Positions 1 through 64,000 of a DNA stretch of 64,000 bases are shown here, piece by piece (within the stretch, counting starts at the first letter, position 1; each line of letters starts with the position of its first letter). A program made the translations under genes and the position numbers. The stretch is from Gammaproteobacteria bacterium (GTDB lineage Bacteria; Pseudomonadota; Gammaproteobacteria; Steroidobacterales; Steroidobacteraceae). The notes beneath the pieces are model-generated. The model was not told where the DNA came from, ran no database searches, and worked only from the letters and a program-made list of their open reading frames with translations. The DNA lies in NCBI GenBank assembly GCA_025357915.1, contig JANYLH010000044.1, positions 14,390 to 78,389 on the forward strand. The letters are read 5' to 3'.

Positions 1-438
1 GCTTTTGGCGGACCGCGACCGGATTTCATAGCGGTAAGCTGGCCCACCGCGCCGGGCGGCGTCATTCGCGACGAACTGCAACGACCGGAACTCCTGCATT
101 TTGCGCCGGACCGCTGGCTCGCGCCCGGCCCGACTGCGCAGGTGAGCGCGCTCCTGAGGGCGGCTGCAGACACCGGTGCCGGAGTACTGGTCGACGCGAC
201 GGGCAAGTGGGTCGAGCTGCTGATTGCCGGACCGGGCGCCGCGCGCCTGCTCGCGAGCGCCATCGCCGTCGAAGCGGTGCTGGATCGTCGCGGCTGTGCC
301 GCGGTAACGCTGTTCGATTGCCCAGCGATCCTGGCGCGGCAGAACGACGATTTCGTGCTGTGGGTGCAGGCAAGCTATGCCGCGGACTTCATCGCCACGG
401 CGGAGCGCTTCAGGGCCATGCTTCGATCGGGAGCCTAG
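1..438 (+). CDS. sarcosine oxidase gamma-subunit-like protein (5' end cut by window edge)
   Basis: Frame 1 is open from nt 1 to the stop at 436-438 (AFGGPRPDF...LLHFAPDRWLAPGP...VELLIAGPGAARLL...DDFVLWVQASYAADF). The pattern resembles SoxG/GcvT-C-like proteins. The call rests on motif-level resemblance only. Confidence 0.4.
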   Translation, partial: AFGGPRPDFIAVSWPTAPGGVIRDELQRPELLHFAPDRWLAPGPTAQVSALLRAAADTGAGVLVDATGKWVELLIAGPGAARLLASAIAVEAVLDRRGCAAVTLFDCPAILARQNDDFVLWVQASYAADFIATAERFRAMLRSGA

Positions 439-1253
439 CGAACCCGGGTTCCCACGCGGAGTGATTCCCAGCTCGCGTCCGCCGTCCAGCCGCCATCGAC
501 CGGCAAACTGACGCCATTGATGAAACCGCTGTGGTCGCCGTCGGCGAGGAAGGCGATCGCCGCCGCCACGTCCGCAGCGCTGGCAAAACGCGCCAGCGGC
601 ACGCGATCGACGATGTCCCGGTCCGTGTACTGGCCCGACGCCTGATCCACCGCGTCCATTTCCGTCTTGATCCAGCCTGGGCACACGGCATTCACCCGCA
701 CGCCGCGGCCGCCCCACTCCGCCGCCAGCGTGCGGGTCAGGCCGATCAGCCCGTGCTTCGAGGCGTTATAGGCGCTGCGATGGCTGACGCCGGCGAGGCC
801 GGCAACCGAGGCCACGTTGATGATGCTGCCGCGAGCGCGCGCCAGCATCTGCGCGCCCAGGTGCCGGCACAGCAGGAACGGACCCCGCAGGTTGATGTCC
901 ATGACGCGCTGCCATTGCGCTGCGGTCGTGTCCTCCGCCCGCTCGATCAGGCTGATGCCGGCGTTGTTCACCAGCACGTCGGCGGCGCCGCATTCGGCCT
1001 GGACCTGCGCCGTGAGTTGTATGGCGAACGCTTCCGAGGAGACGTCGCCACGGATGCCGCGCACGTGCAACCCCATGGCTTCAAGCCGCGCGACCTGCGT
1101 ATCAAGGTCCTGGATGTCGGCCAGCCAGACCTGGTAACCGCGCTGCGCCAGCAAGGTTGCGGTAGCCAGGCCCACGCCCTGGGCGGCCCCGGTCACGACG
1201 GCAGTTCTGCTCACTGTTGCTCTCCCCGATCGCGACGCGCGGTGCGATTGCAC
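435..1253 (-). CDS. short-chain dehydrogenase/reductase (SDR family oxidoreductase)
   Basis: It has a TGAAQGVG Rossmann motif, NNAGI, and a YNASKHG catalytic Y-x3-K. The length suits a classical SDR. The start could instead be the GTG at 1215. Confidence 0.85.
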   Translation of the reverse strand: MQSHRASRSGRATVSRTAVVTGAAQGVGLATATLLAQRGYQVWLADIQDLDTQVARLEAMGLHVRGIRGDVSSEAFAIQLTAQVQAECGAADVLVNNAGISLIERAEDTTAAQWQRVMDINLRGPFLLCRHLGAQMLARARGSIINVASVAGLAGVSHRSAYNASKHGLIGLTRTLAAEWGGRGVRVNAVCPGWIKTEMDAVDQASGQYTDRDIVDRVPLARFASAADVAAAIAFLADGDHSGFINGVSLPVDGGWTADASWESLRVGTRVR

Positions 1254-1316
1254 GCGGCAATTGTGCCGTGCATAGTGGGCACCAGGCCAATATTCACGAG
1301 CCGCCTAGAGAATGAC

Positions 1317-3185
1317 ATGAACCGGATTCCCACACAGCTTGACCGGCGCGAAATGCTTGCGCTCACCCTGGCGGCCGCGGCCACGGCGGCGTTGCCGCGC
1401 AGCGGCGCAGCCGCCGATGCCCCCGGGGCAGCGGCCAGCGGCTTTGCGACCCTGCTGGCGGGTTTCGCCGAGGACATCCTGCGGCTCAAGCCCGAGACGG
1501 CGACCTCGCTGGGCCTCGACCGCGGCGCGCACCGCGCGCTCAAGAGCCAGCTGGACGAAAATTCCACCGACACCGACGAGCGCTGGTCGTCACTGGTACA
1601 CGTGATGCTGGCGGGGCTCCGCAAGATAGACCGCGCGCAGCTCACGCCGCTCGACCAGCTCCGTTACGACACCGTCAAGTATGCGGCGACCGTGGGCGCA
1701 GAGGGCAGTTGGTTTGTCTGCGGCCGGGCGGAGGCCGCTTTCAACAACAACGGTATCGCGCCCTTCCCGGTTACGCAGCAGGACGGAGCGGTCAGCGGCG
1801 TGCCCGAATTCCTCGATTCGCAGCACCAGATCGCCGATGCGGGCGACGCCGAGGCATATCTGGCCCGCGTGGTGGCTTTCGCCGGCCGGATCGATGAGGA
1901 AAATACGCGGATCGCGGCCCAGGCCGCCAAGGGTGTGATGCCCCCGGCGTTCATTGCCAGCAACGCACTCGGCATACTCACTCAATACCGCCGCACGCCA
2001 ATTGCGCAGCAGAAGCTGGTCACTTCGCTGGTGACGCGCGCCGGGGCGTTGGGCCTGAAGGGCGACTGGGAGAACCGGGTGACGCAGGCCGTGCGCAAGC
2101 AGGTCTATCCGGCGCTCGACCGCCAGATCGCGGCGTTCGCGAAAGCGACCGAGCATGCGCCCGACACGGCCGGGGTCGATCGGCTGCCCGACGGCGAGGC
2201 CTATTACCGCTGGGCGCTCAAGCTCGGTACCACCACCGACATGAGCCCGGAGGAGATCCACGCCGTCGGCCTCGAACAGAACCGGGCCATACAGTCGCGG
2301 ATGGATGCGGTGCTTAAGGCGCAGGGCATGACGCAGGGGAGCGTGGGCGAGCGTGTGCTCTCGCTCAGCAGCGATCCACGCCAGCTGTTCGCGGACACCG
2401 ACGAGGGCCGCGCCCAGCTGATCGACTACTGCAACGAGCGGGTCGCCGCCAACCGCGCGCTGATGCCGAAGCTCTCGCACCTCGCGCTCAAGGCGCCGCT
2501 CCGAGTCAGGCGCGTGCCCGCAGACATCCAGGATGGTGCGCCGCTTGGCTACATGAACGGCGCTTCGATCGACGGGGTGCGACCGGCCACCTACTACATC
2601 AATCTCAAATCGACCAGCCTCTGGCCCAAGTACCAGATTCCCAGCCTGACTGCGCACGAAGGCCTGCCCGGGCACGCCTGGCAGGGGGCCTATCTGACGG
2701 AACTCAGCGGCGAAATTCCCCTGATATTCCAGTTGATGGGGTTCAACGCCTTCATCGAAGGCTGGGCGCTCTACGCCGAACAGACAGTCGACGAACTAGG
2801 CATTTATGCCAATGACCCCTTCGGCCAGCTCGGCTATCTGCAGGCACAGCAGTACCGCGCCTGCCGCCTGGTGATCGACACCGGCATCCACGCGATGAAG
2901 TGGACGCGCGAGCAGGCGATCCAATTTATGGTCACCGAGACCGGCAAGGCGCGCGACTTTGCAACCAGCGAGATCGATCGTTACTGCGTGAGCCCGGGGC
3001 AGGCCTGCGGTTATAAGGTCGGCCACAACGAGATCCTGCTGCAGCGCGAACGCGCCAAGGCGGCACTCGGCGAGCGCTTCGATCTGGCGGCCTTCAACGA
3101 CGCCCTGGTCCGCACCGGCGGCGTGCCGCTCGGCGTGCTGGGCACGGCCATCGATCAGTTCATCGCCGGGAACCGCGCATCATGA
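1317..3185 (+). CDS. DUF885 family protein with Tat-like signal peptide
   Basis: The ATG at 1317 gives MNRIPTQLDRREMLALTLAAAATAALP, a twin-arginine-like signal. A HEGLPGHAWQ (HExxPGH) motif typical of DUF885 is present. The tracked ORF start at 531 is an antisense-overlap artefact. Confidence 0.8.
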   Translation: MNRIPTQLDRREMLALTLAAAATAALPRSGAAADAPGAAASGFATLLAGFAEDILRLKPETATSLGLDRGAHRALKSQLDENSTDTDERWSSLVHVMLAGLRKIDRAQLTPLDQLRYDTVKYAATVGAEGSWFVCGRAEAAFNNNGIAPFPVTQQDGAVSGVPEFLDSQHQIADAGDAEAYLARVVAFAGRIDEENTRIAAQAAKGVMPPAFIASNALGILTQYRRTPIAQQKLVTSLVTRAGALGLKGDWENRVTQAVRKQVYPALDRQIAAFAKATEHAPDTAGVDRLPDGEAYYRWALKLGTTTDMSPEEIHAVGLEQNRAIQSRMDAVLKAQGMTQGSVGERVLSLSSDPRQLFADTDEGRAQLIDYCNERVAANRALMPKLSHLALKAPLRVRRVPADIQDGAPLGYMNGASIDGVRPATYYINLKSTSLWPKYQIPSLTAHEGLPGHAWQGAYLTELSGEIPLIFQLMGFNAFIEGWALYAEQTVDELGIYANDPFGQLGYLQAQQYRACRLVIDTGIHAMKWTREQAIQFMVTETGKARDFATSEIDRYCVSPGQACGYKVGHNEILLQRERAKAALGERFDLAAFNDALVRTGGVPLGVLGTAIDQFIAGNRAS

Positions 3186-3613
3186 TCCGGACTGCCGCGG
3201 CACTCTGGTTTGGCGACCTGCGTACCGGCGATGGCTCGTTGACCACGCACAGCGGCGCGCTGGAACAGACGCCCTACTCGTTTGCGCCCCGCTTCGGCGA
3301 CGCACCTGGCACCAACCCGGAAGAACTGCTCGCCGCCGCGCACGCGGGCTGCTTCACGATGGCGGTGTGCGCCGCGCTGACGCGCGCGGGCTTCAAGCCC
3401 ACGCGGCTGTCGACCCAGGCGGCAGTGAGCCTCGAACAGGTGCAGGGTACCTGGACCATCACGGCCTCTCACCTGGAAATGCGCGCGGTGGTGCCGGAAG
3501 TGACCGCCGAGCGCTTCGCCGAAATCGCGGCTGACGCCAAGGCCAACTGCCCCGTGTCGCGTGCCCTGAACCTGCAGATCACACTGGATGCCCAGCTCGA
3601 TACCGGGCGCTAG
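3182..3613 (+). CDS. osmC: OsmC family peroxiredoxin
   Basis: Two conserved Cys contexts are present (AAHAGCFTMA and KANCPVSRAL). The length is 143 aa. ATGA start/stop overlap with the upstream gene. Confidence 0.85.
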   Translation: MIRTAAALWFGDLRTGDGSLTTHSGALEQTPYSFAPRFGDAPGTNPEELLAAAHAGCFTMAVCAALTRAGFKPTRLSTQAAVSLEQVQGTWTITASHLEMRAVVPEVTAERFAEIAADAKANCPVSRALNLQITLDAQLDTGR

Positions 3614-3627
3614 CGAGCGAGCGTCGC

Positions 3628-4014
3628 CTAGCTCATGCGCCGCACCGCCATGACCGTGGCGATGCCCAGAATCGTCAGCGCCACCGAACCGACGACGTGC
3701 ACGGCGATTTCGGCGCCGGCCATGATCAGACGGCCCTGCTGGAGCAGCCGGGCAACCTCCGCGGAAAAGGTCGAAAACGTGGTCAGCCCGCCCAGGAACC
3801 CGGTGATCACCAGGAGCCGCAATTCGGGCGCCATCCCGAGCGGCGCCGACAGCGTCTCCATGGCGACGCCTACCAGGTAGCCGCCCAGCAGGTTGGCCGC
3901 GAGCGTGCCGGGGGGAATCGCCGGGAACAGCCCGTTGATGCCCAGCCCCAGGAGCCAGCGCAGCACGGCCCCCGCAGCGGCGCCGACGCTGATCAGCGCG
4001 ATCGAGTTGAGCAT
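3628..4014 (-). CDS. crcB: fluoride ion channel CrcB/FluC
   Basis: A 128-aa four-TM protein with GTLAANLLG...[13 protein letters not shown], which are CrcB signatures. Confidence 0.9.
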
Positions 4015-4130
4015 GCGTGCTTACCGGTGGCTCTCATCCCGTCATCGTCCACGGAAGCGCCGGCGACATCAAGCCCGCGCCTGACGGCCATGACACCGGG
4101 CGATATGCTGGTTAGACTCCATGCCCCATC

Positions 4131-4706
4131 GTGCATGCCTTGTTGATCAGTGCCGGAGTCGTCGCGCTCGCGGAAATCGGCGACAAGACCCAATTGCTGG
4201 CGCTGCTGCTCGCGACCCGCTTCCGCAGGCCGATCCCCGTCATCGCCGGAATCGTGGTCGCCACGCTGGCGAATCACTCGCTGGCCGGCCTGCTCGGCGC
4301 GTGGGTCATGCGGGCGCTCAGCCCGTCAGCGCTCCATTGGCTGCTGGCGCTGGGTTTCATCGGCATGGGCTTGTGGACACTGGTACCCGATAAGGCTGAT
4401 GACACGCCGCTGCAACGGGCCGGGCTCAGCGCCTTTGGCACCACACTGATCGCTTTCTTCCTGGTCGAAATGGGCGATAAGACCCAGGTCGCCACCGCCA
4501 TGCTTGCCGCCCGCTATGCGCCGCTGGCCGCGGTCGTCATCGGCACGACCTGCGGCATGCTGATCGCCGATGTGCCGGCCGTGCTGCTGGGCGAGGGTGT
4601 CACGCGCCTGTTGCCGATCACGACCGTGCGCCGCTGCGCCGCGGCCCTGTTCGTGCTGCTGGGCCTGGCCACACTCCTCGGCGGCGAGGGTATCCTCCAG
4701 CCGTGA
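4131..4706 (+). CDS. GDT1/TMEM165 (UPF0016) family cation (Mn2+/Ca2+) transporter
   Basis: The E-x-G-D-K-T motif is duplicated (EIGDKTQ and EMGDKTQ) within a six-TM, 191-aa protein. Confidence 0.85.
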   Translation: MHALLISAGVVALAEIGDKTQLLALLLATRFRRPIPVIAGIVVATLANHSLAGLLGAWVMRALSPSALHWLLALGFIGMGLWTLVPDKADDTPLQRAGLSAFGTTLIAFFLVEMGDKTQVATAMLAARYAPLAAVVIGTTCGMLIADVPAVLLGEGVTRLLPITTVRRCAAALFVLLGLATLLGGEGILQP

Positions 4707-5551
4707 ACCCCTCGCCCCTGCACGACCGATTGATCGCGCTGCCCGAGACGCGCGAACTCGACCTGTTCGCAGCCCTGCTCGAGCGCCGCGGCGCGCGCGT
4801 GCTGCGCGCACCGCTGGTGGCGATCCGTGATGCGGGCGACCCGGAGCCGGTGCTGCGCTGGCTGCGCGAGTTCTCCGCTGGCGGTTGCCACGAGCTGGTG
4901 CTGCTGACCGGCGAAGGGCTGCGGCGGCTACTCGCCTGCATCGAGCGCCACGAACCCGGACTCCGCCCGGCCTTTATCGCCGCGCTGGCGCACGCCCGCA
5001 AGATCACGCGTGGACCGAAGCCCGCGCGCGCCCTGCGCGAACTGGGGCTCAGCACCGACCTGGAAGCGGCTACGCCGACCACCGCTGGCGTCATCGCCAC
5101 GCTCGCCACGCTGCAGCTCGCTGGCCACGTGGTCGGCGTGCAGCTCTATGGGAGCGAGGCGAATCTGCCCCTGCAACAGTACCTGCGTGCTGCCGGCGCC
5201 GAAGTCCGCGTTGTCGCCCCCTACGTCTACGCGGACGCGGCTGATGACGCCGCGGTACGCGCCCTGCTCACACGGCTGACCAGCGGCGAGGTCGACGCGA
5301 TCGCCTTCACCAGCAAGACCCAGGTCGCACGGCTGTTCACCGTGGCCGATGCCGCGTCCGTGCTGGCCGCGCTCGCAGCCACGCAGGTGGCGGCGGTTGG
5401 CCCGGTGGTGGCGGCCGCGCTGACCGAGCGCGGCGTGACGGTCAGCGCCATGCCGGAATCAAACTGGTTCATGAAGCCGTTGTCGGCGGAGCTGGCGCGG
5501 CTCATGGGCGGCGGCGCCGAACCGGACGGGACCGGTGCGGTTCAGGAATAG
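4703..5551 (+). CDS. uroporphyrinogen-III synthase (HemD) family protein
   Basis: A 282-aa protein with a two-lobed HemD-like pattern (LLTGEG..., AFTSKTQV...). It overlaps the upstream gene by 4 nt. This is a family-level call only. Confidence 0.65.
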   Translation: MNPSPLHDRLIALPETRELDLFAALLERRGARVLRAPLVAIRDAGDPEPVLRWLREFSAGGCHELVLLTGEGLRRLLACIERHEPGLRPAFIAALAHARKITRGPKPARALRELGLSTDLEAATPTTAGVIATLATLQLAGHVVGVQLYGSEANLPLQQYLRAAGAEVRVVAPYVYADAADDAAVRALLTRLTSGEVDAIAFTSKTQVARLFTVADAASVLAALAATQVAAVGPVVAAALTERGVTVSAMPESNWFMKPLSAELARLMGGGAEPDGTGAVQE

Positions 5552-6069
5552 AAGCGCTGCAGAAAGCCGATGAACTGCTCGAATTCCGCGCGCGTGAAAC
5601 GGCTGGCCATCTGCCGCTCGAGGGTGCGGACCTGCGCAACCAGTGATGCCAGCGCCTCGGCGCCGCGGGCGGTGAGGAAGATCCCTTGCCGGCGGCGGTC
5701 GCGCGTGGAACGCTGGCGATCGAGCATGCCGTCCTTTTCCAGGCGGTCGAGCAGCGCCACGATGCTGGCCTTGTCGATACCCAGATGCTGGCCCAACTCG
5801 ATCTGGGCGATGCCGGGGTTTGAGCCGACCAGCACCAGCAGGCTGAACAACCCGGGACGGATGTTGTTCTCGCCGATGACGGCAACGTACTGGCGCCACA
5901 TGCACAGGTGCGCGCGCCGCAGGTTGAAGCCCAGGAACCGCGGCAGGCAGCCCAGATCGACGCGTGCGTCCGCGGCACGCTCGACGCGGGCTCTGGCCAC
6001 GCGCCGCGACACGGTGCGCGCGCGATCCGCTACCGGACTGGTCCGCACACCAGATGCAACTGTCGTCAT
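5542..6069 (-). CDS. MarR family transcriptional regulator
   Basis: Winged-helix segment: GIAQIELGQHLGIDKASIVALLDRLEKDGMLDRQRSTRDRRRQGIFLTARG. Confidence 0.85.
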   Translation of the reverse strand: MTTVASGVRTSPVADRARTVSRRVARARVERAADARVDLGCLPRFLGFNLRRAHLCMWRQYVAVIGENNIRPGLFSLLVLVGSNPGIAQIELGQHLGIDKASIVALLDRLEKDGMLDRQRSTRDRRRQGIFLTARGAEALASLVAQVRTLERQMASRFTRAEFEQFIGFLQRFYS

Positions 6070-6162
6070 CGTAAGCCCCCGCGCACCGCGCGATAGCGGC
6101 CGGGGAAAAGTATAGGTTCGTTATTGTTCGTAGTGCAAATAGTTCGATTTAATGCATTGCAT

Positions 6163-7119
6163 CTAAGCCGGCGGTGGCGGTCCACCTCTGCTGACCGCGG
6201 CGGCGATCGCCACTGCGGTCTGCAGCGCGCGCATGCCGTCCTCGCCGCTGACTACGACGGGACGCTCACCGCGGCAGCTGGCCAGGAATGCCTCGATCTC
6301 GCTGCGCAACGCGTCGCCGGGTTCGAACGACTGCTCGTCGATGGTGACCGGAAGCCGCGCCTCGCCTGCCGCCACCGGCTGCTTGCGGATGACGGTGAGG
6401 ATCTTCTGCTGCAGGTCGAGCGACAGATAGGCGTCGTCCTGGAAGATACGCAGCTTGCGCTCGGTCTTAAGACTGACGCGGCTGGCGGTGGCATTGGCCA
6501 CGCAACCGTTGGCAAAGCGGATGCGTGCGTTGGCGATATCGATCTCGGAGGAAAACACCGGCGTGCCGACGGCGTCGATGTGCGCGATGTCGCTGCCGAC
6601 GATGCTCTGCACGATGTCGAGATCGTGAATCATCAGGTCGAGCACCACGTTGACGTCGGTGCCGCGCTCGCGGAACGGCGCCAGGCGCTGGCAGTCGATG
6701 AAACGCGGCGCCCGCAGCTGAGGTTCGGCGGCGACGATGGTCGGGTTGAAACGCTCGAGGTGACCCACCTGCAGCACGCGCCCGGCGCGGCGCGCAGCGC
6801 TGATGAGCCGCTGCGCCTGGGCGACGGTTTCGGTAATCGGCTTTTCAACCAGCACGTGCGCGCCCGATTCCAGGAACGCGAGCGCGATCTCGCAGTGCGC
6901 CGCGGTGGGCGTCACGATGCTCACCGCGTCGACCTTGCCGAGCAACTCGCGGTAATCGCCCACCGCGCGCGTGCCCAGTTCCTGCGCGACCGCACTGCCC
7001 GGCCCGGGACGCGAGTCGGCGACCGCAAACAGCTCGCAGCGCTCGAGCGCCGCGTATTTCTGCGCGTGGAATCTGCCCAGGTAGCCGACGCCCACAACCG
7101 CTACGCGGAGTCTGTCCAT
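6163..7119 (-). CDS. Gfo/Idh/MocA family NAD-dependent oxidoreductase
   Basis: MDRLRVAVVGVGYLGRFHAQKY is an N-terminal Rossmann motif, and EKP is present in VLVEKPIT. I prefer the internal ATG at 7119 over the ORF-track start at 7191. Confidence 0.8.
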   Translation of the reverse strand: MDRLRVAVVGVGYLGRFHAQKYAALERCELFAVADSRPGPGSAVAQELGTRAVGDYRELLGKVDAVSIVTPTAAHCEIALAFLESGAHVLVEKPITETVAQAQRLISAARRAGRVLQVGHLERFNPTIVAAEPQLRAPRFIDCQRLAPFRERGTDVNVVLDLMIHDLDIVQSIVGSDIAHIDAVGTPVFSSEIDIANARIRFANGCVANATASRVSLKTERKLRIFQDDAYLSLDLQQKILTVIRKQPVAAGEARLPVTIDEQSFEPGDALRSEIEAFLASCRGERPVVVSGEDGMRALQTAVAIAAAVSRGGPPPPA

Positions 7120-7181
7120 GGGCGTTATTATGCCCGCTCCGGCCGGCGCCACACCGCCCGCCTCCCGATCGAGGGCCCTGC

Positions 7182-7472
7182 ATGCCGTCACTGCTTAAAT
7201 TCTGGCGCCGCTACCGGCAAACGCGCGGTCTGCAGCACGAACTCCTGGCCTTTGGCCTCTGCCTTGCCTTCGGGCTGATCGTGATGCCGCTGCTGATCTG
7301 GGCGATCGGCTCGGCGAAGCTTGGCCCCTATGCAGGCGGCGGGCTGGGCGCGCTGTGGGGCGACTACCTGCTCGCGCTCCTCAAGGGGTCGCTGGCCTAC
7401 TGGCTGGTTGCGCTCGGCCCCTACGCCGGGCTCTGGCTGTTGCGCGGGGTACGCTACCGGCTGAGCCGGTAA
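7182..7472 (+). CDS. hypothetical small membrane protein
   Basis: A 96-aa ORF with 2-3 hydrophobic helices (LLAFGLCLAFGLIVMPLLIWAI and YWLVALGPYAGLWLL). It is divergent from the oxidoreductase gene. No family recognised. Confidence 0.4.
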   Translation: MPSLLKFWRRYRQTRGLQHELLAFGLCLAFGLIVMPLLIWAIGSAKLGPYAGGGLGALWGDYLLALLKGSLAYWLVALGPYAGLWLLRGVRYRLSR

Positions 7473-7568
7473 ACTTTGCAGGCCAAACTGTCGACTGCGT
7501 CACATTTAAGCTCATTACGGGCCGCGCCGGACTCTACTGCAGGGGCGCGGGAGCGGGCATGGTGACGC

Positions 7569-7817
7569 ATGCAGCCCAGCGCAATGGCTGCCGGAACTGC
7601 AATGCTGGAAAAGAAACCTCGTTATGTCGCCGACCCGGCGCCGCGGGCTGAACCGAGCGTCGCCGACGCCCGCGACGCCACGCTGGAGCGCATCCGCAGG
7701 ACACTGGTTACTTCGCGGCTGACGCTGGCCGGCGAAGCCGCTGGCAGCGATCCTTACGACAGCCGCCGTGGCAGGGAACCCGGAGCGGTCTGGGGCAACC
7801 GCGGCCCGGCCCGGTAA
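7569..7817 (+). CDS. hypothetical protein (weak call)
   Basis: An 82-aa ORF with GC-rich third codon positions in an otherwise unassigned gap. No recognisable motif. Confidence 0.25.
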   Translation: MQPSAMAAGTAMLEKKPRYVADPAPRAEPSVADARDATLERIRRTLVTSRLTLAGEAAGSDPYDSRRGREPGAVWGNRGPAR

Positions 7818-7823
7818 CGTGCC

Positions 7824-8111
7824 TCAGGCCGGCCAGTAGCGCCACGCCAGCGCCAGGAGGAGTGCCAGCAGCAACGCTTGCGCCGGCCGCCGCCAGGCCC
7901 GGCCCTGAAGTTCGCCGATAAATCCCGCCGCCGCGACCAGCGCCAGTGACCAGGACCAGGCCAGCGCCTTGAGGAGCGGCAGATGCTCGCCTGCCAGCCT
8001 GGCCGAGTACTCCGGCAGCAGCATGAAGACGATCCCCGTCATGCCCAGCGAAACGGCCATGGCTACGGCCGAACCCAGAACGATTCCCAGCAGGACTGTC
8101 AAAGGCTTCAT
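7824..8111 (-). CDS. hypothetical small membrane protein
   Basis: A 95-aa ORF with three hydrophobic helices. No family recognised. Confidence 0.45.
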   Translation of the reverse strand: MKPLTVLLGIVLGSAVAMAVSLGMTGIVFMLLPEYSARLAGEHLPLLKALAWSWSLALVAAAGFIGELQGRAWRRPAQALLLALLLALAWRYWPA

Positions 8112-8226
8112 GATTTCATGTACCTGATCAGCTTGAATCCACAGTTCTTAAGCCTCATACCTGCCCTGTTGCCGGCAAAGCTGTCAGACTTGTGCCGTTC
8201 ACGTACTGCCTGGAGCCCCTGCCCGC

Positions 8227-10347
8227 ATGTCACGATCCGATAGCAACCTGCGCAAGGCCCTGGCACCGATTGCCGCGGCCGGCGCCTGCCTGCTGCTGCT
8301 CGCCGCCACGGGTTCCACTGGAACACTCTCGAGCGTGCGGCTGCCCGATGGCGCCATACAGCCAACGCTCCGCCAGCAGGAGCTGGCCCGGCAGGTGGCC
8401 GGCAACCTCGAACACTATCACTACAGCCAGCGCGCGATCGACAAGGAATTCTCCGCGCAGGTCTTCGACCGCTACCTGAACGCGCTGGATGGCCAGCGCA
8501 ACTATTTCCTGGCCGCGGACGTCGCCGCCATGAACCCGTGGCGCTCAGGGTTCGATGACATGATCCACACCGGCCAGCTGGACCCTGCCTATTTCATGTT
8601 CGCGCGCCTCCAGCAACGCAATCGCGAGCGCGTACGGTACGCCCTGGGCCTGCTCGCCACCGAACCAAACTGGAAGCTCAACGAGCGCTACGACTTCGAT
8701 CGCGACAAGGCGCCATGGCCGCGCGACACCGCGGAACTCAATGAACTGTGGCGGCAGCGCGTCAAGAGCGACGCGCTGTCGCTGATGCTCACGGGCAAGA
8801 CCTGGCCCGAGGCCGCCGACATCCTGCGCAAGCGCTACGAGCGCGTGCTGGCCCGTGTCGGCCAGGTGAATGCCGATGACGTCTTCGAGTCACTCATGGA
8901 CGCCTATGCCGCGGTCTACGATCCGCACACCAACTACCTGGCACCGCGCAGCGCCGAGGAATTCCGCATCCAGATGAGCCTGAGCTACGAGGGCATCGGC
9001 GCCTCGCTCCAGCTCGTCGATGACTACGTGACGATCGGCTCGCTCCTGCCCGGCGGCCCGGCCGCGGCGGCCAACACGCTCAAGCCCAACGATCGCATCC
9101 TCGCCGTCGGCCAGGGGCGCGAGGGCGCGCTCACCGACGTGGTGGGCTGGCGGCTCGATGATGTCGTGCAGCTGATCCGCGGCAAGGGCGACACGCTGGT
9201 GCGGCTCCAGGTGCTGCCCGCAGGCGCGGCGCCCGGCACCGACGTGAAGATCATCGCGCTGACCCGCGGCAAGGTCACGCTGGAGAACCAGGCGGCCCGC
9301 AAGGAACTGCGCAGCGTGCGCGTGGGCGAGCGCGAGCTGCGCGTCGGCGTCATCACCGTGCCCGGATTCTACGAAGACAACGACGCGCGCGGCGCCGGCG
9401 ACGCGAATTACCGTACCACGGCGCGCGACGTGCGCCGGCTGATCGGCGAGCTGCAGGCGCAGGGGCCGGTCGACGCGCTGCTCCTTGACCTGCGGGGCGA
9501 CGGCGGCGGCTATCTGCCCGAGGCACTGGCGCTCAGTGGCCTGTTCATCGACCAGGGCCCGGTGGTGCAGCTCAAGACCACGGATGGCAGCATCGAACAC
9601 CTGGACGATCCGGAGCCCGGTGTCGCCTATGCCGGCCCGCTCAGCGTGCTGGTCGACCGCACCAGCGCCTCGGCCTCCGAGATCTTCGCTGCGGCTATGC
9701 AGGACTACCACCGTGGCCTGGTGCTCGGCCAGACCACCTTTGGCAAGGGCACGGTGCAGAACGTCATTCCGCTCGACCGCTGGTCGCGCCAGCCCTCCGG
9801 CGGGCAGCTGACCATCACGATTGGCAAGTTCTACCGCGTGACCGGCGAGAGCACGCAGCTACGCGGCGTGCAACCCGACATCGAGCTGCCAGCGCGCATC
9901 AATACCAAGGACGTCGGCGAGGGTGCGCTGGAATCGCCGCTCCCCTGGGATCGCATCGCGCCGGTGCCGTTCCGCGCCGACGCGCCGCTGACCGAAGTGG
10001 CGCTGTCGCTGGCGAAGGAACAGAGCGTGCATTCAGCGCGCGATGCGGACTACCAGTGGCTGGTCGGCGCGCTGGCCGCCCTCGAGCAGAATCGGAAGGA
10101 CCACTCCCTGTCGCTCAACCTGGCCGAGCGCCAGCGCGAGCGCACCACCCAGGAACAGCAGGCGCTGGCCCGCGAGAATGCGCGCCGCGCCGCCGACGGC
10201 CTGCCCGCTCTCAAGGCGCTGAGCGACGTGCAGGCCGACCAGCAGCCCGACGTAGTACTGGCGGAAGCCGCGCGTATCACCGCGCAGCTGGCAGTGGCAG
10301 CGGCGCCGGCGGCAACCACGGCCGCGGCCCGCACCTCAGCGCAATAG
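8227..10347 (+). CDS. prc: tail-specific (C-terminal processing) protease, S41 family
   Basis: A 706-aa protein with a signal peptide, a PDZ region and the S41 catalytic context (SASASEIFAAAMQDY...GKGTVQ). The architecture is Prc-like. Confidence 0.9.
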   Translation: MSRSDSNLRKALAPIAAAGACLLLLAATGSTGTLSSVRLPDGAIQPTLRQQELARQVAGNLEHYHYSQRAIDKEFSAQVFDRYLNALDGQRNYFLAADVAAMNPWRSGFDDMIHTGQLDPAYFMFARLQQRNRERVRYALGLLATEPNWKLNERYDFDRDKAPWPRDTAELNELWRQRVKSDALSLMLTGKTWPEAADILRKRYERVLARVGQVNADDVFESLMDAYAAVYDPHTNYLAPRSAEEFRIQMSLSYEGIGASLQLVDDYVTIGSLLPGGPAAAANTLKPNDRILAVGQGREGALTDVVGWRLDDVVQLIRGKGDTLVRLQVLPAGAAPGTDVKIIALTRGKVTLENQAARKELRSVRVGERELRVGVITVPGFYEDNDARGAGDANYRTTARDVRRLIGELQAQGPVDALLLDLRGDGGGYLPEALALSGLFIDQGPVVQLKTTDGSIEHLDDPEPGVAYAGPLSVLVDRTSASASEIFAAAMQDYHRGLVLGQTTFGKGTVQNVIPLDRWSRQPSGGQLTITIGKFYRVTGESTQLRGVQPDIELPARINTKDVGEGALESPLPWDRIAPVPFRADAPLTEVALSLAKEQSVHSARDADYQWLVGALAALEQNRKDHSLSLNLAERQRERTTQEQQALARENARRAADGLPALKALSDVQADQQPDVVLAEAARITAQLAVAAAPAATTAAARTSAQ

Positions 10348-11382
10348 CACCCGGTAGATTTCCCAGCAATCTTCGACCAGCACGCGGGAGGTTACCGCGC
10401 CGTCGTCGTTGGCGAGACTCGCGGCGTCGGGCACCGAGTCGGTATCATTACGGTAGCGGGCGATACGACGGAACGCGTCCGCGCGCGAGCGGATTTCCGG
10501 CAGCAGATCGCGGCGTTCCTCGAGCAGTACGCGGGCGCGCTGGATTTCACCCATCAGCCGCTCGCAGCGGGGACGATCCCCATATTCGCCAGGGACTGGC
10601 TCGCGCCGGCCGCTGGCCTGGTGCGTGGACTCAAACAGCCCGGTACGGGTCAACCGCTCGCGCAGCACTTGTCCATACGCCACCGCAGCCAGATTGATCG
10701 CCCGGCGCGAATCCATCGACAGGCCGGTGAAGTTGGGCTGCTCGGCTTCCAGCGCCGCCCGCACGCCTCGCGCCTCGCCCAGGGCCTGCTCGGCCAGGAG
10801 CGATTGGATGTTGGCCGCGTGCAATTCCTGCCGCGCCCGGCGCCTCTGGAAGTAATGCCAGAAGCGCTGCAACCCGGCAAGCAGCCGCTCGAGCTCGCCG
10901 ACCCGCGCACGCGCCGCGGCGGCGGCGTCCTCGGCGTTCAGGCATTCGGCTTCGACTGTCTGCCGGCGGCCGAACTGCCGGCGGTTGAACTCCGCGAAGA
11001 AGTTCCGGCGCTCGCGCTCGAGCTGTTGCGTTTCGAGCTCGGCGATAAACTGGCGCAGCAGGCTCTGACCAAGAATCCACAGTTCCCGCAGCTGGTAGAA
11101 CACCAGCGCCGGGTAGCCGCTGTCCGGTTGCGCGAGCCGCGCTTCCAGGCCCTGCAGCAACTCCTGGACCCGCGCCGTAGCGCCTTCCTGCTGCTTGACG
11201 CGATCCTTGAGCCGCTGGATCTCCTCCTGCGCGTTGCTGAAGGATTTCTTGAGTTCGATGCGATTGCGGAACAGGTGCAGGATGCGACCGTCGTCTTCCG
11301 CGGCTTCACGGCCGTCGCGGATCGCCACGCGGAGAAATCCCAGCTGCCTGATACGTTTCATGAATTGCGCAACCAGGCGCAT
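10336..11382 (-). CDS. uncharacterised coiled-coil protein
   Basis: A 348-aa ORF with coding-like composition and long heptad-like, Arg/Glu/Leu/Gln-rich stretches. No motif recognised. Confidence 0.6.
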   Translation of the reverse strand: MRLVAQFMKRIRQLGFLRVAIRDGREAAEDDGRILHLFRNRIELKKSFSNAQEEIQRLKDRVKQQEGATARVQELLQGLEARLAQPDSGYPALVFYQLRELWILGQSLLRQFIAELETQQLERERRNFFAEFNRRQFGRRQTVEAECLNAEDAAAAARARVGELERLLAGLQRFWHYFQRRRARQELHAANIQSLLAEQALGEARGVRAALEAEQPNFTGLSMDSRRAINLAAVAYGQVLRERLTRTGLFESTHQASGRREPVPGEYGDRPRCERLMGEIQRARVLLEERRDLLPEIRSRADAFRRIARYRNDTDSVPDAASLANDDGAVTSRVLVEDCWEIYRVLLR

Positions 11383-11395
11383 AGCGGATTGGCGG

Positions 11396-11914
11396 TCAGC
11401 CGGATTGTGGGTCGGTACGGCGACGGGCGAAGCTGTGGCCGCGCTCCGCGCAGTATTCCAGCCACTTGTTTACCATCATGTTACGGGTCCAGCGCCGATC
11501 CAGTTCACGTTCCGCGCCAGTGGCATCCGCCACGCACGCTTCCAGGAGCCGCGCGTCGTGGTAGAGGCGCAGCCGCAGGTCCGGCACCCGCTCCGTGGCC
11601 GCTGGCGCACCTGCCACGGGCAGCAGATAAGTCAGCAGCAGCAGGGAGGTGTAACGGGCGCGCTCGGTCACGTTCAGGACCAGCGTGCAGTCGCCCGCGA
11701 CGCTGGAAACGCAGCTCCCGGCCAGCGTGCGCAGATCGCCGGCCAGGGCAGCCAGGCGCAGGTAATTGCTTTCGTACAGACCCATGAGCGCGACGAAGCC
11801 GCGCGGCCGCGCACGCCAGGAAACCACCAGATTGCATTCGGCGATCACGGTTCCGAATATAGCATGCGGTTCATGTCCGCCACGGCGACGTGAACGGGCC
11901 GCGACCTGCGTCAC
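11396..11914 (-). CDS. DUF1249 (YqiB-like) protein
   Basis: [13 protein letters not shown]...[13 protein letters not shown] aligns by eye with E. coli YqiB (MRLCEMNFSQLRRLL...VRLYHDAMVAEV). GTGA overlap with the orn stop. The exact start is uncertain. Confidence 0.7.
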
Positions 11915-12459
11915 GCGGGTTTTATGAACAGGTGCTCACGGTAGTGGCGCAGCTCGGCGATGGATTCATGGATGTCGGCGCGCGCCAGGTGCGCCGATTG
12001 CTTGCTGAATGCCGCGCTTACCTGCGGGTGCCAGCGCGCCGCCAGCTCCTTGAGGGTGCTGACGTCGAGATTGCGGTAGTGGAAGAACTTCTCCAGCGCC
12101 GGCATCCAGCGCGCCAGGAAGCGGCGATCCTGGCAGATGCTGTTGCCGCACATCGGCGATGCGCCGGGCGGCACGTGCAACGCGAGGAATGCCAGCGTCT
12201 GCCGCTGCGCCTCGGCGGCGCTGATCAGGCTGGCGCGCACGCGCGCAAGCAGCCCGCTCGCGCCGTGGTGTGTCTGGTTCCACTCATCCATCCGCGCCAG
12301 TACTGCTTCATCCTGGTGGATCGCCAGCTCTGGCCCGTCGGCCACCACGTTGAGATCGCGATCCGTCACGACCGTCGCGATCTCGATGATGCTGTCCTGC
12401 TCCGGAATGAGGCCGGTCATCTCCAGGTCGATCCAGATCAGGTGATCCTTGCTGCTCAA
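11911..12459 (-). CDS. orn: oligoribonuclease
   Basis: [11 protein letters not shown] is the DEDDh ExoI motif. The protein is 182 aa with an HxxxxD C-terminal motif context ([12 protein letters not shown]). Confidence 0.95.
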
Positions 12460-12496
12460 GCGCCTTTACTCCTGCGGGTTAGGGCATCATAACAGG

Positions 12497-13441
12497 GTGA
12501 AGAAAACGACCGCCGCTGACACCGGCTCCGCGCCGCCGCCGCTTGCTGCCCAGGTGCTGGTCTCGCACGGGGCCAGCGCACGCGTGCGCCTCGGCGATGG
12601 CGAGGAAGTACTGGCACGCGCAGCAGGCCGCGGGCTGCAGTTTGTGTGCGGCGACCAGGTGTTGTGCGCGCGCGATGCGCAGCATGGGCAGTGGCAGATC
12701 CGCCAGGTCGGCGCCCGCCGCAGCGCGCTCTATCGCAGCAACGCCCGCGGTGGCGCAGAACTGGTCGCAGCCAACCTCACCCTGCTCGTCGTGGTGCTCG
12801 CGCCACGGCCCGAGCCGGACCTGTTCCTGGTCGATCGCTACCTGGCGGCCGCGGTCAGCACCGGAATCAGCTCGCTGCTGTTGGCCAACAAGGCTGACCA
12901 GCAATTCACCCCGGAATTGCGCACCGAGCTGGCGGCACTCGCCGCCACCGGTTGCGAGATCCTGGAATGCAGCGCGGCGACCGGCGCCGGTGTGGCCGCG
13001 CTCCGCGCCCGCATGCACGCTGAGACCTCGATGCTGGTCGGACAATCGGGCGTCGGCAAGTCCTCGCTGCTGCGCGAACTGGTGCCCGGTTGCGAGGCGC
13101 TGGTGGGCGAGTTGCTCAAGAGCGAGGAAGGCCGCCACACCACCAGCACGGCACAGCTCTACGCCCTGCCTGGCGGTGGCGCACTGATCGATTCACCGGG
13201 CGTGCGCGATTTTGCGCCCGCCGCCGGCGCGCTCGACGAGCGCACTTTGGGCTTCAGCGAAATTGCGCGCCACGCGCAACACTGCCGCTTCGCCGATTGC
13301 GCTCACCTGCAGGAACCCGCGTGCGCGGTACGCGCGGCCGTGGCGGATGGCTCGATCAGTGCCCGACGCTACGAGAGCTACCGGCGCCTGCGCCGGCTGC
13401 GCGCGGAACTGCTCGAGCGCGTGCCCTACGCGCGCCGCTAG
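12497..13441 (+). CDS. rsgA: ribosome small-subunit-dependent GTPase A
   Basis: Circularly permuted GTPase motifs are present (LANKADQ ... GQSGVGKSSLL). The C-terminal zinc-finger cysteines are also present (CRFADCAHLQEPAC). The GTG start at 12497 is chosen to avoid overlap with orn, so the start is uncertain. Confidence 0.85.
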   Translation: MKKTTAADTGSAPPPLAAQVLVSHGASARVRLGDGEEVLARAAGRGLQFVCGDQVLCARDAQHGQWQIRQVGARRSALYRSNARGGAELVAANLTLLVVVLAPRPEPDLFLVDRYLAAAVSTGISSLLLANKADQQFTPELRTELAALAATGCEILECSAATGAGVAALRARMHAETSMLVGQSGVGKSSLLRELVPGCEALVGELLKSEEGRHTTSTAQLYALPGGGALIDSPGVRDFAPAAGALDERTLGFSEIARHAQHCRFADCAHLQEPACAVRAAVADGSISARRYESYRRLRRLRAELLERVPYARR

Positions 13442-13456
13442 CGCCGTTGTGCCGGG

Positions 13457-14053
13457 CTAGAGCGTCTGCCGGCCGGCCATGGCGTGCGCCAGAGTGCCGC
13501 CGTCGATGTATTCGAGCTCGCCGCCGACCGGGACGCCATGGGCAATGCGGCTGGCCTTGAGCCCTCGCTGGCGCACCAGCTGCGAGAGAAAATGCGCCGT
13601 GGCCTCGCCCTCGACCGTCGAGTTGGTGGCCAGGATCACTTCACGTACCTCGCCAGCGGCCAGGAGCGCGGCAAATTGCGCTCCCCCGATCTGCTCTGGG
13701 CCGATGCCATCGAGGGGCGAGAGGTGCCCCATGAGCACGAAATAGCGGCCGCGGTAGCCGCCCGACTGTTCTATCGCCACGACGTCGGCCGGCGACTCGA
13801 CCACGCACAGCAGCGCCGCGTCGCGCTGCGCGCTGGCGCAGATGTCGCACAGCTCCGACTCGGTGAGCATGCGGCAACGCTGGCAGCGGCCGACGCGCTC
13901 GAGCGCCCGCTGCAGCGAGGCCGCCAGCGTCTGCGCCGCCGGACGCGCGTCCTGCAGCAGGTGAAAGGCCATGCGCTGCGCGCTCTTGGGGCCCACGCCC
14001 GGAAGCGCGCGCAGCGCCTCGATCAGGGCGGCGAGCGCGGGTGAATGCTGCAT
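13457..14053 (-). CDS. recR: recombination protein RecR
   Basis: A C4 zinc finger ([16 protein letters not shown]) and a Toprim region ([17 protein letters not shown]). Length 198 aa. Confidence 0.95.
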
Positions 14054-14068
14054 GAGTATGAACGGGCC

Positions 14069-14392
14069 CTAAAACGGCAGCTTCATGCCCGGCGGCAGCT
14101 GCAGGCCACCCATCAGGCTCGCCATCTTGGCCTGGCTGGCCGCCTCCAGCTTGCGTACCGCGTCGTTGAAGGCCGCGGCCAGCAGGTCCTCGAGCATCTC
14201 GCGATCGTCGCCGAACGCGCCCGGCTCGATCTGCACACGACGCGCTTCGTGGCGGCCGTTGATCGTGACCCTGACCATGCCGCCACCCGATTCGCCGCTG
14301 ATCTCGAGCTGCGCGATCTCGGCCTGCGCCCGCTGCATGTTGGCCTGCAGCGCCTGGGCCTGTTTCAACATGTTGCCGATACCACCGCTCAT
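14069..14392 (-). CDS. ybaB: nucleoid-associated protein YbaB/EbfC
   Basis: A 107-aa protein, [19 protein letters not shown]...[13 protein letters not shown], in the canonical position between dnaX and recR. Confidence 0.95.
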
Positions 14393-14415
14393 GCGTGAAC
14401 TCCTTGCAAAAGGAT

Positions 14416-15990
14416 CTAGACCGGGCGCCGCGCCCGCACCGAATCGGGATTGACCGTGGCGCCGAACCGCTCCTGGAGCGCGCGGACCGTCGGGTCCACC
14501 GCGAGCGCTGCGCGCGCCGCCGCCAGCGTCTCCTGGGTAGCACGCTCCCCGGCCTGTGCCGGCGTTTCGACGGCGACCTCGCCGATGCTGATCTCGACCC
14601 GCACCGGCTCGCCCAGGTACTTGACCAGGGCCTGCGCCAACTTATCCTCACGGGCGCGGGTGCGGGCGCCGGCATTGCGCGGCTGTAGCATGAGGCGCAC
14701 CAGTCCGGGCTCGCGCGCCACCAGCGAGCAGTTCAGCGCCAGCATGCGCGCCGGCCCGTCCAGATCGAGTGCCGGCACCAGCGCGCTCCACTCCTGCGCC
14801 GACACCACCACGGGCGGTGCGTCTGCCGGGGGCGCTGCCCGAACCGTGACGGCCGGCTGCGGCGACTGCGCCGCCGGTGCGGGGACGGACCGCCCCTGGC
14901 CTGCGGGCTCCGGCCGGAATGCCAGCATGCGGATGAGTGTCATGCGAAATCCGGTGCGCGGATCGGGTGCCAGCGCGAGGTCCCGGCGTCCCATGATCGC
15001 TGTCTGGTAGTAGAGCTGCACGTCTTCGGCCGCGATGCGGGCAGCCAGTTCGGCCACCCGCGGCATCGAATAGAGTTCGTCGCCCGCGTAGCCCGGCACC
15101 AGCTGGTGCAACGCGATGCGTTCCATGAGCGCGGCCAGCTGGTCGAGAATCTGCCCGTAGTCCGGGGCGAATTCCGCCAGCTCCTCGGCGGCGGCGAGCA
15201 CGGCCTGCGCGTCGAGGGCGGCAAGCGCGGCGCCGATGCGCTCGACGTGATCGCGCGTCACCGTACCCAGCATGGCGCGCGCTTCGGCCGCGTGCGCCGC
15301 ACCGTTCCCGAAGGCCAGCAACTGGTCGAGCAGTGAGAGCGCATCGCGCAGGCTCCCGTCGGCTGCCTGCGCCAGCAGCTGGAGCGCTGCGGCATCGTAG
15401 GCGAGCTCTTCAGCGTCAAGAATCTGCGCCAGGCGCGCACTGATCAGCGGGACCGAGAGCCGCTTGAGATTGAACTGCAGGCAACGCGACAGCACCGTGA
15501 CCGGGAGCTTGTGCGGATCGGTCGTGGCCAGCAGGAACTTCACGTGCGGCGGCGGCTCTTCCAGCGTCTTCAACAGCGCGTTGAAGGAATTCGCGCTCAG
15601 CATGTGTACCTCGTCGATCAGGTACACCTTGTAGCGGCTCCGGGTCGGCGCGTACTGCACGTTGTCGAGCAGTTCGCGCGTGTCATCGACCTTGGTGCGC
15701 GAAGCGGCGTCGACCTCGATCAGGTCGATGCTGCGTCCGGCCTCGATCTCGCGGCAGCTCCCGCACTCGAGACAGGGCTCGGCGCTCACGCCGCGCTCGC
15801 AGTTGAGGCACTTGGCGAGGATCCGCGCCACCGTGGTCTTGCCCACTCCGCGCGTGCCCGCGAACAGGAAGGCGTGGTGGACCCGGCCACTGGCGAGCGC
15901 ATTGCGTAGCGAGCCCAGCACGTGCTCCTGGCCGGTCATCTCGGCAAAGGTGCGCGGACGCCATTTGCGCGCTAACGCTGTGTATGCCAT
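14416..15990 (-). CDS. dnaX: DNA polymerase III subunit gamma/tau
   Basis: [15 protein letters not shown]...[15 protein letters not shown] (Walker A), a zinc module ([19 protein letters not shown]) and a SRC sensor motif. Confidence 0.95.
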
Positions 15991-16020
15991 TGATCGCCCA
16001 CCTGACACTCAAGCGTTACC

Positions 16021-16137
16021 GTGGAGGCAGCCCGCGCCGGCCGAACTTCGGCGCACGACGTGGCCGTTACCGCTGCTCCCTTCCGGGCCTGACGGGGTTG
16101 GCGGCTCGTCATCGCGAAGGAACCGGCGCGGACCACC
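16021..16137 (-). ncRNA. ffs: signal recognition particle RNA (4.5S/ffs)
   Basis: The minus strand reads ...CCCGTCAGGCCCGGAAGGGAGCAGC..., matching the conserved domain IV core of E. coli 4.5S RNA (GGUCAGGUCCGGAAGGAAGCAGC). The flanking ends (GGTGGTCCGCGCCGG / CCGGCGCGG...CCTCCAC) can pair. It lies directly upstream of dnaX, as in many bacteria. Ends are approximate. Confidence 0.85.
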
Positions 16138-16143
16138 ATGGAT

Positions 16144-16235
16144 TGGCGGAGAGGGTGGGATTCGAACCCACGAACACCCGTGAAGATGTTACTGGAATTC
16201 CAGTCCAGCGCCTTCGACCGCTCGGCCACCTCTCC
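16144..16235 (-). tRNA. tRNA-Ser (anticodon GGA), CCA encoded
   Basis: The minus strand folds as a cloverleaf. The acceptor is GGAGAGG/CCTCTCC and the anticodon stem is CTGGA/TCCAG with loop CTGGAAT. There is a long variable arm, a T arm GTGGG-TTCGAAT-CCCAC, discriminator G, and CCA. Confidence 0.9.
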
Positions 16236-16312
16236 TTTCAACAAGTTAGAGACTAATCTTAATGTAATACCGTACACACTGCAGCGCTCATTCTAGCAAC
16301 AGCCGCGCCGGC

Positions 16313-16591
16313 CTAGCTCTTGAAGCTGGGCGGTTGTGACAGGCACGGGTCAGTGGGCAACCGCGGAGCTTCCGGCGTGTTGAGCGGCGGCACCTTGATG
16401 GCGTTGCGCGTGTCCGGGGCATCGAGGCCCGGTGGCACCTTGAGGGGCGGCAGATTCTGGCTATTGCCCCCAATAGGCGGCTCACGGCAACGTTTCCCGC
16501 TTCCGTGATGCATCCAGGAACAGCCTGCCAGCGCGAGCAGCAGCACGCCGCAGGCAGCCAGGCGCACGCCTCGCGCAGCAGGGCCACTCAT
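16313..16591 (-). CDS. small lipoprotein in the BamC (NlpB) position downstream of dapA
   Basis: The internal ATG at 16591 overlaps the dapA stop (ATGA). A lipobox is present (LLLALAGC). Pro-rich LPPLKVPPGLDAPD...KVPPL resembles the BamC N-terminal segment. It is only about 92 aa. Confidence 0.55.
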   Translation of the reverse strand: MSGPAARGVRLAACGVLLLALAGCSWMHHGSGKRCREPPIGGNSQNLPPLKVPPGLDAPDTRNAIKVPPLNTPEAPRLPTDPCLSQPPSFKS

Positions 16592-17490
16592 GCGCTGCGC
16601 ACCTGTGGCATGGCGCCGGTGGCATGTGCCGCACGCAGGGCCGCGCGGACACGTGGCTGCGCAGACGCGCTGAGCCAGGTCAGCGGCAGGCGTATTCCGG
16701 GGTTGATCATTTTCATATCGGCGAGCACCCATTTTACAGGTATAGGGTTTGATTCCAGCGACAACTCGCGATGGAGCGATGCCAGCGGGCGGTCGAACTG
16801 CTCCGCCAGCGTACGATCTGCGCGCAGTGCCGCGCCCATGACAGCGGCCACCGCCGCCGGCACGACGTTGGCCGTCACCGATATCACGCCATGCGCTCCG
16901 GCCAGCACCGCTTCGCAGGCCGTAGCGTCGTCGCCCGACAGCACGCTGAAACCGGCAGGCGCCAGCTCCAGCAATTCACGCACGCGGGCCATGTCACCCA
17001 CGGCCTCTTTGATGCCGGCGACGCGCGGGAGTTCAGCGAGCCGGGCAACGGTCGCGGGCAGCAGGTCGACGGCGGTGCGCGCGGGCACGTTGTAGAGGAT
17101 TACAGGCGCGGTGGCGGCAGCCGCCGCCGCCGCAAAATGCCGGTACAGGCCCTCCTGGGTGGGGCGGTTGTAAGCCGGGGTCGCCACCAGGAGCGCGTCG
17201 GGGCCGGCGCGCGACAGTTCGCGCACCCGCGCGGCGACCAGCGCCGTGGAACTGCCGCCGACACCGGCGATCAGCGCCATGCGCGCACCGATAAGCTGCC
17301 GGGCCCGGGCCAGCAGGGCCGTCTGCTCGTCGTCGGTCAGGGTCACGGATTCCCCGGTGCTGCCGCCGACGACCACGCCCGCCGTGCCGCTGTGCAGGTG
17401 CAGTTCGATGAGCCGATCCCAGGCGTCCATGTCGATGGCGCCATCCTCGAGCATGGGCGTGACGATCGCTACCAGACTGCCTGAAAACAT
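16588..17490 (-). CDS. dapA: 4-hydroxy-tetrahydrodipicolinate synthase
   Basis: MFSGSLVAIVTPM...GVVVGGSTGES...the Schiff-base lysine context (VAGIKEA). About 300 aa from the ATG at 17490. Confidence 0.95.
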   Translation of the reverse strand: MFSGSLVAIVTPMLEDGAIDMDAWDRLIELHLHSGTAGVVVGGSTGESVTLTDDEQTALLARARQLIGARMALIAGVGGSSTALVAARVRELSRAGPDALLVATPAYNRPTQEGLYRHFAAAAAAATAPVILYNVPARTAVDLLPATVARLAELPRVAGIKEAVGDMARVRELLELAPAGFSVLSGDDATACEAVLAGAHGVISVTANVVPAAVAAVMGAALRADRTLAEQFDRPLASLHRELSLESNPIPVKWVLADMKMINPGIRLPLTWLSASAQPRVRAALRAAHATGAMPQVRSA

Positions 17491-17603
17491 GCTGCCTCGC
17501 GTGGGGGGTGGGACGGTCGCGGCACCGTTGTCGCGGCGGGCGCGGGATGTTACGCATCCAGCGTAGCCTGAAGCAAGCCCCGGAAACCGGTACACTCCTG
17601 ATC

Positions 17604-18155
17604 GTGAACGACCCAATCGCTCCCGGCAAGCAACACCTGGCGGTATCCGCCATCGGCTCCGACCACACCGGCATGGTGCACGAGCTGACGCGGGTGATTA
17701 CCGACTGTGGCGGCAATATCGCCGAGAGCCGCATGGCGGCACTCGGCAACGAATTTGCCATGCAGTTGCTGGTGACCGGCAACTGGCACACGCTGGCGCG
17801 CATCGAATCGGAGCTGGGGCGCCTCGCCGATACGGCGGCGATGAGCGTGCACCTGCGCCGCACCGAGCCGCGTCCCAGCCGCAAGGAGCTGGTCCCCTAT
17901 TCGATCGACATCGTCAGCATCGACCAGGCCGGCATCGTCGCCGGGCTGTCCGGATTTTTCGCGGCGCGCAACATCGATATCTGCGAAGCGGCCACACGCA
18001 GTTACCCGGCTGCCCACACCGGGGCGCAGATGTTCGCGGTGCAGATGACCATCAATGTCCCGGCGAAACTCCACGTGGCGCAACTGCGCGAGGAGTTCAT
18101 GGACTACTGCGACACGATGAACCTCGACGCGATCCTCGAGCCGGTCAAGTCGTGA
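17604..18155 (+). CDS. gcvR: glycine cleavage system transcriptional repressor (tandem ACT domains)
   Basis: QHLAVSAIGSDHTGMVHELTRVITDCGGNIAESRMAALGNEFAMQLLVTGNW aligns by eye with the E. coli GcvR N-terminus. It shows dapA//gcvR-bcp synteny. The GTG start at 17604 is inferred. Confidence 0.8.
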   Translation: MNDPIAPGKQHLAVSAIGSDHTGMVHELTRVITDCGGNIAESRMAALGNEFAMQLLVTGNWHTLARIESELGRLADTAAMSVHLRRTEPRPSRKELVPYSIDIVSIDQAGIVAGLSGFFAARNIDICEAATRSYPAAHTGAQMFAVQMTINVPAKLHVAQLREEFMDYCDTMNLDAILEPVKS

Positions 18156-18619
18156 GCGGCGTAGCCATCGGCCGGCTGGTGCCCGATTTTTCGTTGCCCG
18201 CCACGGCGGGCGGCACTTTCAGGCTGCGCGAAGCGCGCGGCCAGACGCTGGTGCTGTATTTCTACCCGCGCGACAGCACGCCGGGCTGCACGCTCGAGGG
18301 CCAGGATTTCCAGCGACTGCTGCCGGCGTTCAAACGGGCCAGGGTGCGTGTCTGCGGCGTGTCGCGCGACACGCTGGCCTCGCACGAGAAGTTCTGCGCA
18401 AAACACGGGTTTGAATTCCCGCTGCTGGTCGATGCCGACGGCGAGGCCTGCAAGCTGTTCGACGTGATCCATGAGAAGAACATGTACGGCCGCAAGGTGC
18501 TGGGCATCGTGCGCAGTACTTTCCTGATCGACGCGACCGGGAAGCTTCGCCAGGAGTGGCGCAAGGTCAAGGTCGAAGGCCATGCGGCCGAGGTGCTGGA
18601 GGCCGCCAGGAAACCGTGA
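18152..18619 (+). CDS. bcp: thiol peroxidase Bcp (peroxiredoxin)
   Basis: The FYPRDSTPGCT peroxidatic Cys motif is present. Length 155 aa. Confidence 0.9.
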   Translation: MSGVAIGRLVPDFSLPATAGGTFRLREARGQTLVLYFYPRDSTPGCTLEGQDFQRLLPAFKRARVRVCGVSRDTLASHEKFCAKHGFEFPLLVDADGEACKLFDVIHEKNMYGRKVLGIVRSTFLIDATGKLRQEWRKVKVEGHAAEVLEAARKP

Positions 18620-20022
18620 AAGCCAGGTCACGGCGGCTGTTCGTGCTCGATACCAACGTGCTGATGCATGATCCGACCGCGATCTTCCGCTTCGCGGAAC
18701 ACGATATCTTCCTGCCAATGGTGGTGCTCGAGGAACTCGACGCCAACAAGAAGGGCATGTCGGAGGCCTCGCGCAATACGCGCCAGGCGAGCCGTTTCCT
18801 CGACGACATGATCCGCGGCGTCACCAAGGCGCAGATCGACGCCGGGCTGCCGATTCCCTCGGCACGCACCGACATTCACGGCAAGGAGCCGCCGGCGGGC
18901 CGGTTGTTCTTCCAGACCCGGAGCCTCGGCAACGGCCTGCCGGACAACCTCCCGGGCCACGGCGCCGACAACCTGATCCTCGGCCAGACCCTCACCCTGC
19001 AGAAGGAGCACCCGCAGACGCGCGTGGTGCTGGTCTCCAAGGACATCAACCTGCGCATCAAGGCAGCCGTGGTCGGCGTGCACGCCGAGGACTACTACAG
19101 CGACAAGACCATCGAAGACGCCGACGTGCTCTATACCGGCTGCGCGCGACTGCCGGCTGATTTCTGGGAACGCCACAGTGACAACATGCGCTCCTGGAAG
19201 GAAGCGGAGCGCACCTGGTACGAGATCAAGGGGCCCGCCGTGGCCGACTGGCATGTCAATGAATTCGTATTCGAAGACAGTGCGGCCGGCATCGAGGCCA
19301 TGGTGCGCAGGATGAACAACGGCGCGGCCACGCTCGAGCTGGTGCGCGATTTCCGCAGCGAACGCCACAGCGTCTGGGGCATCAGCGCGCGCAACCGCGA
19401 ACAGAATTTCGCGTTGAACCTGCTGATGGATCCGGACATCGACTGCGTGACCATCCTCGGGCCGGCGGGCACCGGCAAGACGCTGCTGGCGCTGGCCGCG
19501 GGCCTGGTGCAGACGCTGGAGCGCAACCGCTTCGCTGAAATAATCATGACGCGCGTGACCATTCCGCTGGGCGAGGACATCGGCTTCCTGCCCGGCACCG
19601 AAGAGGAAAAAATGGAACCCTGGATGGGCGCGCTGATGGACAATCTCGAGGTGCTGACGCGCAGCGAAGAAGGCGGCGCCTGGGGGCGCGCGGCCACCAA
19701 CGACCTGCTGCGCAACCGCATCAAGATACGCTCGATGAATTTCATGCGCGGCCGCACCTTCCTCAATCGCTTCATCATTGTCGACGAGGCGCAGAACCTC
19801 ACGCCCAAGCAGATGAAGGCGCTGATCACGCGCGCCGGGCCCGGCAGCAAGCTGATCGCGCTCGGCAACATCGCGCAGATCGACACGCCCTACCTGACCG
19901 AGACGACCTCGGGCCTGACCTACGTGGTCAACCGCTTCCGCGGCTGGCAGCACGCCGGCCACATCACCCTGCTGCGGGGCGAACGCTCGCGGCTGGCAGA
20001 CTTCGCCTCCGAGCAGCTGTAG
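18616..20022 (+). CDS. PIN-domain + PhoH-like ATPase (YlaK family)
   Basis: An N-terminal PIN domain (LFVLDTNVLMHDP...VVLEELD) and a PhoH Walker A (LGPAGTGKTLLALA). GTGA overlap with the bcp stop. Confidence 0.85.
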   Translation: MKARSRRLFVLDTNVLMHDPTAIFRFAEHDIFLPMVVLEELDANKKGMSEASRNTRQASRFLDDMIRGVTKAQIDAGLPIPSARTDIHGKEPPAGRLFFQTRSLGNGLPDNLPGHGADNLILGQTLTLQKEHPQTRVVLVSKDINLRIKAAVVGVHAEDYYSDKTIEDADVLYTGCARLPADFWERHSDNMRSWKEAERTWYEIKGPAVADWHVNEFVFEDSAAGIEAMVRRMNNGAATLELVRDFRSERHSVWGISARNREQNFALNLLMDPDIDCVTILGPAGTGKTLLALAAGLVQTLERNRFAEIIMTRVTIPLGEDIGFLPGTEEEKMEPWMGALMDNLEVLTRSEEGGAWGRAATNDLLRNRIKIRSMNFMRGRTFLNRFIIVDEAQNLTPKQMKALITRAGPGSKLIALGNIAQIDTPYLTETTSGLTYVVNRFRGWQHAGHITLLRGERSRLADFASEQL

Positions 20023-20061
20023 GCCCTGCAGGAACCCCGGCGCCGCTCCCCGGTCGAACCG

Positions 20062-21576
20062 TTGATGCCACTGCCCGCCCCGCCCCGATCCCCATCCCAC
20101 TGCCTGCGCCCGCTGGCCGCCACGCTTGCGGCCCTGTGCCTGACGCTGGTGGCGCATGCGGCCAGCGACCCCGGTGCGGTGGCGAGCGAGCTCCCGGACA
20201 TGGGTTCGCCCGAGAACGCGGTCCTCAGCAAGACCGACGAGTACCAGATCGGCCTGATGGCAATGCGCCAGCTGCGCGGACAGGACCTGATCCTCGAGGA
20301 TCCCGAGCTGACCGACTACATCCAGCATCTCGGTTCGCGCCTGGCCGCGCAGGCTCGTGACGACGACCAGAATTTCCAGTATTTCGTCATCCGCTCGAAC
20401 GACATCAACGCCTTTGCCACCTACGGCGGCTTCATCTGCGTCAACGCCGGGCTGATGCTGCTGACCGAGACCGAGTCCGACCTGGCCGGCGTGCTGGGCC
20501 ATGAGACCGCGCACGTGCGCCAGCGCCACATCGCCCGCTCGATCGTCGCGCAGAGCCGCATGTCACTGGGTACTACGGCGGCCATGTTGGCAGCGGTCCT
20601 GATAGGCGCCGCCAGCGGCGCCGGCGGCCAGGCGATGGAAGGCGCCATTGCCATGAGCCAGGGCATTGCCCTGCAGCAAAGCATGAATTTCACGCGCGGC
20701 GAGGAAGAGGAAGCCGACCGCGTCGGCATCGGCCTGCTCGCCGGCGCCGGCTTCAACACCATGGCGATGGCCAATTTCTTCGACGCCATGGGCCGGCGCG
20801 AGGGCCTGGCCGAGACCGCTGGGCCGCTGGACATGCTGCGCAGTCACCCGGTGACGCGCGACCGCATCGCCGAGGCCCGCACCCGCGCCGCGCACTACGC
20901 GAAGAGCCCGATCAACGAGTCGATCCTGTTCCCCTGGATGCGCGAGCGCCTGCGGGTGCTGGTGGCGCCCGGCGACAAGGACATGACGGTCTACTACGCG
21001 CAGCTGCGCGATCGCCGCGCGCTCAATGACCCGGAGCGCTACGGCGAAGCGCTGGCGCAGACACGCGGCGGCCAGGCGGAAGCCGCGGCCGCAACGCTGC
21101 GCGAGCTGCTGGCGAAGTACCCGCAGATCACCGCGCTGTACTCGGCGCTCGGGCAGGCGCTGCAGGCCGATCACCAGTCGGCGGCGGCGCTCGCCAATTT
21201 CGAGCGCGCCATGGGGCTGTTCCCGCGCAACGTACCGCTGGCCGTGCGCTACGCCGACACGCTGATGCAGACCGGGCAAGCCAGGGCGGCCCACGTCCTG
21301 CTGCTGGACGTATTCAACAACACCCAACCAACACCGGAGCAGATCCGCCTGACCGCGCTCGCGGCCAGCGCCGCGGGGGACACCGGCGATGCCTCCTACT
21401 ATATGTCCGAGTATCACATCAGCAATGGCGACCTGCCGCTGGCCAACCAGCAGCTGGAACTGGCGCTCGCCTCGCCCAACCTCACCTCCGTGCAGCGCCA
21501 GCGCTTTCGGGCCCGGCTCGATGAGATCCGCGAGTGGATGCGCGAACAGCGCCTGTCGCGCACCGATACGCAATGA
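20062..21576 (+). CDS. bepA: M48 family periplasmic metalloprotease with TPR domain (BepA/YfgC-like)
   Basis: A signal peptide, a HETAHV zinc motif, and C-terminal TPR-like repeats. Length 504 aa. Confidence 0.85.
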   Translation: MMPLPAPPRSPSHCLRPLAATLAALCLTLVAHAASDPGAVASELPDMGSPENAVLSKTDEYQIGLMAMRQLRGQDLILEDPELTDYIQHLGSRLAAQARDDDQNFQYFVIRSNDINAFATYGGFICVNAGLMLLTETESDLAGVLGHETAHVRQRHIARSIVAQSRMSLGTTAAMLAAVLIGAASGAGGQAMEGAIAMSQGIALQQSMNFTRGEEEEADRVGIGLLAGAGFNTMAMANFFDAMGRREGLAETAGPLDMLRSHPVTRDRIAEARTRAAHYAKSPINESILFPWMRERLRVLVAPGDKDMTVYYAQLRDRRALNDPERYGEALAQTRGGQAEAAAATLRELLAKYPQITALYSALGQALQADHQSAAALANFERAMGLFPRNVPLAVRYADTLMQTGQARAAHVLLLDVFNNTQPTPEQIRLTALAASAAGDTGDASYYMSEYHISNGDLPLANQQLELALASPNLTSVQRQRFRARLDEIREWMREQRLSRTDTQ

Positions 21577-21636
21577 GCCCGATATGCAATGACCTTACAA
21601 CCGGACTACCGCGGCCAGCGCTGTTAGAATAGACCC

Positions 21637-22383
21637 ATGAAATTCCGCAATCTTGCCGCGGCCTGGGCCGCGGTTTTCGTTTTGGCCGGCTGCGCCACGC
21701 TGCCTGCCGGTCCGCGCGACGCGCACGACCCGCTCGAGCGAGTCAATCGCAGTGTATTCCGCTTCAATACCGCCGCCGACCACGCGGTCTTCCGTCCAGC
21801 CGCCACGGCCTGGCGCGCGGTCGTGCCGCCCCCGGTACGCCAGGGCCTCGGCAACTTCGTCGGCAACCTCGAGTACCCGGTGACCATCGTCAACGATGTC
21901 CTGCAGGGGAAACTCACTGACGGCGGGAAGGATGTCATGCGCCTGCTCGTCAACAGCATATTCGGCCTCGGTTTCTTTGATCCGGCGACGCACGCCGGCC
22001 TGGCGCGGCATAACGAGGATTTCGGCCAGACGCTCGGCAAGTGGGGGATGCCGGCCGGGCCCTACCTGATGCTGCCGTTGTTGGGCCCCTCAACCCTGCG
22101 CGACGCGCCGGCCAAGCTCGCCGACGAATACGCAAACGGCCGCCACTACCTGCAGGACCCGTACCTGCGCTGGGGCCTGTGGACCACCGACAAGCTGGAG
22201 AAGCGCGCCAGCCTCCTGGATGCCGACGCCATGCTCGAGCGCGCCTACGACCCCTATGCCTTTGTGCGCAACGCCTGGCTGCAGCGGCGCGAGTACCAGG
22301 TGCGGGACGGCGCGGTCGACGAACCCGCAGCGGACATGGGCGCCGACGCGCCCCTCGACCCTGACCCGGCAGGCGGCGGCTAG
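21637..22383 (+). CDS. mlaA: outer-membrane lipid asymmetry lipoprotein MlaA/VacJ
   Basis: A lipobox (VLAGC) and DPLERVNRSVFRFN...GPYLMLPLLGPST, which are MlaA signatures. Confidence 0.85.
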   Translation: MKFRNLAAAWAAVFVLAGCATLPAGPRDAHDPLERVNRSVFRFNTAADHAVFRPAATAWRAVVPPPVRQGLGNFVGNLEYPVTIVNDVLQGKLTDGGKDVMRLLVNSIFGLGFFDPATHAGLARHNEDFGQTLGKWGMPAGPYLMLPLLGPSTLRDAPAKLADEYANGRHYLQDPYLRWGLWTTDKLEKRASLLDADAMLERAYDPYAFVRNAWLQRREYQVRDGAVDEPAADMGADAPLDPDPAGGG

Positions 22384-22685
22384 CGACCGGTCAGCAGGTC
22401 CTCCACATCGCTAAGCCGCGCCAGCGCCAGCAGCGCAGCGGGGAGCGCGGTGAATTTCATCCCGCGCCCTGCCATGTGCGCCCACGCCAGCCAGTCCACC
22501 AGCAACGCCAGAGCGCCGCTGTCGGCGCGCTCGACGGCGCCGAGGTCCACCTCGATGGCGCCGGAACTGTCGCCAAAGGCGCGCAGGCCCTGCTCGCGCA
22601 GCGCCGTGACGGTGCCCAGCACGAGCGAGCCGGCAAGGCTGAAGCGCCCGTTGCCCTCGTCACGCAAGGCGCCCGCAACCGTCAT
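22380..22685 (-). CDS. mlaB: STAS-domain protein MlaB
   Basis: A 101-aa STAS-like protein at the end of the mlaFEDC string, overlapping mlaC by 4 nt. Confidence 0.7.
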   Translation of the reverse strand: MTVAGALRDEGNGRFSLAGSLVLGTVTALREQGLRAFGDSSGAIEVDLGAVERADSGALALLVDWLAWAHMAGRGMKFTALPAALLALARLSDVEDLLTGR

Positions 22686-23353
22686 TTGCCGCCGCTCTGC
22701 TTCTCGAGCCTGCCGATGAGCGCGTCCACGCCGCGCGCCTCGATCTCGGCGCTGAAATCGTCGCGGAAGCTCTTTACGTAGCTGATGCCCTCGATGATGA
22801 CATCCCAGGCCATCCAGCCCTTTGCCGTGCGGTGCAGGCTGTAGTTCACCGCCACCAGGGTGCCGTCGTTCTTGCGCACCTGGGTACGCACCGTGGCATT
22901 GGTCGCCGCGGCATCGCCCTTATAGGGCAGCACCTTGAGGCGTTCGCCCGTGAAATCGAGCAGCGCCGTGCCATAGTTGTTGAGCAAGGAGTGATAGAAC
23001 GCGGCCACGAAGCGCTGGCGCTGCTCAGGGCTCGAATTGTTCCAATGCCGGCCCAGCACCAGCCGTCCGGAATAATCCGTATCGAAATGCGGCAGCAGCA
23101 CACGATCGACCAGCGCGTTCATCTTCGCCGGATCCTGCCGGTACTCGGCGCGGTGCGCGTCGAGCTCGCGCAGGATGGCCTGCGCGACCGTATCGATCAG
23201 TCGCCCCGGATCGGTGCCGACCACGACGACCGCCGCGGTCGCGGTCGCGGACGCGGGCGCAGGAGCAGGCGGTTGCGCGTGCGCCGAACCAGTTGCCAAC
23301 AGCGGCAGCACCAGCGCAACCAGTGCTGCCGTAAACGGATTATTGCTTTGCAT
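22682..23353 (-). CDS. mlaC: phospholipid-binding periplasmic protein MlaC (Ttg2D)
   Basis: A signal peptide and Tol-tolerance family motifs (LLPHFDTDYSGRLVLGRHW, FYHSLLNNY, WMAWDVIIEGIS). Start taken at the internal ATG. Confidence 0.85.
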   Translation of the reverse strand: MQSNNPFTAALVALVLPLLATGSAHAQPPAPAPASATATAAVVVVGTDPGRLIDTVAQAILRELDAHRAEYRQDPAKMNALVDRVLLPHFDTDYSGRLVLGRHWNNSSPEQRQRFVAAFYHSLLNNYGTALLDFTGERLKVLPYKGDAAATNATVRTQVRKNDGTLVAVNYSLHRTAKGWMAWDVIIEGISYVKSFRDDFSAEIEARGVDALIGRLEKQSGGK

Positions 23354-23831
23354 CGCCGTCCTTCTTGCCGGCAAAGCCGGCGAACATCTTGTTGACCAGG
23401 TTTTCGAGTACCAGCGCCGACTGCGTCACCTGGATCTCCGTGCCGTTGGCCAGGTAAGCACTGGAACCGCCGGCACCAAGGCCGACGTACTTGGCGCCGA
23501 GCAGGCCCGAGGTCTGGATCGCCGCGTCGCTGTCGTCGGGAATCTGGTTGTAGCGCCGCTCAATGGCGAGCGTGACCACGGCCTTGAAATCGCCCGGGTC
23601 GAAGGCTACCGCGGTAACGCGCCCGATACGCACGCCCGCCATGGTCACCGGCGCCCCAACCTTCAGGTCGCCCACGTTGTCGAAGCGGGCCATCACCTGG
23701 TAGCTGTCGGCGGCGCGATTCAGGCGCATGCCGCTGGCGGGCAGCTGGGTGGTGAGAAACCCCAGCGCCGCGAATCCCAACAGCACAAAAAGCCCGGTGC
23801 CGATCTCCAGGCTGCGGCTCGTAGTGTTCAT
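23340..23831 (-). CDS. mlaD: MCE-domain protein MlaD
   Basis: An N-terminal TM followed by an MCE domain (FDNVGDLKVGAPVTMAGVRIGRV). Confidence 0.9.
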   Translation of the reverse strand: MNTTSRSLEIGTGLFVLLGFAALGFLTTQLPASGMRLNRAADSYQVMARFDNVGDLKVGAPVTMAGVRIGRVTAVAFDPGDFKAVVTLAIERRYNQIPDDSDAAIQTSGLLGAKYVGLGAGGSSAYLANGTEIQVTQSALVLENLVNKMFAGFAGKKDGDAKQ

Positions 23832-23850
23832 GGTCGTCAGATGCTCCTCA

Positions 23851-24606
23851 TCATGAATGCAAGAATGCCGCGGTCAGCATGTAGTCGAGCAGCAGCGTCA
23901 GTACTGCCGAACTCACCACCGTCCGCGTCGTCGCCAGACCAACGCCCTCGGCGGTGGGCTCGGCATGGTAACCCTCATAGACCGCCATCAGGCTGCAGGC
24001 CACGCCGAAACACATGCTCTTGATCAGGCCCTCGTTGATGTCGCCAAGTTCCACGTTGCTCTGCATCTGTGACCAGAAGGAACCGGACTCAACGCCGATC
24101 AAGCCGACGCCGATCAGCTGGGCGCCGAATATGCCGATGACGTTGAAGATCGCGACCAGCAGTGGCATGGCGATGATGCCGCCGAGGAACCGCGGCGCGA
24201 CCACGCGTCGCACCGGGTCGACCGCCATCATTTCCATGGCCGTTAGCTGGTCGGTCGCGCGCATCAGGCCGATCTCAGAAGTCAGCGAAGTGCCGGCGCG
24301 GCCGGCAAACAGGAGCGCGGTGATGACCGGCCCCAGCTCGCGGACCAGCCCCAGGGCTGCGGCGACGCCGAGTGCCGACTCGGAGCCGAAGCGCTGCAGC
24401 AGGTCGTACCCCTGGAGCCCGAGCACCATGCCGACGAACAGGCCGCAGAGCATGACGATGATCAGCGAGCGCGCGCCGGCATTGTAGATCTGCAGCACCA
24501 GCAGCCGCGGTTGGCGGAGCGAGGGCAGGCACTGAGCGAGTACGCGCACCAGGAACAGGGCCACCCGGCCCATGCGCAACATCGCCCTGCCGAGCGCGGT
24601 GTTCAC
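23851..24606 (-). CDS. mlaE: ABC transporter permease MlaE
   Basis: A 251-aa polytopic permease with LVRELGPVITALLFAGRAGTSLTSEIGLM. Confidence 0.9.
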   Translation of the reverse strand: MNTALGRAMLRMGRVALFLVRVLAQCLPSLRQPRLLVLQIYNAGARSLIIVMLCGLFVGMVLGLQGYDLLQRFGSESALGVAAALGLVRELGPVITALLFAGRAGTSLTSEIGLMRATDQLTAMEMMAVDPVRRVVAPRFLGGIIAMPLLVAIFNVIGIFGAQLIGVGLIGVESGSFWSQMQSNVELGDINEGLIKSMCFGVACSLMAVYEGYHAEPTAEGVGLATTRTVVSSAVLTLLLDYMLTAAFLHS

Positions 24607-25421
24607 TGGCCCGGCTCCAGCAACTGCACGCGATAGTCGGGCGCCGGCACGTGGAAGGGCACCGGGCCATCGGGGAGCCCCTTCAGGAACTGGTTGACCG
24701 CCGGCGCCGTCGTCGCGCGCAGTTCGGCGGGAGTCCCCGCCGCGGCTGCGCGACCACCGGCCAGCAGGTAACTGTGATGGGCGATGCGGCTGATCTCCTC
24801 GACGTCATGCGTGACTACGATGCTGGTGATGCCGAGCGTAGAGTTGAGCGTCTCGATCAGCCGCAGGATCACGCCCAGCGAAATCGGGTCGAGGCCGACA
24901 AAGGGCTCGTCGTAGATCAGCAGTTCCGGGTCCATGGCGATTGCCCGCGCCAGAGCCACACGCCGCGCCATGCCGCCCGACAGCGCAGCGGTGGACATCT
25001 GCGCGGCTCCACGCAGGCCGACCGCCTGCAGCTTCATGAGTACCAGGCGGCGCAGGAGCGGTTCAGGCAGGCGCATATGCGCCCGCAGCGGGAAGGCAAC
25101 ATTCTCGAACACCGACAAATCGCTCATCAGCGCGCCGTTCTGGAACAGCATGCCTATACGGCGGCGCAAGCTATAGAGTGCAGGTCGCCGCAGTTGCGCC
25201 ACCTCCTCGCCGAACACGCTGATCTGGCCGGCGTCCGGCCGGATGGCGCCCATCAGCAGCCGCAAGAGCGTGGTCTTGCCCGTGCCGCTCGGCCCCATCA
25301 CCGCGGTGATCTGTCCGCGCCGCGCCGTCAGGTTCAGGCCATCGAAGATGCTGCGCCCGCCAATCGCGTAGCACACATCCCGCACCTCAACCACGGCGTC
25401 AGCCCCCAGGGGTAAACCCAT
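24603..25421 (-). CDS. mlaF: ABC transporter ATP-binding protein MlaF
   Basis: Walker A (GPSGTGKTT), signature (LSGGMARRVALARA) and Walker B (LIYDEPF). The ATG at 25421 gives about 272 aa and shares 1 nt with the fba stop. Confidence 0.9.
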   Translation of the reverse strand: MGLPLGADAVVEVRDVCYAIGGRSIFDGLNLTARRGQITAVMGPSGTGKTTLLRLLMGAIRPDAGQISVFGEEVAQLRRPALYSLRRRIGMLFQNGALMSDLSVFENVAFPLRAHMRLPEPLLRRLVLMKLQAVGLRGAAQMSTAALSGGMARRVALARAIAMDPELLIYDEPFVGLDPISLGVILRLIETLNSTLGITSIVVTHDVEEISRIAHHSYLLAGGRAAAAGTPAELRATTAPAVNQFLKGLPDGPVPFHVPAPDYRVQLLEPGQ

Positions 25422-26443
25422 CAGGCGGCCTGCGCTTCCATCCCCGGCTTGAAGCGGCCAGCGCGGGCCAGGCCATTGAGCCGCGCCCACTTGCCGAATT
25501 CACGCTGCCCGGCGGCCACGCCGCCGGGTTTCCCTCCCCAGCCGGTCAGCGCCGTGTCCTGCAGGGCACGCCCGTAGCTGAAGGTGAGCTGCCAGGGAAG
25601 AGTGCCCATGGCGTTCATCAGCGAGAGGTGCAGGCTCGCCTCGGCCGGCGACTGGCCGCCGGAGAGGAAAGCGATGCCGGGCACGGCGCCCGGAACGTGC
25701 CGCTTGAGGCAGCGTACGGTCGCGGCCGCCACCAGCTCGGGCGAGGCCCGCTGTGCGCACTTCTTGCCCGAGATAACCATGTTGGGTTTGAGGATCATGC
25801 CTTCCAGGTGAACGCGGTGGCCGTCGAGCTGCTGGAACACTTCGGCCAGCACGGCGTTGGTGACTTCTTCGCAGCGCTCAAGCGTATGGCTGCCATCCAT
25901 CAGCACCTCAGGTTCGACGATCGGCACGATGTTTTGTTCCTGGCAAAGTGCCGCATAACGAGCCAGGGCCTGCGCGTTGGCGTGGATCGCGTAGCGGGTC
26001 GGGAAGCCTTGGCCGATGTCGATGACGCCGCGCCACTTGGCAAAGCGGGCACCGAGCTGGTAATACTCCATGAGCCGCTCGCGCAGGCCGTCCAGTCCTT
26101 CGGTGATCGTCTCGTTCGGGAACGCCGCCAGCGGCTTGGCACCCGTGTCGACCTTGATGCCGGGCACCACGCCGAGCTTCGCCAGGTACTCGGGGAACGG
26201 CACGCCTTTGCTGGTCTTCTGCCGCAGCGTCTCGTCATAGAAGATGACGCCGCTGATCGACTGCGCCATGTCCGGCGTGGTGAACAACAATTCGCGGTAG
26301 GCGCGGCGGGATTCTTCCGTGGATTCCAGGCCGATCTTGTCAAAACGCTTCTTGATCGTGCCCGAACTCTCGTCAGCGGCCAGGATGCCCTTGCCTGTGG
26401 CAACCATGGCGGCCGCCACGCTCTCCAGATCTGCGAAACTCAT
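25421..26443 (-). CDS. fba: fructose-bisphosphate aldolase, class I
   Basis: GKGILAADESSGTIKKRF...the Schiff-base Lys context (LEGMILKPNMV)...AFLSGGQS. Length 340 aa. Confidence 0.9.
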   Translation of the reverse strand: MSFADLESVAAAMVATGKGILAADESSGTIKKRFDKIGLESTEESRRAYRELLFTTPDMAQSISGVIFYDETLRQKTSKGVPFPEYLAKLGVVPGIKVDTGAKPLAAFPNETITEGLDGLRERLMEYYQLGARFAKWRGVIDIGQGFPTRYAIHANAQALARYAALCQEQNIVPIVEPEVLMDGSHTLERCEEVTNAVLAEVFQQLDGHRVHLEGMILKPNMVISGKKCAQRASPELVAAATVRCLKRHVPGAVPGIAFLSGGQSPAEASLHLSLMNAMGTLPWQLTFSYGRALQDTALTGWGGKPGGVAAGQREFGKWARLNGLARAGRFKPGMEAQAA

Positions 26444-26507
26444 GCGCCTACCTCCAAAAAAGGGGCGGCAAGCATAGCAAAGCCGGGCCCTGCCCCTTTA
26501 AGTGAAA

Positions 26508-26538
26508 CTGATATAGGACTAAACTAGTCCTATATCAG
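26508..26538. promoter_or_regulatory. perfect 14-bp inverted repeat (3-bp spacer), candidate Rrf2 operator of the suf operon
   Basis: CTGATATAGGACTA-AAC-TAGTCCTATATCAG. It is AT-rich in a GC-rich genome. It ends at the AGGAG ribosome-binding site, 9 nt before the Rrf2 ATG. Confidence 0.5.
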
Positions 26539-26546
26539 GAGTGCCC

Positions 26547-27010
26547 ATGCTGCGCATCAGCAAGATGACCGATTACGCAACCGTGCTGCTGGCGCGCCTG
26601 GCAGCCGCGCCCGAGCGGCAATTGACGGCTGCCCAGCTATCGGCCGTGACCCACCTGGCCGCACCCACCGTCAGCAAGGTGCTCAAGCAGTTGCACCGGC
26701 GCGGGCTGGTCAGCTCCACCCTCGGCCTGCGCGGCGGGTATCGGCTGGCGCGCCCGGCCGCCCAGATCACGGCCGCGCAGATTCTCGACGCGCTCGAGGG
26801 GCCCATGGCCCTGATCGAGTGCGCGAGTCACAGCCACCAATGCAGCATCGAGAGTACCTGTGGCGTGGGCCGCGCCTGGCAGCGCGTCAACCTGGCGATC
26901 CATCGCTCGCTGCAGGAAATCACCCTGGTGGAACTGGCGGGCCTGGGCGGCGAGCCGGTGCGCTTCGCGGCGCTCGAGCGCGCGCTGCGCGGCGGCCGTG
27001 CGGAACGCGC

Positions 27011-27014
<4 letters not shown>
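26547..27014 (+). CDS. Rrf2 family (SUF/IscR-type) Fe-S cluster assembly regulator
   Basis: [15 protein letters not shown] is an Rrf2 N-terminal HTH. Three clustered Cys follow ([14 protein letters not shown]). It is first in the suf operon, with ATGA overlap with sufB. Confidence 0.85.
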
Positions 27015-29219
<2,205 letters not shown>

Positions 29220-29223
<4 letters not shown>

Positions 29224-30500
29224 GCGCGCTCGAGCGGCTGCTGGGTGAGTTCGAGGCGCAGCCGGCGCCAGCCGGCGCGCGCCTTGCGGCCGCGCAGGCA
29301 CTGCGCACGCATGGCCTGCCGACGCGCCGCGAGGAGAACTGGCGCTATGCCAACTTGCGCGCGCTGGAGGGCGTAGCCCGCTTCCTTCCAGCCGCGCCGC
29401 CGGCGCCCGGCACCCGCCTCCCGCCCCTGCCCGAAGCGCTCGCGGGCTACACCAGGCTGGTGTTCGTCGACGGCCGTCTAACTACCGCATGGCCGCAGCC
29501 GGACGCAGCGCAGATCACGCGCCTGCCGATGGATGCCGCGGTGGCCGGCGATGCCGCAGCCACAATGTTCGAGACCACAGGCGACGGACGCATGGGCCTG
29601 ATCGCGCGCCTGTTTGCGCCCGACCCGCTCTCGCTGCGGATTGCCGGACCCGCCGCGCTGGAACTCATCTTTGTTACCACTTCCGGCGCGGCCGGATCCT
29701 ACGCCGAAATCGCCATCGAAATTGCCACTGGCGCGCAGGTGGCGCTGGTCGAGCGTCACCTCGGTTGTGCCGCGGCCACGCTGCCGCCGGAGGCGCCGGC
29801 CTCCCTGAACTGCAGCAACCTGCGGCTGCGGCTGGCCGCGGACGCGCAGCTCCGGCATACGCGCCTGCAGCAGGCGGCCGGGAATGCACTGCACTACCAC
29901 ACGCTGTCGGCGAGCCTTGGCGATCGCGGCAGCTACTCGCTGGCGCATATTTCCGCAGGCGACGGGAGCGATCGCAGCAGCGCCCAGATCCGGCTGCAGG
30001 GGCGCGAGGCGACCGTGCGAATCCGCGCGCTGGCGGCGGCGTGCGACAGCGGCATTGCGGACGCCCAGTTCACGGTGCTCCACGAGGCGCCGGGCACTCG
30101 GAGCGATCAGCTGTTCCGCGGCATCGCCAGCGACCGCGCCCACATTTCCTGCAGCGCCGATGTGCAGGTGCTGCCGGGCGCCCCGGGCTCGCGCGTACTG
30201 CAATCGCTCCGCGGCCTGATCGACGGCAAGGGCGCCGAAGTGAACCTGCGCCCGCGCCTGACCATCGACACCGACGACATCCAGGCCGCGCACGGCGCCA
30301 CCACCGGCCGGCTCGATGAGGACCTGCTCTTCTACCTGCTGTCGCGCGGCCTTGAGCCCGCGGCGGCGCGCTCGCTGCTGAAGTGGGCGTTCCTGGGCGA
30401 GGCCTTTGGCGCGATCGAACCGCCGGCCCTGCGCCGGGCGGCGGAATTGGCGGCCGCGGCGCGCCTCAGCGACGCGCCCGCGACGGAGTTGCTACAGTGA
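29220..30500 (+). CDS. sufD: Fe-S cluster assembly protein SufD
   Basis: Its position is between sufC and sufS. The C-terminal SufB/D beta-helix region (LTIDTDDIQAAHGATTGRLDEDLLFYLLSRG) is present. Confidence 0.9.
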
Positions 30501-31765
30501 GCGCGACGCTGCCGCTGCCGGCCACCGGCTACGCGGACGCAAACGGGCGGCTGTGTGCCGAACGGGTGCGCGCCGATTTTCCGATTCTCGGCCGCGAAGT
30601 CCACGGCCGGCCGCTCGTCTATCTTGACAGCGCCGCCTCCTCGCAGCAGCCGCGCGCGGTGCTGGATGCCGTCGAGCGTTATGTGACGACCACCCACGCC
30701 AACGTGCATCGGGGCGTACATGTGCTCAGCCAGGATGCCACCGCGGCGTTCGAGGGTGCGCGCGAGACGGTGCGGCGCTTCATCAATGCGCGCTCGACGC
30801 GCGAAATCATCTTCACGCACGGTACCACCGAGGCCATCAACCTGGTGGCCCAGGCCTGGGGCGGCGCACAGCTGCGCAGCGGCGACGAAGTACTGATCAC
30901 GCACCTCGAGCATCACGCCAACATCGTCCCCTGGCAGATGGCCTGCGCGCGCGCCGGCGCCACGCTGGTGGCCGCGCCGCTCACCCCGAATGGTGAACTT
31001 GATGTTGAGGCGTTCGCTGCATTGCTCGTCCCGCGTACGCGCCTGGTGGCGCTCGCGCACGTCTCCAACGCACTGGGCACCGTATTGCCAGTGGCCGACC
31101 TGATTGCGCTGGCGCACGCGCGCGGCGTGCCGGTACTGCTCGACGGCGCCCAGGCCATCGCGCACCAGCGCGTCGATGTGCAGCAGCTGGACTGCGATTT
31201 CTACGCCTTCTCCGGCCACAAGATCTACGCCCCTACCGGCATCGGCGTGCTCTATGGCCGCGAGTCGCTGCTCGCGGCGATGCCACCCTGGCAGGGTGGG
31301 GGCGATATGATCCTGAGCGTGGCAATCGAGCGCAGCACTTTTAACGAGCTGCCGTGGAAGTTCGAGGCGGGCACGCCCAACATCTCGGGCGCGATCGGCC
31401 TGGGCGCCGCACTCGACTACGTCGACACGCTGGGCCGCGAGCGCGTCGCCGCACACGAGCAGATGCTCCTGCAGATTGCCACCGCGCGCCTGCGCGAGGT
31501 GCCGGGGTTGACGCTCATCGGCACGGCACGCGACAAGGCCGGTGTCATCTCCTTCACGCTTGCGGGCATCCACCCCCATGACGTCGGCACCATCCTCGAT
31601 CGCGAGGGCATTGCGATCCGCACCGGCCATCATTGCGCCATGCCGGTCATGACGTACTACGGACTGCCCGCCACGGTGCGCGCCTCATTTGGCTGCTACA
31701 GCACCGCGGCCGACATCGAGGCGCTGCTGGCCGGCCTGCAGCGCGTGCGCGAGGTGTTCGCCTGA
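30497..31765 (+). CDS. sufS: cysteine desulfurase SufS (group II)
   Basis: FPILGREVHGRPLVYLDSAASSQ..., a PLP-lysine context (FSGHKIYAPTGIGVLYG), and the active-site loop (RTGHHCAMP). The GTG start overlaps the sufD stop. Confidence 0.9.
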   Translation: MSATLPLPATGYADANGRLCAERVRADFPILGREVHGRPLVYLDSAASSQQPRAVLDAVERYVTTTHANVHRGVHVLSQDATAAFEGARETVRRFINARSTREIIFTHGTTEAINLVAQAWGGAQLRSGDEVLITHLEHHANIVPWQMACARAGATLVAAPLTPNGELDVEAFAALLVPRTRLVALAHVSNALGTVLPVADLIALAHARGVPVLLDGAQAIAHQRVDVQQLDCDFYAFSGHKIYAPTGIGVLYGRESLLAAMPPWQGGGDMILSVAIERSTFNELPWKFEAGTPNISGAIGLGAALDYVDTLGRERVAAHEQMLLQIATARLREVPGLTLIGTARDKAGVISFTLAGIHPHDVGTILDREGIAIRTGHHCAMPVMTYYGLPATVRASFGCYSTAADIEALLAGLQRVREVFA

Positions 31766-32223
31766 TGGAAATCCGCGACCTGTACCGCGACGTGATCCTC
31801 GATCACAACCGCAGTCCCCGCAATTTCGGCCGGCTCGACCCGGCCGATGCCGAAGCGGTGGGCCACAACCCGCTGTGCGGTGATTCGCTGAGCGTGACAG
31901 TGCGGTTCGAGGGCGACCGGCTCAGTGAGCTGCGCTTTAACGGGCAGGGTTGCGCCATTTCGGTCGCCTCGGCGTCGCTGATGAGCGAGGCGGTCAGCGG
32001 CCGCCCGCTCGGCGAAGTCGAGGCGCTCTACCGGGAAGTGCATGCATTGCTGACCGAGCCCGCGCACGTGCCCGGCATACCGCTCGGCAAGCTCATGGCT
32101 CTCGCCGGCGTGCGCGAGTTCCCGGCCAGGGTCAAGTGCGCCAGCCTGTGCTGGCATACGCTCCACGCGGCGCTGACGCGGCCCGCGCACCCGAGCGCGG
32201 CCCCTGCGGTATCCACGGAATAA
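31765..32223 (+). CDS. sufU: SufU-type (IscU-like, Zn-dependent) sulfur transfer protein
   Basis: LYRDVILDHNRSPRNFG...NPLCGDS...GQGCAISVASASLM...FPARVKCASL aligns by eye along the whole of B. subtilis SufU. Confidence 0.85.
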   Translation: MEIRDLYRDVILDHNRSPRNFGRLDPADAEAVGHNPLCGDSLSVTVRFEGDRLSELRFNGQGCAISVASASLMSEAVSGRPLGEVEALYREVHALLTEPAHVPGIPLGKLMALAGVREFPARVKCASLCWHTLHAALTRPAHPSAAPAVSTE

Positions 32224-32225
32224 TC

Positions 32226-32780
32226 ATGGCGGGCTACGAGAACGAACCGGTGGTCTTGAGTCGCGACGTCGAGGCCGTGATCGTCCCGGCCGGCACCGCG
32301 GTGACGCTCAAGGTCGGACTCGCCGGCTACATCACGCAGGCGCTGGGCGGGAGCTTCACGCTCTACATCGAAGGCAACCTCTATCGCATCGCCGGGGAGC
32401 AGGCCGACGCGATCGGCAAGGAGCCGGTCTCGGCGCCCGAACTCCCGCCGGGCGCCACCGAAGAGGACGTGCGCGAACTTGCCTGGGCGCAGATGCGCCG
32501 TTGCTATGACCCGGAAATCCCCGTCAACATCGTCGATCTCGGGCTGGTGTATGGCTGCGCCGTGACGCTGGCGCCGGACGGTACCCGCAAGCTCAGCGTC
32601 AGCATGACCCTCACCGCGCCCGGCTGCGGCATGGGCGAGGTGCTGGTGCGCGACGTGCGCGATAAGCTTGAGATGATTCCGACCGTAAGCGAGGCGGATG
32701 TGCAACTGGTGTTCGATCCGCCCTGGAGCCAGTCGATGATGTCCGAGGCAGCGAGACTACAGACTGGCATGATGTGGTAG
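32226..32780 (+). CDS. sufT: SufT-like Fe-S assembly protein (C-terminal DUF59/MIP18 domain)
   Basis: DPEIPVNIVDLGLVY...LTAPGCGMG is the DUF59 signature. The gene is last in the suf string. Confidence 0.75.
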   Translation: MAGYENEPVVLSRDVEAVIVPAGTAVTLKVGLAGYITQALGGSFTLYIEGNLYRIAGEQADAIGKEPVSAPELPPGATEEDVRELAWAQMRRCYDPEIPVNIVDLGLVYGCAVTLAPDGTRKLSVSMTLTAPGCGMGEVLVRDVRDKLEMIPTVSEADVQLVFDPPWSQSMMSEAARLQTGMMW

Positions 32781-33235
32781 CCATGCGCGAGCTGATCCTG
32801 ATGCGCCACGCGGAAGCCCTGCCTGCCGCGATCGACGCCGACGATTTTTCGCGGCCGCTTTCCGACGCCGGGCGCGCCGCGGCGGCGCGCGCCGCCCGCG
32901 AGCTCGCAGGCAGCGCGGCTATCGAGCGCGTGCTGTTCAGTCCGGCGCGACGCACCAGCGACACGGCCGCGATCGTGGCGGGCGAACTCCCGCTCGAGCG
33001 CGCGCGACTCCAGGAAGTGCCCGAGCTCTATCTGGCGACACCGGCCGCGGTGCGCGCCGCCATCGCCCGTTGGCACGGCGACGCGCGCACACTGCTCATC
33101 GTCGGCCACAACCCCAGTCTCAGCGAACTCGGCGGCGACCTGACCGGCAAGCTTGCGCATACCCACCTGCCCACGGCAGGATTCTGGCGCCTGCGTCTCG
33201 ACGACGACGCGTGGCAGTCGCTGACACGACCATGA
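32774..33235 (+). CDS. sixA: phosphohistidine phosphatase SixA
   Basis: The LILMRHAEA (RHG/A) histidine-phosphatase motif and a later GHNP motif are present. About 150 aa, as in E. coli SixA. Confidence 0.75.
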   Translation: MVAMRELILMRHAEALPAAIDADDFSRPLSDAGRAAAARAARELAGSAAIERVLFSPARRTSDTAAIVAGELPLERARLQEVPELYLATPAAVRAAIARWHGDARTLLIVGHNPSLSELGGDLTGKLAHTHLPTAGFWRLRLDDDAWQSLTRP

Positions 33236-33251
33236 ACAGTGCGCGTGCGCG

Positions 33252-34043
33252 ATGAACCGGCCGCACCCCGCTTTGTTCCTGGGTCATGGCTCGCCTCTCC
33301 ATGCGATCGAACCCGGCCGCTACACGGCGGCATGGGAGCAGCTGGGGCGCGAACTGCCGCGGCCACGTGCGATCGTGGCCGTCTCGGCGCACTGGTACAT
33401 CCGCGGCACGGCGGTCACCCTGCCGGCCATGCCCCGTACCATTCACGATTTCCAGGGCTTTCCGTCGGCTCTTTACGCCGTGCAGTACCCCGCGCCCGGT
33501 GACCCGCAGCTCGCCGCGCGCGTGGCCAGGCTCCTCTCGCCGACGCCCGTGCGGCTCGACCATGATTGGGGCCTGGATCACGGCACCTGGTCTGTGCTGC
33601 GCTACCTCTACCCCGATGCCAGCGTCCCCGTCATCCAGCTGTCGATCGATGCCGCATTGCCGGCGCAGCAGCACTACACGCTGGCGCAGCGGCTGGCGCC
33701 GCTCCGCGACGCGCGCATCCTGGTGCTGGGAAGTGGCAATGTGGTGCACAACCTGCGCGCCTTGCAGTTCGACGCGGCGGTGACGCCGCCTTCCTGGGCG
33801 ATCGGATTCAACAAGGCGGTGCGCGACGCGGTACTCGCGGGCCGTGACGAGGACCTGGCCGGCTACCAGACGCTCGATCCAGGCGCCGCACTCAGCGTGC
33901 CCACCCCCGAGCACTACCTGCCGCTGCTCTACGTGCTGGCGCTCCGGCGCGCCGGTGAGGCCGTGAGCGTGCCGATCGATGGGATCGACCTTGGGACCAT
34001 CAGCATGCTGAGTGTGCTGGTTGGCTCCCGGCAACCCGTATGA
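33252..34043 (+). CDS. ygiD: 4,5-DOPA dioxygenase extradiol family protein (YgiD-like)
   Basis: ALFLGHGSPLHAIE...VSAHW...LDHGTWSVL...GSGNVVHNL...EHYLPLLY, which are class III extradiol dioxygenase motifs. Confidence 0.85.
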   Translation: MNRPHPALFLGHGSPLHAIEPGRYTAAWEQLGRELPRPRAIVAVSAHWYIRGTAVTLPAMPRTIHDFQGFPSALYAVQYPAPGDPQLAARVARLLSPTPVRLDHDWGLDHGTWSVLRYLYPDASVPVIQLSIDAALPAQQHYTLAQRLAPLRDARILVLGSGNVVHNLRALQFDAAVTPPSWAIGFNKAVRDAVLAGRDEDLAGYQTLDPGAALSVPTPEHYLPLLYVLALRRAGEAVSVPIDGIDLGTISMLSVLVGSRQPV

Positions 34044-34053
34044 GGACGCTGGC

Positions 34054-36288
34054 ATGAGCGCGCTGCCAGGCCTGCTGCCGCGCCTGTGGCGTTTACGGCC
34101 GGGGCGCCGCTTTCTGCTCCGCCTGCTGCTCTCGGCGCTGCCACTCACGCTGCTGCTGCCGCATGCCTTCGGCCAGCTGCCGATCGGGTTTCTGCAGCGT
34201 TTCGAAAGTTACCTGTACGACGTCCGCGTCCGCTGGACCACGACGCCGGTTCGCGATCCGCGCGTCGTGATCGTCGACATCGACGAGGCGAGCCTCACGG
34301 CCGAGGGCGAGTGGCCGTGGTCGCGCGAGGTCTTCGCCCGACTGGTCGATCGCTTGTTCGACGACTACGGCGTGCGCGCGCTGGGCTTCGACGTCTTTTT
34401 TGCCGACCCGCAGCAGCCGGGTGCGCTCAGACTCCTCGACGAGCTCAGCCGGGGTTCACCGCCCGCGCTCGCCGCGCGCCTGGCCGGACTGCGGCCGCGC
34501 TTCGAGACCGACCGCGTCTTCGCCGAGGCGCTGATCGCCCGCGACACGGTGCTCGGTTACGTCTTCAAGCAGAAACTGCAGCCTGGGGACCGGCCTGAGA
34601 AGGGCCGGCTGCCGCGGGCGCAGCCGCTGTCGATGCCGCCCGGCGCGCGGCTGCTGCAGCCCGCTGGTTACGTCGCGAACCTCGGCGCACTGCAGGAGAA
34701 CGCCGCGGCCGGCGGCTTCTTTGACACCTCGCTGGTGGACGAGGACGGCGTGGTCCGCCGGATGCCCTTGCTCCAGTACTACGGTGGCCGGGTGTACGAG
34801 TCGCTGAGCCTCGCGCTGACGCGCCTGGCCCTGCACTCGCCGCCGCTGTCGCTCGGCATCGACCCGGCCACGGGCGCGTTGCAGGAAATCCATTTCGGCG
34901 AGCGGGTGGTACCGGTGGACCGTGCCGCCGCGGTGCTGGTGCCGTTCCGCGGACCGGTCGGCTCCTTTCCCTATGTATCGGTGACCCAGGTGCTGCACGG
35001 CACCGCGCCCGCAGCCACGCTCAAAGGCGCGATCGTGCTGGTGGGCGCGAGCGCTCCCGGGCTGCTGGACCTGCGTGCGACGCCGGTCGGCAAGGAGTAC
35101 ATCGGTGTGGAAGCGCACGCCAATGTGATCGCAGGGCTGCTGGACGGCACGATCCGTTACGTCCCGACCACGACGCCGTGGATCGAGGCCGGCACGCTGC
35201 TGCTGCTCGCGCTGCTGACCGCTGCGCTGCTGGCGCGTTCGCCACTCGCGGGAGTATTGACGGTCGCGGCGCTCCTCGCAGCGCTGTGCGCTGCCAATCT
35301 GCTCGCCTGGCAGCGCCTCGGAATCGTGCTGCCGCTCGCCTCGAGCCTGAGCTACGTGCTGGTCGCCGCACTGCTGCATCTCAACTACGGCTATTTCTTC
35401 GAGTCGCGCCGCAAGCGACGGCTCGGACGGCTGTTTGGGCAGTACGTCCCGCCAGAGGTCGTGCAGGATCTCGACGCCACCGAGACCGACATTTCGCTGG
35501 CCGGCGAGAGTCGCGTCATGAGCGTGCTGTTCTCGGACGTGCGCGGCTTCACGACCATCTCCGAGGGACTGGACCCGCGCTCGCTGAGCCAGTTCATGAA
35601 CGAGTTCCTGACGCCCATCACGGCCGTGATCCGCCGTCATCACGGCACCATCGACAAATACATGGGCGACGCCGTGATGGCCTTCTGGGGCGCGCCGCTC
35701 GCCGAGCCCGCCCACGCCGCGCGGGCCGTGCGTGCCGCCCTGGACATGGTCGCGTGCCTTGAGGGCGTCAACGCCAGCTGTCGCGCGCGCGGCTGGCCCG
35801 AGATCCGCATCGGCGTGGGCATCAGCTCCGGTCCCATGAACGTGGGCAACATGGGCTCCGAGTTCCGGATGGCCTACACGGTGCTCGGCGATACCGTGAA
35901 CCTGGGTTCACGGCTCGAGGGGCTCACGAAGGAATACGGCGTCGACATCATTGTCAGTGCCGCTACGGCCAGCGCGGTGCCGGAAATGGCTTTCCGGGAA
36001 CTGGACCTCGTGCGCGTCAAGGGCAAGCACGAGGCGATCGCGATCCTGGAGCCGCTCGGGCCGCGCGCCGGGCTGGCGCCCGCGACGCTCATCGCTTGCG
36101 AGGAGTTCACCGCCGTGCTTGTCGCCTACCGCAAGCGCGACTTCGCGGGCGCCGCGACGCGCTTGGCCGCACTGCGCGCACGCACGGATCATCGTCTATA
36201 CGAATTGTACGCGGCGCGGATCAGCGCTTACCTCGAGGCCCCGCCGCCGCCGGAGTGGGACGGAGTCTACACATTCACCAGGAAGTGA
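34054..36288 (+). CDS. CHASE2 sensor domain-containing class III adenylate/guanylate cyclase (adenylyl-type residues)
   Basis: An N-terminal TM is followed by CHASE2 (VVIVDIDEASLTAEGEWPWSREVFARLV) and three TMs. The cyclase domain has LFSDVRGFT, IDKYMGDAVMAFWG and YTVLGDTVNLGSRLE. Confidence 0.85.
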   Translation: MSALPGLLPRLWRLRPGRRFLLRLLLSALPLTLLLPHAFGQLPIGFLQRFESYLYDVRVRWTTTPVRDPRVVIVDIDEASLTAEGEWPWSREVFARLVDRLFDDYGVRALGFDVFFADPQQPGALRLLDELSRGSPPALAARLAGLRPRFETDRVFAEALIARDTVLGYVFKQKLQPGDRPEKGRLPRAQPLSMPPGARLLQPAGYVANLGALQENAAAGGFFDTSLVDEDGVVRRMPLLQYYGGRVYESLSLALTRLALHSPPLSLGIDPATGALQEIHFGERVVPVDRAAAVLVPFRGPVGSFPYVSVTQVLHGTAPAATLKGAIVLVGASAPGLLDLRATPVGKEYIGVEAHANVIAGLLDGTIRYVPTTTPWIEAGTLLLLALLTAALLARSPLAGVLTVAALLAALCAANLLAWQRLGIVLPLASSLSYVLVAALLHLNYGYFFESRRKRRLGRLFGQYVPPEVVQDLDATETDISLAGESRVMSVLFSDVRGFTTISEGLDPRSLSQFMNEFLTPITAVIRRHHGTIDKYMGDAVMAFWGAPLAEPAHAARAVRAALDMVACLEGVNASCRARGWPEIRIGVGISSGPMNVGNMGSEFRMAYTVLGDTVNLGSRLEGLTKEYGVDIIVSAATASAVPEMAFRELDLVRVKGKHEAIAILEPLGPRAGLAPATLIACEEFTAVLVAYRKRDFAGAATRLAALRARTDHRLYELYAARISAYLEAPPPPEWDGVYTFTRK

Positions 36289-36440
36289 GCTCGGGCGCGC
36301 ACCGACAGGGGCGCCCGGTTGCGATGAAAAACCTGCTGGCGCAAGATACGCCGTCTGCGCGGGCTTTCGGGCGGATGCTGGTCGAGCGTTGCGGCGTGCT
36401 GCAGCGACGGGCGGCGACAATCACTTGATCCGGGAGTCAA

Positions 36441-37784
36441 ATGCAGCCATCACCTCGCCGGCGCCGTAGCTGCTTCGCCTGCGCCGTATTCACCCTGATG
36501 GCAATGACGGGACTGGCCCGTGCCACTGCGCCCACCGACCTCGACCTGCTCCTGGCGCAGTGCCAGTCGCAGCTCGACGCTGGCCACAGCGCCGACGCCT
36601 ACTCCCTGCTTTCGGCACATGAAGCGGAATTCGGCGGCCTCGCCGCCTTCGACTACCTCTACGGCATGGCGGCGCTCGACAGCGGCCACGCTTCCGAGGC
36701 CGGCTTTGCCCTGGCCCGCGTGGTGGCGATCGAGCCTGACTTCGACGGCGCGCGCATGGAACTGGCCCGCGCCTACTACGCGAGTGGCGACTACGAGTCG
36801 GCCCGCACCCAGTTTGCCTTCTTGCGCGAGCGCAGCCCACCGGCGCCCGCGCGCGCGCTCATCGATCGCTACCTTGCCGCCATCGACGACCATGTGGCCG
36901 TCTTGCGCCCGCGCCTGGTACTGAATTTCGATGGCGGCGGCGGCTACGACTCCAACGCCAATGGCTCGACCGCCGACCGGCAATTTCTCGGGTTCAATCT
37001 CGACGCCCGCAATGTGGCTGCCTCGACCGCGTTTGCCGATGCGACCTTCAGCGCGAGCTACGTGCGCCCGCAGGGGCGCCGCCTCGGCTGGACGGGCGAT
37101 CTGGCCGCGAACCAGCGCTGGAACCCCGGCGCTCACTTCGTTGACCAGTCGCTCCTGTCCGGCGCGCTGGCACTGGCCGGGCGGTTCGGCGAATGGCGGA
37201 CCGCGCTCGGCGTCAACGGCTATTGGGCCGCGCTGGATGGCGCTGGCCACGAGTGGAGCGGCAACGTGCAGGCGCGGGCGACGCATCCGATGGGCGCGCA
37301 CTGGTCTGCGACCAGCAGCGTCTCGTACGGCGCGCTGCGCTACCTGGATGAACGCCTCAGCCTGCTGGAGGTCAACCGCTTGCTCGGGAGCGTGCGGATC
37401 GACCGCGGCGGCCTCGCCGCCGGCGGCATCCTCTCAGTGACGCTGCTCGCGGGCCATGACAACGCGCAACAGGTCAGTTCACCGTATGGGGGTGCCCGCT
37501 ACGGCGCGCGCGCCTCTTATGCCTGGCAGGCGGGGCCGCGCGTCCGCGCGGTCGTCGACGCTGGCGGCCTGCGCAGCCGCTACGCGGGTGGTGCCGGTTT
37601 CTTCGGCCTCGCACGGCGCGATACCCAGTACTCGGCGCTGGTGCTGCTCGACATCGACGGCGCGCCGGCCGCGGGCTGGCACGTACAGCCGCGCCTGCGC
37701 TACACGCAGAACGACTCCAATGTTTCGCTCTACGCCTACGATCGCTGGGAAGCCGGCATTTTCCTGCACCGGACCTTTCACTAG
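36441..37784 (+). CDS. TPR + C-terminal beta-barrel outer-membrane protein, Slam/DUF560 (type XI secretion)-like
   Basis: A signal peptide is followed by a TPR-like N-terminal region of about 130 aa. The remaining roughly 300 aa are Gly/Asn/Tyr/Arg-rich with alternating-pattern segments. The size (447 aa) and architecture match Slam proteins. Family assignment is by pattern only. Confidence 0.5.
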   Translation: MQPSPRRRRSCFACAVFTLMAMTGLARATAPTDLDLLLAQCQSQLDAGHSADAYSLLSAHEAEFGGLAAFDYLYGMAALDSGHASEAGFALARVVAIEPDFDGARMELARAYYASGDYESARTQFAFLRERSPPAPARALIDRYLAAIDDHVAVLRPRLVLNFDGGGGYDSNANGSTADRQFLGFNLDARNVAASTAFADATFSASYVRPQGRRLGWTGDLAANQRWNPGAHFVDQSLLSGALALAGRFGEWRTALGVNGYWAALDGAGHEWSGNVQARATHPMGAHWSATSSVSYGALRYLDERLSLLEVNRLLGSVRIDRGGLAAGGILSVTLLAGHDNAQQVSSPYGGARYGARASYAWQAGPRVRAVVDAGGLRSRYAGGAGFFGLARRDTQYSALVLLDIDGAPAAGWHVQPRLRYTQNDSNVSLYAYDRWEAGIFLHRTFH

Positions 37785-37801
37785 CCTCCACGGGAATCCT
37801 C

Positions 37802-39442
37802 ATGAGCGCACGCACCTGTCGCCGCACCGACCGCCGCCTCCAGATCCTGCTCAGGGTCATGGCGCTGCTCGCCTTCAGCCCCTGCGCGCTTGCCGCGCAG
37901 GCGGGCAAGATCGTATTCGTGGCCGGCAACGTAACGCTGGAGGCGAGCCACCGCCCGCTCCAGCGCGGCGACACACTCAACACCGGCGACACGGTCGTGA
38001 CTGCGGCGGGCGCCCGCGCGCAGCTCTTGATGGGCGACGGCGCGCGGATTGCACTGCGTTCGGGGTCGCGCTTTCGTATCGATGCGTTCGAGCTTGGCGC
38101 CGCGGTCAGGAACCCGGCGGCCACGGCGGTCGCGGCCTCGACCGGGCGGAGCCTGAGCACGCTGCTCAGCGGTGGTTTTCACACCGCCTCAGGCAGCATT
38201 GGCAAGGCAGATCCGTCCGCGTACGAGGTGCGCGTGCCGGTCGGCACGCTCGGCATCCGCGGCACCGACTACGTAGCGGTGTACTGCCGCAGCGATTGTA
38301 CCGATGCGCCAGGACTGAAGCCCGGTGAACCGGTAAGAGACGGCCTGTACCTTGGCGTCTACTCCGGCAGCATCGTGTTTCGCGGCGGTGACCTTGAAGT
38401 CGTGGTCGCGGCGGGCGAGTTCGTGTTCATACCGGTGCCCGAACTCAAACCCGAACGGCTCCAGCTGCCACCGGCGCCGATAGTCGGCGACGGTGCCGGA
38501 CCACTCGACCTGGCAGGCGCCACCGCGGGCGTGCAGGCGCGCCCCGCCGGCAAGCACTCGGGTTTCGGTGATTCCGGCGGGGGTCATGGCCCGGCTTCCC
38601 CCGTCACGGAGCCGCCGCCGCCAGCCAACGGCACGGTCCAGCCGGTGGGCGGATCGGTGAACGGCGTGCCGATCGATCTGACGCCGGGCCAGCTGCCCAC
38701 ACGCAACGATTCCACCTGGATAACCGGCCCGGTGCGCGGCCTGTTCAGTCCCGGCAGCAACGCCGCGGCCACGACGCAGTATGGCTTTGGCGGTACAGGC
38801 GGCGGCGCCACCGTGCTGCCCGTGCTGGGCGATGCGGGGGCCGCTTTGCTGCAGATCGGCACAGCCACCGCCAGCGAGTCGGGGTTCGATGCCGCGACCG
38901 GACTGCGCTGGGGTCGCTGGAGCGGCGGCAGCGTCAACCTCGTCACCGCAACCGGCGGCAGCGTGCCGGTGCCGCTCGGGAGCGACAGCGTGCACTGGGT
39001 TGCCGGAAGCGGCTACGTCGATGCTGCCATCCCGGTGCTGCCGGTCAGCGGCACGGCGACTTACAACCTCGCAGGCGCCACCCGCCCGACCGACGGCCTG
39101 GGCAACCTCGGCACACTCAACAGCCTTAAGCTGACCGCCGACTTCAGCGCGAACGCAGTGACCGCAGCCCTGGCGCTGACCATCGCCAACGTGGACTGGA
39201 TCGCCAGCGGCAACGGCTTCATCCTCGCGGGCTCGAAGACGACTGGCCCACAGTTCAACGGCGCGTTCGGCGCGCCCTCGATAGGCGGCTCCACGCAATT
39301 GGGCGGTGGCGGCCAGTTCAGCGGCTTCTTCAGCAATGTGCCCGGACAGGTATCGGGCGCGCCTGGCGCAGCCGGCATCTCCTATACCCTGTTCGCGCCA
39401 GGGGCTGGCACTGTATCGGGTGCAGCGGCACTCAGCCGATGA
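37802..39442 (+). CDS. secreted FecR-domain protein with TbpB/fHbp-like C-terminal 8-strand-barrel motif (candidate Slam cargo)
   Basis: It has a signal peptide and a FecR domain (GKIVFVAGNVTLEASHRPLQRGDTLNTGDTVVTAAGARAQLLMGDGARIALRSGSRFRI). The C-terminus reads GTATYNLAG...LTADFSANAVTAAL...GQFSGFF...GAAGISYTLF, like TbpB-type barrel domains. Confidence 0.6.
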   Translation: MSARTCRRTDRRLQILLRVMALLAFSPCALAAQAGKIVFVAGNVTLEASHRPLQRGDTLNTGDTVVTAAGARAQLLMGDGARIALRSGSRFRIDAFELGAAVRNPAATAVAASTGRSLSTLLSGGFHTASGSIGKADPSAYEVRVPVGTLGIRGTDYVAVYCRSDCTDAPGLKPGEPVRDGLYLGVYSGSIVFRGGDLEVVVAAGEFVFIPVPELKPERLQLPPAPIVGDGAGPLDLAGATAGVQARPAGKHSGFGDSGGGHGPASPVTEPPPPANGTVQPVGGSVNGVPIDLTPGQLPTRNDSTWITGPVRGLFSPGSNAAATTQYGFGGTGGGATVLPVLGDAGAALLQIGTATASESGFDAATGLRWGRWSGGSVNLVTATGGSVPVPLGSDSVHWVAGSGYVDAAIPVLPVSGTATYNLAGATRPTDGLGNLGTLNSLKLTADFSANAVTAALALTIANVDWIASGNGFILAGSKTTGPQFNGAFGAPSIGGSTQLGGGGQFSGFFSNVPGQVSGAPGAAGISYTLFAPGAGTVSGAAALSR

Positions 39443-39452
39443 GCCCGCGCCA

Positions 39453-41861
39453 TTGCTGACCGAGCGCGTCTCGATCGCAGTGATCGGCGCCGGCCCGGCC
39501 GGCCTTTCGGCCGCGGCCCACGCCGCCGACCTTGGCATCCCGCACCTGCTGCTCGAGGCGAGTCCGGGTCACGCCAACACCATCCGTAAATACCAGAAGG
39601 GCAAGCACGTCATGGCCGAGCCAGGGGCGCTGCCGCTGCGCAGCCCCCTGCCGTTTGCGGCCGCGGTCCGTGAGGCCGTGCTCGAGGGCTGGGACGCCGG
39701 ACTCGCGGCGCATCGCGTCAATGTCCGCTACGGCGCCGAGGCGGTCGCCATCAGCGGCTCGCGCCCGCAATTCCAGATCGCGTTGAAGGATGGCAGCGTG
39801 GTCCACGCCGAGTGCGTCGTGCTTGCAATCGGCGTGCAGGGAAATCCGCGCAAGTTGGGCGTGTCCGGCGAAGACCTGGCTTGCGTGCAATACCAGCTCG
39901 ACGATGCCGACGCCTATCGCGACGAGGCCATCGTCGTCGTCGGCGCCGGCGATGCCGCGATCGAGAACGCGCTGGCGCTGTCGAAGCGTAACCGCGTCTG
40001 CCTGGTGAACCGTGCCGCCGAGTTCTCGCGCGCCAAGGAAGGCAACCTGAGCGCGGTGCTCAAGGCAATCGAAGCCGGCACGCTCAGCTGCTTCTTCAAG
40101 AGCTCCTGTGCGCGCATCGAGGCCAGTGCCGGCGCGCAGCGAGGTTATCGCCTGACGCTCGACACCGATACCGGCGAGGCCAGCGTCGCGTGCGACCGGA
40201 TCATCGCCCGGCTCGGGGCCATCCCGCCGCGGCAATTTCTCGAGGCCTGCGGTGTCGGGTTCCCGGGGCCGCAGCCGACCGCGCTGCCTATCCTGTCCGA
40301 CCAGTACGAGTCGAGCGTGCCCGGGCTGTACGTGGTCGGTGCGCTCGCTGGCTATCCGCTGATCAAGCAGGCGATGAACCAGGGCTATGAGGCGGTCGAG
40401 TACAGCCGCGGGCGCGCTGTGGAGCCGGCCGACGAGCCGATCCTGCGCGAGCGGTTCGCACCGCTCCCCTTCGGCCTGACGGTCGCCGGCACGCTGGCGT
40501 TGATCCGCGAGCGCGTGCCGCTGTTCGCGGAGGTGAACCCGTTGCTGCTGCGCGAGCTGGTGCTGGGCAGCGAAGTCCACGCACCCGCGTCCGGCACCGT
40601 GCTGTTCCGCAAGAACGACTACACCAATTCGTTTTACACGATCATAAATGGCGGCGTCGACATGGAACTCGGCGACGAGGGCCAGCAACGCATAGCACTG
40701 CGCCAGGGTCAGTTCTTCGGCGAGGGGAGTCTGCTGTCCGGCCGTCGGCGCGCCGGCAGCGCGCTGGCCGGCGCCGGCTGCGTGGTGCTGGAGACGCCGC
40801 GCCGCGAGATCCTCAAGCTCATGAGCTCGGTCGACGGGGTCCGGCGCGTGGTCGACGAGCTGTTCATCATCCGCGCGATCCAGTCAAGCTTCGCGACCGA
40901 CGCCTCCTTCGACGAACTGCGCACGGTCGCCGCCGGCGCGCGGCTCAACCGCTACCGGCCGGGCGAGATGCTGTTCGAGGAAGGCGCGGTCGCCGACTGC
41001 CTGCACCTGGTGCGGAGCGGTTCGGTCGCGGTATTGCGCCAGCTCGGCGGGCGCGACGTCGTTACGTCGTATGTTGCCGCGGGCAACTATGTCGGCGAGA
41101 TCGGCCTGCTGGGCCGCACGCGGCGTACGGCGAGCGTGCGGGCGAACGTCGCCACCGAGACCGTGAGCATTGACGCCGCCGCCTTCGACCAGCTGCTGGC
41201 GCGCAACGCGGCGCTGCGCGAGCGCATCCAGGACACCATCCGTGAGCGGCTGGCCGCGAACGCGCGCATGCAGGGCCAGACCCAGGCGGGCGACCTGATC
41301 TCGTTTCTGATGCAGCAGGGCCTGGGGGAGGCCACCGACGTGCTGCTGATCAACGAGTCGCTGTGCGTGGGCTGCGACAACTGCGAGAAGGCCTGCGCCG
41401 AAACGCACGGCGGCACCTCGCGCCTCGACCGCGGGGCCGGGCCGAGCTTCGCGCAGGTGCACGTACCCACCTCCTGCCGGCACTGCGAGGACCCGCACTG
41501 CATGACCGATTGCCCGCCGGACGCGATCCGGCGCGCACCGGACGGCGAGGTGTACATCCGCGACAACTGCATCGGCTGCGGCAACTGCGAGCGCAACTGC
41601 CCGTACGGCGTGATCCAGATGGCCGCCGCGACGCCTGCCAAGCCCCCGCTGCTGGCGTGGCTGCTGTTGGGAAGCGGTCCCGGGCCCGGCGGCGTGGCCG
41701 GCGCGCCCGCCGACCCGCAAGCCGCGAAGAAGGCCGTGAAATGCGACATGTGCAAGGACCTGGGCGGCGGCCCCGCCTGCGTCCGCGCCTGCCCGACGGG
41801 CGCCGCGATCCGCATCAGTCCCGAGCGCTTCGTCGAGCTCGCCCATGGCAGCGATGTCTAG
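39453..41861 (+). CDS. fusion protein: FAD/NAD(P)-binding oxidoreductase + two cyclic-nucleotide-binding domains + four-cluster [4Fe-4S] ferredoxin (DmsB/NrfC-like)
   Basis: VIGAGPAGLSAA (FAD), VVVGAGDAAIENA (NAD(P)) and GLYVVGALAG are present. The cNMP motifs are FFGEGSLL... and YVGEIGLLGRTRRTASVRA. The Cys motifs are CVGCDNCEKAC, CRHCEDPHCMTDCP, CIGCGNCERNCP and CDMCKDLGGGPACVRACP. The start (TTG 39453) is inferred and uncertain. Confidence 0.8.
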   Translation: MLTERVSIAVIGAGPAGLSAAAHAADLGIPHLLLEASPGHANTIRKYQKGKHVMAEPGALPLRSPLPFAAAVREAVLEGWDAGLAAHRVNVRYGAEAVAISGSRPQFQIALKDGSVVHAECVVLAIGVQGNPRKLGVSGEDLACVQYQLDDADAYRDEAIVVVGAGDAAIENALALSKRNRVCLVNRAAEFSRAKEGNLSAVLKAIEAGTLSCFFKSSCARIEASAGAQRGYRLTLDTDTGEASVACDRIIARLGAIPPRQFLEACGVGFPGPQPTALPILSDQYESSVPGLYVVGALAGYPLIKQAMNQGYEAVEYSRGRAVEPADEPILRERFAPLPFGLTVAGTLALIRERVPLFAEVNPLLLRELVLGSEVHAPASGTVLFRKNDYTNSFYTIINGGVDMELGDEGQQRIALRQGQFFGEGSLLSGRRRAGSALAGAGCVVLETPRREILKLMSSVDGVRRVVDELFIIRAIQSSFATDASFDELRTVAAGARLNRYRPGEMLFEEGAVADCLHLVRSGSVAVLRQLGGRDVVTSYVAAGNYVGEIGLLGRTRRTASVRANVATETVSIDAAAFDQLLARNAALRERIQDTIRERLAANARMQGQTQAGDLISFLMQQGLGEATDVLLINESLCVGCDNCEKACAETHGGTSRLDRGAGPSFAQVHVPTSCRHCEDPHCMTDCPPDAIRRAPDGEVYIRDNCIGCGNCERNCPYGVIQMAAATPAKPPLLAWLLLGSGPGPGGVAGAPADPQAAKKAVKCDMCKDLGGGPACVRACPTGAAIRISPERFVELAHGSDV

Positions 41862-42744
41862 CATTCACGAGTCGGCCCTCGCCTACCGCGGGCGCCGCTA
41901 CCTGTGGGTCGCGCTGGCACTGACGGCAGCCTCCGTGCTCGCCTACGCGTGGCACTCGCCAGCCGTACCGCCGAACGGCGGCACCTGGCTGGGCTATACG
42001 CTGGGCACGGTCGCCGCGCTACTGATCCTGTTGCTGCTGGCGCTCGGCATCCGCAAGCGCAGCTACCACTCGACGCTCGGCACCGTCAGCGGCTGGGTAT
42101 CGGCGCACGTATACCTGGGGCTGGCACTGGTCGTGGTGGCCACGCTTCACACCGGGTTTCACTTCGGCCGCAACGTGCACACGCTCGCCTACGTGCTGAT
42201 GTGTCTGGTCATCGCACTGGGCATCGTCGGCGTCGTGCTGTACGCGCGCTACCCGGCCCGCATGAGCGTCAACCGCCAGGGGCGCGCACGCGCGCAACTC
42301 GTGGAAGAGGTCAACGATCTCAATGCCCGCGCACTGCGCGTCGCGCAACCGCTGCCCGCGGAATTCCTGGCGGCGGTGCGCAGCGCGCGCGACCGGCTGG
42401 TGCTCGGCGGCAACGCCTGGACGCTGCTCACCGGCCGCGACCGCTCCCGCGTCGTGCTGCCAGGGAGCGACGGCGCCAGCGCGCCGCTCGCCAACCCCTT
42501 TCAGGCGACGCTGATCGCCTGGCTTGGCGACCGCCTCGCGCGCTGCCAGGACGGCGAGGTGGCGCCGCGCATTCAGAGCCTGCTCACGCTCATCAGCGCC
42601 CAGCGGGTCGCAATCGAGCGCCTCAAACGCGACCTCGCCTTCCAGGCGCGGCTCGACGCCTGGCTGTATTTGCACGTGCCGTTGTCCTTCGCGTTGCTGG
42701 CCGCGCTCCTGGCGCATGTCGTCAGCGTGTTCCTGTACTGGTAA
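41845..42744 (+). CDS. integral membrane protein with two HX13H motifs (putative di-haem b, ferric-reductase/NOX-like transmembrane electron carrier)
   Basis: About five hydrophobic helices by eye. His88/His102 sit in helix 3 and His277/His291 in the last helix, each pair separated by exactly 13 residues. It overlaps the upstream gene by 17 nt. Confidence 0.7.
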   Translation: MAAMSSIHESALAYRGRRYLWVALALTAASVLAYAWHSPAVPPNGGTWLGYTLGTVAALLILLLLALGIRKRSYHSTLGTVSGWVSAHVYLGLALVVVATLHTGFHFGRNVHTLAYVLMCLVIALGIVGVVLYARYPARMSVNRQGRARAQLVEEVNDLNARALRVAQPLPAEFLAAVRSARDRLVLGGNAWTLLTGRDRSRVVLPGSDGASAPLANPFQATLIAWLGDRLARCQDGEVAPRIQSLLTLISAQRVAIERLKRDLAFQARLDAWLYLHVPLSFALLAALLAHVVSVFLYW

Positions 42745-42754
42745 GGCCTGCGCC

Positions 42755-44464
42755 GTGCGTACCCTGATCCGCTTCGTCAGCCGCGCCACAGGCGGTGCCG
42801 TCGAGACCAGCGAGCGGCTCTTCGATGGCGAGGCGCTCACTCTCGGCCGCGCCACCGACCAGGTGCTGCAGTTCAAGGACGGACGTGTGGCATTCCAGCA
42901 CGCGCGGATCTTCCGGCGGGGCAGCCGCGTGCTGCTCGCCTGCCGCGCGCCGGCGACCGTCATCGTCAACGACGCATTGGTGCGCGAGGCGGAGTTGTCG
43001 CTGGGCGACGTACTGCGTCTGGGCGCAAACGTACTCACGCTCATCGAGCCGCCCGCCGGCGCCGATCTCGCGCTGACCTTCGAGCTCGATCCGGCTGCGT
43101 CCGAGGCGGAACTCGCGACGGTCAATGCACCGCTCCTGCTCTCGGGCGGGCGGCTCGGCAAGCGCGGCTGGTCCTGGCTGCTGTTTCTCACACTGCTGGG
43201 CGCGTTCCTCGTGCTGCCGGTATTGGTGTTGCCTGCGAAGTCCACCCGCGAGGCGCTGCGCGCGAGCTGGCTGCCGAGCGATCACGCCTATTCGCCCGGC
43301 GCGCTGCACTCGGTGCACCAGACGATCGGCGGTCGCTGCGAGGCGTGCCACCAGCAGGCCTTCGTCCGGGTACGCAACGAGGCGTGCCTCGCCTGCCACG
43401 CGACGGAACTGCATCGGCACGTCGACGCGGGCAGCCCACGGGCGCGTGCAGTGGAGCAGATGCGCTGCCTTGCCTGCCATTCCGGCCACGAACCCGCGCC
43501 GTTGCTGCGCAGCGGCTCCGGCGGCTGCGTCGCTTGCCACGCTGACGTCTCGCTCGCCGGCGACCCGCACCGCCTCGGTGCCGTCAGCGACTTCGGTCGC
43601 GCGCACCCGGAGTTCCGCGTCACCTTGCTGCGCCCGGACGCCGCCGGCATCGCTGGCGCGAGTGAGCGGGCGCGCCTCGATGCGCCCGCGCTGCGCGAGC
43701 ACTCGCACCTCAAGTTCTCGCACGCGCAGCACCTCGATCCGCGGGGAGTCAAGACGCTGGACGGGCGCCGGGTGCTCGGCTGTGCCGATTGCCACGTGCC
43801 CGAGCCCGGCGGCGGGCGCATGTTGCCGATCCGCATGGCGGCGCACTGCCAGAGCTGCCACCGGCTCGACTTTGACCCGGCGTTCCCGGACCGCCAGCTG
43901 CCGCACGGCGATGTGACCGGGGCGGTGAACACGCTGTTCGAATACTACAGCGCACGCTACCTGGAGGGCTGGCCGGATCCGAACGCGCGAGCGTCCGCCG
44001 GGCGCTTCGCGGCGACGCCTGGACCCGCGCTGGCACCGGCCGAGCGTGAGCGCCGGCTCGGCCTCGCACGCACGCGCGCCGCAGTGGTCGCGCGTGACCT
44101 CATCGAGCGGCGCGCCTGCGTCGTGTGTCATGAAGTACGCGTGGTCGCGGACGCGGCGCTGCGCTGGCAGGTCACGGCAGTACGGCTCACGCACGCCTGG
44201 TTCCCGGCTGCGCGGTTCGATCACGCGCAGCACACCACTACGCTGACGCCGTGCTCCTCGTGCCACGACGCGGCACATTCCACACAGTCCGCGGACGTGC
44301 TCATGCCACGCATCGCGACCTGCCGTCGCTGTCACGCGGGGAGCGGCGGCGCGGCGCCGCCCGCCGGCAAGGTGGCGACCGGATGTCCGGCCTGCCATGC
44401 GTTCCACGACCCGCGGCGCGCGCCCTGGGTTCCGGTGGCGCAGCCAACGGATCCGGGACGGTGA
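42755..44464 (+). CDS. FHA domain - single TM - decahaem c-type cytochrome (cytochrome c3/c7-like)
   Basis: An N-terminal FHA-like fold (LTLGRATDQVLQFKDGRVAFQHARI...VIVNDALV...LSLGDVLRLGANVL) is followed by a TM (WSWLLFLTLLGAFLVLPVLVLPA). Ten CXXCH motifs follow: CEACH, CLACH x2, CVACH, CADCH, CQSCH, CVVCH, CSSCH, CRRCH and CPACH. GTG start at 42755. Confidence 0.85.
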   Translation: MRTLIRFVSRATGGAVETSERLFDGEALTLGRATDQVLQFKDGRVAFQHARIFRRGSRVLLACRAPATVIVNDALVREAELSLGDVLRLGANVLTLIEPPAGADLALTFELDPAASEAELATVNAPLLLSGGRLGKRGWSWLLFLTLLGAFLVLPVLVLPAKSTREALRASWLPSDHAYSPGALHSVHQTIGGRCEACHQQAFVRVRNEACLACHATELHRHVDAGSPRARAVEQMRCLACHSGHEPAPLLRSGSGGCVACHADVSLAGDPHRLGAVSDFGRAHPEFRVTLLRPDAAGIAGASERARLDAPALREHSHLKFSHAQHLDPRGVKTLDGRRVLGCADCHVPEPGGGRMLPIRMAAHCQSCHRLDFDPAFPDRQLPHGDVTGAVNTLFEYYSARYLEGWPDPNARASAGRFAATPGPALAPAERERRLGLARTRAAVVARDLIERRACVVCHEVRVVADAALRWQVTAVRLTHAWFPAARFDHAQHTTTLTPCSSCHDAAHSTQSADVLMPRIATCRRCHAGSGGAAPPAGKVATGCPACHAFHDPRRAPWVPVAQPTDPGR

Positions 44465-46434
44465 AGCGCGCATCGGCCTGTCTCGCTCCACTGGCGGCGC
44501 TGACGTTGTCGGCCTGTGGCGGTGGGGGCGAAGTCGCTTCGGGTGTGCCCACAAGCCCGCCGCCCCCGGGCCTGGTCTGTACCGGCCAGTGCGCGAATGC
44601 CCTCACGCTGCTGTCGCAGGCGGACGTGGAGCGCACGATCGCGCAGGCGGTCGCCGAGGCGCAGGCCCGCGGCGCGCACGCCACCGTCGCGGTTGTCGAC
44701 CGCGTTGGCAACGTGCTCGGTGTGTTCCGCATGAATGGCGCGGCGAATACCGTCACGATCGGGTCGGGACTGGCCACAGGCGGTCTCGAGAACGTCACGA
44801 TTGTCCCTGACACAGTCGCGGCCATCGCCAAGGCCGTGACGGCGGCATACCTGTCGAGCGAAGGCAATGCGTTCTCGACCCGCACAGCGAGTCAGATCGT
44901 GCAGGAGCATTTCAATCCGGGCGTAGCGCTGGCGCCGGGCGGTCCGCTGTTCGGCGTGCAGTTCAGCCAGCTGCCCTGCTCCGATCTGATGGCGCGGGCG
45001 GGAGCCGCGCCCGCCCCTGGCCCGCAGCGCTCGCCGCTGGGCCTCGCGGCGGATCCGGGTGGCCTGCCGCTCTACAAGGCCGGCACGCCGGTGGGCGGCG
45101 TGGGCGTAATCGCCGATGGCCGCTACGGGCTGGATCGCAACGTGCTCGACACGGACGTGGATCTGGACGAAACGATCGCGCTCGCCGCGACCTTTGGGCT
45201 CGCGGCGCCCGACGATCGCCGCGCCGACCGGATCACGGCTGATGGCAGGACGCTGCGTTTCAGCGATGCGACGGTGGCGACGCTCGCCAGTGCGCCCGCT
45301 GCTGCGCCGTCATTCGCGTCCCTGGACGGCGTCGCGGGTCACCTGCTTGCAGTGCCCGGCTACGGCGCAGCGACGACGCGCGCGGGCCTCGCGTATGGCA
45401 CGAGCGCCTCGGGCATCCGCTCCGATGCCAGCGACTACCCGGGACTCGACGCGCAGGTGCTGGTGGACGCGAGCGATGCGCCCCGCTATCCGCCGCGCGC
45501 CGGCAGCGAAACCTCGGGTGCACTGAGTGCGACCGAAGTGCGCGAGATCCTGCGCGCGGCACTCGGCGTGGCGAACCGCACCCGCGCCCAGATCCGCCTG
45601 CCGCTTGGCTCGCAGGCGCGCGTCACCGTCAGCGTCGTCGACAGTCAGGGTGTAGTCCTCGGAATAGCCGCTATGCGCGACGCACCGGTATTCGGCGTCG
45701 ACGTCTCGCTGCAAAAGGCGCGCTCGAGCGCGTTCACGAGCTCGGCGGCCGCGGCCGCGGCACTCGCGGCTGCGCCCGATGCGGTCTATCTCGACGGTGG
45801 ACTGAGTGTGCTCGCGCGGGTGCCACTGGCCAGCTACGTGACGGCGACGCGCGCATTCCTGGGGTTGCCAGCAGCGCTCGGCGACGGCGGCGTCGCCTTC
45901 AGCGCGCGCGCGCTGGGCAACATGGCGCGACCGTTCTATCCCGACGGCGTCGACGGCACCCATGCCGGACCCTGGTCCAGGCCGGCCGCGGCGTGGAGCC
46001 CGTTCAGCACCGGCTTACAGCTGGATCTGGTTTATAACGCCCTGGTGCAGCATGTCGCCTTCGTGCTTGGCGCGGCACCCGACGTGGGCTTCAGTTGCAC
46101 CGGTGTCAGCGGCTTTGACACCGGCTTTGCTCCCGCCGCGCCCATCCCGGCGCTCGCCAATGGCCTGCAGATCTTTCCGGGCGGCGTGCCGATCTATCGG
46201 GACCACACGCTGGTCGGCGCGATCGGCGTGTCAGGCGATGGCGTCGACCAGGATGACATGATCGGCTTCCTGGGCGTCGATAGCGCCGCGCAACGCCTCG
46301 GCGGCTTCGGCAATGCGCCGCCCGACCTGCGCAGCGACACGCTGGTGCCGCGCGGCGCGCGCTTGCGCTATGTCGGCTGCCCGGTGGCACCGTTCCTCGA
46401 CTCGTCGACGCAGGACGAGTGCAGTGGCCGCTAG
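44461..46434 (+). CDS. lipoprotein with two GlcG/HbpS-like (DUF336, haem-binding/degrading fold) domains
   Basis: A lipobox (LTLSAC). Domain 1 reads LSQADVERTIAQAVAEAQARGAHATVAVVDRVGNVLGVF...GGLPLYKAGTPVGGVGV. Domain 2 reads VTVSVVDSQGVVLGIAAM...GGVPIYRDHTLVGAIGVSGDGVDQDDMI. GTGA overlap with the upstream stop. Confidence 0.7.
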   Translation: MKRASACLAPLAALTLSACGGGGEVASGVPTSPPPPGLVCTGQCANALTLLSQADVERTIAQAVAEAQARGAHATVAVVDRVGNVLGVFRMNGAANTVTIGSGLATGGLENVTIVPDTVAAIAKAVTAAYLSSEGNAFSTRTASQIVQEHFNPGVALAPGGPLFGVQFSQLPCSDLMARAGAAPAPGPQRSPLGLAADPGGLPLYKAGTPVGGVGVIADGRYGLDRNVLDTDVDLDETIALAATFGLAAPDDRRADRITADGRTLRFSDATVATLASAPAAAPSFASLDGVAGHLLAVPGYGAATTRAGLAYGTSASGIRSDASDYPGLDAQVLVDASDAPRYPPRAGSETSGALSATEVREILRAALGVANRTRAQIRLPLGSQARVTVSVVDSQGVVLGIAAMRDAPVFGVDVSLQKARSSAFTSSAAAAAALAAAPDAVYLDGGLSVLARVPLASYVTATRAFLGLPAALGDGGVAFSARALGNMARPFYPDGVDGTHAGPWSRPAAAWSPFSTGLQLDLVYNALVQHVAFVLGAAPDVGFSCTGVSGFDTGFAPAAPIPALANGLQIFPGGVPIYRDHTLVGAIGVSGDGVDQDDMIGFLGVDSAAQRLGGFGNAPPDLRSDTLVPRGARLRYVGCPVAPFLDSSTQDECSGR

Positions 46435-48226
46435 CGCAACTCGCGCCTGCGCGTGCGCGCTGGCCCTCGCCGGTGCGGGTCTTGCCACCGGCGTGGTCCG
46501 CGCCGGAGACGGGAGCACGACCGCGCCCTGCCCGCCCGAGTCCCCGGTCGCGGCCGAACGCAAGGCACCGGCGGTACCCGAGCTGCCCGGCTTCGCGCCC
46601 ACGCCGTGCAATCCGGCCGCGCTACCCCCACCGCGCGCGGACCAGCCGGGGACGCTCGCCGGGCTCCCGGATCGCTGGCGCATGGTCTCGACGCTGGGGT
46701 ACCCCGAGCGGCTCCACGACCCCTACCACGGCAACAACTGGTTGAAGGGCGATCGCCCGGCGTTCGGTGCTGACTGGTTCGTCAACCTCGCGGCGGTCGC
46801 GGATACCGTCGTCGAGCCCAGGCGCTTCCCGCTGCCAGTCGGCAACGTCGTCACCGAACGCCCGGGGAGCCTCGACGCCTACGGGCACGGCGCGAGCCAG
46901 CTCTATGCCCAGACCCTCGCCTTCGAGGCCGTCCTCTATCAGGGCGATACCGTATTCAAGCCGCCGGAGTGGGAGTTTCGCCTCACGCCCGTCTTCAGCG
47001 TCAATCGTGTCGAGGTAGGCGAGCGCGGCCTGGTGAACGCCGCCGCAGGCGCGCCGCTGTCGCGCACCGACACGGCGCTCGGGCTGCAGGCGGCGTTCGT
47101 CGATCGCCATCTGCGCAATGTTTCCGCGCACTACGATTTCGACAGCCTGCGCGTCGGCATCCAGCCGGTGACCGCGGACTTCCGCGGCTTCCTCTACACG
47201 GATGCGGCGCTAGGCGTGCGGCTGTCTGGCAACCGGGCCAACAATCGCTACCAGTACAACTTGGGTTGGTTCCGTCGCCTGGAGAAGGACACCAATTCCG
47301 GACTCAACGACGTGTTCGCTCGTGGCCTCGCCTCACTGCGCCATGACAGCGTAGTGCTCGCCAACCTGTACGCGCAGGACACGCCACTGCCCGGTTTCAC
47401 CTCGCAACTGGTGGTGGCGTACAACCGCAACCGGGAAGGCGGCGAACTACGCTACGACGGCAACGGCGCGCTGCAGCGTCCGGCGCAAATCGGTGATGGC
47501 CGCGGCCGCGACTACCAGGTGACCTACCTCGGCGTCAACGGCGATGGCCATGTCGGCGTGCTCAACGCGACCATTGCCGGCTACTTCGTATTCGGGCACG
47601 AATCGCGCGGCACCTTCGCCGCCGCCGCAGACCAGGTGCGCGCCTTCTTCGCAGCCGCCGAAGTGTCGCGCGACTGGGACTGGCTACGGGTCCGCGCTTC
47701 GATCGCGCTGCAGAGCGCCGATCACGATCCATTCGACCGGCGTGCCACCGGGTTCGATGCGATTGTAGAGAACCCGTTGTTCGCCGGCGCCGATACCAGT
47801 TTCTGGATCCGTCAGCCGGTGCCACTGATTGCCGGCGGCGGCGTATCACTGTCGGGTCGCAACGGCCTGCTCAGCTCGTTGCGCTCCTCGAAGGAATTCG
47901 GCCAGTCCAACTTCACCAACCCGGGACTGCAGCTGGTTGGCGTCGGCGCCGACGCGGACCTCACGCCGACGCTGCGGGTCAGCGCGAACGCCAACGACCT
48001 GCGCTTTGGCGACACGGCGGTGCTCGAGGTGGCGCGCGCGCAGGCATCGATCCCAAGACGCATCGGGCTCGACCTCTCGCTCGCGCTCAGCTGGCGTCCC
48101 CTCGCCACGCAGAACGTGGTCGCACGCCTGTCGGCCGCGAAGCTGCTGCCGGGCAGCGGCTGGAAAACGCTTTATGGCGGCGAGCAGGGCTATTCCATTC
48201 TCGGCAACCTGATACTGAGCTACTGA
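46424..48226 (+). CDS. putative outer-membrane beta-barrel protein (unassigned family)
   Basis: A signal peptide (ACACALALAGAGLATGVVRAGD). It contains abundant alternating aromatic/polar stretches such as YQYNLGWFRRLEKD, YQVTYLGVNGDGHVGVLNATIAGYFVFG and LDLSLALSWRPL. The C-terminus is aromatic (NLILSY). The GTG start at 46424 overlaps the upstream gene. Confidence 0.55.
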   Translation: MAASATRACACALALAGAGLATGVVRAGDGSTTAPCPPESPVAAERKAPAVPELPGFAPTPCNPAALPPPRADQPGTLAGLPDRWRMVSTLGYPERLHDPYHGNNWLKGDRPAFGADWFVNLAAVADTVVEPRRFPLPVGNVVTERPGSLDAYGHGASQLYAQTLAFEAVLYQGDTVFKPPEWEFRLTPVFSVNRVEVGERGLVNAAAGAPLSRTDTALGLQAAFVDRHLRNVSAHYDFDSLRVGIQPVTADFRGFLYTDAALGVRLSGNRANNRYQYNLGWFRRLEKDTNSGLNDVFARGLASLRHDSVVLANLYAQDTPLPGFTSQLVVAYNRNREGGELRYDGNGALQRPAQIGDGRGRDYQVTYLGVNGDGHVGVLNATIAGYFVFGHESRGTFAAAADQVRAFFAAAEVSRDWDWLRVRASIALQSADHDPFDRRATGFDAIVENPLFAGADTSFWIRQPVPLIAGGGVSLSGRNGLLSSLRSSKEFGQSNFTNPGLQLVGVGADADLTPTLRVSANANDLRFGDTAVLEVARAQASIPRRIGLDLSLALSWRPLATQNVVARLSAAKLLPGSGWKTLYGGEQGYSILGNLILSY

Positions 48227-48233
48227 CAGAGCG

Positions 48234-51200
48234 ATGCGCCACTACACCATCCTGCTGGCCTTCACGACGCTTGCCTGCCTGGCGCGCGGCGCGCCTGCGC
48301 AGGCTGCTGCCGACGAGGAAACGCCCGTCGAGCGCGCCTGGGTGACGGCGCCGTCCGCGCCGGCAAGCCAGACGCAATCGGCCGCGGATGCCAAGAGCGA
48401 GGGCTGCATCTCCTGTCACGCAGCCAGCGACGCTGCGAGCATGCACGCGGCGAAGGCGGTCGTGCTCGGCTGCACCGACTGCCACGGCGGCGATGCGTCA
48501 GTGCGCTGGCGCGGCGCGGCCTCAAAGAGTGATCCGCAGTATTCTGCGAGCCGCGATCGCGCCCACGTGCTGCCGCGCTTTCCGGCGAGCTGGCACTACC
48601 CGGACAGCGCCAACCCGGAGCGCAGCTACACGCTCCTGAACCGCGAGGCCCCGGAGTTTATCCGCTTTAAAAACCCTGGCGACTACCGGATCGCGCGCGA
48701 GGCCTGCGGCGCCTGCCATCTGCGCATCATCGAGGCCGCGGAACGGAGCCTCATGTCCACGAACGCGATGTTCTGGGGCGGCGCCGCGTACAACAACGGC
48801 ATCCTGCCGTTCAAGAACTACCTGCTCGGCGAGGGTTATACGCGCGAGGGCAAGTCGACGGTTATCGAAGGGCCACCCCTCACGCCCGAGGAAGCGTTGC
48901 AGCATGGCATCCTGCCCCGCCTCTATCCCCTACCGCGCTTCGAGACCATCCGGCCCGGCGATATCTTCCGGGTTTTCGAGGACGGCGGCCGCAACATCTC
49001 GAACCTGTTCCCCGAGACGGCCCTGCCGAACGTGTCGGGCGAACTGGAGCGGCTTGAGGAACCGGGCCGGCCCGATATCCGCCAGTCCAATCGCGGCCCC
49101 GGCACGGGCGCGCGCATCGCGGTGCCGGTGCTCAACATCCACAAGACGCGCCTCAACGACCCGCTTGCATGGTTCCTCGGCACCAACGACCAGCCCGGTG
49201 ATTACCGCTCCTCGGGCTGCAGCGCCTGCCACGTGGTTTACGCCAACGACCGCGACCCGGCGCACTCCGGGCCCTACGCGCGCTACGGGCACGAGGGCAC
49301 CTCGCAGCAGCGCGACCCGGTGATTCCGCGCGACCGGCCCGGCCACGCCCTGCAGCACGCGTTCACGCGCAGCATCCCTTCCAGCCAGTGCATGGTCTGC
49401 CACATGCACCAGCCGAACATGTTCATGAACACGTTCTACGGCTACACGATGTGGGACTACGAATCCGACGCGCCCTCAATGTGGCCCGGGCAACAGCGCT
49501 ACCCCACCGCCGATGAGACGCGGGCCGTGCTCGACCGCAATCCCGAGGGCGCCGCACCGCGTGGCAACTGGGCGGATCCCGGGTTCCTCAGCCGGGTCTG
49601 GGAACTCAACCCCGGGCTCAAGGATACGCAGTTCGCCGACTACCATGGCCACGGCTGGAATTTTCGCGCTGTCTTCAAGCGCGATCGCCATGGGCACCTG
49701 CAGGACAGCGCGGGCGCGATCGTCGCCAACGACGACCCGCAAAAGTGGGCCAAGGTCGTGCACATGGCTTCGGTGCATGTCGATGTCGGCATGCACTGCG
49801 TCGACTGTCACTACGGCCAGGACGCGCACGGCACCGGCCACATCCATGCCGAGGTCGCGCAGGCAGTCGAGATTGACTGCAAGGACTGCCACGGCACCGT
49901 GCGAGCCTACCCGACACTGCGCACTTCCGGTCCCGCAGCCGGCCCGAACGGCACCGACCTCGCGACGATTCGAAACCCCGACGGCCGTCTGCGCTTCGAG
50001 TGGCGCGACGGAAAACTGCTGCAACGCTCCGCCGTGGATCCCGCGAGGGAATGGGTGGTCTCGCTGGTCAAGGATTCGGTGACTCCAGGAAATCCGCGTT
50101 ACAACCCGCGCGCCGCGCGCGCCAAGCTCATGGCGAGGGATCCGCTGGGGCAGAAGTGGGGCACCGACGTCGCCTGGCCGCAACTCGCGCACAGCGACGA
50201 CAACATGGAGTGCTACTCCTGCCACACGTCGTGGACCACGAGCTGCGGGGGCTGCCACTTGCCGATTGAGGCCAACTGGAAGAGCGAGAAACACCGCTTC
50301 GAGGGCGGCACGAGCCGCAATTACGCCAGCTACAACCCGCAGGTGGCGCGCGACGACATGTTCCTGCTCGGTCGCCGCGGGCCGGTCGAGAACGGCAAGA
50401 TCGCCCCGGTGCGCTCGTCCTCGGCGCTGGTGCTGTCCTCGACCAACGCGAATCGCGAGCACATCTACGTGCAGCAGCCACCGATTGCAGCCTCGGGCTT
50501 TAGCTCACAGGCGATGAACCCGCACTACCCGCACACCGAGCGCAAGACCGAGACCAAGACCTGCAGTGACTGCCACCTGGCGGCCACGCGTGACAACAAC
50601 GCGATCATGGCGCAGACCCTGGGTCAGGGTACGCAGTACATCAACTTCGTCGGGCTCAACGCCTACCTCGGCACCGAGCGCGCGGTCGCCGCGGTGCAGG
50701 TAACCGAGTGGGAGGAGCCGCAGGCGGTCATCGGCAGCTACCTGCACCGCTATGCGTATCCCGATTACTACGCGGCACACCTGGCGCGCGGCCGGCAGCT
50801 GACGAACGCGGCCACGCACGCCTCCGGGCCCGCCAGCTGCGTGCAGCAACGCGGCGAATACCTGTACGCCTCCGAGGGCCATGGCGGATTGCGCGTCTAT
50901 GACATTGCCAGCATCGCCAACAAGGGAGTCAGCGCCCGGATTCTCAGCGCGCCGTTCTCGCCGTTGGGCCACGATACGCACGTGACCACGCGTGATGCCT
51001 CCTGCGTGGTGCTCGCGACCACGCAACCGGTGCAGCCCTCGCGCAACCAAGGTGCGCTGATGCGCGAGGCCAACCTCGAGCAGCCCTTCCTCGACGTCTA
51101 TCGTTACGCGTTCATCACTGACCGGGTCGAAGGGCTGATCCTGGTGGACATCGACACGCTCATGGACGGCAACTTCCGCAACAACCAGCTGCGGCGGGCG

Positions 51201-51974
51201 CTCACCTGGAACCCCGGCGGAGTGCTGCGCGGCGCGCGACACCTCGCCATCGGCGGCCGCTACCTCTACATCGTTGCCGACGCGGGCCTGATCGTTGCCG
51301 ACTTCCAGGATCCGCTCGCCCCGCGCGTACTCGCAACCGTCCCGCTGGACGACGCGCGCGCCGCGATGCTGCAGTTCCGCTATCTGTTTGTCACCGACCG
51401 CAGCGGGCTCGCGGTCATCGACGTCACGCATCCCGAGGGGCCACGCCTGGTGCCCGGCGCGCGCGTGCCGCTCGCCGACGCGCACAAGCTGTTCGTGTCG
51501 CGCACCTACGCCTGGGTGGCCAATGGTCGCGAGGGCCTGGCGATCATCGATGTCGAGAAACCCGAGGCGCCACGCCTGTTCCGGAACTTCAACGCCGACG
51601 GCGCGCTCGGCGATTCCCGCGACGTGGTGCTCGCGGCGACCAATGCCTCGTCATTCGCCTACGTGGCCGACGGCGCGGGCGGACTCAAGGTGATCCAGAC
51701 GATCGCCCCGGACACGCAGCCCGATTTCTACGGCTTCGCGCCCGAACCCCGGCCGCAGTTGATCGCGAGCTACCGCACGGCGGCCCCGGCCCTCGCCCTG
51801 TCGCGGCCGCTTGAGCGCGACCGCGCGGTGGACGAGAGCGGCGGGCAGGTTGCAGTATTCGGCCGCCGCGGCTCACGACCGTTTACTCTGCAGGAGATGC
51901 AACGCATGTACCTCGACGCAGCGGGTAACCCGTGGTTCGTCAGCGATTCCACGGCCCCTGGAGCGCCGCGATGA
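48234..51974 (+). CDS. 1246-aa secreted decahaem c-type cytochrome fused to a C-terminal LVIVD-repeat beta-propeller
   Basis: It has a signal peptide. Ten CXXCH motifs are spread over about 800 aa: CISCH, CTDCH, CGACH, CSACH, CMVCH, CVDCH, CKDCH, CYSCH, CGGCH and CSDCH. About six LVIVD-type repeats follow: GGLRVYDIASI, EGLILVDIDTL, AGLIVADFQDPLAP, SGLAVIDVTHPEGP, EGLAIIDVEKPEAP and GGLKVIQTIAP. Confidence 0.85.
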   Translation: MRHYTILLAFTTLACLARGAPAQAAADEETPVERAWVTAPSAPASQTQSAADAKSEGCISCHAASDAASMHAAKAVVLGCTDCHGGDASVRWRGAASKSDPQYSASRDRAHVLPRFPASWHYPDSANPERSYTLLNREAPEFIRFKNPGDYRIAREACGACHLRIIEAAERSLMSTNAMFWGGAAYNNGILPFKNYLLGEGYTREGKSTVIEGPPLTPEEALQHGILPRLYPLPRFETIRPGDIFRVFEDGGRNISNLFPETALPNVSGELERLEEPGRPDIRQSNRGPGTGARIAVPVLNIHKTRLNDPLAWFLGTNDQPGDYRSSGCSACHVVYANDRDPAHSGPYARYGHEGTSQQRDPVIPRDRPGHALQHAFTRSIPSSQCMVCHMHQPNMFMNTFYGYTMWDYESDAPSMWPGQQRYPTADETRAVLDRNPEGAAPRGNWADPGFLSRVWELNPGLKDTQFADYHGHGWNFRAVFKRDRHGHLQDSAGAIVANDDPQKWAKVVHMASVHVDVGMHCVDCHYGQDAHGTGHIHAEVAQAVEIDCKDCHGTVRAYPTLRTSGPAAGPNGTDLATIRNPDGRLRFEWRDGKLLQRSAVDPAREWVVSLVKDSVTPGNPRYNPRAARAKLMARDPLGQKWGTDVAWPQLAHSDDNMECYSCHTSWTTSCGGCHLPIEANWKSEKHRFEGGTSRNYASYNPQVARDDMFLLGRRGPVENGKIAPVRSSSALVLSSTNANREHIYVQQPPIAASGFSSQAMNPHYPHTERKTETKTCSDCHLAATRDNNAIMAQTLGQGTQYINFVGLNAYLGTERAVAAVQVTEWEEPQAVIGSYLHRYAYPDYYAAHLARGRQLTNAATHASGPASCVQQRGEYLYASEGHGGLRVYDIASIANKGVSARILSAPFSPLGHDTHVTTRDASCVVLATTQPVQPSRNQGALMREANLEQPFLDVYRYAFITDRVEGLILVDIDTLMDGNFRNNQLRRALTWNPGGVLRGARHLAIGGRYLYIVADAGLIVADFQDPLAPRVLATVPLDDARAAMLQFRYLFVTDRSGLAVIDVTHPEGPRLVPGARVPLADAHKLFVSRTYAWVANGREGLAIIDVEKPEAPRLFRNFNADGALGDSRDVVLAATNASSFAYVADGAGGLKVIQTIAPDTQPDFYGFAPEPRPQLIASYRTAAPALALSRPLERDRAVDESGGQVAVFGRRGSRPFTLQEMQRMYLDAAGNPWFVSDSTAPGAPR

Positions 51975-53272
51975 GGTTCGCACTGTTTCCAGCCTGTGCC
52001 CGCGCGTTGGTCCTGGCCGCGTTGCTGGGCGCCGCCGCCGCGGCGGCGAACCCGGGGGCGCCTGCCGACGCCGTGCACCAGGGCGTCGCCAGTTGCGCCA
52101 GCGGCATCTGCCATGGTTCGGCGAAACCCCGCTCGGCCACACCGGTGCAGCAGAACGAATACGTCACCTGGCAACATTTCGATCCGCACGCCGGCGCTTT
52201 CCATGCGCTGAGCGAACCGCGTGGCCGCGAGATCGCGCGACGGCTGGGCATTGCCGATGTCACCGCCGCGCCCCAGTGCCTCGGCTGCCACGCCGATGCC
52301 GCGCCCCCGGCGCAACGCGGCCCGCGCTTCCAGCTCGACGACGGCATCGGCTGCGAGAGCTGTCATGGTGCCTCTGATCGCTGGATCGCGAGCCACGCCG
52401 ACACGCCGCGCGTCACTCATGCGGACAACCTCCGCGCGGGGCTGCGTCCCCTCGAGCAGCCCGTCGTACGGGCCAGCGTGTGCCTCGACTGCCACGTCGG
52501 CTCGGTAGGCAATCTGGCCACTCACGCGATGATGGCGGCCGGCCACCCGCGGCTCAGCTTCGAGCTGGACACCTACACCGAATTGTGGCGGACGAGCGGC
52601 GGCCGCGAGCACTACGTGCGCGACCAGGACTACCGGCAGCGCAAGGGCCTTCCCCCAGCCACCGACGTGTGGATCGCAGGGTTGCTGGCGCAGGCGCGGC
52701 GCCAGCTGGCGATCCTCCGCGAGGATCCGGCGCCGGGCCTGCTGCCGGAGTTCGCGCTTTTCAACTGTTACTCCTGCCACCGCACCATGGGGCTCTCGCG
52801 TTGGGCCGCGCGGGAATCGAGCCCGGCCGGATCGGCCGGCGCCCTGCGCTTTGACGACAGCGCGTTGCGGCTCATCGCCGCGGTACTCGGGGCTGCCGGA
52901 TCCGCCGATGCCACACTGCTGCCCGAAATGGTGCGGGAACTCCAGGCGGCGCCGGGCAGGGATTGGGCGGCCGTGCAGCGCGCCGCAGCGGCACTAGATG
53001 CCGCTCTGGCCCCGTTGGCCGTCAGGCCGCCGGCACTCTCGGCGCCGCAGGCGCGAGTGCTGCTCGAGCAACTGTCCGCGGCGGTGCAGCGGGGCGAGTA
53101 TCGCGACTATGCCGGCGCAGAACAGGTGGCCATGGGGGCTGTGGTGCTGCTCGAGGCGAGCGGCCAGCCGACCGGATCAGCTGCGGTCGAAGCCCTGTTC
53201 GCGAGCCTGGCCGACGACGAGCGCTTCGACGCGGCGCGATTCCGGAGCCTGCTCGAGCACGCCACGAAATAG
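51971..53272 (+). CDS. secreted multihaem c-type cytochrome (cytochrome c554-like family)
   Basis: It has a signal peptide and four CXXCH motifs (CLGCH, CESCH, CLDCH, CYSCH). One additional CX4CH motif (CASGICH) is present. ATGA overlap with the upstream gene. Confidence 0.8.
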   Translation: MRFALFPACARALVLAALLGAAAAAANPGAPADAVHQGVASCASGICHGSAKPRSATPVQQNEYVTWQHFDPHAGAFHALSEPRGREIARRLGIADVTAAPQCLGCHADAAPPAQRGPRFQLDDGIGCESCHGASDRWIASHADTPRVTHADNLRAGLRPLEQPVVRASVCLDCHVGSVGNLATHAMMAAGHPRLSFELDTYTELWRTSGGREHYVRDQDYRQRKGLPPATDVWIAGLLAQARRQLAILREDPAPGLLPEFALFNCYSCHRTMGLSRWAARESSPAGSAGALRFDDSALRLIAAVLGAAGSADATLLPEMVRELQAAPGRDWAAVQRAAAALDAALAPLAVRPPALSAPQARVLLEQLSAAVQRGEYRDYAGAEQVAMGAVVLLEASGQPTGSAAVEALFASLADDERFDAARFRSLLEHATK

Positions 53273-53287
53273 GCGCGCCGTGCGCCG

Positions 53288-55147
53288 CTAGTCCACCGTG
53301 CAGAAGCAGTAGGCCAGCGCGTGCTGTGGAACCGCGGCGAGGCGTTGCCAGCGCAGCACTTCGCGCTGCAGCGGCCGCAGCTGCGGCGCCAGTGGCGAGC
53401 GCAAGCCAGCCTCGAGCGGGCTCTCGCCCAGCCCCGCAGCATGCAGCACCATGCTGTAGGCGCTGCGCGCGTTCAGCAGCAGCTGTTCGCTGAAACTCAA
53501 CTGCGGCTCGATGATGCGCACGTCGTAACCCGCCGCCAGCCTGGCCCGTTTCGCGGCCGCATGCACCGCGTCGTCGTAGCCTCCGAGCCGGTCGACCAAC
53601 CCGAGCCGCAACGCATCGCGCCCCGCCCAGACCCGTCCCTGGGCGATCGCATCGATCGCCGCCGGCGTCTTGCGACGCCCGCTGGCCACGCGCTGGAGGA
53701 ATTCGGAGTAGGAATGATCGACGCTGGCCTGCAGGATGGCTTCGATTTCCGGCTTGAGCGGCCGATCGAGTCGCAGCGTGCCGGACAGCGCGGTAGTACC
53801 GACGCCGTCCACCTGCACGCCGAGCTTCGCCAGCGCGCGATCGAAGGTCGGGATCGTGGCGAACACGCCGATCGAGCCGGTGATGGTGTTGGCGCTCGCC
53901 ACGATCTCGTCGGCGGGCGCGGCGATGTAGTACCCGCCGGAGGCCGCCAGATCGCCCATCGAGGCAACGACCGGCTTGCCCGCCGCACGCAGCAGCTGCA
54001 CTTCGCGATAGATCTGCTCGGAGGCGAACACGCTCCCGCCGGGGCTGTCGATACGCAGCACCACCGCCTTGATATCGGCATCCTCGCGCGCCTGGCGCAG
54101 GAGCGCCGTGGTCGAATCGCCCCCCACCGTCCCCGAGGGCTGCTCGCCGTCGAGAATTTCGCCGCTCGCCATGATCACGCCGACGGCGCTGCCGTGGCCG
54201 CGATGCAGGCGCTCCTCGGTGCGCAGCACGCGCAGGTAGTCCTCGAGCGCGACCGACTGGAAGCCATGCCGGTCGGTATCGGCGCCAACCAGCTCCACCA
54301 TGTGTTGCTCGAGCTGGGCACCGGTGAGCAGCGCAGTCACCAGGCCCGCGCTCTTGGCCACGCCCGCCAGGTCGCCGCCCGCCTGGCGCACCGCCGCGGG
54401 GTAGCCGTTGGCATAGGCGTCGATCGCTCCCGGGTCCAGGTGACGCGCGGCGCCAACGCCGGTGCGGTATCCCAGCCACAGGGACTGCAGATAGGCGGCA
54501 CTCTCCTGCCGCTCTTCGGCCGACATGTCGTTGCGCACGAACGGCTCGTTCGCGCTCTTGAACTTGCCGGCGCGCACCAGGTGCACATCGACGCTGAGCC
54601 TGGCGATCGCGTCCTTGAAGTACATGCGGTAGCGATCGAACCCCGGCAGCAGCACGAATCCGAACGGATCGAGGTAGATCTCATCGGCCTGGGCCGCGAG
54701 GTAATACTGGCTCTGCAGGAAATAGCTGCCGTGGGCGACGACCTTCTTGCCGGCAGCGCGGAATTCGCCGATCGCCCGGGCCAGCTCTTCGAGCGCCGGG
54801 AGGCCGGCGCCCGACAGGTCATCGGTCTCGATCAGCAGCGCCTGGATGCGCGCATCGCCCGCGGCACCACGGATTGCCCGGGTCAGGTCCCACAGCAACG
54901 TCTGCGGCGCGCGCTCCCCTTGCGCCTCACTGAGCGCCCGCTCGAACGGTGCCCCGGCGAGCTGCTCGACGATGTCACCGGAGGGATGCACCACCAGCGC
55001 GCCGCGTTCCGGGAGCCGCGGGATCGAACCCCGGAGCGCCGCGACCAGCAGCGCCAGCAGCCCGAGCAGCAGCAGCAGGTGCAGCACGCGGCGTACGACG
55101 TCGAGGCCGCGCCACAGGTTGCGGAAGAAGCCGAGCAGGTAGCGCAT
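53288..55147 (-). CDS. sppA: signal peptide peptidase SppA (67K type, tandem S49 domains)
   Basis: A 619-aa protein with an N-terminal TM and two S49 domains (GSYFLQSQYYLAAQAD...; MGDLAASGGYYIAAPADEI). Confidence 0.9.
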   Translation of the reverse strand: MRYLLGFFRNLWRGLDVVRRVLHLLLLLGLLALLVAALRGSIPRLPERGALVVHPSGDIVEQLAGAPFERALSEAQGERAPQTLLWDLTRAIRGAAGDARIQALLIETDDLSGAGLPALEELARAIGEFRAAGKKVVAHGSYFLQSQYYLAAQADEIYLDPFGFVLLPGFDRYRMYFKDAIARLSVDVHLVRAGKFKSANEPFVRNDMSAEERQESAAYLQSLWLGYRTGVGAARHLDPGAIDAYANGYPAAVRQAGGDLAGVAKSAGLVTALLTGAQLEQHMVELVGADTDRHGFQSVALEDYLRVLRTEERLHRGHGSAVGVIMASGEILDGEQPSGTVGGDSTTALLRQAREDADIKAVVLRIDSPGGSVFASEQIYREVQLLRAAGKPVVASMGDLAASGGYYIAAPADEIVASANTITGSIGVFATIPTFDRALAKLGVQVDGVGTTALSGTLRLDRPLKPEIEAILQASVDHSYSEFLQRVASGRRKTPAAIDAIAQGRVWAGRDALRLGLVDRLGGYDDAVHAAAKRARLAAGYDVRIIEPQLSFSEQLLLNARSAYSMVLHAAGLGESPLEAGLRSPLAPQLRPLQREVLRWQRLAAVPQHALAYCFCTVD

Positions 55148-55182
55148 GCGTCGTGTATGCCGCGACTACGGCGACCGCAACC

Positions 55183-55524
55183 CTAGACTTTCTCTTCGAT
55201 GCGGGCCGACTTGCCGGCGCGATCGCGCAGGTAATACAGCTTCGCGCGCCGCACGTTGCCGCGACGCTTGACGCTGATGTCGCTGATCGAGGGGCTGTGG
55301 GTCTGGAAGGTACGCTCGACGCCCTCGCCGTGCGACACCTTGCGCACCGTGAACGAGGAGTTGAAACCGCGATTGGAAATGCCGATCACGACGCCCTCGA
55401 AGGCCTGCACGCGCTCGCGCTCGCCCTCGACGACCTTGACCTGCACCACTACGGTGTCGCCCGGCTTGAAATCAGGGACCTTGCGCGTCATGCGCTCGGC
55501 TTCGAGGGTCTGAATGATGTTCAT
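55183..55524 (-). CDS. rplS: 50S ribosomal protein L19
   Basis: [10 protein letters not shown]...[29 protein letters not shown] is a canonical L19 sequence. Confidence 0.97.
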
Positions 55525-56273
55525 GTGTCGTCTTCCTGTTCCCGTTCCTGCAAAAATTCCTGCAGCAGCGCCGCGCGCTGCGCATCCAGTGTCACTCCCG
55601 CCAGCAGCTCGCGCCGCCGCAGCCAGGTGCGCCCGAGCGCCTGCTTGAGCCGCCAGCGGTCGATCGCCGCGTGGTCGCCCGACAGCAGCACCGGTGGCAC
55701 CCGCCGTCCCGCGTACTCCTCGGGCCGCGTAAAGTGCGGCCAGTCGAGCAGCCCGTCGCTGAACGACTCCTGCTGCGCCGAGCGCTCGTCGCCCAGCGCC
55801 CCCGGCAGGAGCCGCGCCAGCGCGTCGATCAGCACCAGCGCCGGCAGCTCCCCGCCCGAGAGCACATAATCACCGATCGAGAGCTCGAGATCGACTTCCG
55901 TCTCGAGCACCCGTTCATCCATGCCTTCGTAACGCCCGGCGACCAGCACCAGCGCGTTGTTCGCGGCCAGCGCTCGCACCCGCGCCTGCTCCAACCGCTC
56001 ACCCTGCGCCGAGAACGCCACGGTCAGGCTCCCGGCCGGAAGCCGCGCCCGCGCGGCACGGATCGCCGCACACAATGGCTCTGGCTTCATCACCATGCCG
56101 GGCCCGCCACCATACGGCCGGTCGTCCACCGTGCGGTGTACGTCGCTCGTATAGGCGCGCGGATCACAGGTGCCTACCCTCAGCAGCGAGCGCTCCTGCG
56201 CCCGCCCCACGATTCCGTGCCGCAGCGCCTCCCGGATCATCTCCGGAAACAGCGTGACCACTTCGATCAGCAC
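55521..56273 (-). CDS. trmD: tRNA (guanine37-N1)-methyltransferase
   Basis: VVTLFPEM...[13 protein letters not shown]...[10 protein letters not shown]...[14 protein letters not shown], which are TrmD signatures. Confidence 0.95.
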
Positions 56274-56298
56274 CTGCGCTCACCGCCCCGCGGACCGC

Positions 56299-56814
56299 CT
56301 ACAGATCGTCAGGCCAATCCACTTCAATCTCGCCCTGCGCCAGGTCGACACGCACCAGGTGAGTGGGTACCGCAGGTATCCACAGCTCCCGTATGCCCGT
56401 CACCACCATCACCGGCGCGGCGGGCGCCTCGACAAAATGGCTGACCCGACCCAGTTCCCGGCCCGCGCGGTTGGCCACGCGGAACCCGATCAGGTCGTCG
56501 CGGTAGTACTCCCGCGGCGCGGTCGGCGGCAAGGCCTCGCGCTCGACCTCGATGTCCCTGCCGCGCAGCAATTCGGCGGCATCCCGATCTTCGATGCCCG
56601 CGAACCTGGCGCGGAGCCACCGTCCGTCAAACGCGGCCTCCGCCACCTGGTACGGCGCGCGCCGGCCTTCAGCGTCAGCCAGCAGCCAGGCCTTGTGCTG
56701 CAGCAGGTTGTCAGGCGGATCGGTATAAGACTGGATCTTCAGCCAACCGCGTACTCCCGCGGCACCGAGCACCCGCCCGAGCTTCACGAAGCGCGGCGGC
56801 CGGACTTCGGCCAC
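56299..56814 (-). CDS. rimM: 16S rRNA processing protein RimM
   Basis: LGRVLGAAGVRGWLKI... followed by a PRC-barrel C-terminus, located between rpsP and trmD. Confidence 0.9.
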   Translation of the reverse strand: MAEVRPPRFVKLGRVLGAAGVRGWLKIQSYTDPPDNLLQHKAWLLADAEGRRAPYQVAEAAFDGRWLRARFAGIEDRDAAELLRGRDIEVEREALPPTAPREYYRDDLIGFRVANRAGRELGRVSHFVEAPAAPVMVVTGIRELWIPAVPTHLVRVDLAQGEIEVDWPDDL

Positions 56815-56826
56815 GAGCCCTGGGCC

Positions 56827-57081
56827 TTAAGCCGTCGCCTGCTTGCGGTAGCCGGCCACGAGGTTGCGCACGCGATCGGACAACTGTGCCCCAAGCCCGA
56901 CCCAATGGTCGATGCGACCGACCTCGAGCCGCAGACGGGTTTCCTTGCCACGCGCGACGGGATTGAAGAAGCCGACTTGCTCGAGGCTCGAGCCGCCCTG
57001 GCGCTTGCGGCTGTCAGTCACCACCACGTGGTAGAAAGGCTGATTCTTGGCGCCGCGCCGGGTGAGACGAATGGTGACCAT
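56827..57081 (-). CDS. rpsP: 30S ribosomal protein S16
   Basis: [25 protein letters not shown] is a canonical S16 sequence. Confidence 0.97.
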
Positions 57082-57158
57082 GTTTAACGAAGCTCTGGGG
57101 TCAAAAAAAGAGCGCGGATTCTACGCAAAGGCTGGCCAGACTTAAAGCCCTCAATGAC

Positions 57159-58511
57159 TTATCGCTGCGGGGCCCCGCCCTTGAAAGCCCCCATGAGGCG
57201 GCGCAGGCCCCCACCCTTGAGCTGTTTCATCATCTTCTGCATCTCCAGGAACTGCTTCATCAGGCGATTGACGTCCTGGACCTGCACCCCTGCCCCCCTG
57301 GCGATCCGCCGCCTCCGGGAGCCGTCTATGAGCCCGGGCACACGGCGCTCTTTCGGGGTCATGGAGTCGATAATGGCCATCTGGCGCCGAATCTGGCGCT
57401 CGCCCTGTTCAGGCGGCATGCTCGAACGTTGGGTCATCTGGGTTGGGAGCTTGTCCATCAGGGCCCCCAGGCCCCCCATGCGCTGCACCTGGTCCAGCTG
57501 GGAGCGCAGATCGGCCAGGTCGAAGCCCTTGCCCTGGCTGACCTTGCGGGCCAGCCGTTCGGCCTCCCCGGTCTCGATGTTGCGCTGCACACTCTCGACC
57601 AGGGCAACGACGTCGCCCATCCCGAGGATCCGCCGGGCCATGCGCTCGGGGTCAAACAGCTCGAGCGCCTCGGTCTTCTCGCCGACCCCCAGGAACACAA
57701 TCGGCCTGCCGGTCACCTCGCGCACCGACAGGGCCGCGCCGCCCCGGGCGTCTCCATCCGCCTTGGTGAGGATGATGCCGGTGAGCTCCAGTGCGGCCCC
57801 GAAGGCGCGCGCCGAGTTGAGCGCGTCCTGGCCCGACATGGCGTCGACGACGAACAAGCGCTGGTGCGCGCCCACGGCGGCGTCGATCTCCTGCACTTCG
57901 CTCATCAATTCGCTGTCGATATGGAGCCGTCCGGCCGTGTCGACGATCAGCACGTCGTAGACACCGCTGCGGGCGTGCTGCAAGGCGGCCGTGGCAATTG
58001 CGGTGGGGTCATTGCAGGCAGTTGGCGGCGCAAAGAAATCGGCCTCGACCTGCCCGGCGAGCCGCTCGAGCTGGAGTATGGCCGCCGGCCGCCGCACGTC
58101 GGTACTCACCAGTAGCACGCGGCGCTTGTGCGTCTCCTTGAGCCACCGGGCGAGCTTGCCAGCGGTCGTGGTCTTGCCCGCGCCCTGGAGGCCCGCCAGC
58201 AGCAGCACCAGCGGCGGGGTCACGTTGAGCGCCAGGCCGCTGCTTGCGCCTCCGAGCAGCTCCACCAGTTCACGGTGCAGGATGCCGATCAGCGCCTGGC
58301 CGGGGCTGAGGCTGGCGCTGACCTCGGCGCCCAGCGCGCGCACCCTGACGGCATCGATGAAGCGCTTGACCACCGGCAGCGCGACGTCAGCCTCGAGCAG
58401 CGCGATACGCACCTCGCGGAGCGTGTCGGCGATGTTGTCTTCGGTGAGGCGTCCGCGGCCCCGCAGCGCGGCTACCGCAGCACTGAGCCGCCCGGTTAAC
58501 TGGTCAAACAT
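57159..58511 (-). CDS. ffh: signal recognition particle protein Ffh
   Basis: NG domain (GLQGAGKTTTAGKLA, DTAGRL, TKADGD) plus a Met-rich M domain. Confidence 0.97.
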   Translation of the reverse strand: MFDQLTGRLSAAVAALRGRGRLTEDNIADTLREVRIALLEADVALPVVKRFIDAVRVRALGAEVSASLSPGQALIGILHRELVELLGGASSGLALNVTPPLVLLLAGLQGAGKTTTAGKLARWLKETHKRRVLLVSTDVRRPAAILQLERLAGQVEADFFAPPTACNDPTAIATAALQHARSGVYDVLIVDTAGRLHIDSELMSEVQEIDAAVGAHQRLFVVDAMSGQDALNSARAFGAALELTGIILTKADGDARGGAALSVREVTGRPIVFLGVGEKTEALELFDPERMARRILGMGDVVALVESVQRNIETGEAERLARKVSQGKGFDLADLRSQLDQVQRMGGLGALMDKLPTQMTQRSSMPPEQGERQIRRQMAIIDSMTPKERRVPGLIDGSRRRRIARGAGVQVQDVNRLMKQFLEMQKMMKQLKGGGLRRLMGAFKGGAPQR

Positions 58512-58591
58512 CAGGTAATTATACGGTACGGCACAGTCCCGGCTCGCCAGGCTCTATGCTATGGGCCCCCGATTGATCCCAAGGTGTCCGC

Positions 58592-59860
58592 GTGGATACG
58601 GCTCCAACCCCCCAACTGATCCTGACGCTGCTGGGCCTGCTCATCGTGATCGCATTTTCCTCGGGTACCGAGGTGGCGATGCTGTCGGTCAACCGCTACC
58701 GGGTCCGCACCCGCGCCGCCGCTGGCGAGCGCCGCGCCCGCGCGCTCGAGCGACTGCTCGCCAAACCCGACCAGTGGCTGGGCGCCAACCTGGTAATCCT
58801 GGCGCTCGCCAGCGTCGCCGCCTCGACCGTGGCCACGCTGCTGGCGCTGCGCGCGCATTACGAGCACGCGCTCCCGGTGGCGATGTTCGGACTGACCGTG
58901 TTCATCATCATCTTCTGCGAGCTGGCTCCGAAGATCTACGCCGCCGTGCACAGCGAAGCGGTGGCGCTGAACTCGACCATGGTCTACCGCGTACTGCTGT
59001 GGCTCACCTGGCCGGCCCTGTGGATCACCAACCGCGCCGCCTACGGATTCCTGCGCCTGTTCGGGATGCGCGGCGCCGCGCACGGCGCGCAGGCCCTGAG
59101 CGCCGAGGAGCTGCGCACCGTAGTGAGCGAGTCGAGCGCGCTGATACCGGCGCGCCACCGGCAGATGCTGCTGTCGATCCTCGACCTCGAGCGCGTCACG
59201 GTGAATGACATCATGATTCCGCGCCAGGACATTGCCGGCGTCGATATCTCGGGCGACTGGGAGGACGTGCTCGAGCGGCTCCGCCAGACCCCCCACACGC
59301 GGCTCCCGGTGTACGACGGCGAACTCGACAACCTGGTCGGGATCCTGCACATGAAGCGCACCGCGCAGGAATTCGCGCGCGGTTCGCTGACCCGCGAGCG
59401 GCTCATCGAGCTGGCGGCGGCGCGCGAGCCCTACTTCGTGCCCGAGGGTACCTCGCTCATGCACCAGCTCGCGCAGTTCCAGCGCAACCGGCGCCGGCAC
59501 GCCTTCGTCGTCAATGAATACGGCGACATCGAGGGCCTGGTGACGCTCGAAGACCTGCTCGAGGAGATCGTCGGCGAATTCACCACCGACCCGGCCACGG
59601 TCGGCCACAAGGACGTGCACCGCGACGCCAGCGGCGCGTGGCTCGTCAACGGCAGCGCCACGATCCGCGCACTGAACCGCTCGCTCGGCTGGCAGCTGCC
59701 CGACCTCGGCCCCAAGACGCTCAACGGCCTGCTGCTCGAAAAGCTCGAAGACATCCCGCAGGCGGGCACCTCGCTGCGGATCGGGGCGCTGGAATTCGAG
59801 GTGCTGCAGACGGTCGACAACTCGATCCGCACGGTGCGGGTACGGCCGATCACCGCCTGA
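58592..59860 (+). CDS. DUF21/CBS-pair/CorC_HlyC family transporter (CorB/YfjD-like)
   Basis: An N-terminal DUF21 membrane domain, a CBS pair (VNDIMIPRQDI..., FVVNEYGDIEGLVTLEDLLEEIVGE) and a C-terminal CorC domain. It lies beside ffh, as in E. coli. Confidence 0.85.
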   Translation: MDTAPTPQLILTLLGLLIVIAFSSGTEVAMLSVNRYRVRTRAAAGERRARALERLLAKPDQWLGANLVILALASVAASTVATLLALRAHYEHALPVAMFGLTVFIIIFCELAPKIYAAVHSEAVALNSTMVYRVLLWLTWPALWITNRAAYGFLRLFGMRGAAHGAQALSAEELRTVVSESSALIPARHRQMLLSILDLERVTVNDIMIPRQDIAGVDISGDWEDVLERLRQTPHTRLPVYDGELDNLVGILHMKRTAQEFARGSLTRERLIELAAAREPYFVPEGTSLMHQLAQFQRNRRRHAFVVNEYGDIEGLVTLEDLLEEIVGEFTTDPATVGHKDVHRDASGAWLVNGSATIRALNRSLGWQLPDLGPKTLNGLLLEKLEDIPQAGTSLRIGALEFEVLQTVDNSIRTVRVRPITA

Positions 59861-59862
59861 GG

Positions 59863-61236
59863 CTAGGCGCGGGGCGCGGGTGCAAACGCGGCGTCGAGCG
59901 CCTCGGCGAGGGTGGACACCGCAATGACCTTCACGCCGTCGGCAGCGGATCGCGGCGCGTTCTGCTGCGGCACGATGGCGCGCGTGTAGCCCTGCTTGTG
60001 CAGCTCCTTCAGCCGCTCTTCGCCGTAGGGCACTGGCCGCACCTCGCCCGTGAGCCCCAGCTCGCCAAATGCGACCAGCTTCCCGTCGAGCGGTTCGCCG
60101 CGCAGGCTCGAGGCCAGCGCGAGCGCCAGCGGCAGGTCGGTCGCGGTCTCGGTGATGGTCAGACCACCGACCAGGTTCACGTAGACGTCATGCTCGGCCA
60201 GCGACACGCGGGAATGACGGCTCATCACCGCCAGCAGCATCGCCAGGCGGTTCGCGTCGACACCCTGCGCGACGCGGCGCGGCGTCGAGAAACGCGTGGC
60301 GTCGGTCAGCGCCTGCACTTCGATGAGCAGCGGGCGGCCGCCGTCGCGCGCCACCATCACCAGGCTCCCGGGAACCGGCTGCGGGTTGCGTGACAGGAAG
60401 ATCGCCGACGGGTTACGCACCTCGCGCAGGCCGGCCGCCGACATGGCGAAGAAGCCCAGCTCGTTGACCGGGCCAAACCGGTTCTTGGTGGCGCGCAGCA
60501 TGCGGTAGCGGCTGCCGGCGTCGGCGTCGAAGTACAGCACGGTGTCCACGAGGTGCTCGAGGAGCTTCGGGCCCGCGATCGCGCCATCCTTGGTGACGTG
60601 CCCAACGATGATGACCGAGGTGCCGCCCTGCTTCGCAAAGCGCACCAGTGCGGCCGTGCCCTCGCGCAACTGTTGCGCCGAGCCGGGGCTCGATTCCACG
60701 CTGCTGGTCTGCATGGTCTGGATCGAATCCACCACCAGCAGCGCCGCGCGCCGCTCGGTGCACAGCGCCATGATCGACTCGAGCGAGTTGTCACTGACGA
60801 GCGTGAGGTGCGGCGCGGTCAGGGAGAGCCGCCGCGCGCGCTGCGTGATCTGCTGCGTCGATTCTTCGCCGGAGGCGTACAGCACCGGCCGCCCGGCGCC
60901 GACCGCCGCCGCGACCTGCAGCAGCAGGGTCGACTTGCCGATGCCCGGCTCGCCCCCGAGCAGGCTTACCGAACCCACGCCGAGCCCGCCACCGAACACG
61001 CGATCGAGTTCGGACTGCCCGAGGCTCAGCCGTTCCTCCGCACCCGGATCCGCGGCCAGCGCCACGGGTACCGCTGCGGCGCCGGCCCCCGCGCCGCCCC
61101 CGGCGCCGGCCTGGGCACGCACCCCGACCATGCGCGTGAGGGTGTTCCATTCGCTGCAATGCGGACATTGGCCCTGCCATTTCAGCGATTCGCCCCCGCA
61201 GGAGCTGCAGACGTAGACCGGTTGGTTGCGCGCCAT
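59863..61236 (-). CDS. radA: DNA repair protein RadA/Sms
   Basis: A zinc finger (YVCSSCGGESLKWQGQCPHC), Walker A (GGEPGIGKSTLLLQ), KNRFG, and a Lon-like C-terminal domain. Start taken at the internal ATG 61236. Confidence 0.95.
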   Translation of the reverse strand: MARNQPVYVCSSCGGESLKWQGQCPHCSEWNTLTRMVGVRAQAGAGGGAGAGAAAVPVALAADPGAEERLSLGQSELDRVFGGGLGVGSVSLLGGEPGIGKSTLLLQVAAAVGAGRPVLYASGEESTQQITQRARRLSLTAPHLTLVSDNSLESIMALCTERRAALLVVDSIQTMQTSSVESSPGSAQQLREGTAALVRFAKQGGTSVIIVGHVTKDGAIAGPKLLEHLVDTVLYFDADAGSRYRMLRATKNRFGPVNELGFFAMSAAGLREVRNPSAIFLSRNPQPVPGSLVMVARDGGRPLLIEVQALTDATRFSTPRRVAQGVDANRLAMLLAVMSRHSRVSLAEHDVYVNLVGGLTITETATDLPLALALASSLRGEPLDGKLVAFGELGLTGEVRPVPYGEERLKELHKQGYTRAIVPQQNAPRSAADGVKVIAVSTLAEALDAAFAPAPRA

Positions 61237-61483
61237 GACAGACTTGTAAGCCAGCGCCCGTCGCAGCGCAATCGAAACTCCAGTACGATGCCGCGGTATT
61301 GCGGGCGCGGCCGGCCCGATCCGGTGCATCTGTGACCCCAGACGCGCCCGGGAGGGGCCGCGGATGGTAACTTTTGCGGCGCGGCGCGCTCCAGCCGCTC
61401 GACCAGGAAGGCAGCGGACCAGTACCTGTGATCCAGTTCACGCTTTCAAGCCAGCTCAAGAGCCCGGGCCCCAGGGTCCGCCG

Positions 61484-62308
61484 ATGAGCCTCAAAGGCAA
61501 GCTCCGCTGTGTGGGGCTGACGGACACCGGCCGTGTCCGTGAACACAACGAGGACACGATCGCCTGGGATGCCAACATGGGGCTGCTGGTGCTGGCCGAC
61601 GGCATGGGCGGCTACAACGCCGGCGAAGTGGCCAGCGGCATCGCGGTCAAGACCATCGTCAACCTGGTGCGCGAGGCGATCGAGCGCGAGGACCTCACGG
61701 CCCCCGATGTGGGCACCGGCCTGTCGCGCACCGCCATCATCCTGCGCGATGCCATCACCCGCGCCAACAAGATCATCTTCCAGACCGCGCGCACGCAGCC
61801 CAACTGCGAAGGCATGGGCACGACCGTGGTCGGCGCCCTGTTCCACGACAACCGCGTGACCATCGCCCACGTGGGCGACTCGCGCCTGTACCGGCTGCGC
61901 GGGGACGGTTTCGAGCAGATCACGCTCGACCATTCGCTCCTCCAGGAGCTGGTCGACCGCGGTTTCTACTCGCCCGAGGAAGCGCAGCGCGCCGCCAACA
62001 AGAACTACGTGACCCGCGCGCTGGGCGTCGAGGCGGGGGTCGAGGTCGAGATCCAGGAACACCCGGCGCAGCGCGGCGATATCTACGTGCTCTGCTCCGA
62101 CGGCCTGTCGGACATGGTCGAGGACGACGATATTCACTTAACGATCAACACCTTTGGTGCTAACCTTGATACCGTAGCGAAACATCTGGTCCAGCTCGGC
62201 AACGACAACGGGGGGAAAGACAATATTTCCGTTCTGCTGGCCCAGGTCGTTGATTCATTCCCGGTGCGTCGTGGAGTATTGGACCGCATGCTCGGTTGGT
62301 TCAGCTGA
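61484..62308 (+). CDS. PP2C-family Ser/Thr protein phosphatase (Stp-like)
   Basis: GLTDTGRVREHNED, LVLADGMGG, GMGTTVV, AHVGDSR, LCSDGLSD and GGKDNISVLL are PP2C motifs. Start taken at the internal ATG 61484. Confidence 0.85.
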   Translation: MSLKGKLRCVGLTDTGRVREHNEDTIAWDANMGLLVLADGMGGYNAGEVASGIAVKTIVNLVREAIEREDLTAPDVGTGLSRTAIILRDAITRANKIIFQTARTQPNCEGMGTTVVGALFHDNRVTIAHVGDSRLYRLRGDGFEQITLDHSLLQELVDRGFYSPEEAQRAANKNYVTRALGVEAGVEVEIQEHPAQRGDIYVLCSDGLSDMVEDDDIHLTINTFGANLDTVAKHLVQLGNDNGGKDNISVLLAQVVDSFPVRRGVLDRMLGWFS

Positions 62309-62339
62309 TCCCCAATAGACGAGAACAAAGCGAGTACAT

Positions 62340-63038
62340 ATGGCTAGGCTGATTCTAAGTCTCGACGGTCAGGTAATGGCCGAATACAACATGAACAAGG
62401 AGCGCTACACGATCGGGCGCCTCCCGGACAACGATATCCGGATCGACAATCCGGCTGTCAGCGGCCATCACTCGCTGATCATCAATATCCTCAACGACTC
62501 CTTCCTCGAAGACCTCAACAGCACCAACGGCACCTACGTCAACGGCAAGCTGATCAAGAAGCACGCGCTGCAGCATGGCGACGTCATCACCTGCGGCCAC
62601 CACCAGCTGCGCTTCGTCGAGGACGATACCGCCCAGCAGGACGAATTCGAAAAGACCATGGTGATCCAGCCCTCGGCCCGCCCGGTCGAAAAGGTGCGCG
62701 CTGCCGTGGCAGCGAGCGCCGAGGCCACCGCTTCACGGCGCACGCTCGGCAACGGTGCGCCAGCGCTCAAGAAGGCGCGGCTCCAGGTGCTCTCCGGCGC
62801 CTTTGCCGGACGCGAACTGGAACTGACCAAGACGCTCACCACGCTCGGCAGGCCGGGCGTGCAGGTGGCGGCGATCACGCGGCGCTCGGAAGGCTACTAC
62901 CTGGTGCACGTCGATGCCGACACGGCCGAGAACTACCCGCTGGTGAACGGCGCGCCGATCGGTGCGCACGCACGCAAGCTCGTGGACAACGATGTCATCC
63001 AGCTCGCCGGCGTCAAGATGGGATTTTTCGAGGGCTAG
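62340..63038 (+). CDS. protein with two FHA-like domains
   Basis: Domain 1: YTIGRLPDNDIRIDNPAVSGHHSLI...STNGTYVNGKLI...LQHGDVITCGHHQLRF. Domain 2: TTLGRPGVQVAAI...LVNGAPI...LVDNDVIQLAGVKMGF. Confidence 0.8.
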   Translation: MARLILSLDGQVMAEYNMNKERYTIGRLPDNDIRIDNPAVSGHHSLIINILNDSFLEDLNSTNGTYVNGKLIKKHALQHGDVITCGHHQLRFVEDDTAQQDEFEKTMVIQPSARPVEKVRAAVAASAEATASRRTLGNGAPALKKARLQVLSGAFAGRELELTKTLTTLGRPGVQVAAITRRSEGYYLVHVDADTAENYPLVNGAPIGAHARKLVDNDVIQLAGVKMGFFEG

Positions 63039-63059
63039 GCGCCCGCGCGGCGCCCGCCG

Positions 63060-64000
63060 TCAGCGCAGCACACCCTCTGCGTAGGAGTCCGCCGCGTAGT
63101 TGGCGAAGCGGCTGTACTGGCCCTGGAAGGTCAGCATGAAGGTGCCGATCTCGCCATTGCGGTGCTTCGCCAGGTCGATCTCGGCAATGCCGCGCTTGGG
63201 CGTGTTCTTGTCGTAGACCTCTTCGCGGTAGATCAAGAGGATCATGTCCGCGTCCTGCTCGATGGCCCCCGACTCGCGCAGGTCCGACATCACGGGCTTT
63301 TTCTCGGTACGGGCCTCGACGCCGCGATTGAGCTGCGAGAGCGCAATCACCGGCACCTGCAGTTCCTTGGCCAGCGCCTTGAGGCCGCGGGAAATCTCCG
63401 CGATCTCGGTGGCGCGGTTCTCCTTGGTGCCCGGCACCTGCATGAGCTGCAGGTAGTCGATGACGATCAGGTCGAGGCCGTGCTCGCGGGCCACGCGCCG
63501 CGCGCGCGCGCGGAGCTCCGTTGGCGTCAGGCCAGCCGACTCGTCGATGAAGATCCTGGCCTCGGCGAGCTGGCTGGTCGCCGCCGTGACCCGCACCCAG
63601 TCCTCGTCGGAGATCTGCCCACTGCGGATGCCGTTGAGCGGCACGCCGCCTATCGAGCTCAGCATGCGCGTCAGCAACTGCTCGGAGGGCATTTCCATGC
63701 TGAAAATGGCCACCGAGGAACGTGTGCCGGGATTCACCGCGGCGTACTCGGCGATGTTCATGGCCAGCGTGGTCTTGCCCATCGAGGGACGGCCGGCCAC
63801 GATGACCAGGTCACCGGGACGGAGCCCTCCGGTCTTGCGATCGAAATCGGCAAAGCCCGTGGGTAGCCCGCGCATCGAATTCGGGTTGGTGTGCCACTCG
63901 TCGATCTTGTCGATCAGTGGTGGCAGCAGCGCGCTCACCTTGATAGCGCCATCGCGCCGGCCGGTGCTCTGCTCGGCAATGGCAAACACCTGTTGCTCGG
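63060..64000 (-). CDS. dnaB: replicative DNA helicase DnaB (C-terminal part; N-terminus beyond window edge)
   Basis: Walker A (AGRPSMGKTTLAMN), IVIDYLQLM, ISRGLKALAKELQVPVIALSQLNR and DADMILLIYREEVY. The ORF runs off the window. Confidence 0.95.
   Translation of the reverse strand, partial: EQQVFAIAEQSTGRRDGAIKVSALLPPLIDKIDEWHTNPNSMRGLPTGFADFDRKTGGLRPGDLVIVAGRPSMGKTTLAMNIAEYAAVNPGTRSSVAIFSMEMPSEQLLTRMLSSIGGVPLNGIRSGQISDEDWVRVTAATSQLAEARIFIDESAGLTPTELRARARRVAREHGLDLIVIDYLQLMQVPGTKENRATEIAEISRGLKALAKELQVPVIALSQLNRGVEARTEKKPVMSDLRESGAIEQDADMILLIYREEVYDKNTPKRGIAEIDLAKHRNGEIGTFMLTFQGQYSRFANYAADSYAEGVLR

Follow-up and report, generated by a model that had tools for sequence, protein, structure and literature searches.

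A predicted flavo-iron-sulfur protein with tandem cyclic-nucleotide-binding domains heads a conserved multihaem cytochrome operon in a gammaproteobacterium

In the window analysed here, a 64,000-nucleotide stretch of a gammaproteobacterial contig, one gene (39453..41861, + strand) with a TTG start encodes an 802-aa protein in which an FAD/NAD(P)H reductase domain, two cyclic nucleotide (cNMP)-binding (CNB) domains and a 4x[4Fe-4S]-type domain are joined. The gene heads a conserved cytochrome b/multihaem cytochrome operon, and its product may therefore be a signal-regulated entry to an envelope-crossing electron pathway. The reading that we favour, with a probability of roughly 0.55, is that the fusion product feeds electrons from cytoplasmic NAD(P)H into a trans-envelope conduit and that the CNB tandem regulates this step in response to cAMP. 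Literature searches found no experimental data on any member of the family.

Domain structure of the fusion product

The largest ORF in this region extends from 39306 to 41861 (+), and the TTG at 39453 lies 10 nt past the stop codon of an upstream FecR-domain ORF. Translation from this start gives a product with 100 % identity to the deposited 802-aa protein P0001, which upholds the gene limits of the original prediction (39453–41861). A division of the ORF into several genes was ruled out, since internal stops are absent, the deposited 802-aa protein is identical and the single ORF recurs in at least 593 genomes. Pfam places Pyr_redox_3/Pyr_redox_2 at aa 7–311, cNMP_binding (PF00027; 114.2 bits against a gathering threshold of 27.5) at two stretches and 4Fe-4S dicluster families at aa ~630–790. 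Each part of the architecture proposed earlier, a flavin reductase, two CNB domains and a four-cluster Fe-S domain, is thus present. From its sequence the product would be a cytoplasmic flavo-iron-sulfur protein loaded with both kinds of cofactor.

The N-terminal domain (aa 1–335; 39453..40457, +) has the thioredoxin reductase (TrxR) fold, as indicated by Pfam, by profile and Foldseek matches and by motif invariance. It carries the two dinucleotide-binding motifs first reported, GAGPAG at aa 12–17 and GAGDAA at aa 164–169, and lacks a CxxC between aa 1 and 340, as had been claimed. Homologues down to 35 % identity keep the FAD/NAD(P)H glycines without exception. Also in agreement with the original prediction, the nearest relatives in profile and Foldseek searches are YpdA/Bdr and TrxR-type ferredoxin-NADP+ reductases (FNRs). 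These top matches of aa 1–335 (YumC of B. subtilis, 3lzw; C. tepidum FNR, 3ab1; B. cereus FNR1/2; YpdA/Bdr, 7a7b and 7a76) share with it a two-Rossmann TrxR fold without CxxC, at 16–23 % identity. In alignment with 2zbw, Arg187 and Arg193 fall on the arginines of the HRRxxFRA motif, those for the NADPH 2'-phosphate in TrxR-like proteins. In TrxR-type FNRs a C-terminal extension places an aromatic residue against the FAD; in the fusion product, the sequence past aa ~320 runs into the CNB linker.

Two disulfide reductase families were considered for this domain. It scores 59.9 bits against a cut-off of 343.45 for the TrxR family (TIGR01292) and lacks the redox CxxC (CAT/VC), and it scores 105.7 bits against 339.9 for the YpdA/Bdr family (TIGR04018), which is still the best fold match in the PDB. 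Alignment to 7a76 and 7a7b places Ala (GAGPAGL) at the position of the catalytic Cys of Bdr (GGGPCGL). A TrxR or Bdr disulfide reductase identity was ruled out by these missing catalytic cysteines. The two-Rossmann TrxR fold, both glycine motifs and the absence of a redox disulfide are those of the TrxR-type FNRs.

Two tandem CNB domains follow, as predicted; they are confirmed by Pfam and are of the PKA-R/PKG type by profile match. The phosphate-binding cassettes quoted earlier were both found: FFGEGSLLSGRRRAGSA, with E424 and R433, in domain 1 (aa ~345–470; 40485..40862, +) and GEIGLLGRTRRTASVRA, with E549 and R558, in domain 2 (aa ~475–605; 40875..41267, +). The description of the first as degenerate hardly applies, as Glu424 and Arg433 are kept and the family consensus is canonical (FFGEMSLLSGRRRSATV). 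Both Glu/Arg pairs are invariant in 51 homologues of the clade and in all nine split forms (see below). Among 37 divergent full-length representatives, 12 have lost the pair at a single site and nine have lost both pairs; with 21/37 lacking one or both pairs, cNMP regulation cannot be universal in the family.

A conserved linker, LISFLMQQGLGEATDVLLI, precedes the C-terminal polyferredoxin domain (aa 631–802; 41343..41858, +). This contains four Cys4 motifs, in accordance with the original prediction: C638/641/644/648 (CX2CX2CX3C), C675/678/683/687 (CX2CX4CX3CP), C706/709/712/716 (CX2CX2CX3CP) and C764/767/776/780 (CX2CX8CX3CP). The spacing is that of four-cluster proteins of the HycB/HydN/DmsB/NrfC type. 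All motifs quoted for the fusion product are invariant in the 51 homologues, and the 16 Cys are invariant also in the 37 divergent representatives (35–55 % identity). The best profile matches of aa 631–800 are HycB3, HycB and ArrB, and DmsB is also among the HMM matches. All equivalog scores are below the cut-offs (DmsB, 57.3 vs 214; HydN, 54.2 vs 260; AegA, 68.7 vs 1003; NrfC, 41.7 vs 378; HybA, 38.8 vs 263). In an AlphaFold2 model of the full-length protein, built from the 51-sequence alignment, the FAD and CNB parts are modelled well and aa 606–800 have a pLDDT of 30–45, so that FAD-to-FeS and docking geometry cannot be taken from this model.

Gene neighbourhood and family distribution

Immediately downstream, and overlapping the end of the fusion gene by 17 nt, is the start of a gene for a 299-aa membrane protein (41845..42744, +) with five transmembrane (TM) helices and a soluble insert of ~100 aa, which is probably cytoplasmic. 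The protein has two Hx13H pairs, H88/H102 and H277/H291. These four His do not vary in sets of 62 and 40 sequences and lie on predicted TM helices, an arrangement that could ligate two stacked haems. The structural model shows five TM helices (pLDDT 81). These features suggest a putative dihaem cytochrome b, distantly related to cytochrome b561/FdnI. The Pfam cytochrome b561/Ni_hydr_CYTB family (PF01292) is matched by 22 of 40 members of the partner family at E<=0.01 (best 9e-6), below curated cut-offs; the protein in the window itself matches DUF4405 and Ferric_reduct (E 0.004) only, both below cut-off. No significant relative was found in the PDB, where a Foldseek search with the model gave a best E of 0.67 and a profile search was empty.

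The operon continues with genes that overlap or abut, the fusion gene being the first of a tightly packed series. The third gene (42755..44464, +; 569 aa from a GTG start) encodes a protein with an FHA domain, a single TM segment and a decahaem (10 CXXCH) cytochrome c. It is followed by a putative lipoprotein (44461..46434, +) with the lipobox LSAC and three HbpS-like (GlcG-type) domains, and by a conserved protein of ~600 aa, unk637 (46424..48226, +; start at 46313, 46370 or 46424). The latter has a signal-peptide-like N-terminus and the C-terminal residues LSY; no Pfam or PDB relative of it was found, and by analogy with PtdB (see below) it may be an outer-membrane porin. A 1246-aa secreted cytochrome (48234..51974, +) combines 10 CXXCH motifs with an LVIVD-repeat beta-propeller at its C-terminus, and a PDB sequence search with it was empty. 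The last gene of the operon (51971..53272, +) encodes a Cytochrome_C554-like protein of ~433 aa with four CXXCH motifs. The end of the operon was set by the strand switch to the next gene, an SppA-type peptidase on the minus strand. Promoter and terminator scans between 33 and 60 kb gave chance-level matches within coding regions.

The order fusion gene, membrane protein, FHA-cytochrome, triple HbpS-like protein, unk637 and 10-haem protein is conserved, and synteny of the fusion gene with the membrane protein and the cytochromes is kept across classes. Docking of the Fe-S module on a membrane anchor had been expected, and in 65 of 80 loci the conserved putative dihaem membrane protein lies directly 3' of the fusion gene. 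The other partners are found in 66 (FHA-cytochrome), 56 (triple HbpS-like protein), 51 (unk637) and 52 (10-haem protein) of these 80 loci, many of those without a partner being cut by contig ends.

Upstream, a trio of genes lies directly 5' of the fusion gene in this clade only. The first encodes a CHASE2 sensor with a class III nucleotide cyclase (34012..36288, +; motifs FSDVRGFT, IDKYMGDAVMA and YTVLGDTVNLGSRLE), the Lys/Thr pair of which we take to be adenylate-cyclase-like. The second encodes a TPR-containing secreted protein (36441..37784, +) and the third the FecR-domain protein (37802..39442, +). Both at this locus and in the closest relatives, the cyclase belongs to the same string of genes as the fusion gene. 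As a universal partner of the fusion gene it was ruled out, being nearby in 7 of the 49 loci with enough upstream sequence.

The architecture had been called unusual; in the sense of rare this is not borne out, as the family is large and widespread. There are 6576 homologous proteins at E<=1e-10, and at least 593 species genomes, most of them gammaproteobacterial, encode a full-length homologue, annotated under a generic name. The carriers are for the most part heterotrophic Gammaproteobacteria, and the family is abundant in Proteobacteria of soil, sediment, freshwater and marine habitats. A natural split form, consisting of the two CNB domains and the Fe-S domain (CNB2-FeS), exists in distant lineages. 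In 8 of 10 informative loci it forms a triad with the membrane protein and a multihaem cytochrome, at 33–35 % identity. CNB-less FAD-FeS proteins also exist and are rare; one of these, P0285, was ruled out as a replacement in conduit operons, as its gene is an orphan paralogue outside any conduit operon.

Proposed electron route and its control

In the favoured reading, NAD(P)H, probably NADPH, would reduce the FAD of the TrxR-fold domain, which would act as a TrxR-type FNR and not as a disulfide reductase. Electrons would then pass one by one through the four C-terminal [4Fe-4S] clusters, whose domain probably docks on the cytoplasmic face of the adjoining 5-TM protein. Two bis-His b-haems would there carry them through the inner membrane, with H88 and H277 on the cytoplasmic side and H102 and H291 on the periplasmic side. 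The membrane-anchored decahaem cytochrome would be next, and the HbpS-like lipoprotein, the putative porin and the 10-haem propeller cytochrome would then receive the electrons. The PKA-R-like CNB insert is predicted to bind a cyclic nucleotide, here probably cAMP from the co-located CHASE2 cyclase, and binding would tune electron export by altering either the FAD-to-FeS contact or the docking on the membrane partner. We infer the outward direction of flow solely from thermodynamic reasoning.

It is plausible that cNMP gates electron flow through the fusion product. In its favour, neither cassette varies within this clade or among the split forms, the gene string at this locus includes a class III cyclase, and rare CNB-less FAD-FeS forms occur naturally. 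Against gating, the Glu/Arg pairs are incomplete in more than half of the divergent representatives (21/37), the cyclase is nearby in 7/49 loci and the Fe-S domain is unplaced by the structure model. More specifically, and as a tentative proposal, cAMP from the CHASE2 envelope sensor may bind the CNB tandem and switch on and off the export of electrons from NAD(P)H via the dihaem protein to the FHA-anchored and the outer multihaem cytochromes. Environmental Proteobacteria would then widely possess a trans-envelope electron conduit under signal control, with a new class of dihaem membrane cytochrome as the membrane partner. If the tandem gates FAD-to-FeS or FeS-to-haem transfer, this would be a new principle in the regulation of electron transport, and envelope sensing by the CHASE2 cyclase would be linked directly to redox output.

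The same observations bear on whether the CNB tandem senses cNMP at all. It could be a spacer, a dimerization scaffold or a binder of another ligand, with electron flow constitutive or regulated elsewhere, for example by the FHA domain. The divergent representatives that retain the domain and the 16 Cys despite the loss of one or both Glu/Arg pairs would fit such a role, as would the clade-specific linkage to the cyclase, and CNB folds of the CRP/FNR family can bind non-nucleotide ligands. However, canonical cassettes that are invariant in the 51 clade members and all nine split forms are unexpected for a spacer, and the gene string that includes the cyclase stops 10 nt before the fusion gene. 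We regard a non-sensing tandem as doubtful.

Flow through the same complex could also be reversed, from a periplasmic or extracellular donor, such as Fe(II) or reduced humics, through the cytochromes, the dihaem protein, the Fe-S clusters and FAD to NAD(P)+. TrxR-type FNRs are reversible enzymes, which would permit this. In addition, a Ferrigenium preprint proposes inward transport of electrons from Fe(II) oxidases by the homologous FHA-multihaem cytochrome. Inward transfer would, however, be opposed by the membrane potential and would have to climb from the c- and b-type haems to [4Fe-4S] clusters of low potential and to NAD(P)+; the operon has no energy-coupling subunit, and the carriers are mostly heterotrophs. 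These points make the reversed route distinctly unlikely. It is more improbable still, to the point of being hardly credible, that the fusion product is a stand-alone soluble reductase (a YpdA/Bdr-like low-molecular-weight thiol disulfide reductase, or TrxR) unrelated to the cytochrome genes: the N-terminal domain does match those families best in NCBIfam and Foldseek, but the scores fall far under the cut-offs, CxxC is absent and the Bdr Cys is Ala, the domain is joined to a 16-Cys polyferredoxin, and synteny with the membrane protein and cytochromes is kept across classes.

Electron export from NAD(P)H through a regulated input module, the favoured reading, would give functions to several 'hypothetical' families, namely the 5-TM four-His protein, the FHA-decahaem cytochrome and the LVIVD-propeller cytochrome. 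It would also provide a testable mechanism for the ptd operon, a so far unexplained feature of transcriptomes from oxygen-deficient zones.

Relation to known systems

Electron conduits already known include Mtr, Pcc, Hmc/Dsr-type complexes and NADPH oxidase (NOX). We know of no shown case of post-translational control of an electron conduit by a nucleotide second messenger, and literature searches found none for transmembrane or extracellular conduits. The proposed design matches that of the NADPH oxidases and ferric reductases (NOX/FRE), in which electrons leave a cytoplasmic NAD(P)H-FAD module and cross the membrane over a stack of two bis-His b-haems, and Hx13H on two helices is a further likeness of the membrane partner. 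Here, in contrast, a four-cluster Fe-S wire and the CNB tandem lie in between, the dehydrogenase fold is TrxR-type and not FNR-type, and the membrane protein is a separate polypeptide with a Ferric_reduct match below cut-off. As in the TrxR-type FNRs, electrons in the proposed route would go from NAD(P)H by way of FAD to an iron-sulfur acceptor, but the acceptor in the fusion product is in cis, beyond a 270-aa CNB insert.

Four CxxCxxCxxxC-type motifs are common to the fusion product and to four-cluster ferredoxin subunits that sit on dihaem cytochrome b anchors (FdnH-FdnI of formate dehydrogenase-N; the HycB/HydN/DmsB types). Unlike the FdnH and DmsB types, its Fe-S module is cytoplasmic, fused to a flavoprotein, without a Tat signal and far below the equivalog cut-offs. 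The adjoining membrane protein, with its four invariant His, weakly matches the FdnI/HyaC cytochrome b561 family, but its topology, 5-TM plus insert, is unusual, and a PDB relative was not found.

CNB domains joined to enzymes are known from the Mycobacterium acetyltransferase Pat, which the fusion product matches at the CNB level in NCBIfam, and from ATII-TrxR, a CNB-TrxR fusion that has been cloned and assayed (PMC6544261). Both have a single CNB domain N-terminal to the catalytic domain, whereas the fusion product has two, after the flavin domain; ATII-TrxR, in addition, retains class-II TrxR features that the fusion product does not have. Literature searches, CNB-TrxR fusions included, found no test of cNMP control of a redox enzyme.

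The closest published description is that of the ptdABCDEFG operon, with PtdE (CNB and 4Fe-4S), PtdF (a ferric-reductase-like membrane protein) and PtdG (a periplasmic decahaem protein). Its authors propose a porin-cytochrome conduit, the operon also encoding a porin and further multihaem cytochromes (bioRxiv 10.1101/2023.11.21.568154). Gene order and domain content in the window fit the PtdE-F-G module, as compared by published description. The FAD/NAD(P)H reductase PtdC is described as a separate gene in ptd and is fused to the CNB-FeS part here, and the preprint counts two clusters in PtdE, as against four Cys4 motifs in the fusion product. The operon in the window is also set apart from ptd by the FHA domain of its decahaem cytochrome, the triple HbpS-like lipoprotein and the 10-haem LVIVD-propeller cytochrome; ptd has a pentahaem beta-sandwich protein in place of these differing partners. 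In the Ferrigenium preprint, an FHA-nonahaem cytochrome lies beside a 5-TM protein and a cytosolic 4Fe-4S protein. The split-form loci carry the same triad as PtdE-PtdF-PtdG, and at one of them it adjoins a different flavoprotein (Fer4 and Glu_synthase).

The fusion gene and its product

The fusion gene (39453–41861, forward strand) lies within an uninterrupted ORF at 39306..41861, in a window with a G+C content of about 69 %. Its TTG start at 39453 is located 10 nt past the stop of the preceding ORF and yields an 802-aa product identical in length and sequence to the deposited protein P0001. This start is supported by the homologues, which are 790–820 aa long and give alignments beginning at residue 1–8. 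Every motif quoted in the original prediction is present in the translation, and Pfam agrees on the domains, with matches to Pyr_redox_3/Pyr_redox_2 (aa 7–311), two cNMP_binding domains and several 4Fe-4S dicluster families (aa ~630–790).

The top sequence and fold matches of the FAD module are YpdA/Bdr (7a7b, 7a76) and TrxR-type ferredoxin-NADP+ reductases (2zbw, 3ab1, 6gar, 3lzw), at 16–23 % identity. A motif check of the translation found no CxxC in this module, structure-relative alignment places an Ala (GAGPAGL) at the position of the Bdr Cys (GGGPCGL), and NCBIfam scores fall well under the TrxR and YpdA cut-offs. On these grounds, the module is predicted to be a non-disulfide, FNR-like flavoprotein with a TrxR fold. 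Two of its arginines, R187 and R193, line up with those of the HRRxxFRA NADPH motif, which suggests NADPH as cofactor.

The two CNB domains (aa ~346–592) align as a tandem with PKA regulatory subunits and PKG, and aa 631–800, containing the four Cys4 motifs, align with the four-cluster proteins HycB3, HycB and ArrB. Comparison of 51 homologues (61–89 % identity) reveals invariance of the FAD and NAD(P)H glycines, of the phosphate-binding cassette residues E424/R433 and E549/R558, and of 16/16 cysteines. The description of CNB1 as degenerate was thus too strong, since its family consensus is canonical (FFGEMSLLSGRRRSATV) and its Glu/Arg pair is among these invariant residues.

Operon context and the membrane partner

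Beyond the domain architecture observed earlier, the main new finding is the genomic context. Upstream on the same strand are genes for a CHASE2 and class III cyclase protein, a TPR protein and a FecR-domain protein; this trio (34012–39442) is arranged head-to-tail with the redox operon, with 10 nt left before the fusion gene. Downstream on the same strand are genes encoding the 299-aa membrane partner (41845..42744), a protein with FHA, transmembrane and decahaem cytochrome regions (42755–44464), a putative lipoprotein with three HbpS-like (GlcG/haem-degrading-type) domains (44461–46434), a ~600-aa protein matching no family, a 1246-aa cytochrome with 10 CXXCH motifs and LVIVD repeats and, as the last same-strand neighbour listed, a 4-CXXCH cytochrome. 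An SppA peptidase gene follows on the opposite strand. The gene junctions comprise overlaps of 17 and 4 nt and gaps of 7–11 nt.

When the window's proteins were compared with 80 related loci by tblastn, the membrane-protein gene adjoined the fusion gene in 65/80, in keeping with the suggestion that the Fe–S module docks on a membrane anchor. Elsewhere in the operon, the FHA-cytochrome was detected in 66/80 loci, the 600-aa protein in 51/80 and the 10-haem protein in 52/80; many of the loci without a given partner end at a contig edge. The triple HbpS-like lipoprotein is kept inside the multihaem operon in 56/80. In Burkholderiales/Usitatibacter (loci L067, L068, L070, L072, L077 and L080) the order is permuted to FHA-cytochrome, HbpSx3, 600-aa protein, 10-haem protein, ~1.4 kb, fusion gene. 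Within the flanks covered for these six loci, tblastn detected no homologue of the membrane protein downstream of the fusion gene; the gene may lie upstream, outside the covered sequence.

The cyclase–TPR–FecR trio is confined to the closest relatives. Upstream sequence of 5.5 kb or more is available for 49 loci; a cyclase is found in 7 of these, and is syntenic in five of the seven. Gene sets pairing CHASE2 sensors with FecR-like proteins are described in the literature, and the window trio resembles them. The cyclase/conduit region is closely preceded, in the same orientation, by a SUF cluster (26819–32780) encoding SufB, a SufC-like ABC ATPase, SufD, a class-V aminotransferase/SufS and an FeS_assembly_P protein; a LigB-type dioxygenase gene (33252–34043) lies between the two.

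The membrane partner is annotated as hypothetical everywhere. Five of its histidines are invariant across 62 sequences (H88, H102, H112, H277 and H291), four of which form two Hx13H pairs, H88/H102 and H277/H291. In an AlphaFold model (pLDDT 81), five helices are transmembrane, and aa 137–238 form a soluble insert. By the positive-inside rule, given R70-K71-R72, an Arg-rich N-terminus and an Arg-rich insert, this insert would be cytoplasmic, which would in turn place H88 and H277 near the cytoplasmic face and H102 and H291 near the periplasmic face. Weak Pfam matches to a prokaryotic cytochrome b561 family, Ni_hydr_CYTB, occur in 22/40 members, and the window copy matches only DUF4405 and Ferric_reduct, each under cut-off. 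No similar solved structure was found by PDB fold search or profile search. We read the membrane partner as a putative divergent dihaem cytochrome b that would convey electrons across the inner membrane.

The decahaem cytochrome carries its FHA (phospho-Thr-binding) domain on the cytoplasmic side. In the fusion protein, the linker GLGEATD(V)L contains T628 (nt 41334–41336), which is kept in 32/37 divergent fused forms and missing in 9/9 split forms, i.e. CNB and four-motif ferredoxin proteins lacking the fused FAD domain. The FHA domain is likewise absent from the neighbouring cytochromes in both split-form loci checked (n=2). This pattern may reflect an FHA–pThr contact between the decahaem cytochrome and the fusion linker; no kinase was recognised among the genes of the operon.

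Proposed electron path and its regulation

The best-supported reading is a path in which NAD(P)H would reduce the FAD of the fusion protein, and electrons would then run along its four [4Fe-4S] clusters, cross the membrane by way of two b-haems and continue to the decahaem cytochrome and outer components, with the CNB tandem as a cAMP-responsive regulator. The window CHASE2 cyclase has a Lys/Thr pair, which we take to be that of the class IIIb adenylate cyclases. Gating of electron flow by cNMP is a plausible hypothesis. Amongst 37 divergent full-length representatives, both Glu/Arg pairs are present in 16, one pair in 12 and none in nine; both pairs are kept in all split forms, together with the 16 Cys. 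Given the invariant pairs of the closer homologues, it is rather unlikely that the CNB domains do not sense cNMP. cNMP binding is probably ancestral, retained in the window protein and dispensable in some lineages. Inward electron flow through the same complex is unlikely, and redox and membrane-potential considerations favour the outward direction. Beside the recurrent membrane-protein and cytochrome neighbours, a soluble reductase unrelated to the cytochrome genes is a highly improbable explanation.

No experimental work on the fusion family was found in the literature. One preprint (bioRxiv 10.1101/2023.11.21.568154) describes the ptdABCDEFG operon, in which a CNB protein carrying 4Fe-4S clusters (PtdE) is encoded together with a membrane protein resembling ferric reductases (PtdF) and a decahaem cytochrome (PtdG); its authors regard ptd as a putative porin-cytochrome complex, of unknown function there. 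A second preprint, on Ferrigenium, reports an FHA-nonahaem cytochrome adjoining a 5-TM protein and a cytosolic 4Fe-4S protein, again with function unknown there. A CNB-TrxR fusion has been expressed, in a study of which cNMP regulation was not part (PMC6544261). The fusion system is a variation on known kinds, trans-envelope electron conduits and CNB-regulated enzymes; it has been noted once before, in domain terms (PtdE), and never analysed mechanistically.

Distribution and modularity of the family

The domain calls and the docking idea of the original prediction have stood, but its expectation of rarity was wrong: a word-indexed search returned 6576 proteins at E<=1e-10, of which the best 120 are all full length, and a species-genome scan gave at least 593 confirmed relatives. 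Exhaustive search of 50 %-identity representatives found the full architecture down to ~35 % identity. Among the matches listed, carriers are mostly Gammaproteobacteria (Steroidobacteraceae, Woeseiaceae, Lysobacterales, Alcanivorax, Cognaticolwellia and Pseudomarimonas), with Burkholderiales and some Alphaproteobacteria, and database names are generic ('cyclic nucleotide-binding domain-containing protein', '4Fe-4S dicluster domain-containing protein'). Cultured carriers include Pseudomarimonas arenosa CAU 1598, Tahibacter soli BL, Cognaticolwellia sediminilitoris KCTC 52213 and Alcanivorax sp. 1008. Two loci on contigs labelled Klebsiella pneumoniae and Streptomyces MAGs (L015 and L079) contain the full Steroidobacteraceae-like cluster at 56–64 % identity, and are probably mis-binned. 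Longer members also occur: in P0251 (1212 aa), the FAD domain and the last CNB domain are separated by several hundred additional residues, and P0247 (1110 aa), P0250 (970 aa) and P0258 (1134 aa) are longer overall.

The split forms are stand-alone 2xCNB and four-motif ferredoxin proteins of 446–481 aa, 32–35 % identical to aa ~350–797 of the fusion protein. A membrane-protein homologue follows them in 8/10 informative metagenome loci, with a 10–11-haem cytochrome adjoining, and in one locus a flavoprotein with Fer4 and glutamate-synthase FMN domains is encoded directly upstream. We conclude, from sequence comparison, that the CNB tandem travels with the Fe–S wire. Beside one split-form cluster, L082:2499-5096 (reverse strand) encodes an 865-aa protein in which a metallo-beta-lactamase fold is joined to CNB domains and a hemerythrin domain; it may act as an O2/iron sensor linked to cNMP, or as a phosphodiesterase.

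A rare CNB-less form, in which the FAD domain is joined straight to the Fe–S domain, is represented by P0285, an orphan paralogue outside any conduit operon, with a second example in P0430. Surface cytochromes are exported by the T2SS in other bacteria. On the P0285 contig (L094:1300-8941, reverse strand, and L094:10001-11659), a canonical conduit operon ends on one side of a type II secretion/pilus-like set (T2SSE, T2SSF, pseudopilins, PilN and T2SSM), and the orphan FAD–FeS gene lies on the other.

Follow-up and report, generated by a model that had tools for sequence, protein, structure and literature searches.

A 64,000-nucleotide stretch of a Steroidobacteraceae genome (contig JANYLH010000044.1, positions 14,390 to 78,389; here called the window) carries a gene for a small membrane protein, which is flanked by genes for a putative flavin- and iron-sulfur-containing (flavo-FeS) dehydrogenase and for a decahaem cytochrome c (Table 1). 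This arrangement raises the question of whether the membrane protein conducts electrons across the inner membrane and, if so, to which family of haem proteins it belongs. The original prediction read it as a bis-haem carrier of a split module of the NOX/ferric-reductase type. In our analysis, conservation, topology, gene order and a natural gene fusion lend good support to the carrier function, whereas the assignment to that family is not supported. We consider it likely that the protein is an inner-membrane di-haem b cytochrome of an unannotated family, which would wire the flavo-FeS enzyme to the decahaem cytochrome c.

Table 1. Genes of the locus, with positions in the window.
Feature	Position	Strand	Remarks
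CHASE2-adenylate/guanylate cyclase	34012-36288	+	
TPR protein	36441-37784	+	
FecR-domain protein	37802-39442	+	
Cytoplasmic dehydrogenase gene, putative	39306-41861	+	real start probably near 39420-39480
Putative di-haem cytochrome b gene	41845-42744	+	299 aa, 5 predicted membrane helices
FHA-anchored decahaem cytochrome c	42755-44464	+	10 CXXCH, periplasmic
Probable lipoprotein	44461-46434	+	three HbpS-like (PF03928) stretches; start inferred
Secreted protein with signal peptide	46424-48226	+	no family match; start inferred
Secreted cytochrome c, 1246 aa	48234-51974	+	10 CXXCH
Cytochrome c554-like protein	51971-53272	+	4 CXXCH and one CX4CH; start inferred

The four histidines on which that prediction was built are all encoded as described. 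His88 and His102 are specified by CAC codons at 42106-42108 and 42148-42150, His277 and His291 by CAC at 42673 and CAT at 42715, and each pair encloses exactly 13 intervening residues (HX13H). Both pairs lie inside hydrophobic helices, as had been proposed, whether these are defined by Kyte-Doolittle windows (80-107 and 270-299) or by an AlphaFold2 model (helices 79-103 and 239-298). Hydropathy and AlphaFold2 also agree on a total of five membrane helices, at approximately residues 18-37, 48-73, 79-103, 111-135 and 270-298, with W299 ending the protein immediately past helix 5. The soluble insert expected before the last helix is present, but at about 130 residues (136-268 in the AlphaFold2 model) it is larger than the 115 or so anticipated. 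Because two HX13H pairs arise in 1.9% of composition-keeping shuffles of the protein, the motif count alone is weakly significant, and the weight of the evidence for the pairs, as read from sequence, lies in their conservation rather than in their number.

Across 270 relatives with identities down to 32%, H88 is kept in 264 of 265 and H102 in 268 of 269, while H277 and H291 are kept in all 239 and all 238, respectively, so that H88, H102, H112, H277 and H291 are each 99-100% conserved. The first reading overlooked H112, a fifth invariant histidine, which lies at the end of helix 4 that faces the periplasm. The remaining histidines (H8, H37, H75 and H106) vary among relatives, H37 being conserved in just 56% of them, and helices 1 and 2 contain no conserved histidine. 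Conservation is highest in helices 2-5 and in the periplasmic loop 104-110, and further invariant residues besides the four proposed ligands include H112, S86, R72, N110, Y133 and P137. The family is large: at 50% identity it falls into 2048 clusters, and a collection in which each bacterial and archaeal species is represented by a single genome contains at least 574 matching stretches. It is covered by no Pfam or NCBIfam model, and its members are annotated as hypothetical everywhere; most of the hosts are heterotrophic Gammaproteobacteria, including Steroidobacteraceae, Lysobacterales, Alcanivorax and Arenicella.

We then considered how these residues would be arranged in the membrane. Positive charges cluster at the N-terminus, at residues 70-72 and in the stretch following helix 4, and in one relative (P0239) a natural fusion joins an FeS domain straight onto helix 1. 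The positive-inside pattern and this fusion argue for a cytoplasmic N-terminus; the two His pairs would then sit equally deep in the membrane, on helices 3 and 5, which would be parallel. The His pairs are matched by i/i+14 positions on helices 2 and 4 (G54/G68 and H112/G126), and each of the four i/i+14 pairs, including H88/H102 and H277/H291, is 96-100% conserved. Taken with the His pairs, these matching positions are the sequence signature of a predicted four-helix, two-haem bundle. In addition, the hairpins formed by helices 2-3 and helices 4-5 align in register (hhalign E 7e-4, at a probability of only 26%), setting W84xxxH88...H102 against W273xxxH277...H291. A 474-residue relative (P0211) was also examined as a second fusion and was discarded, its low-complexity Arg/Pro-rich tail being typical of a frameshift.

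The neighbouring genes supply the partners that such a carrier would need to have on the two sides of the membrane. The flavo-FeS gene ends at 41861 and, as originally noted, overlaps the membrane-protein gene; the overlap is 17 nt long, or 8 nt if the latter gene starts at Met4. Its product combines a TrxR-like FAD/NAD(P)H domain (GAGPAG at 61, GAGDAA at 213), two cNMP-binding domains and a C-terminal ferredoxin domain of the HycB/ArrB/DmsB type with four 4-Cys groups (16 Cys); it has no CxxC, and its nearest solved relatives are HycB, ArrB, YpdA and TrxR-like FNR. The adjacent membrane-anchored decahaem cytochrome was likewise borne out, the downstream protein containing, besides its ten CXXCH motifs, an N-terminal cytoplasmic FHA-like domain and one membrane helix at about residues 138-160. 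Among 84 related loci gathered with profile A1, a flavo-FeS gene lies upstream of the membrane-protein gene in 80 of the 82 assessable cases and a multihaem gene lies downstream in all 81 cases assessable on that side. The three-gene core consists of a TrxR-like flavoprotein with two cNMP-binding domains and four [4Fe-4S] motifs, the membrane protein and an FHA-multihaem cytochrome c, and this trio is also found, without the outer module, in relatives of 32-36% identity. The lipoprotein encoded further downstream belongs to a conserved downstream module of Gammaproteobacteria, the secreted protein that follows it, whose C-terminus reads GNLILSY, is likely to be an outer-membrane beta-barrel, and the 1246-residue cytochrome contains a short ExtM-like stretch and faint LVIVD matches. 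The cyclase/TPR/FecR group, present upstream in about 20 of the 84 loci, may possibly provide the signal input for the cNMP-binding domains.

We found no description of this domain combination in the literature besides a preprint on Ferrigenium straubiae, which reports a cluster of a nonahaem cytochrome c with a cytosolic FHA domain, a five-helix membrane protein and a [4Fe-4S] protein that is expressed under every condition tested (bioRxiv 10.64898/2026.01.22.701106). Likened by architecture alone, this cluster is very probably the same module. Its authors, who found no InterPro match for the five-helix protein, describe it as a non-redox scaffold and propose inward electron flow to quinone (bioRxiv 10.64898/2026.01.22.701106). 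The uet cluster of Tenderiales was also considered and is a different system.

The proposed membership of the ferric-reductase superfamily fared less well. The membrane protein passes none of the curated family thresholds, and for the Ferric_reduct model (PF01794) in particular the score is 17.6 bits where 28 are required (E 0.004, residues 53-132). This model matches 4 of 60 relatives at E<=0.1, and comparable noise comes from unrelated membrane families, DUF202 matching 9 of 60 and NCBIfam models up to 7 of 60 in a scan that returned noise only and shows how often membrane proteins match by chance. A Foldseek search of the PDB with the full AlphaFold2 model returned neither a ferric-reductase domain nor a cytochrome b among the matches listed (best E 0.39), these being mostly long helical bundles (BAR domains, TorS, PilJ) that fit the insert, none of them significantly. 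A model of helices 1-4 with the insert removed (pLDDT 90.7) likewise gave nothing significant and, among the matches listed, neither of the two (best E 0.63), in searches of a kind that is weak on small apo helical bundles. The His pairs do follow the ferric-reductase pattern, lying on helices 3 and 5 with 13-residue spacing and a cytoplasmic N-terminus, but the protein has five helices rather than the six of that superfamily. Given the noise-level HMM match, the five helices and the lack of a relative among the Foldseek matches listed, membership is unsupported.

Only two families recur as weak matches. PF01292 (prokaryotic cytochrome b561) matches 38 of the 60 relatives (best E 3.8e-8), the scores listed for them falling under its 30.1-bit cut-off, and does not match the membrane protein itself at E<=0.1. 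One close relative bears a precomputed PF01292 label. DUF4405 (PF14358) matches the protein at 20.5 bits against a cut-off of 26.7 (E 7e-4, residues 80-107) and 16 of the 60 relatives (best E 4.1e-5), in each case at helix 3 or helix 5. When PDB sequences were searched with profiles A1 and A2, no cytochrome b came up, with chance matches to a pilin and to coiled coils, and hhalign comparisons of the family with E. coli CybB and MsrQ and their alignments gave nothing, using shallow profiles whose listed relatives are at least 74% identical. An identity as a NarI-type cytochrome b was dropped for its His spacing and opposite N-terminal location. The protein is best filed as a separate, unannotated family of putative di-haem cytochromes b, which is predicted to work like a ferric-reductase domain, with the same His-pair positions and orientation.

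From these features we infer a path for the electrons. Helices 2-5 would form a four-helix bundle in which helices 3 and 5 point the same way, from cytoplasm to periplasm, H88 and H277 serving as the axial ligands of a cytoplasmic-side haem and H102 and H291, 14 positions further along, as those of a periplasmic-side haem, while helices 2 and 4 would offer small or polar residues at both haem depths (G68/G126 and G54/H112). The upstream protein, which is translationally coupled and would dock on the cytoplasmic face, would take electrons from NAD(P)H and pass them on through its FAD and its four [4Fe-4S] clusters. The 130-residue insert lies where NOX has its D-loop and could serve as the docking platform. 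The electrons would then traverse the membrane via the two haems, leave by the conserved loop 104-110 to the neighbouring decahaem cytochrome and, in the Steroidobacteraceae genome, continue to the putative outer-membrane barrel and the additional multihaem cytochromes.

The energetics and the domain content of the module suggest that flow would be outward and would involve no quinone site. Such a route would skip the quinone pool and dissipate membrane potential, and would therefore suit regulated electron export, for example to extracellular metals or to other acceptors, rather than energy conservation. Because it would dissipate energy, tight regulation is to be expected, with which the cNMP-binding and FHA domains agree, and gating by cyclic nucleotides is proposed on account of the cNMP-binding domains and of the cyclase operon that lies nearby in some genomes. 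Tentatively, and with somewhat more doubt than confidence, we suggest that the core is a quinone-independent, cyclic-nucleotide-gated exporter of electrons from NAD(P)H to the periplasm, a bacterial functional analogue of eukaryotic NOX/FRE assembled from unrelated parts, which in many Gammaproteobacteria would feed a dedicated porin-cytochrome conduit and so allow extracellular substrates to be reduced in a regulated manner.

The same components could instead exchange electrons with the quinone pool, the membrane protein being a quinone-reactive cytochrome b between that pool and the decahaem cytochrome, like the b-domain of CbcL or like FdnI/HyaC, and the flavo-FeS protein making the module an NAD(P)H:quinone or quinol:cytochrome c junction. 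PF01292, the Pfam family that comes closest, comprises quinone-reactive anchors whose partners are four-cluster FeS subunits (FdnH for FdnI, for example), the invariant H112, S86, R72, N110, Y133 and P137 could line a quinone site, and the Ferrigenium preprint links what is apparently the same module to quinone. We nevertheless regard this as unlikely, since the chain of FAD, four FeS clusters, two b haems and ten c haems needs no quinone to be complete, the protein departs from PF01292 in ligand pattern and topology (2+2 His on parallel helices, five helices), and no quinone-site motif was identifiable in it.

Electrons might also run the other way, from periplasmic or extracellular donors such as Fe(II) through the multihaem cytochrome and the b haems to the cytoplasmic FeS-flavoprotein, as could be supposed from the architecturally identical trio of the Fe(II) oxidiser F. 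straubiae, which is discussed as an uptake wire. This seems to us very improbable: transfer from Fe(II)-level donors to NAD(P)+ (-320 mV), from the positive to the negative side, would be strongly uphill, the module contains no obvious energy-coupling element, and the hosts are mainly heterotrophic Gammaproteobacteria. Less credible still is a protein without haem, whose conserved histidines would hold another metal or have a structural role in a scaffold tethering the FHA-cytochrome and the FeS protein. It would fit the lack of any significant match of the membrane protein to haem protein families or structures, and of an InterPro match for the probable Ferrigenium homologue, likened by description; yet four invariant histidines at two matched depths of two parallel membrane helices, with conserved glycines equally deep on the flanking helices, form a di-haem pattern that is unexpected for a scaffold, and without haems there would be a gap of about 30 A between the FeS clusters on the cytoplasmic side and the c haems in the periplasm. 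We favour the di-haem cytochrome b that passes electrons outward.

To our knowledge, the known inner-membrane entries to extracellular electron transfer (CymA, ImcH, CbcL, CbcBA and NetBCD) are all fed by the quinone pool. Cytoplasmic NAD(P)H wired directly to a periplasmic multihaem cytochrome c by a di-haem cytochrome b would, if true, be a different solution, and NADPH-oxidase-type wiring of a flavo-FeS enzyme to a ten-haem cytochrome would be previously unrecognised in bacteria. Such an assignment of cofactors and electron path would make many multihaem clusters readable, both those of Gammaproteobacteria from soil, freshwater and marine habitats and those of iron oxidisers, and the di-haem reading is a testable correction of the non-redox view taken in the 2026 preprint.

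Several known systems share parts of this design. DsrMK(JOP), Tmc, Hmc and NarGHI join a cytoplasmic FeS protein to a di-haem b membrane subunit, and the complexes of sulfate reducers among them (DsrMK(JOP), Tmc and Hmc) add a periplasmic multihaem cytochrome c. They use NarI-type cytochromes b with another His spacing and a periplasmic N-terminus, together with HdrD-like or molybdoenzyme partners, whereas the cytoplasmic partner here is an NAD(P)H flavoprotein. The cytochrome b of bc1/b6f complexes is a four-helix di-haem bundle in which each of two alternate helices bears two His spaced by 13-14 residues and the other two have conserved glycines at i/i+14, a design mirrored here by H88/H102 and H277/H291 and by G54/G68 and H112/G126, respectively. 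This likeness is one of design and not of membership, because the membrane orientation is the reverse of that of helices B and D and the sequences do not match. PF01292 (FdnI, HyaC, CybB) also includes di-haem anchors in which one helix carries an HX13H motif, represented by H137/H151 among the invariant histidines of CybB (H13, H45, H137 and H151). Its members have four helices, of which helices 1 and 2 supply ligands and helix 4 supplies two, a periplasmic FeS partner and reactivity with quinone; the membrane protein does not share this layout, its family having five helices, 2+2 ligands on helices 3 and 5 and a cytoplasmic FeS partner.

A published description treats DUF4405 as half of a cytochrome b561, a hairpin of two helices with two haem-ligand His (PMC5898192). 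Its second helix is matched by both helix 3 and helix 5 of the present family, a result that fits a protein built of two such hairpins; unlike DUF4405, the membrane protein has one more helix at its start and a large insert that interrupts the second hairpin. A split arrangement is known from the two-component NOX-like system MsrQ (YedZ)/Fre, where a separate cytoplasmic flavoprotein reduces a haem protein in the membrane, which hands the electrons to a periplasmic redox partner (PMC5676040). The putative haem protein and the separate cytoplasmic flavoprotein described here resemble that arrangement, but MsrQ is a true member of PF01794, has six helices, uses FMN, serves the molybdoenzyme MsrP and has no FeS wire; helix 3 in the MsrQ alignment has one conserved His.

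A close functional parallel is with NOX-type ferric-reductase domains, which have bis-His ligands on helices 3 and 5 with 13-residue spacing (PMC5676040). Like NOX, DUOX and FRE (PF01794, including SpNOX), the membrane protein is predicted to have a cytoplasmic N-terminus, bis-His helices 3 and 5 that run from inside to outside, a cytoplasmic loop between helices 4 and 5 that faces the dehydrogenase, and two stacked haems, putative here, that move electrons from cytoplasmic NAD(P)H/FAD outward. Unlike them, it has five helices rather than six, a 130-residue insert within the 4-5 loop and no significant sequence or Foldseek similarity. In NOX a fused FNR-like domain reduces the haem directly, where the present module has a separate TrxR-like flavoprotein and four FeS clusters, and the acceptor would be a multihaem cytochrome in place of the O2 or Fe(III) chelate reduced by NOX/FRE.

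The 299-residue product of ORF 41845-42744 on the + strand (the window protein; window G+C, 68%) carries the two HX13H pairs described in the original prediction, with exactly 13 residues between H88 and H102, and again between H277 and H291, each pair lying in a hydrophobic stretch. Since at least two such pairs occur in 1.9% of shuffles of the protein's sequence, their count by itself is weak evidence. The family is very large. More than 5400 relatives came back from a word-indexed search, every one annotated as hypothetical, and an exhaustive HMMER search across 1.84 billion cluster representatives found 2048 matches (E<=1e-3), 204 of them at E<=1e-30. An alignment of 60 sequences, extending to 32% identity, has just 13 invariant columns, five of which are H88, H102, H112, H277 and H291. 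Among 270 relatives these residues are kept in 264/265, 268/269, 267/269, 239/239 and 238/238 cases, respectively, and the remaining four histidines vary freely.

Features in and around the cluster (positions in the window)
Feature	Position	Strand	Details
CHASE2-adenylate/guanylate cyclase, TPR protein and FecR-domain protein	34012-39442		directly upstream of cluster
Flavo-FeS gene	39306-41861		overlaps window-protein start by 17 nt
His88	CAC, 42106	+	within hydrophobic stretch 80-105
His102	CAC, 42148	+	within hydrophobic stretch 80-105
His277	CAC, 42673	+	within C-terminal hydrophobic stretch 270-299
His291	CAT, 42715	+	within C-terminal hydrophobic stretch 270-299
FHA-multihaem gene	42755-44464		begins 11 nt past window-protein stop
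Probable lipoprotein	44461-46434		LTLSAC lipobox; three HbpS-like (PF03928) stretches
Secreted protein, ~600 residues	46424-48226		signal peptide; C-terminus GNLILSY
Secreted multihaem protein, 1246 residues, then c554-like cytochrome gene	48234-53272

An AlphaFold2 model built from 33 sequences (pLDDT 84, pTM 0.74) has helices at 18-37, 48-73, 79-103 and 111-135, a largely helical soluble region with two short strands (137-233) and a long single helix (239-298) that is hydrophobic over its final ~28 residues. The soluble insert anticipated before the last helix is present, at ~130 residues slightly larger than the ~115 proposed. Positive charges group N-terminally (R15, R17, R18), at R70-K71-R72 and following helix 4, with none in loop 38-47 and one in loop 104-110, a distribution that predicts a cytoplasmic N-terminus and insert and a periplasmic C-terminus. 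A cytoplasmic N-terminus is also indicated by P0239, a relative in which the upstream flavo-FeS protein is joined in frame to helix 1 via a short linker, because an FAD/NAD(P)H/cNMP-binding protein is necessarily cytoplasmic. With this predicted topology helices 3 and 5 run parallel, and, counted from the cytoplasmic end, H88 and H277 come after roughly six residues and H102 and H291 after roughly twenty; we infer that the two helices are in contact.

Pairs of conserved residues with i/i+14 spacing also occur on helix 2 (G54, 100%; G68, 96%) and helix 4 (H112, 99%; G126, 100%), matching the period of the His pairs, so that helices 2-5 would all mark the same two membrane depths. The conserved glycines of cytochrome b served as the basis of comparison for this pattern and, by analogy, two depths shared across helices 2-5 would correspond to the design of four-helix di-haem bundles. 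Measured as mean identity to the majority residue, helices 2-5 (0.67-0.75) are among the best-conserved parts, with the periplasmic loop 104-110 highest (0.85) and helix 1 (0.54) and the insert (0.46) lower. When the insert is removed, the helix 2-3 hairpin matches the helix 4-5 hairpin in register (hhalign E 7e-4, probability merely 26%), superposing W84xxxH88...H102 on W273xxxH277...H291, which is suggestive of an internal repeat, short of proof. The invariant H112 (codon 42178-42180) lies where helix 4 starts on the periplasmic side and precedes the invariant G126 by exactly 14 positions. Two haems can be bis-His-ligated without it; possible roles are contact with a propionate, service as an alternative ligand or a place in the exit site.

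The window protein passes no curated family threshold in Pfam or NCBIfam. Its subthreshold Pfam signals are DUF4405 on helix 3 (20.5 bits against a cut-off of 26.7) and Ferric_reduct at residues 53-132 (17.6 bits against 28), and the NCBIfam scan gave no match. When the Pfam scan was repeated singly on each of the 60 aligned relatives, PF01292 (prokaryotic cytochrome b561: FdnI, HyaC, CybB) matched 38 (best E 3.8e-8), DUF4405 matched 16 and Ferric_reduct just four. Unrelated membrane families match 5-9 of the 60 in Pfam and up to seven in NCBIfam; the Ferric_reduct signal is therefore at noise level, whereas those of PF01292 and DUF4405 exceed it. DUF4405 is described as half of cytochrome b561, with two helices and two histidines (PMC5898192), and in the family studied here helices 3 and 5 each match its second helix. 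PF01292 membership itself is a poor fit in helix number and ligand placement: its members have four helices and draw their ligands from helix 1, helix 2 and, twice, helix 4 (invariant H13, H45, H137 and H151 in CybB), whereas ours has no conserved histidine on helices 1 and 2. PDB sequence searches found no relative, nor did Foldseek with the full or the helices-1-4 model, and hhalign against the CybB and MsrQ profiles, both shallow, gave no match. Six helices, the third and fifth bearing bis-histidyl motifs, define the ferric-reductase domain (PMC5676040); the position and orientation of the His pairs agree with this, but the sixth helix is missing. The proposed NOX/ferric-reductase family label, with its subthreshold score and few matching relatives, finds no support here, and these comparisons suggest an unannotated branch of its own among the di-haem cytochromes b, ferric-reductase-domain-like in its working.

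The flavo-FeS gene and the membrane-anchored decahaem cytochrome expected on either side were both found, the former overlapping and the latter encoding an FHA-like domain, one membrane helix and ten CXXCH motifs. The flavo-FeS protein combines a TrxR-like two-Rossmann flavoprotein (GAGPAG at 61, GAGDAA at 213), two cNMP-binding domains and a C-terminal domain with 16 Cys arranged as four cluster motifs. Its nearest solved relatives are YpdA/Bdr and TrxR-like ferredoxin-NADP reductases for the flavin part, and HycB, HDCR HycB3/4 and ArrB for the FeS part; as the flavoprotein domain has no CxxC pair, it is not a disulfide reductase. The cyclase, TPR and FecR trio is found ahead of the cluster in ~20 of 84 related loci as well and, together with the cNMP-binding domains, suggests a dedicated cyclic-nucleotide input. 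The FHA-like domain (42755-43200) keeps its GR motif and has AFQHA in place of the canonical SRxHA; its relatives also match a YscD-type FHA-like model, and it may be a phospho-independent docking module.

Across the 84 loci, whose hosts include Steroidobacteraceae, Acidibacter, Woeseiaceae, Arenicella, Alcanivorax, Lysobacterales and Nevskiaceae, the near-universal order is flavo-FeS, window-protein gene, FHA-multihaem, HbpS-like, barrel candidate and large cytochrome. A flavo-FeS gene lies upstream in 80 of 82 assessable loci and a multihaem gene downstream in 81 of 81. A flavo-FeS gene is missing from the immediate upstream position in just two loci with sufficient flank, L035 and L082, the latter with cyclase, TPR and FecR genes upstream on the opposite strand. 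In Gammaproteobacteria the HbpS-like lipoprotein gene always separates the decahaem gene from the barrel candidate, the ~600-residue secreted protein, which has no Pfam, NCBIfam or PDB match, is kept in the cluster at 48-92% identity and is likely an outer-membrane beta-barrel. Besides its 10 CXXCH motifs, the 1246-residue protein shows a short stretch resembling ExtM and faint matches to LVIVD; the c554-like protein has four CXXCH and one CX4CH motif. Relatives at 32-36% identity keep the three-gene core, with the outer genes absent or replaced. After the core of one 34% identity relative (L090:10616-14478) come a PP2C phosphatase, a double-FHA protein and a Ser/Thr protein kinase, which suggests that phospho-signalling surrounds the module in certain lineages. 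The P0239 gene, a natural flavo-cNMP-FeS/membrane-protein fusion (L087:10001-13333), is followed by an FHA-multihaem gene only; corrinoid methyltransferase genes on the same contig indicate that its host is probably an anaerobe outside Gammaproteobacteria. The titles of four cluster-bearing MAG records (L012, L018, L028, L025) name Klebsiella pneumoniae, Bordetella parapertussis or Rheinheimera tuosuensis, almost certainly through taxonomic mislabelling in the public records.

In the proposed path, electrons would pass from NAD(P)H via FAD and four [4Fe-4S] clusters to a cytoplasmic haem b (H88/H277), then to a periplasmic haem b (H102/H291) and decahaem c and, in the window genome, to a putative outer-membrane conduit; all steps beyond the sequence features are inference. 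The insert, in the same position as the NOX D-loop, would be a candidate docking surface for the FeS or FHA-like domain, the conserved loop 104-110 and H112 would lie at the electron exit, and the cNMP domains suggest cyclic-nucleotide gating. That the protein is instead a quinone-reactive b cytochrome is unlikely, even though its nearest family, PF01292, is quinone-reactive and several additional residues are invariant. Inward electron flow through the same cofactors, being energetically unfavourable, seems improbable, and a haem-free scaffold is hardly credible, as it would leave the depth-matched His and Gly pattern unexplained and a gap in the electron path. A bis-haem carrier between flavo-FeS protein and decahaem cytochrome is well supported on comparative grounds, if unproven.

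Our literature searches turned up no account of this family as a cytochrome. A preprint on Ferrigenium straubiae (section 6.3.2) reports an FHA-nonahaem cytochrome, a five-helix membrane protein and a [4Fe-4S] protein adjoining one another, the five-helix protein having no InterPro match or redox motif and being considered a possible binding platform (bioRxiv 10.64898/2026.01.22.701106); by description, not by sequence, the architecture is that of the window core. MsrQ with Fre is a precedent for a split NOX-like system (PMC5676040). In the window the family is new, as is the way in which a known principle is arranged. Because export from the negative membrane side would consume membrane potential, the proposed route would suit regulated electron disposal or extracellular reduction rather than energy-conserving respiration, as likewise in eukaryotic FRE and NOX.

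Follow-up and report, generated by a model that had tools for sequence, protein, structure and literature searches.

What is an FHA domain doing on the cytoplasmic end of a decahaem cytochrome c? The question is raised by a 569-aa protein encoded in a 64,000-nucleotide stretch of gammaproteobacterial DNA (the window), for which a first-pass annotation had proposed that a periplasmic electron-transfer wire is coupled to cytoplasmic phospho-signalling, or that the FHA domain docks the two proteins encoded upstream in a phosphorylation-dependent manner. Electron conduits that span the cell envelope drive the cycling of iron and manganese, and possibly of nitrogen; except in Shewanella and Geobacter, the step at the inner membrane is the one understood least. 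The cytochrome gene lies in a conserved cluster of up to ten genes, whose products include a cytoplasmic NAD(P)H/Fe-S enzyme and a cytochrome b as well as two decahaem proteins and a cyclic-nucleotide sensor. With its conserved face and its natural FHA-less variants, the FHA domain offers a handle on how a soluble dehydrogenase might be held on a cytochrome wire. The combination had been called rarely discussed, which is fair: the protein is one of a large family that has come to notice recently and is uncharacterised, and one 2026 preprint has already noted an FHA-multihaem fusion.

Results

The reading frame and its start

The FHA-TM-decahaem cytochrome c gene occupies 42755..44464 on the plus strand, a 569-codon open reading frame with a GTG start that is delimited by translation, gene callers, Pfam, motifs, and family alignment. 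The GTG codon is preceded by only a weak AAGG 8 nt upstream, and the frame failed a crude GC-by-codon-position filter. Both features would fit an annotation artefact, in which the real start lies downstream so that the FHA segment is untranslated, or in which the frame is no gene at all. Against this, family alignments reveal that the N-terminus, MRxLIRF, is kept from residue 1 onwards in over 100 relatives, the majority with an ATG start codon. Of the top 150 cluster representatives, about 140 match the profile beginning at its position 1, independent gene callers chose the same start on the identical public contig, and mean column conservation is higher in the FHA domain (0.69) than in the haem domain (0.59). 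Given the conserved N-terminus and the agreement of the gene callers, a start further downstream, by which the FHA domain would be lost and which the first-pass annotation had named as a refuting possibility, is excluded, and an artefact of either kind is extremely improbable.

A genuine FHA fold

The FHA domain comprises residues 1-111 (42755..43087, plus strand). Residues 29-90 match Pfam FHA (PF00498) with 26.0 bits against a cut-off of 20.7, and the AlphaFold2 model places eleven strands over residues 1-111, forming an eleven-strand beta-sandwich, with a pLDDT of 83-94 (about 90 for the domain). When this model was compared with the PDB by Foldseek, the top 50 matches were all FHA domains, with TM-scores on the target of 0.65-0.79. 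The best PDB match of the cytochrome in a phmmer search is FhaA (3po8; E 7.6e-4), and a family profile retrieves FhaA and GarA with E 3e-5. Thus the FHA fold is genuine, as had been proposed for residues 1 to about 110. Its conservation is concentrated in the ligand-binding face: the beta3-beta4 loop scores 0.92, its segment TLGRATDQ ties for the top 8-mer of the whole protein, and the stretches that a locus-finding tool singled out as best conserved across the family are two FHA ligand loops.

Membrane topology and the decahaem domain

A single helix, predicted by AlphaFold2 at residues 134-158 (43154..43228, plus strand), carries R137, W141, and P155, which are invariant or nearly so. An N-in orientation follows from the basic residues at its start (R133, K136, and R137) and from the CXXCH motifs, which must be periplasmic; the FHA domain would therefore be cytoplasmic and the haem domain periplasmic, as in the architecture first proposed.

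The decahaem domain spans residues 174-552 (43274..44410, plus strand) and contains CXXCH motifs at residues 195, 211, 238, 258, 343, 365, 455, 500, 523, and 544. All ten are invariant in an alignment of 74 relatives, in which ten further histidines (H188, H222, H245, H284, H323, H326, H384, H490, H493, and H551) are also invariant or nearly so, and exactly ten CXXCH motifs are present in 264 of 267 family proteins. The ten haem sites are accordingly predicted to be of the bis-His type. Pfam recognises Cytochrom_c3_2 (43.5 bits) and Paired_CXXCH_1 in this region, but its matches among solved structures are weak sequence matches of the c7/c3 type, with no close relative, and a Foldseek search of the PDB with the full-length cytochrome returned no multihaem structure in its top 50. 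No Pfam match to the NapC/NirT family was obtained, and NrfH (2j7a) is matched only with E 0.032 over 50 residues.

A degenerate phosphothreonine pocket

The pocket residues were assigned by alignment to Mycobacterium tuberculosis FhaA (3po8), and each position was surveyed in 259 relatives. Two of the four canonical residues are kept. R32, within G31-R32 of the beta3-beta4 loop, corresponds to the FhaA arginine and is Arg in 241 relatives (93%), and H49, which corresponds to the structural histidine of S-x-x-H, is His in 226. The other two are lost. The phosphate-binding serine of the beta4-beta5 loop is replaced by A46, a position that is Ala in 159 relatives, Gly in 23, Pro in 17, Arg in 12, and Ser in only 11, the serine occurring in a few alpha- and betaproteobacterial lineages. 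In the beta6-beta7 loop, A65-P66-A67-T68 aligns with S-T-N-G of FhaA, such that the asparagine contacting the peptide backbone becomes A67; this position is Ala in 127 relatives, Gly in 39, Ser in 38, Thr in 16, and Asn in 7. We infer that this domain falls outside the canonical phosphothreonine readers. Absence of the pocket residues had been named beforehand as evidence against such a reader, and it applies to the serine and the asparagine, with Arg32 and His49 remaining. Since the arginine is so widely kept and conserved basic residues (K41/R44) occupy the neighbouring loop, the ligand may still be anionic, or even phosphorylated.

The surroundings of the gene bear on the same issue. Downstream in the window lie a PP2C phosphatase (61250..62308) and an FHA protein (62319..63038), as the first-pass annotation stated; Pfam finds one FHA domain in the latter, rather than the two it had been credited with, and its pocket is canonical (GR, SGHH, and STNGT). 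A link between this pair and the cytochrome cluster was rejected because the housekeeping genes SppA, TrmD, RimM, Ffh, CorC, and RadA intervene on mixed strands. No Ser/Thr kinase had been seen in the window, and a tblastn search with the PknB kinase domain agrees, detecting no Hanks kinase there. Across about 94 loci, the same search matched near the cluster only in L079 and L081, which represent one lineage. In these two, the Hanks kinase, which has a TM segment and a TPR-like domain, shares a divergent operon with the c554-like gene of the cluster and occupies the place of the cyclase trio.

A working phosphothreonine reader, coupling the haem wire to Ser/Thr kinase/PP2C signalling or recruiting phosphorylated upstream proteins, would account for the genuine fold, the retained arginine and histidine, and the strong conservation of the ligand loops. 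It would also fit the phosphatase and canonical FHA protein in the window, the kinase operon of the one lineage, and the serine found in a few alpha/beta lineages. However, the phosphate-binding serine and the loop asparagine are each rare in the family, and even the kinase-adjacent cytochrome of L079 has Gly and Ala at these positions. Neither the window nor the other loci (about 92) contain a Hanks kinase, the PP2C/FHA pair is 17 kb away beyond six housekeeping genes, and the conserved signalling genes of the cluster are cyclic-nucleotide components instead. Coupling to Ser/Thr kinases and phospho-dependent docking, as originally proposed, are thus improbable. As a caution for annotation, "FHA" should not be equated with "phospho-signalling" until the pocket residues have been checked.

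A conserved gene cluster

The cluster reads, in order and on the plus strand, CHASE2-cyclase, TPR, FecR, FAD-cNMP-FeS, a five-TM inner-membrane protein (IMP), FHA-decahaem, HbpS-like lipoprotein, putative porin, decahaem-LVIVD, and c554-like. Conservation of each neighbour was counted in testable loci only, and the denominators differ from gene to gene. The upstream genes encode a CHASE2 sensor with an adenylate/guanylate cyclase domain (34012..36288 as an open frame, its start not fixed; 23 of 33 loci), a TPR protein (36441..37784; Pfam TPR_19; 23 of 36), and a FecR-domain protein (37802..39442; 26 of 40). Downstream, the start of a lipoprotein gene (44461..46434; 58 of 61 loci) overlaps the stop of the cytochrome gene; its product has a lipobox, LSAC, and three HbpS-like (haem-binding/degrading-like) domains, each matched by Pfam. 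It is followed by a 600-aa protein (46424..48226; 39 of 41 loci) that has no Pfam match and, from its C-terminal ...LILSY, is a putative outer-membrane beta-barrel or porin. Next are a secreted 1,246-aa decahaem cytochrome with LVIVD beta-propeller repeats, recognised by Pfam and motifs (48234..51974; 34 of 35 loci, median identity 65%), and a cytochrome c554-like protein with four CXXCH motifs and one CX4CH (51971..53272; 22 of 28 loci).

The two proteins encoded immediately upstream of the cytochrome had been expected to be functionally linked to it, and synteny bears this out. The IMP gene (41845..42744, 299 aa) adjoins the FHA-decahaem gene directly upstream in 76 of 76 testable loci, and the gene preceding it, whose end overlaps the IMP gene by 17 nt, encodes a cytoplasmic fusion of an FAD/NAD(P)H oxidoreductase, two cNMP-binding domains, and 2x[4Fe-4S] (39453..41861; Pfam; 802 aa as called by gene callers). 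The parts of this Fe-S protein are found upstream in 55 of 59 loci (FeS), 41 of 45 (FAD), and 49 of 54 (cNMP), and no segment of the cluster is better conserved than the Fe-S part, with its median identity of 77%.

Within the IMP, four histidines are invariant in the motifs W84x3H88x13H102 and W273x3H277x13H291; S125-G126-x-x-G129 is conserved, and a cytoplasmic insert extends from about residue 140 to 265. Cytochrome b561 (PF01292) is matched by 18 of 22 IMP members, with a best E of 5e-7. The AlphaFold2 model (pLDDT 83) gave nothing significant in a Foldseek search of the PDB (best E 0.29), and a profile search of PDB sequences returned chance coiled-coil matches only. From the motifs and the weak profile matches, the IMP is predicted to be a di-haem cytochrome b; its motif matches the one that He et al. 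2017 (PMC5566968) gave for their "conserved IMP".

Family range and FHA-less members

The FHA-decahaem family comprises 1,538 clusters at 50% identity and ranges over Alpha-, Beta-, and Gammaproteobacteria from sediments, glacier-fed streams, and lakes. The FHA-decahaem/IMP/Fe-S trio can stand alone, as it does in a Sphingobium MAG (L012), and a counterpart on its own has been reported in Ferrigenium (bioRxiv 10.64898/2026.01.22.701106).

FHA-less versions of the cytochrome occur in otherwise complete clusters, such as L100, and L009 and L010 are FHA-less as well, so that some lineages can dispense with the FHA domain. Nor is its presence strictly tied to that of the Fe-S gene. Co-occurrence of the two was considered as a test of docking, but was set aside: both are missing in L009 and L010, whereas FHA-less L100 retains a cNMP-FeS gene upstream, with only 15 nt between the genes. 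The apparent lack of the Fe-S gene upstream in L008, L016, and L010 may reflect the 8-kb flanks, given that in L103 the FAD-cNMP gene is placed after the c554 gene, still within the cluster. P0322, P0381, and P0386 were rejected as FHA-less representatives, their ORFs being cut by contig ends.

Discussion

We propose that the cytochrome is the haem wire, anchored in the inner membrane, of a conserved redox module that spans this membrane and has three parts, in which the FHA domain serves for phospho-independent docking and regulation is by cyclic nucleotides, a reading to which we give slightly better than even chances. Two b haems would carry electrons between the periplasmic decahaem chain and either the cytoplasmic Fe-S/FAD subunit or the quinone pool, and from the decahaem chain the electrons would move onward to the outer cytochromes. 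An outward direction, with NAD(P)H as the donor, is tentatively favoured because it runs with the membrane potential. Since the pocket serine and asparagine have been lost, yet the loops of the ligand face are the most conserved of the protein, the FHA domain is taken to present, on the cytoplasmic side, a surface for docking that needs no phosphorylation, much as SctD/YscD dock SctK in type III secretion and GarA/OdhI bind their enzyme targets. Its partner may be either the Fe-S/FAD subunit or the insert that the b-type subunit has in the cytoplasm. Regulation would take its input from a cyclic nucleotide, produced by the upstream CHASE2 cyclase and bound by the two cNMP_binding domains of the Fe-S subunit, rather than from Ser/Thr phosphorylation; the cyclase is conserved upstream together with the TPR and FecR genes. 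If the module works in this way, it would connect cytoplasmic redox carriers with the cell exterior independently of quinones and under the gating of a second messenger.

In a more specific and speculative form, which we regard as having only a small chance of being correct, the FHA domain would be a switchable clutch. Its conserved, Arg-containing, Ser/Asn-less face would reversibly dock a cyclic-nucleotide-gated NAD(P)H-FAD-[4Fe-4S] dehydrogenase onto the di-haem-b/decahaem wire, such that reducing power from the cytoplasm could cross the two membranes directly to an external acceptor, bypassing the quinone pool. Such a system, widespread in environmental Proteobacteria, would parallel NOX/ferric-reductase electron export in a bacterial, multi-subunit form under second-messenger control.

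A different division of labour would make the complex a quinol:cytochrome c oxidoreductase of the CbcBA/CbcL or NapC/CymA type, with electrons entering from the quinone pool via the b-type subunit, or directly via the anchored cytochrome. The FAD/Fe-S/cNMP protein and the FHA domain would then be only regulators or assembly factors, with roles such as oligomerisation or gating outside the electron path. Geobacter CbcBA, a menaquinol oxidase, has the same pairing of a di-haem b subunit with a TM-anchored multihaem c (bioRxiv 10.1101/2021.04.15.440034), the PF01292 family matched by most IMP members is that of the quinone-reactive HydC/FdnI-type cytochromes b, and quinone coupling has been proposed both by He et al. 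2017 (PMC5566968) and in the Ferrigenium preprint (bioRxiv 10.64898/2026.01.22.701106). FHA-less variants that keep the same partners are also what is expected of an accessory domain. However, the tight linkage of the Fe-S gene, its overlap with the IMP gene, its top conservation in the cluster, and its retention there even when relocated (L103) would be unusual for a mere regulator; the NapC/NirT profile is not matched, the NrfH match is marginal, and no quinone site is identifiable from sequence. We therefore regard quinol oxidation with accessory FHA and Fe-S proteins as possible but rather unlikely, and prefer the three-part module with a docking FHA domain.

Relation to known systems

The three-part module has counterparts that can be recognised by description. 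CbcBA and CbcL likewise pair a di-haem b subunit with, or fuse it to, an anchored periplasmic multihaem c that feeds periplasmic and outer-membrane cytochromes. CbcA, however, has seven haems in place of ten and is held in the membrane by a helix at its C-terminus, and the Geobacter systems, which are menaquinol oxidases, are without an FHA domain, a cytoplasmic FAD/Fe-S subunit, or cNMP domains, all of which are present in this cluster.

Another counterpart is the PCC4 cluster (He et al. 2017, PMC5566968), which in 2024 was also described as the ptdABCDEFG operon, whose inner-membrane part is PtdC/E/F/G (bioRxiv 10.1101/2023.11.21.568154). There, an FAD/NAD(P) oxidoreductase, a cNMP-2x[4Fe-4S] protein, a five-TM protein of ferric-reductase-like type that carries WX3HX13H twice, and a decahaem cytochrome follow in a row, accompanied by a porin and further multihaem cytochromes; this type of inner-membrane gene order is kept in 41-76 of our loci. 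The FAD and cNMP-FeS proteins are fused here and separate in PCC4/ptd, and the outer modules differ, with the HbpS-like lipoprotein, decahaem-LVIVD, and c554-like proteins in place of the penta- and tetrahaem PtdA/PtdD. Our cluster contains a c554-like protein with four CXXCH motifs and a putative porin, but no pentahaem PtdA-like gene. The decahaem protein of PCC4/ptd was called periplasmic in those papers, and an FHA domain was not mentioned.

The membrane-associated nonahaem cytochrome NHC of Ferrigenium straubiae resembles our protein, again by description, in its cytosolic FHA domain, single TM helix, and periplasmic multihaem domain, and in its adjoining five-TM and [4Fe-4S] proteins. 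NHC was expressed under all conditions tested, and its authors state that an FHA-multihaem combination was previously unreported (bioRxiv 10.64898/2026.01.22.701106). It differs in having nine haems rather than ten and in its neighbours, nirK and an SHP-like gene, without the outer-membrane set. That work found no redox motif in its TM protein and did not cover the phosphothreonine residues, whereas here four invariant histidines and a degenerate pocket are apparent. None of the NHC, PCC4, and ptd systems has been characterised experimentally.

The Tmc, Hmc, and DsrMKJOP complexes of sulfate reducers share the three-layer design, with a multihaem c in the periplasm, a cytochrome b in the membrane, and an Fe-S protein in the cytoplasm. 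Their cytoplasmic subunit is an HdrD-like CCG protein and they have no FHA domain; the subunit described here is instead a ferredoxin-type 2x[4Fe-4S] protein fused to FAD and cNMP domains, and taxa and partners differ.

For the FHA domain itself, a precedent is SctD (YscD/PrgH/MxiG) of type III secretion, which similarly joins a cytoplasmic FHA domain through one TM helix to a periplasmic domain. SctD FHA domains lack the phosphothreonine-binding residues and dock SctK without phosphorylation (bioRxiv 10.1101/2020.09.22.308627). The corresponding Pfam family, PF16697, scores 24.1 bits in our protein, under its cut-off of 33.2, and precomputed matches to it are found on many family members. SctD, however, is without the loop arginine that the FHA-decahaem family keeps, and its periplasmic domain is unrelated to the decahaem domain; Pfam identified no secretion genes in the cluster.

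By both sequence and fold, the closest solved FHA domains are those of mycobacterial FhaA (Rv0020c) and of GarA/OdhI. These proteins are soluble or differently anchored, have no cytochrome domain, and bind phosphothreonine with the full Arg/Ser/His/Asn set, of which Ser and Asn are lost here. The top Foldseek matches of our domain are GarA-KGD complexes, and GarA binds its enzyme targets through the same FHA face, in a phospho-independent manner.

Results

The FHA-decahaem gene (42755..44464, forward strand) starts with GTG, 10 nt past the stop codon of the preceding gene, and encodes a protein of 569 amino acids. Gene calls on a public contig of identical sequence (L001, GCA_043726045.1) place the start at the same codon, and an MRxLIRF N-terminus is common to the relatives of the protein from residue 1, indicating that the N-terminal domain is translated. 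The first-pass annotation had described an FHA domain joined through one transmembrane helix to a decahaem cytochrome, and every structural point of this description was borne out. Pfam recognizes an FHA domain at residues 29-90 (26.0 bits against a threshold of 20.7) as well as Cytochrom_c3_2 and Paired_CXXCH_1, and the protein contains ten CXXCH motifs. In an AlphaFold2 model based on an alignment of 74 relatives (mean pLDDT 79), residues 1-111 form an 11-strand sandwich (pLDDT 83-94) that is followed by a disordered linker, a helix at residues 134-158, and the haem domain. All of the 50 top Foldseek matches in the PDB are FHA domains, including those of GarA, FhaA, OdhI, KIF13, Ki67, DgcB, Rv1747, and EmbR.

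The nearest solved structure by sequence for this domain is the FHA domain of Mycobacterium tuberculosis FhaA (3po8), and the alignment is gap-free from the conserved V-N to the loop at issue. R32 and H49 correspond to the loop Arg and the structural His of FhaA, A46 occupies the position of the phosphate-binding Ser, and A65-P66-A67-T68 replaces S-T-N-G. The phosphothreonine pocket is degenerate in most of the family: of 259 full-length cluster representatives, 241 have the loop Arg and 226 the His, but only 11 have the Ser (the same position being Ala in 159, Gly in 23, and Pro in 17) and only seven the loop Asn. The FHA domain is not decaying: averaged over columns, its conservation (0.69) is higher than in the haem domain (0.59). 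The β3-β4 loop TLGRATDQ is the joint most conserved 8-mer of the protein, and when the locus search selected the family's best conserved stretches automatically, its choice fell on the two FHA loops. Since Ser and Asn are replaced in most relatives and the FHA loops are highly conserved, we conclude from these alignments that the usual ligand face is under strong selection, yet is built unlike a phosphothreonine pocket. K41 and R44 are conserved alongside the retained Arg, which would leave room for an anionic ligand.

A protein search returned 311 relatives. The best 120 of these share 42-80% identity over 87-100% of the query, nearly all have FHA and cytochrome c3 Pfam matches, and they are named only 'cytochrome c3 family protein', 'FHA domain-containing protein', or 'predicted CXXCH cytochrome'. 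When 1.84 billion cluster representatives were searched with a profile, 1,538 matched at E <= 1e-30; among the 150 best, the alignment begins at profile position 1 in about 140. Gene order around the FHA-decahaem gene is tightly conserved, as revealed by tblastn with the window proteins against approximately 94 fetched loci from Gamma-, Beta-, and Alphaproteobacteria MAGs and metagenome contigs. With the FHA-decahaem protein as the query, and with one subfamily over-represented because the metagenome loci were retrieved with FHA-loop peptides, partners were present in the following numbers of testable loci: CHASE2 cyclase, 23/33; TPR protein, 23/36; FecR-domain protein, 26/40; the FAD, cNMP, and Fe-S parts of the Fe-S protein, 41/45, 49/54, and 55/59; five-TM protein, 76/76; HbpS-like lipoprotein, 58/61; 600-residue putative porin, 39/41; 1,246-residue decahaem-LVIVD protein, 34/35; and c554-like cytochrome, 22/28. 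The Fe-S and five-TM genes overlap by 17 nt (41845..41861), and the cytochrome stop codon overlaps the lipoprotein start (GTGA, 44461..44464); these overlaps suggest translational coupling.

The five-TM protein (41845..42744) contains the invariant motifs W84x3H88x13H102 and W273x3H277x13H291 and a conserved S125-G126-x-x-G129. These are the exact signature of the 'conserved inner membrane protein' of PCC3 and PCC4, read as two haem-b sites (He et al. 2017, PMC5566968). Prokaryotic cytochrome b561 (PF01292) is matched by 18 of 22 members (best E 5e-7), and the AlphaFold2 model has five transmembrane helices and a cytoplasmic insert (residues 140-265); a Foldseek search with this model gave no significant match. 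At least 5,420 proteins belong to this family, every one named 'hypothetical'. The Fe-S protein (39453..41861), in which a Rossmann motif stands right at the N-terminus and no signal peptide was found, comprises a TrxR/YpdA-like FAD/NAD(P)H part, two cNMP-binding domains, and a 2x[4Fe-4S] ferredoxin-type part whose median identity of 77% is the highest of any segment of the cluster.

Right after the cytochrome gene lies that of a lipoprotein with three HbpS-like domains of the haem-binding or haem-degrading type (44461..46434, forward strand). The next gene (46424..48226, forward strand) encodes a conserved 600-residue protein that ends in LILSY and has no Pfam or NCBIfam match; we suspect that it is an outer-membrane β-barrel. 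It is followed by the gene of a 1,246-residue protein with ten CXXCH motifs and LVIVD β-propeller repeats (48234..51974, forward strand), which is among the best conserved of the cluster (median identity 65%) and matches Geobacter ExtM weakly and partially.

The cluster varies in composition. In a Sphingobium MAG (L012:4626-9806) the inner-membrane trio of Fe-S, five-TM, and FHA-decahaem proteins stands alone; the genes that follow are unrelated, and within 8 kb none encodes an HbpS-like protein, a porin-like protein, or an LVIVD cytochrome. Natural FHA-less decahaem proteins of 481-507 residues, with a cytoplasmic tail of about 20 residues, occur in otherwise similar clusters (L100:716-3061, L009:6149-7669, and L010:7962-9485), and in L100 the cNMP-FeS gene is retained upstream. 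Loss of the FHA domain, or failure to acquire it, has thus happened at least twice. In a Betaproteobacteria-type cluster (L103:11173-11416), which has a porin-like protein of 810 residues with an AMIN domain, the FAD-cNMP gene follows the c554-like gene rather than preceding the five-TM gene; the lack of an upstream Fe-S gene in three other loci (L008, L016, and L010) therefore does not show that the cluster is without one.

The first-pass interpretation, that the FHA domain would couple the cytochrome to cytoplasmic phospho-signalling or to phospho-dependent docking of partner proteins, is supported in part: the architecture stands, and the phosphothreonine-reader claim is not supported, given the near-complete replacement of Ser and Asn and the absence of a Hanks kinase from the window. 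That no Ser/Thr kinase is visible there had been noted previously and agrees with our tblastn search using the PknB kinase domain. The PP2C phosphatase (61250..62308) and FHA protein (62319..63038, 239 residues) reported downstream are present on the forward strand. With GR, SGHH, and STNGT in place, the N-terminal FHA domain of the latter (81 bits in Pfam) is fully canonical, so the organism offers canonical FHA domains for comparison; the C-terminal half has no Pfam match. A tie between this pair and the cytochrome cluster was rejected, as six housekeeping genes on mixed strands intervene (SppA, TrmD, RimM, Ffh, CorC, and RadA). RadA and DnaB flank the pair. In one lineage (L079:1676-4524, reverse strand, and likewise L081) the cyclase, TPR, and FecR genes are absent, and a divergent operon instead encodes the c554-like cytochrome and a Hanks-type Ser/Thr kinase (438 residues, with a transmembrane segment and a C-terminal region resembling TPR). 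Even in this lineage, Gly and Ala take the places of the canonical Ser and Asn in the FHA domain. A phospho-signalling role for the FHA-decahaem protein is unlikely.

Directly upstream of the cluster, on the same strand, lie the genes of a CHASE2 adenylate/guanylate cyclase (34012..36288), a TPR protein, and a FecR-domain protein (34012..39442 together). Because most testable loci retain these genes and the Fe-S protein has a pair of cNMP-binding domains, the electron conduit may be under cyclic-nucleotide control.

Discussion

We propose that the inner-membrane trio constitutes a cytochrome c/cytochrome b/cytoplasmic Fe-S module that would move electrons over the inner membrane, giving them to or taking them from periplasmic and outer-membrane cytochromes, with a cyclic nucleotide as the likely regulatory signal. 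By analogy, the FHA domain may serve, on the cytoplasmic side, as a docking surface that needs no phosphorylation. FHA domains of the SctD family of type III secretion act without phosphothreonine (bioRxiv 10.1101/2020.09.22.308627) in the same FHA-TM-periplasmic topology, and a further precedent comes from GarA and OdhI in complex with the enzymes that they target, GarA-KGD complexes being the top structural matches. Against docking stand the complete clusters with an FHA-less cytochrome, and the retained Arg, with K41 and R44, could accommodate an anionic ligand.

Uncharacterised so far, the FHA-decahaem system is widespread and suggestive as to mechanism. The Tmc, Hmc, and DsrMKJOP complexes of sulfate reducers are functionally close to it, and the closest characterised systems in function are CbcBA and CbcL of Geobacter (bioRxiv 10.1101/2021.04.15.440034). 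A set of FAD oxidoreductase, cNMP-2x[4Fe-4S] protein, ferric-reductase-like membrane protein, and decahaem cytochrome is included in PCC4 (PMC5566968) and has also been described as ptdC/E/F/G (bioRxiv 10.1101/2023.11.21.568154); both descriptions mention no FHA domain and contain no experiments. The nonahaem cytochrome of Ferrigenium straubiae, which joins a cytosolic FHA domain through one transmembrane helix to a periplasmic multihaem domain, is encoded beside a [4Fe-4S] protein and one with five transmembrane helices; the authors of that study state that FHA and multihaem domains had not previously been reported together (bioRxiv 10.64898/2026.01.22.701106). The combination itself had therefore already been noted, and the FHA-decahaem protein is a new member of a kind so far described only bioinformatically. 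New here are the family's size, a wider conserved cluster that includes a cyclic-nucleotide module, the predicted identity of the five-TM partner as a He-type di-haem-b protein, the loss of the phosphothreonine-binding Ser and Asn, and the natural FHA-less variants.
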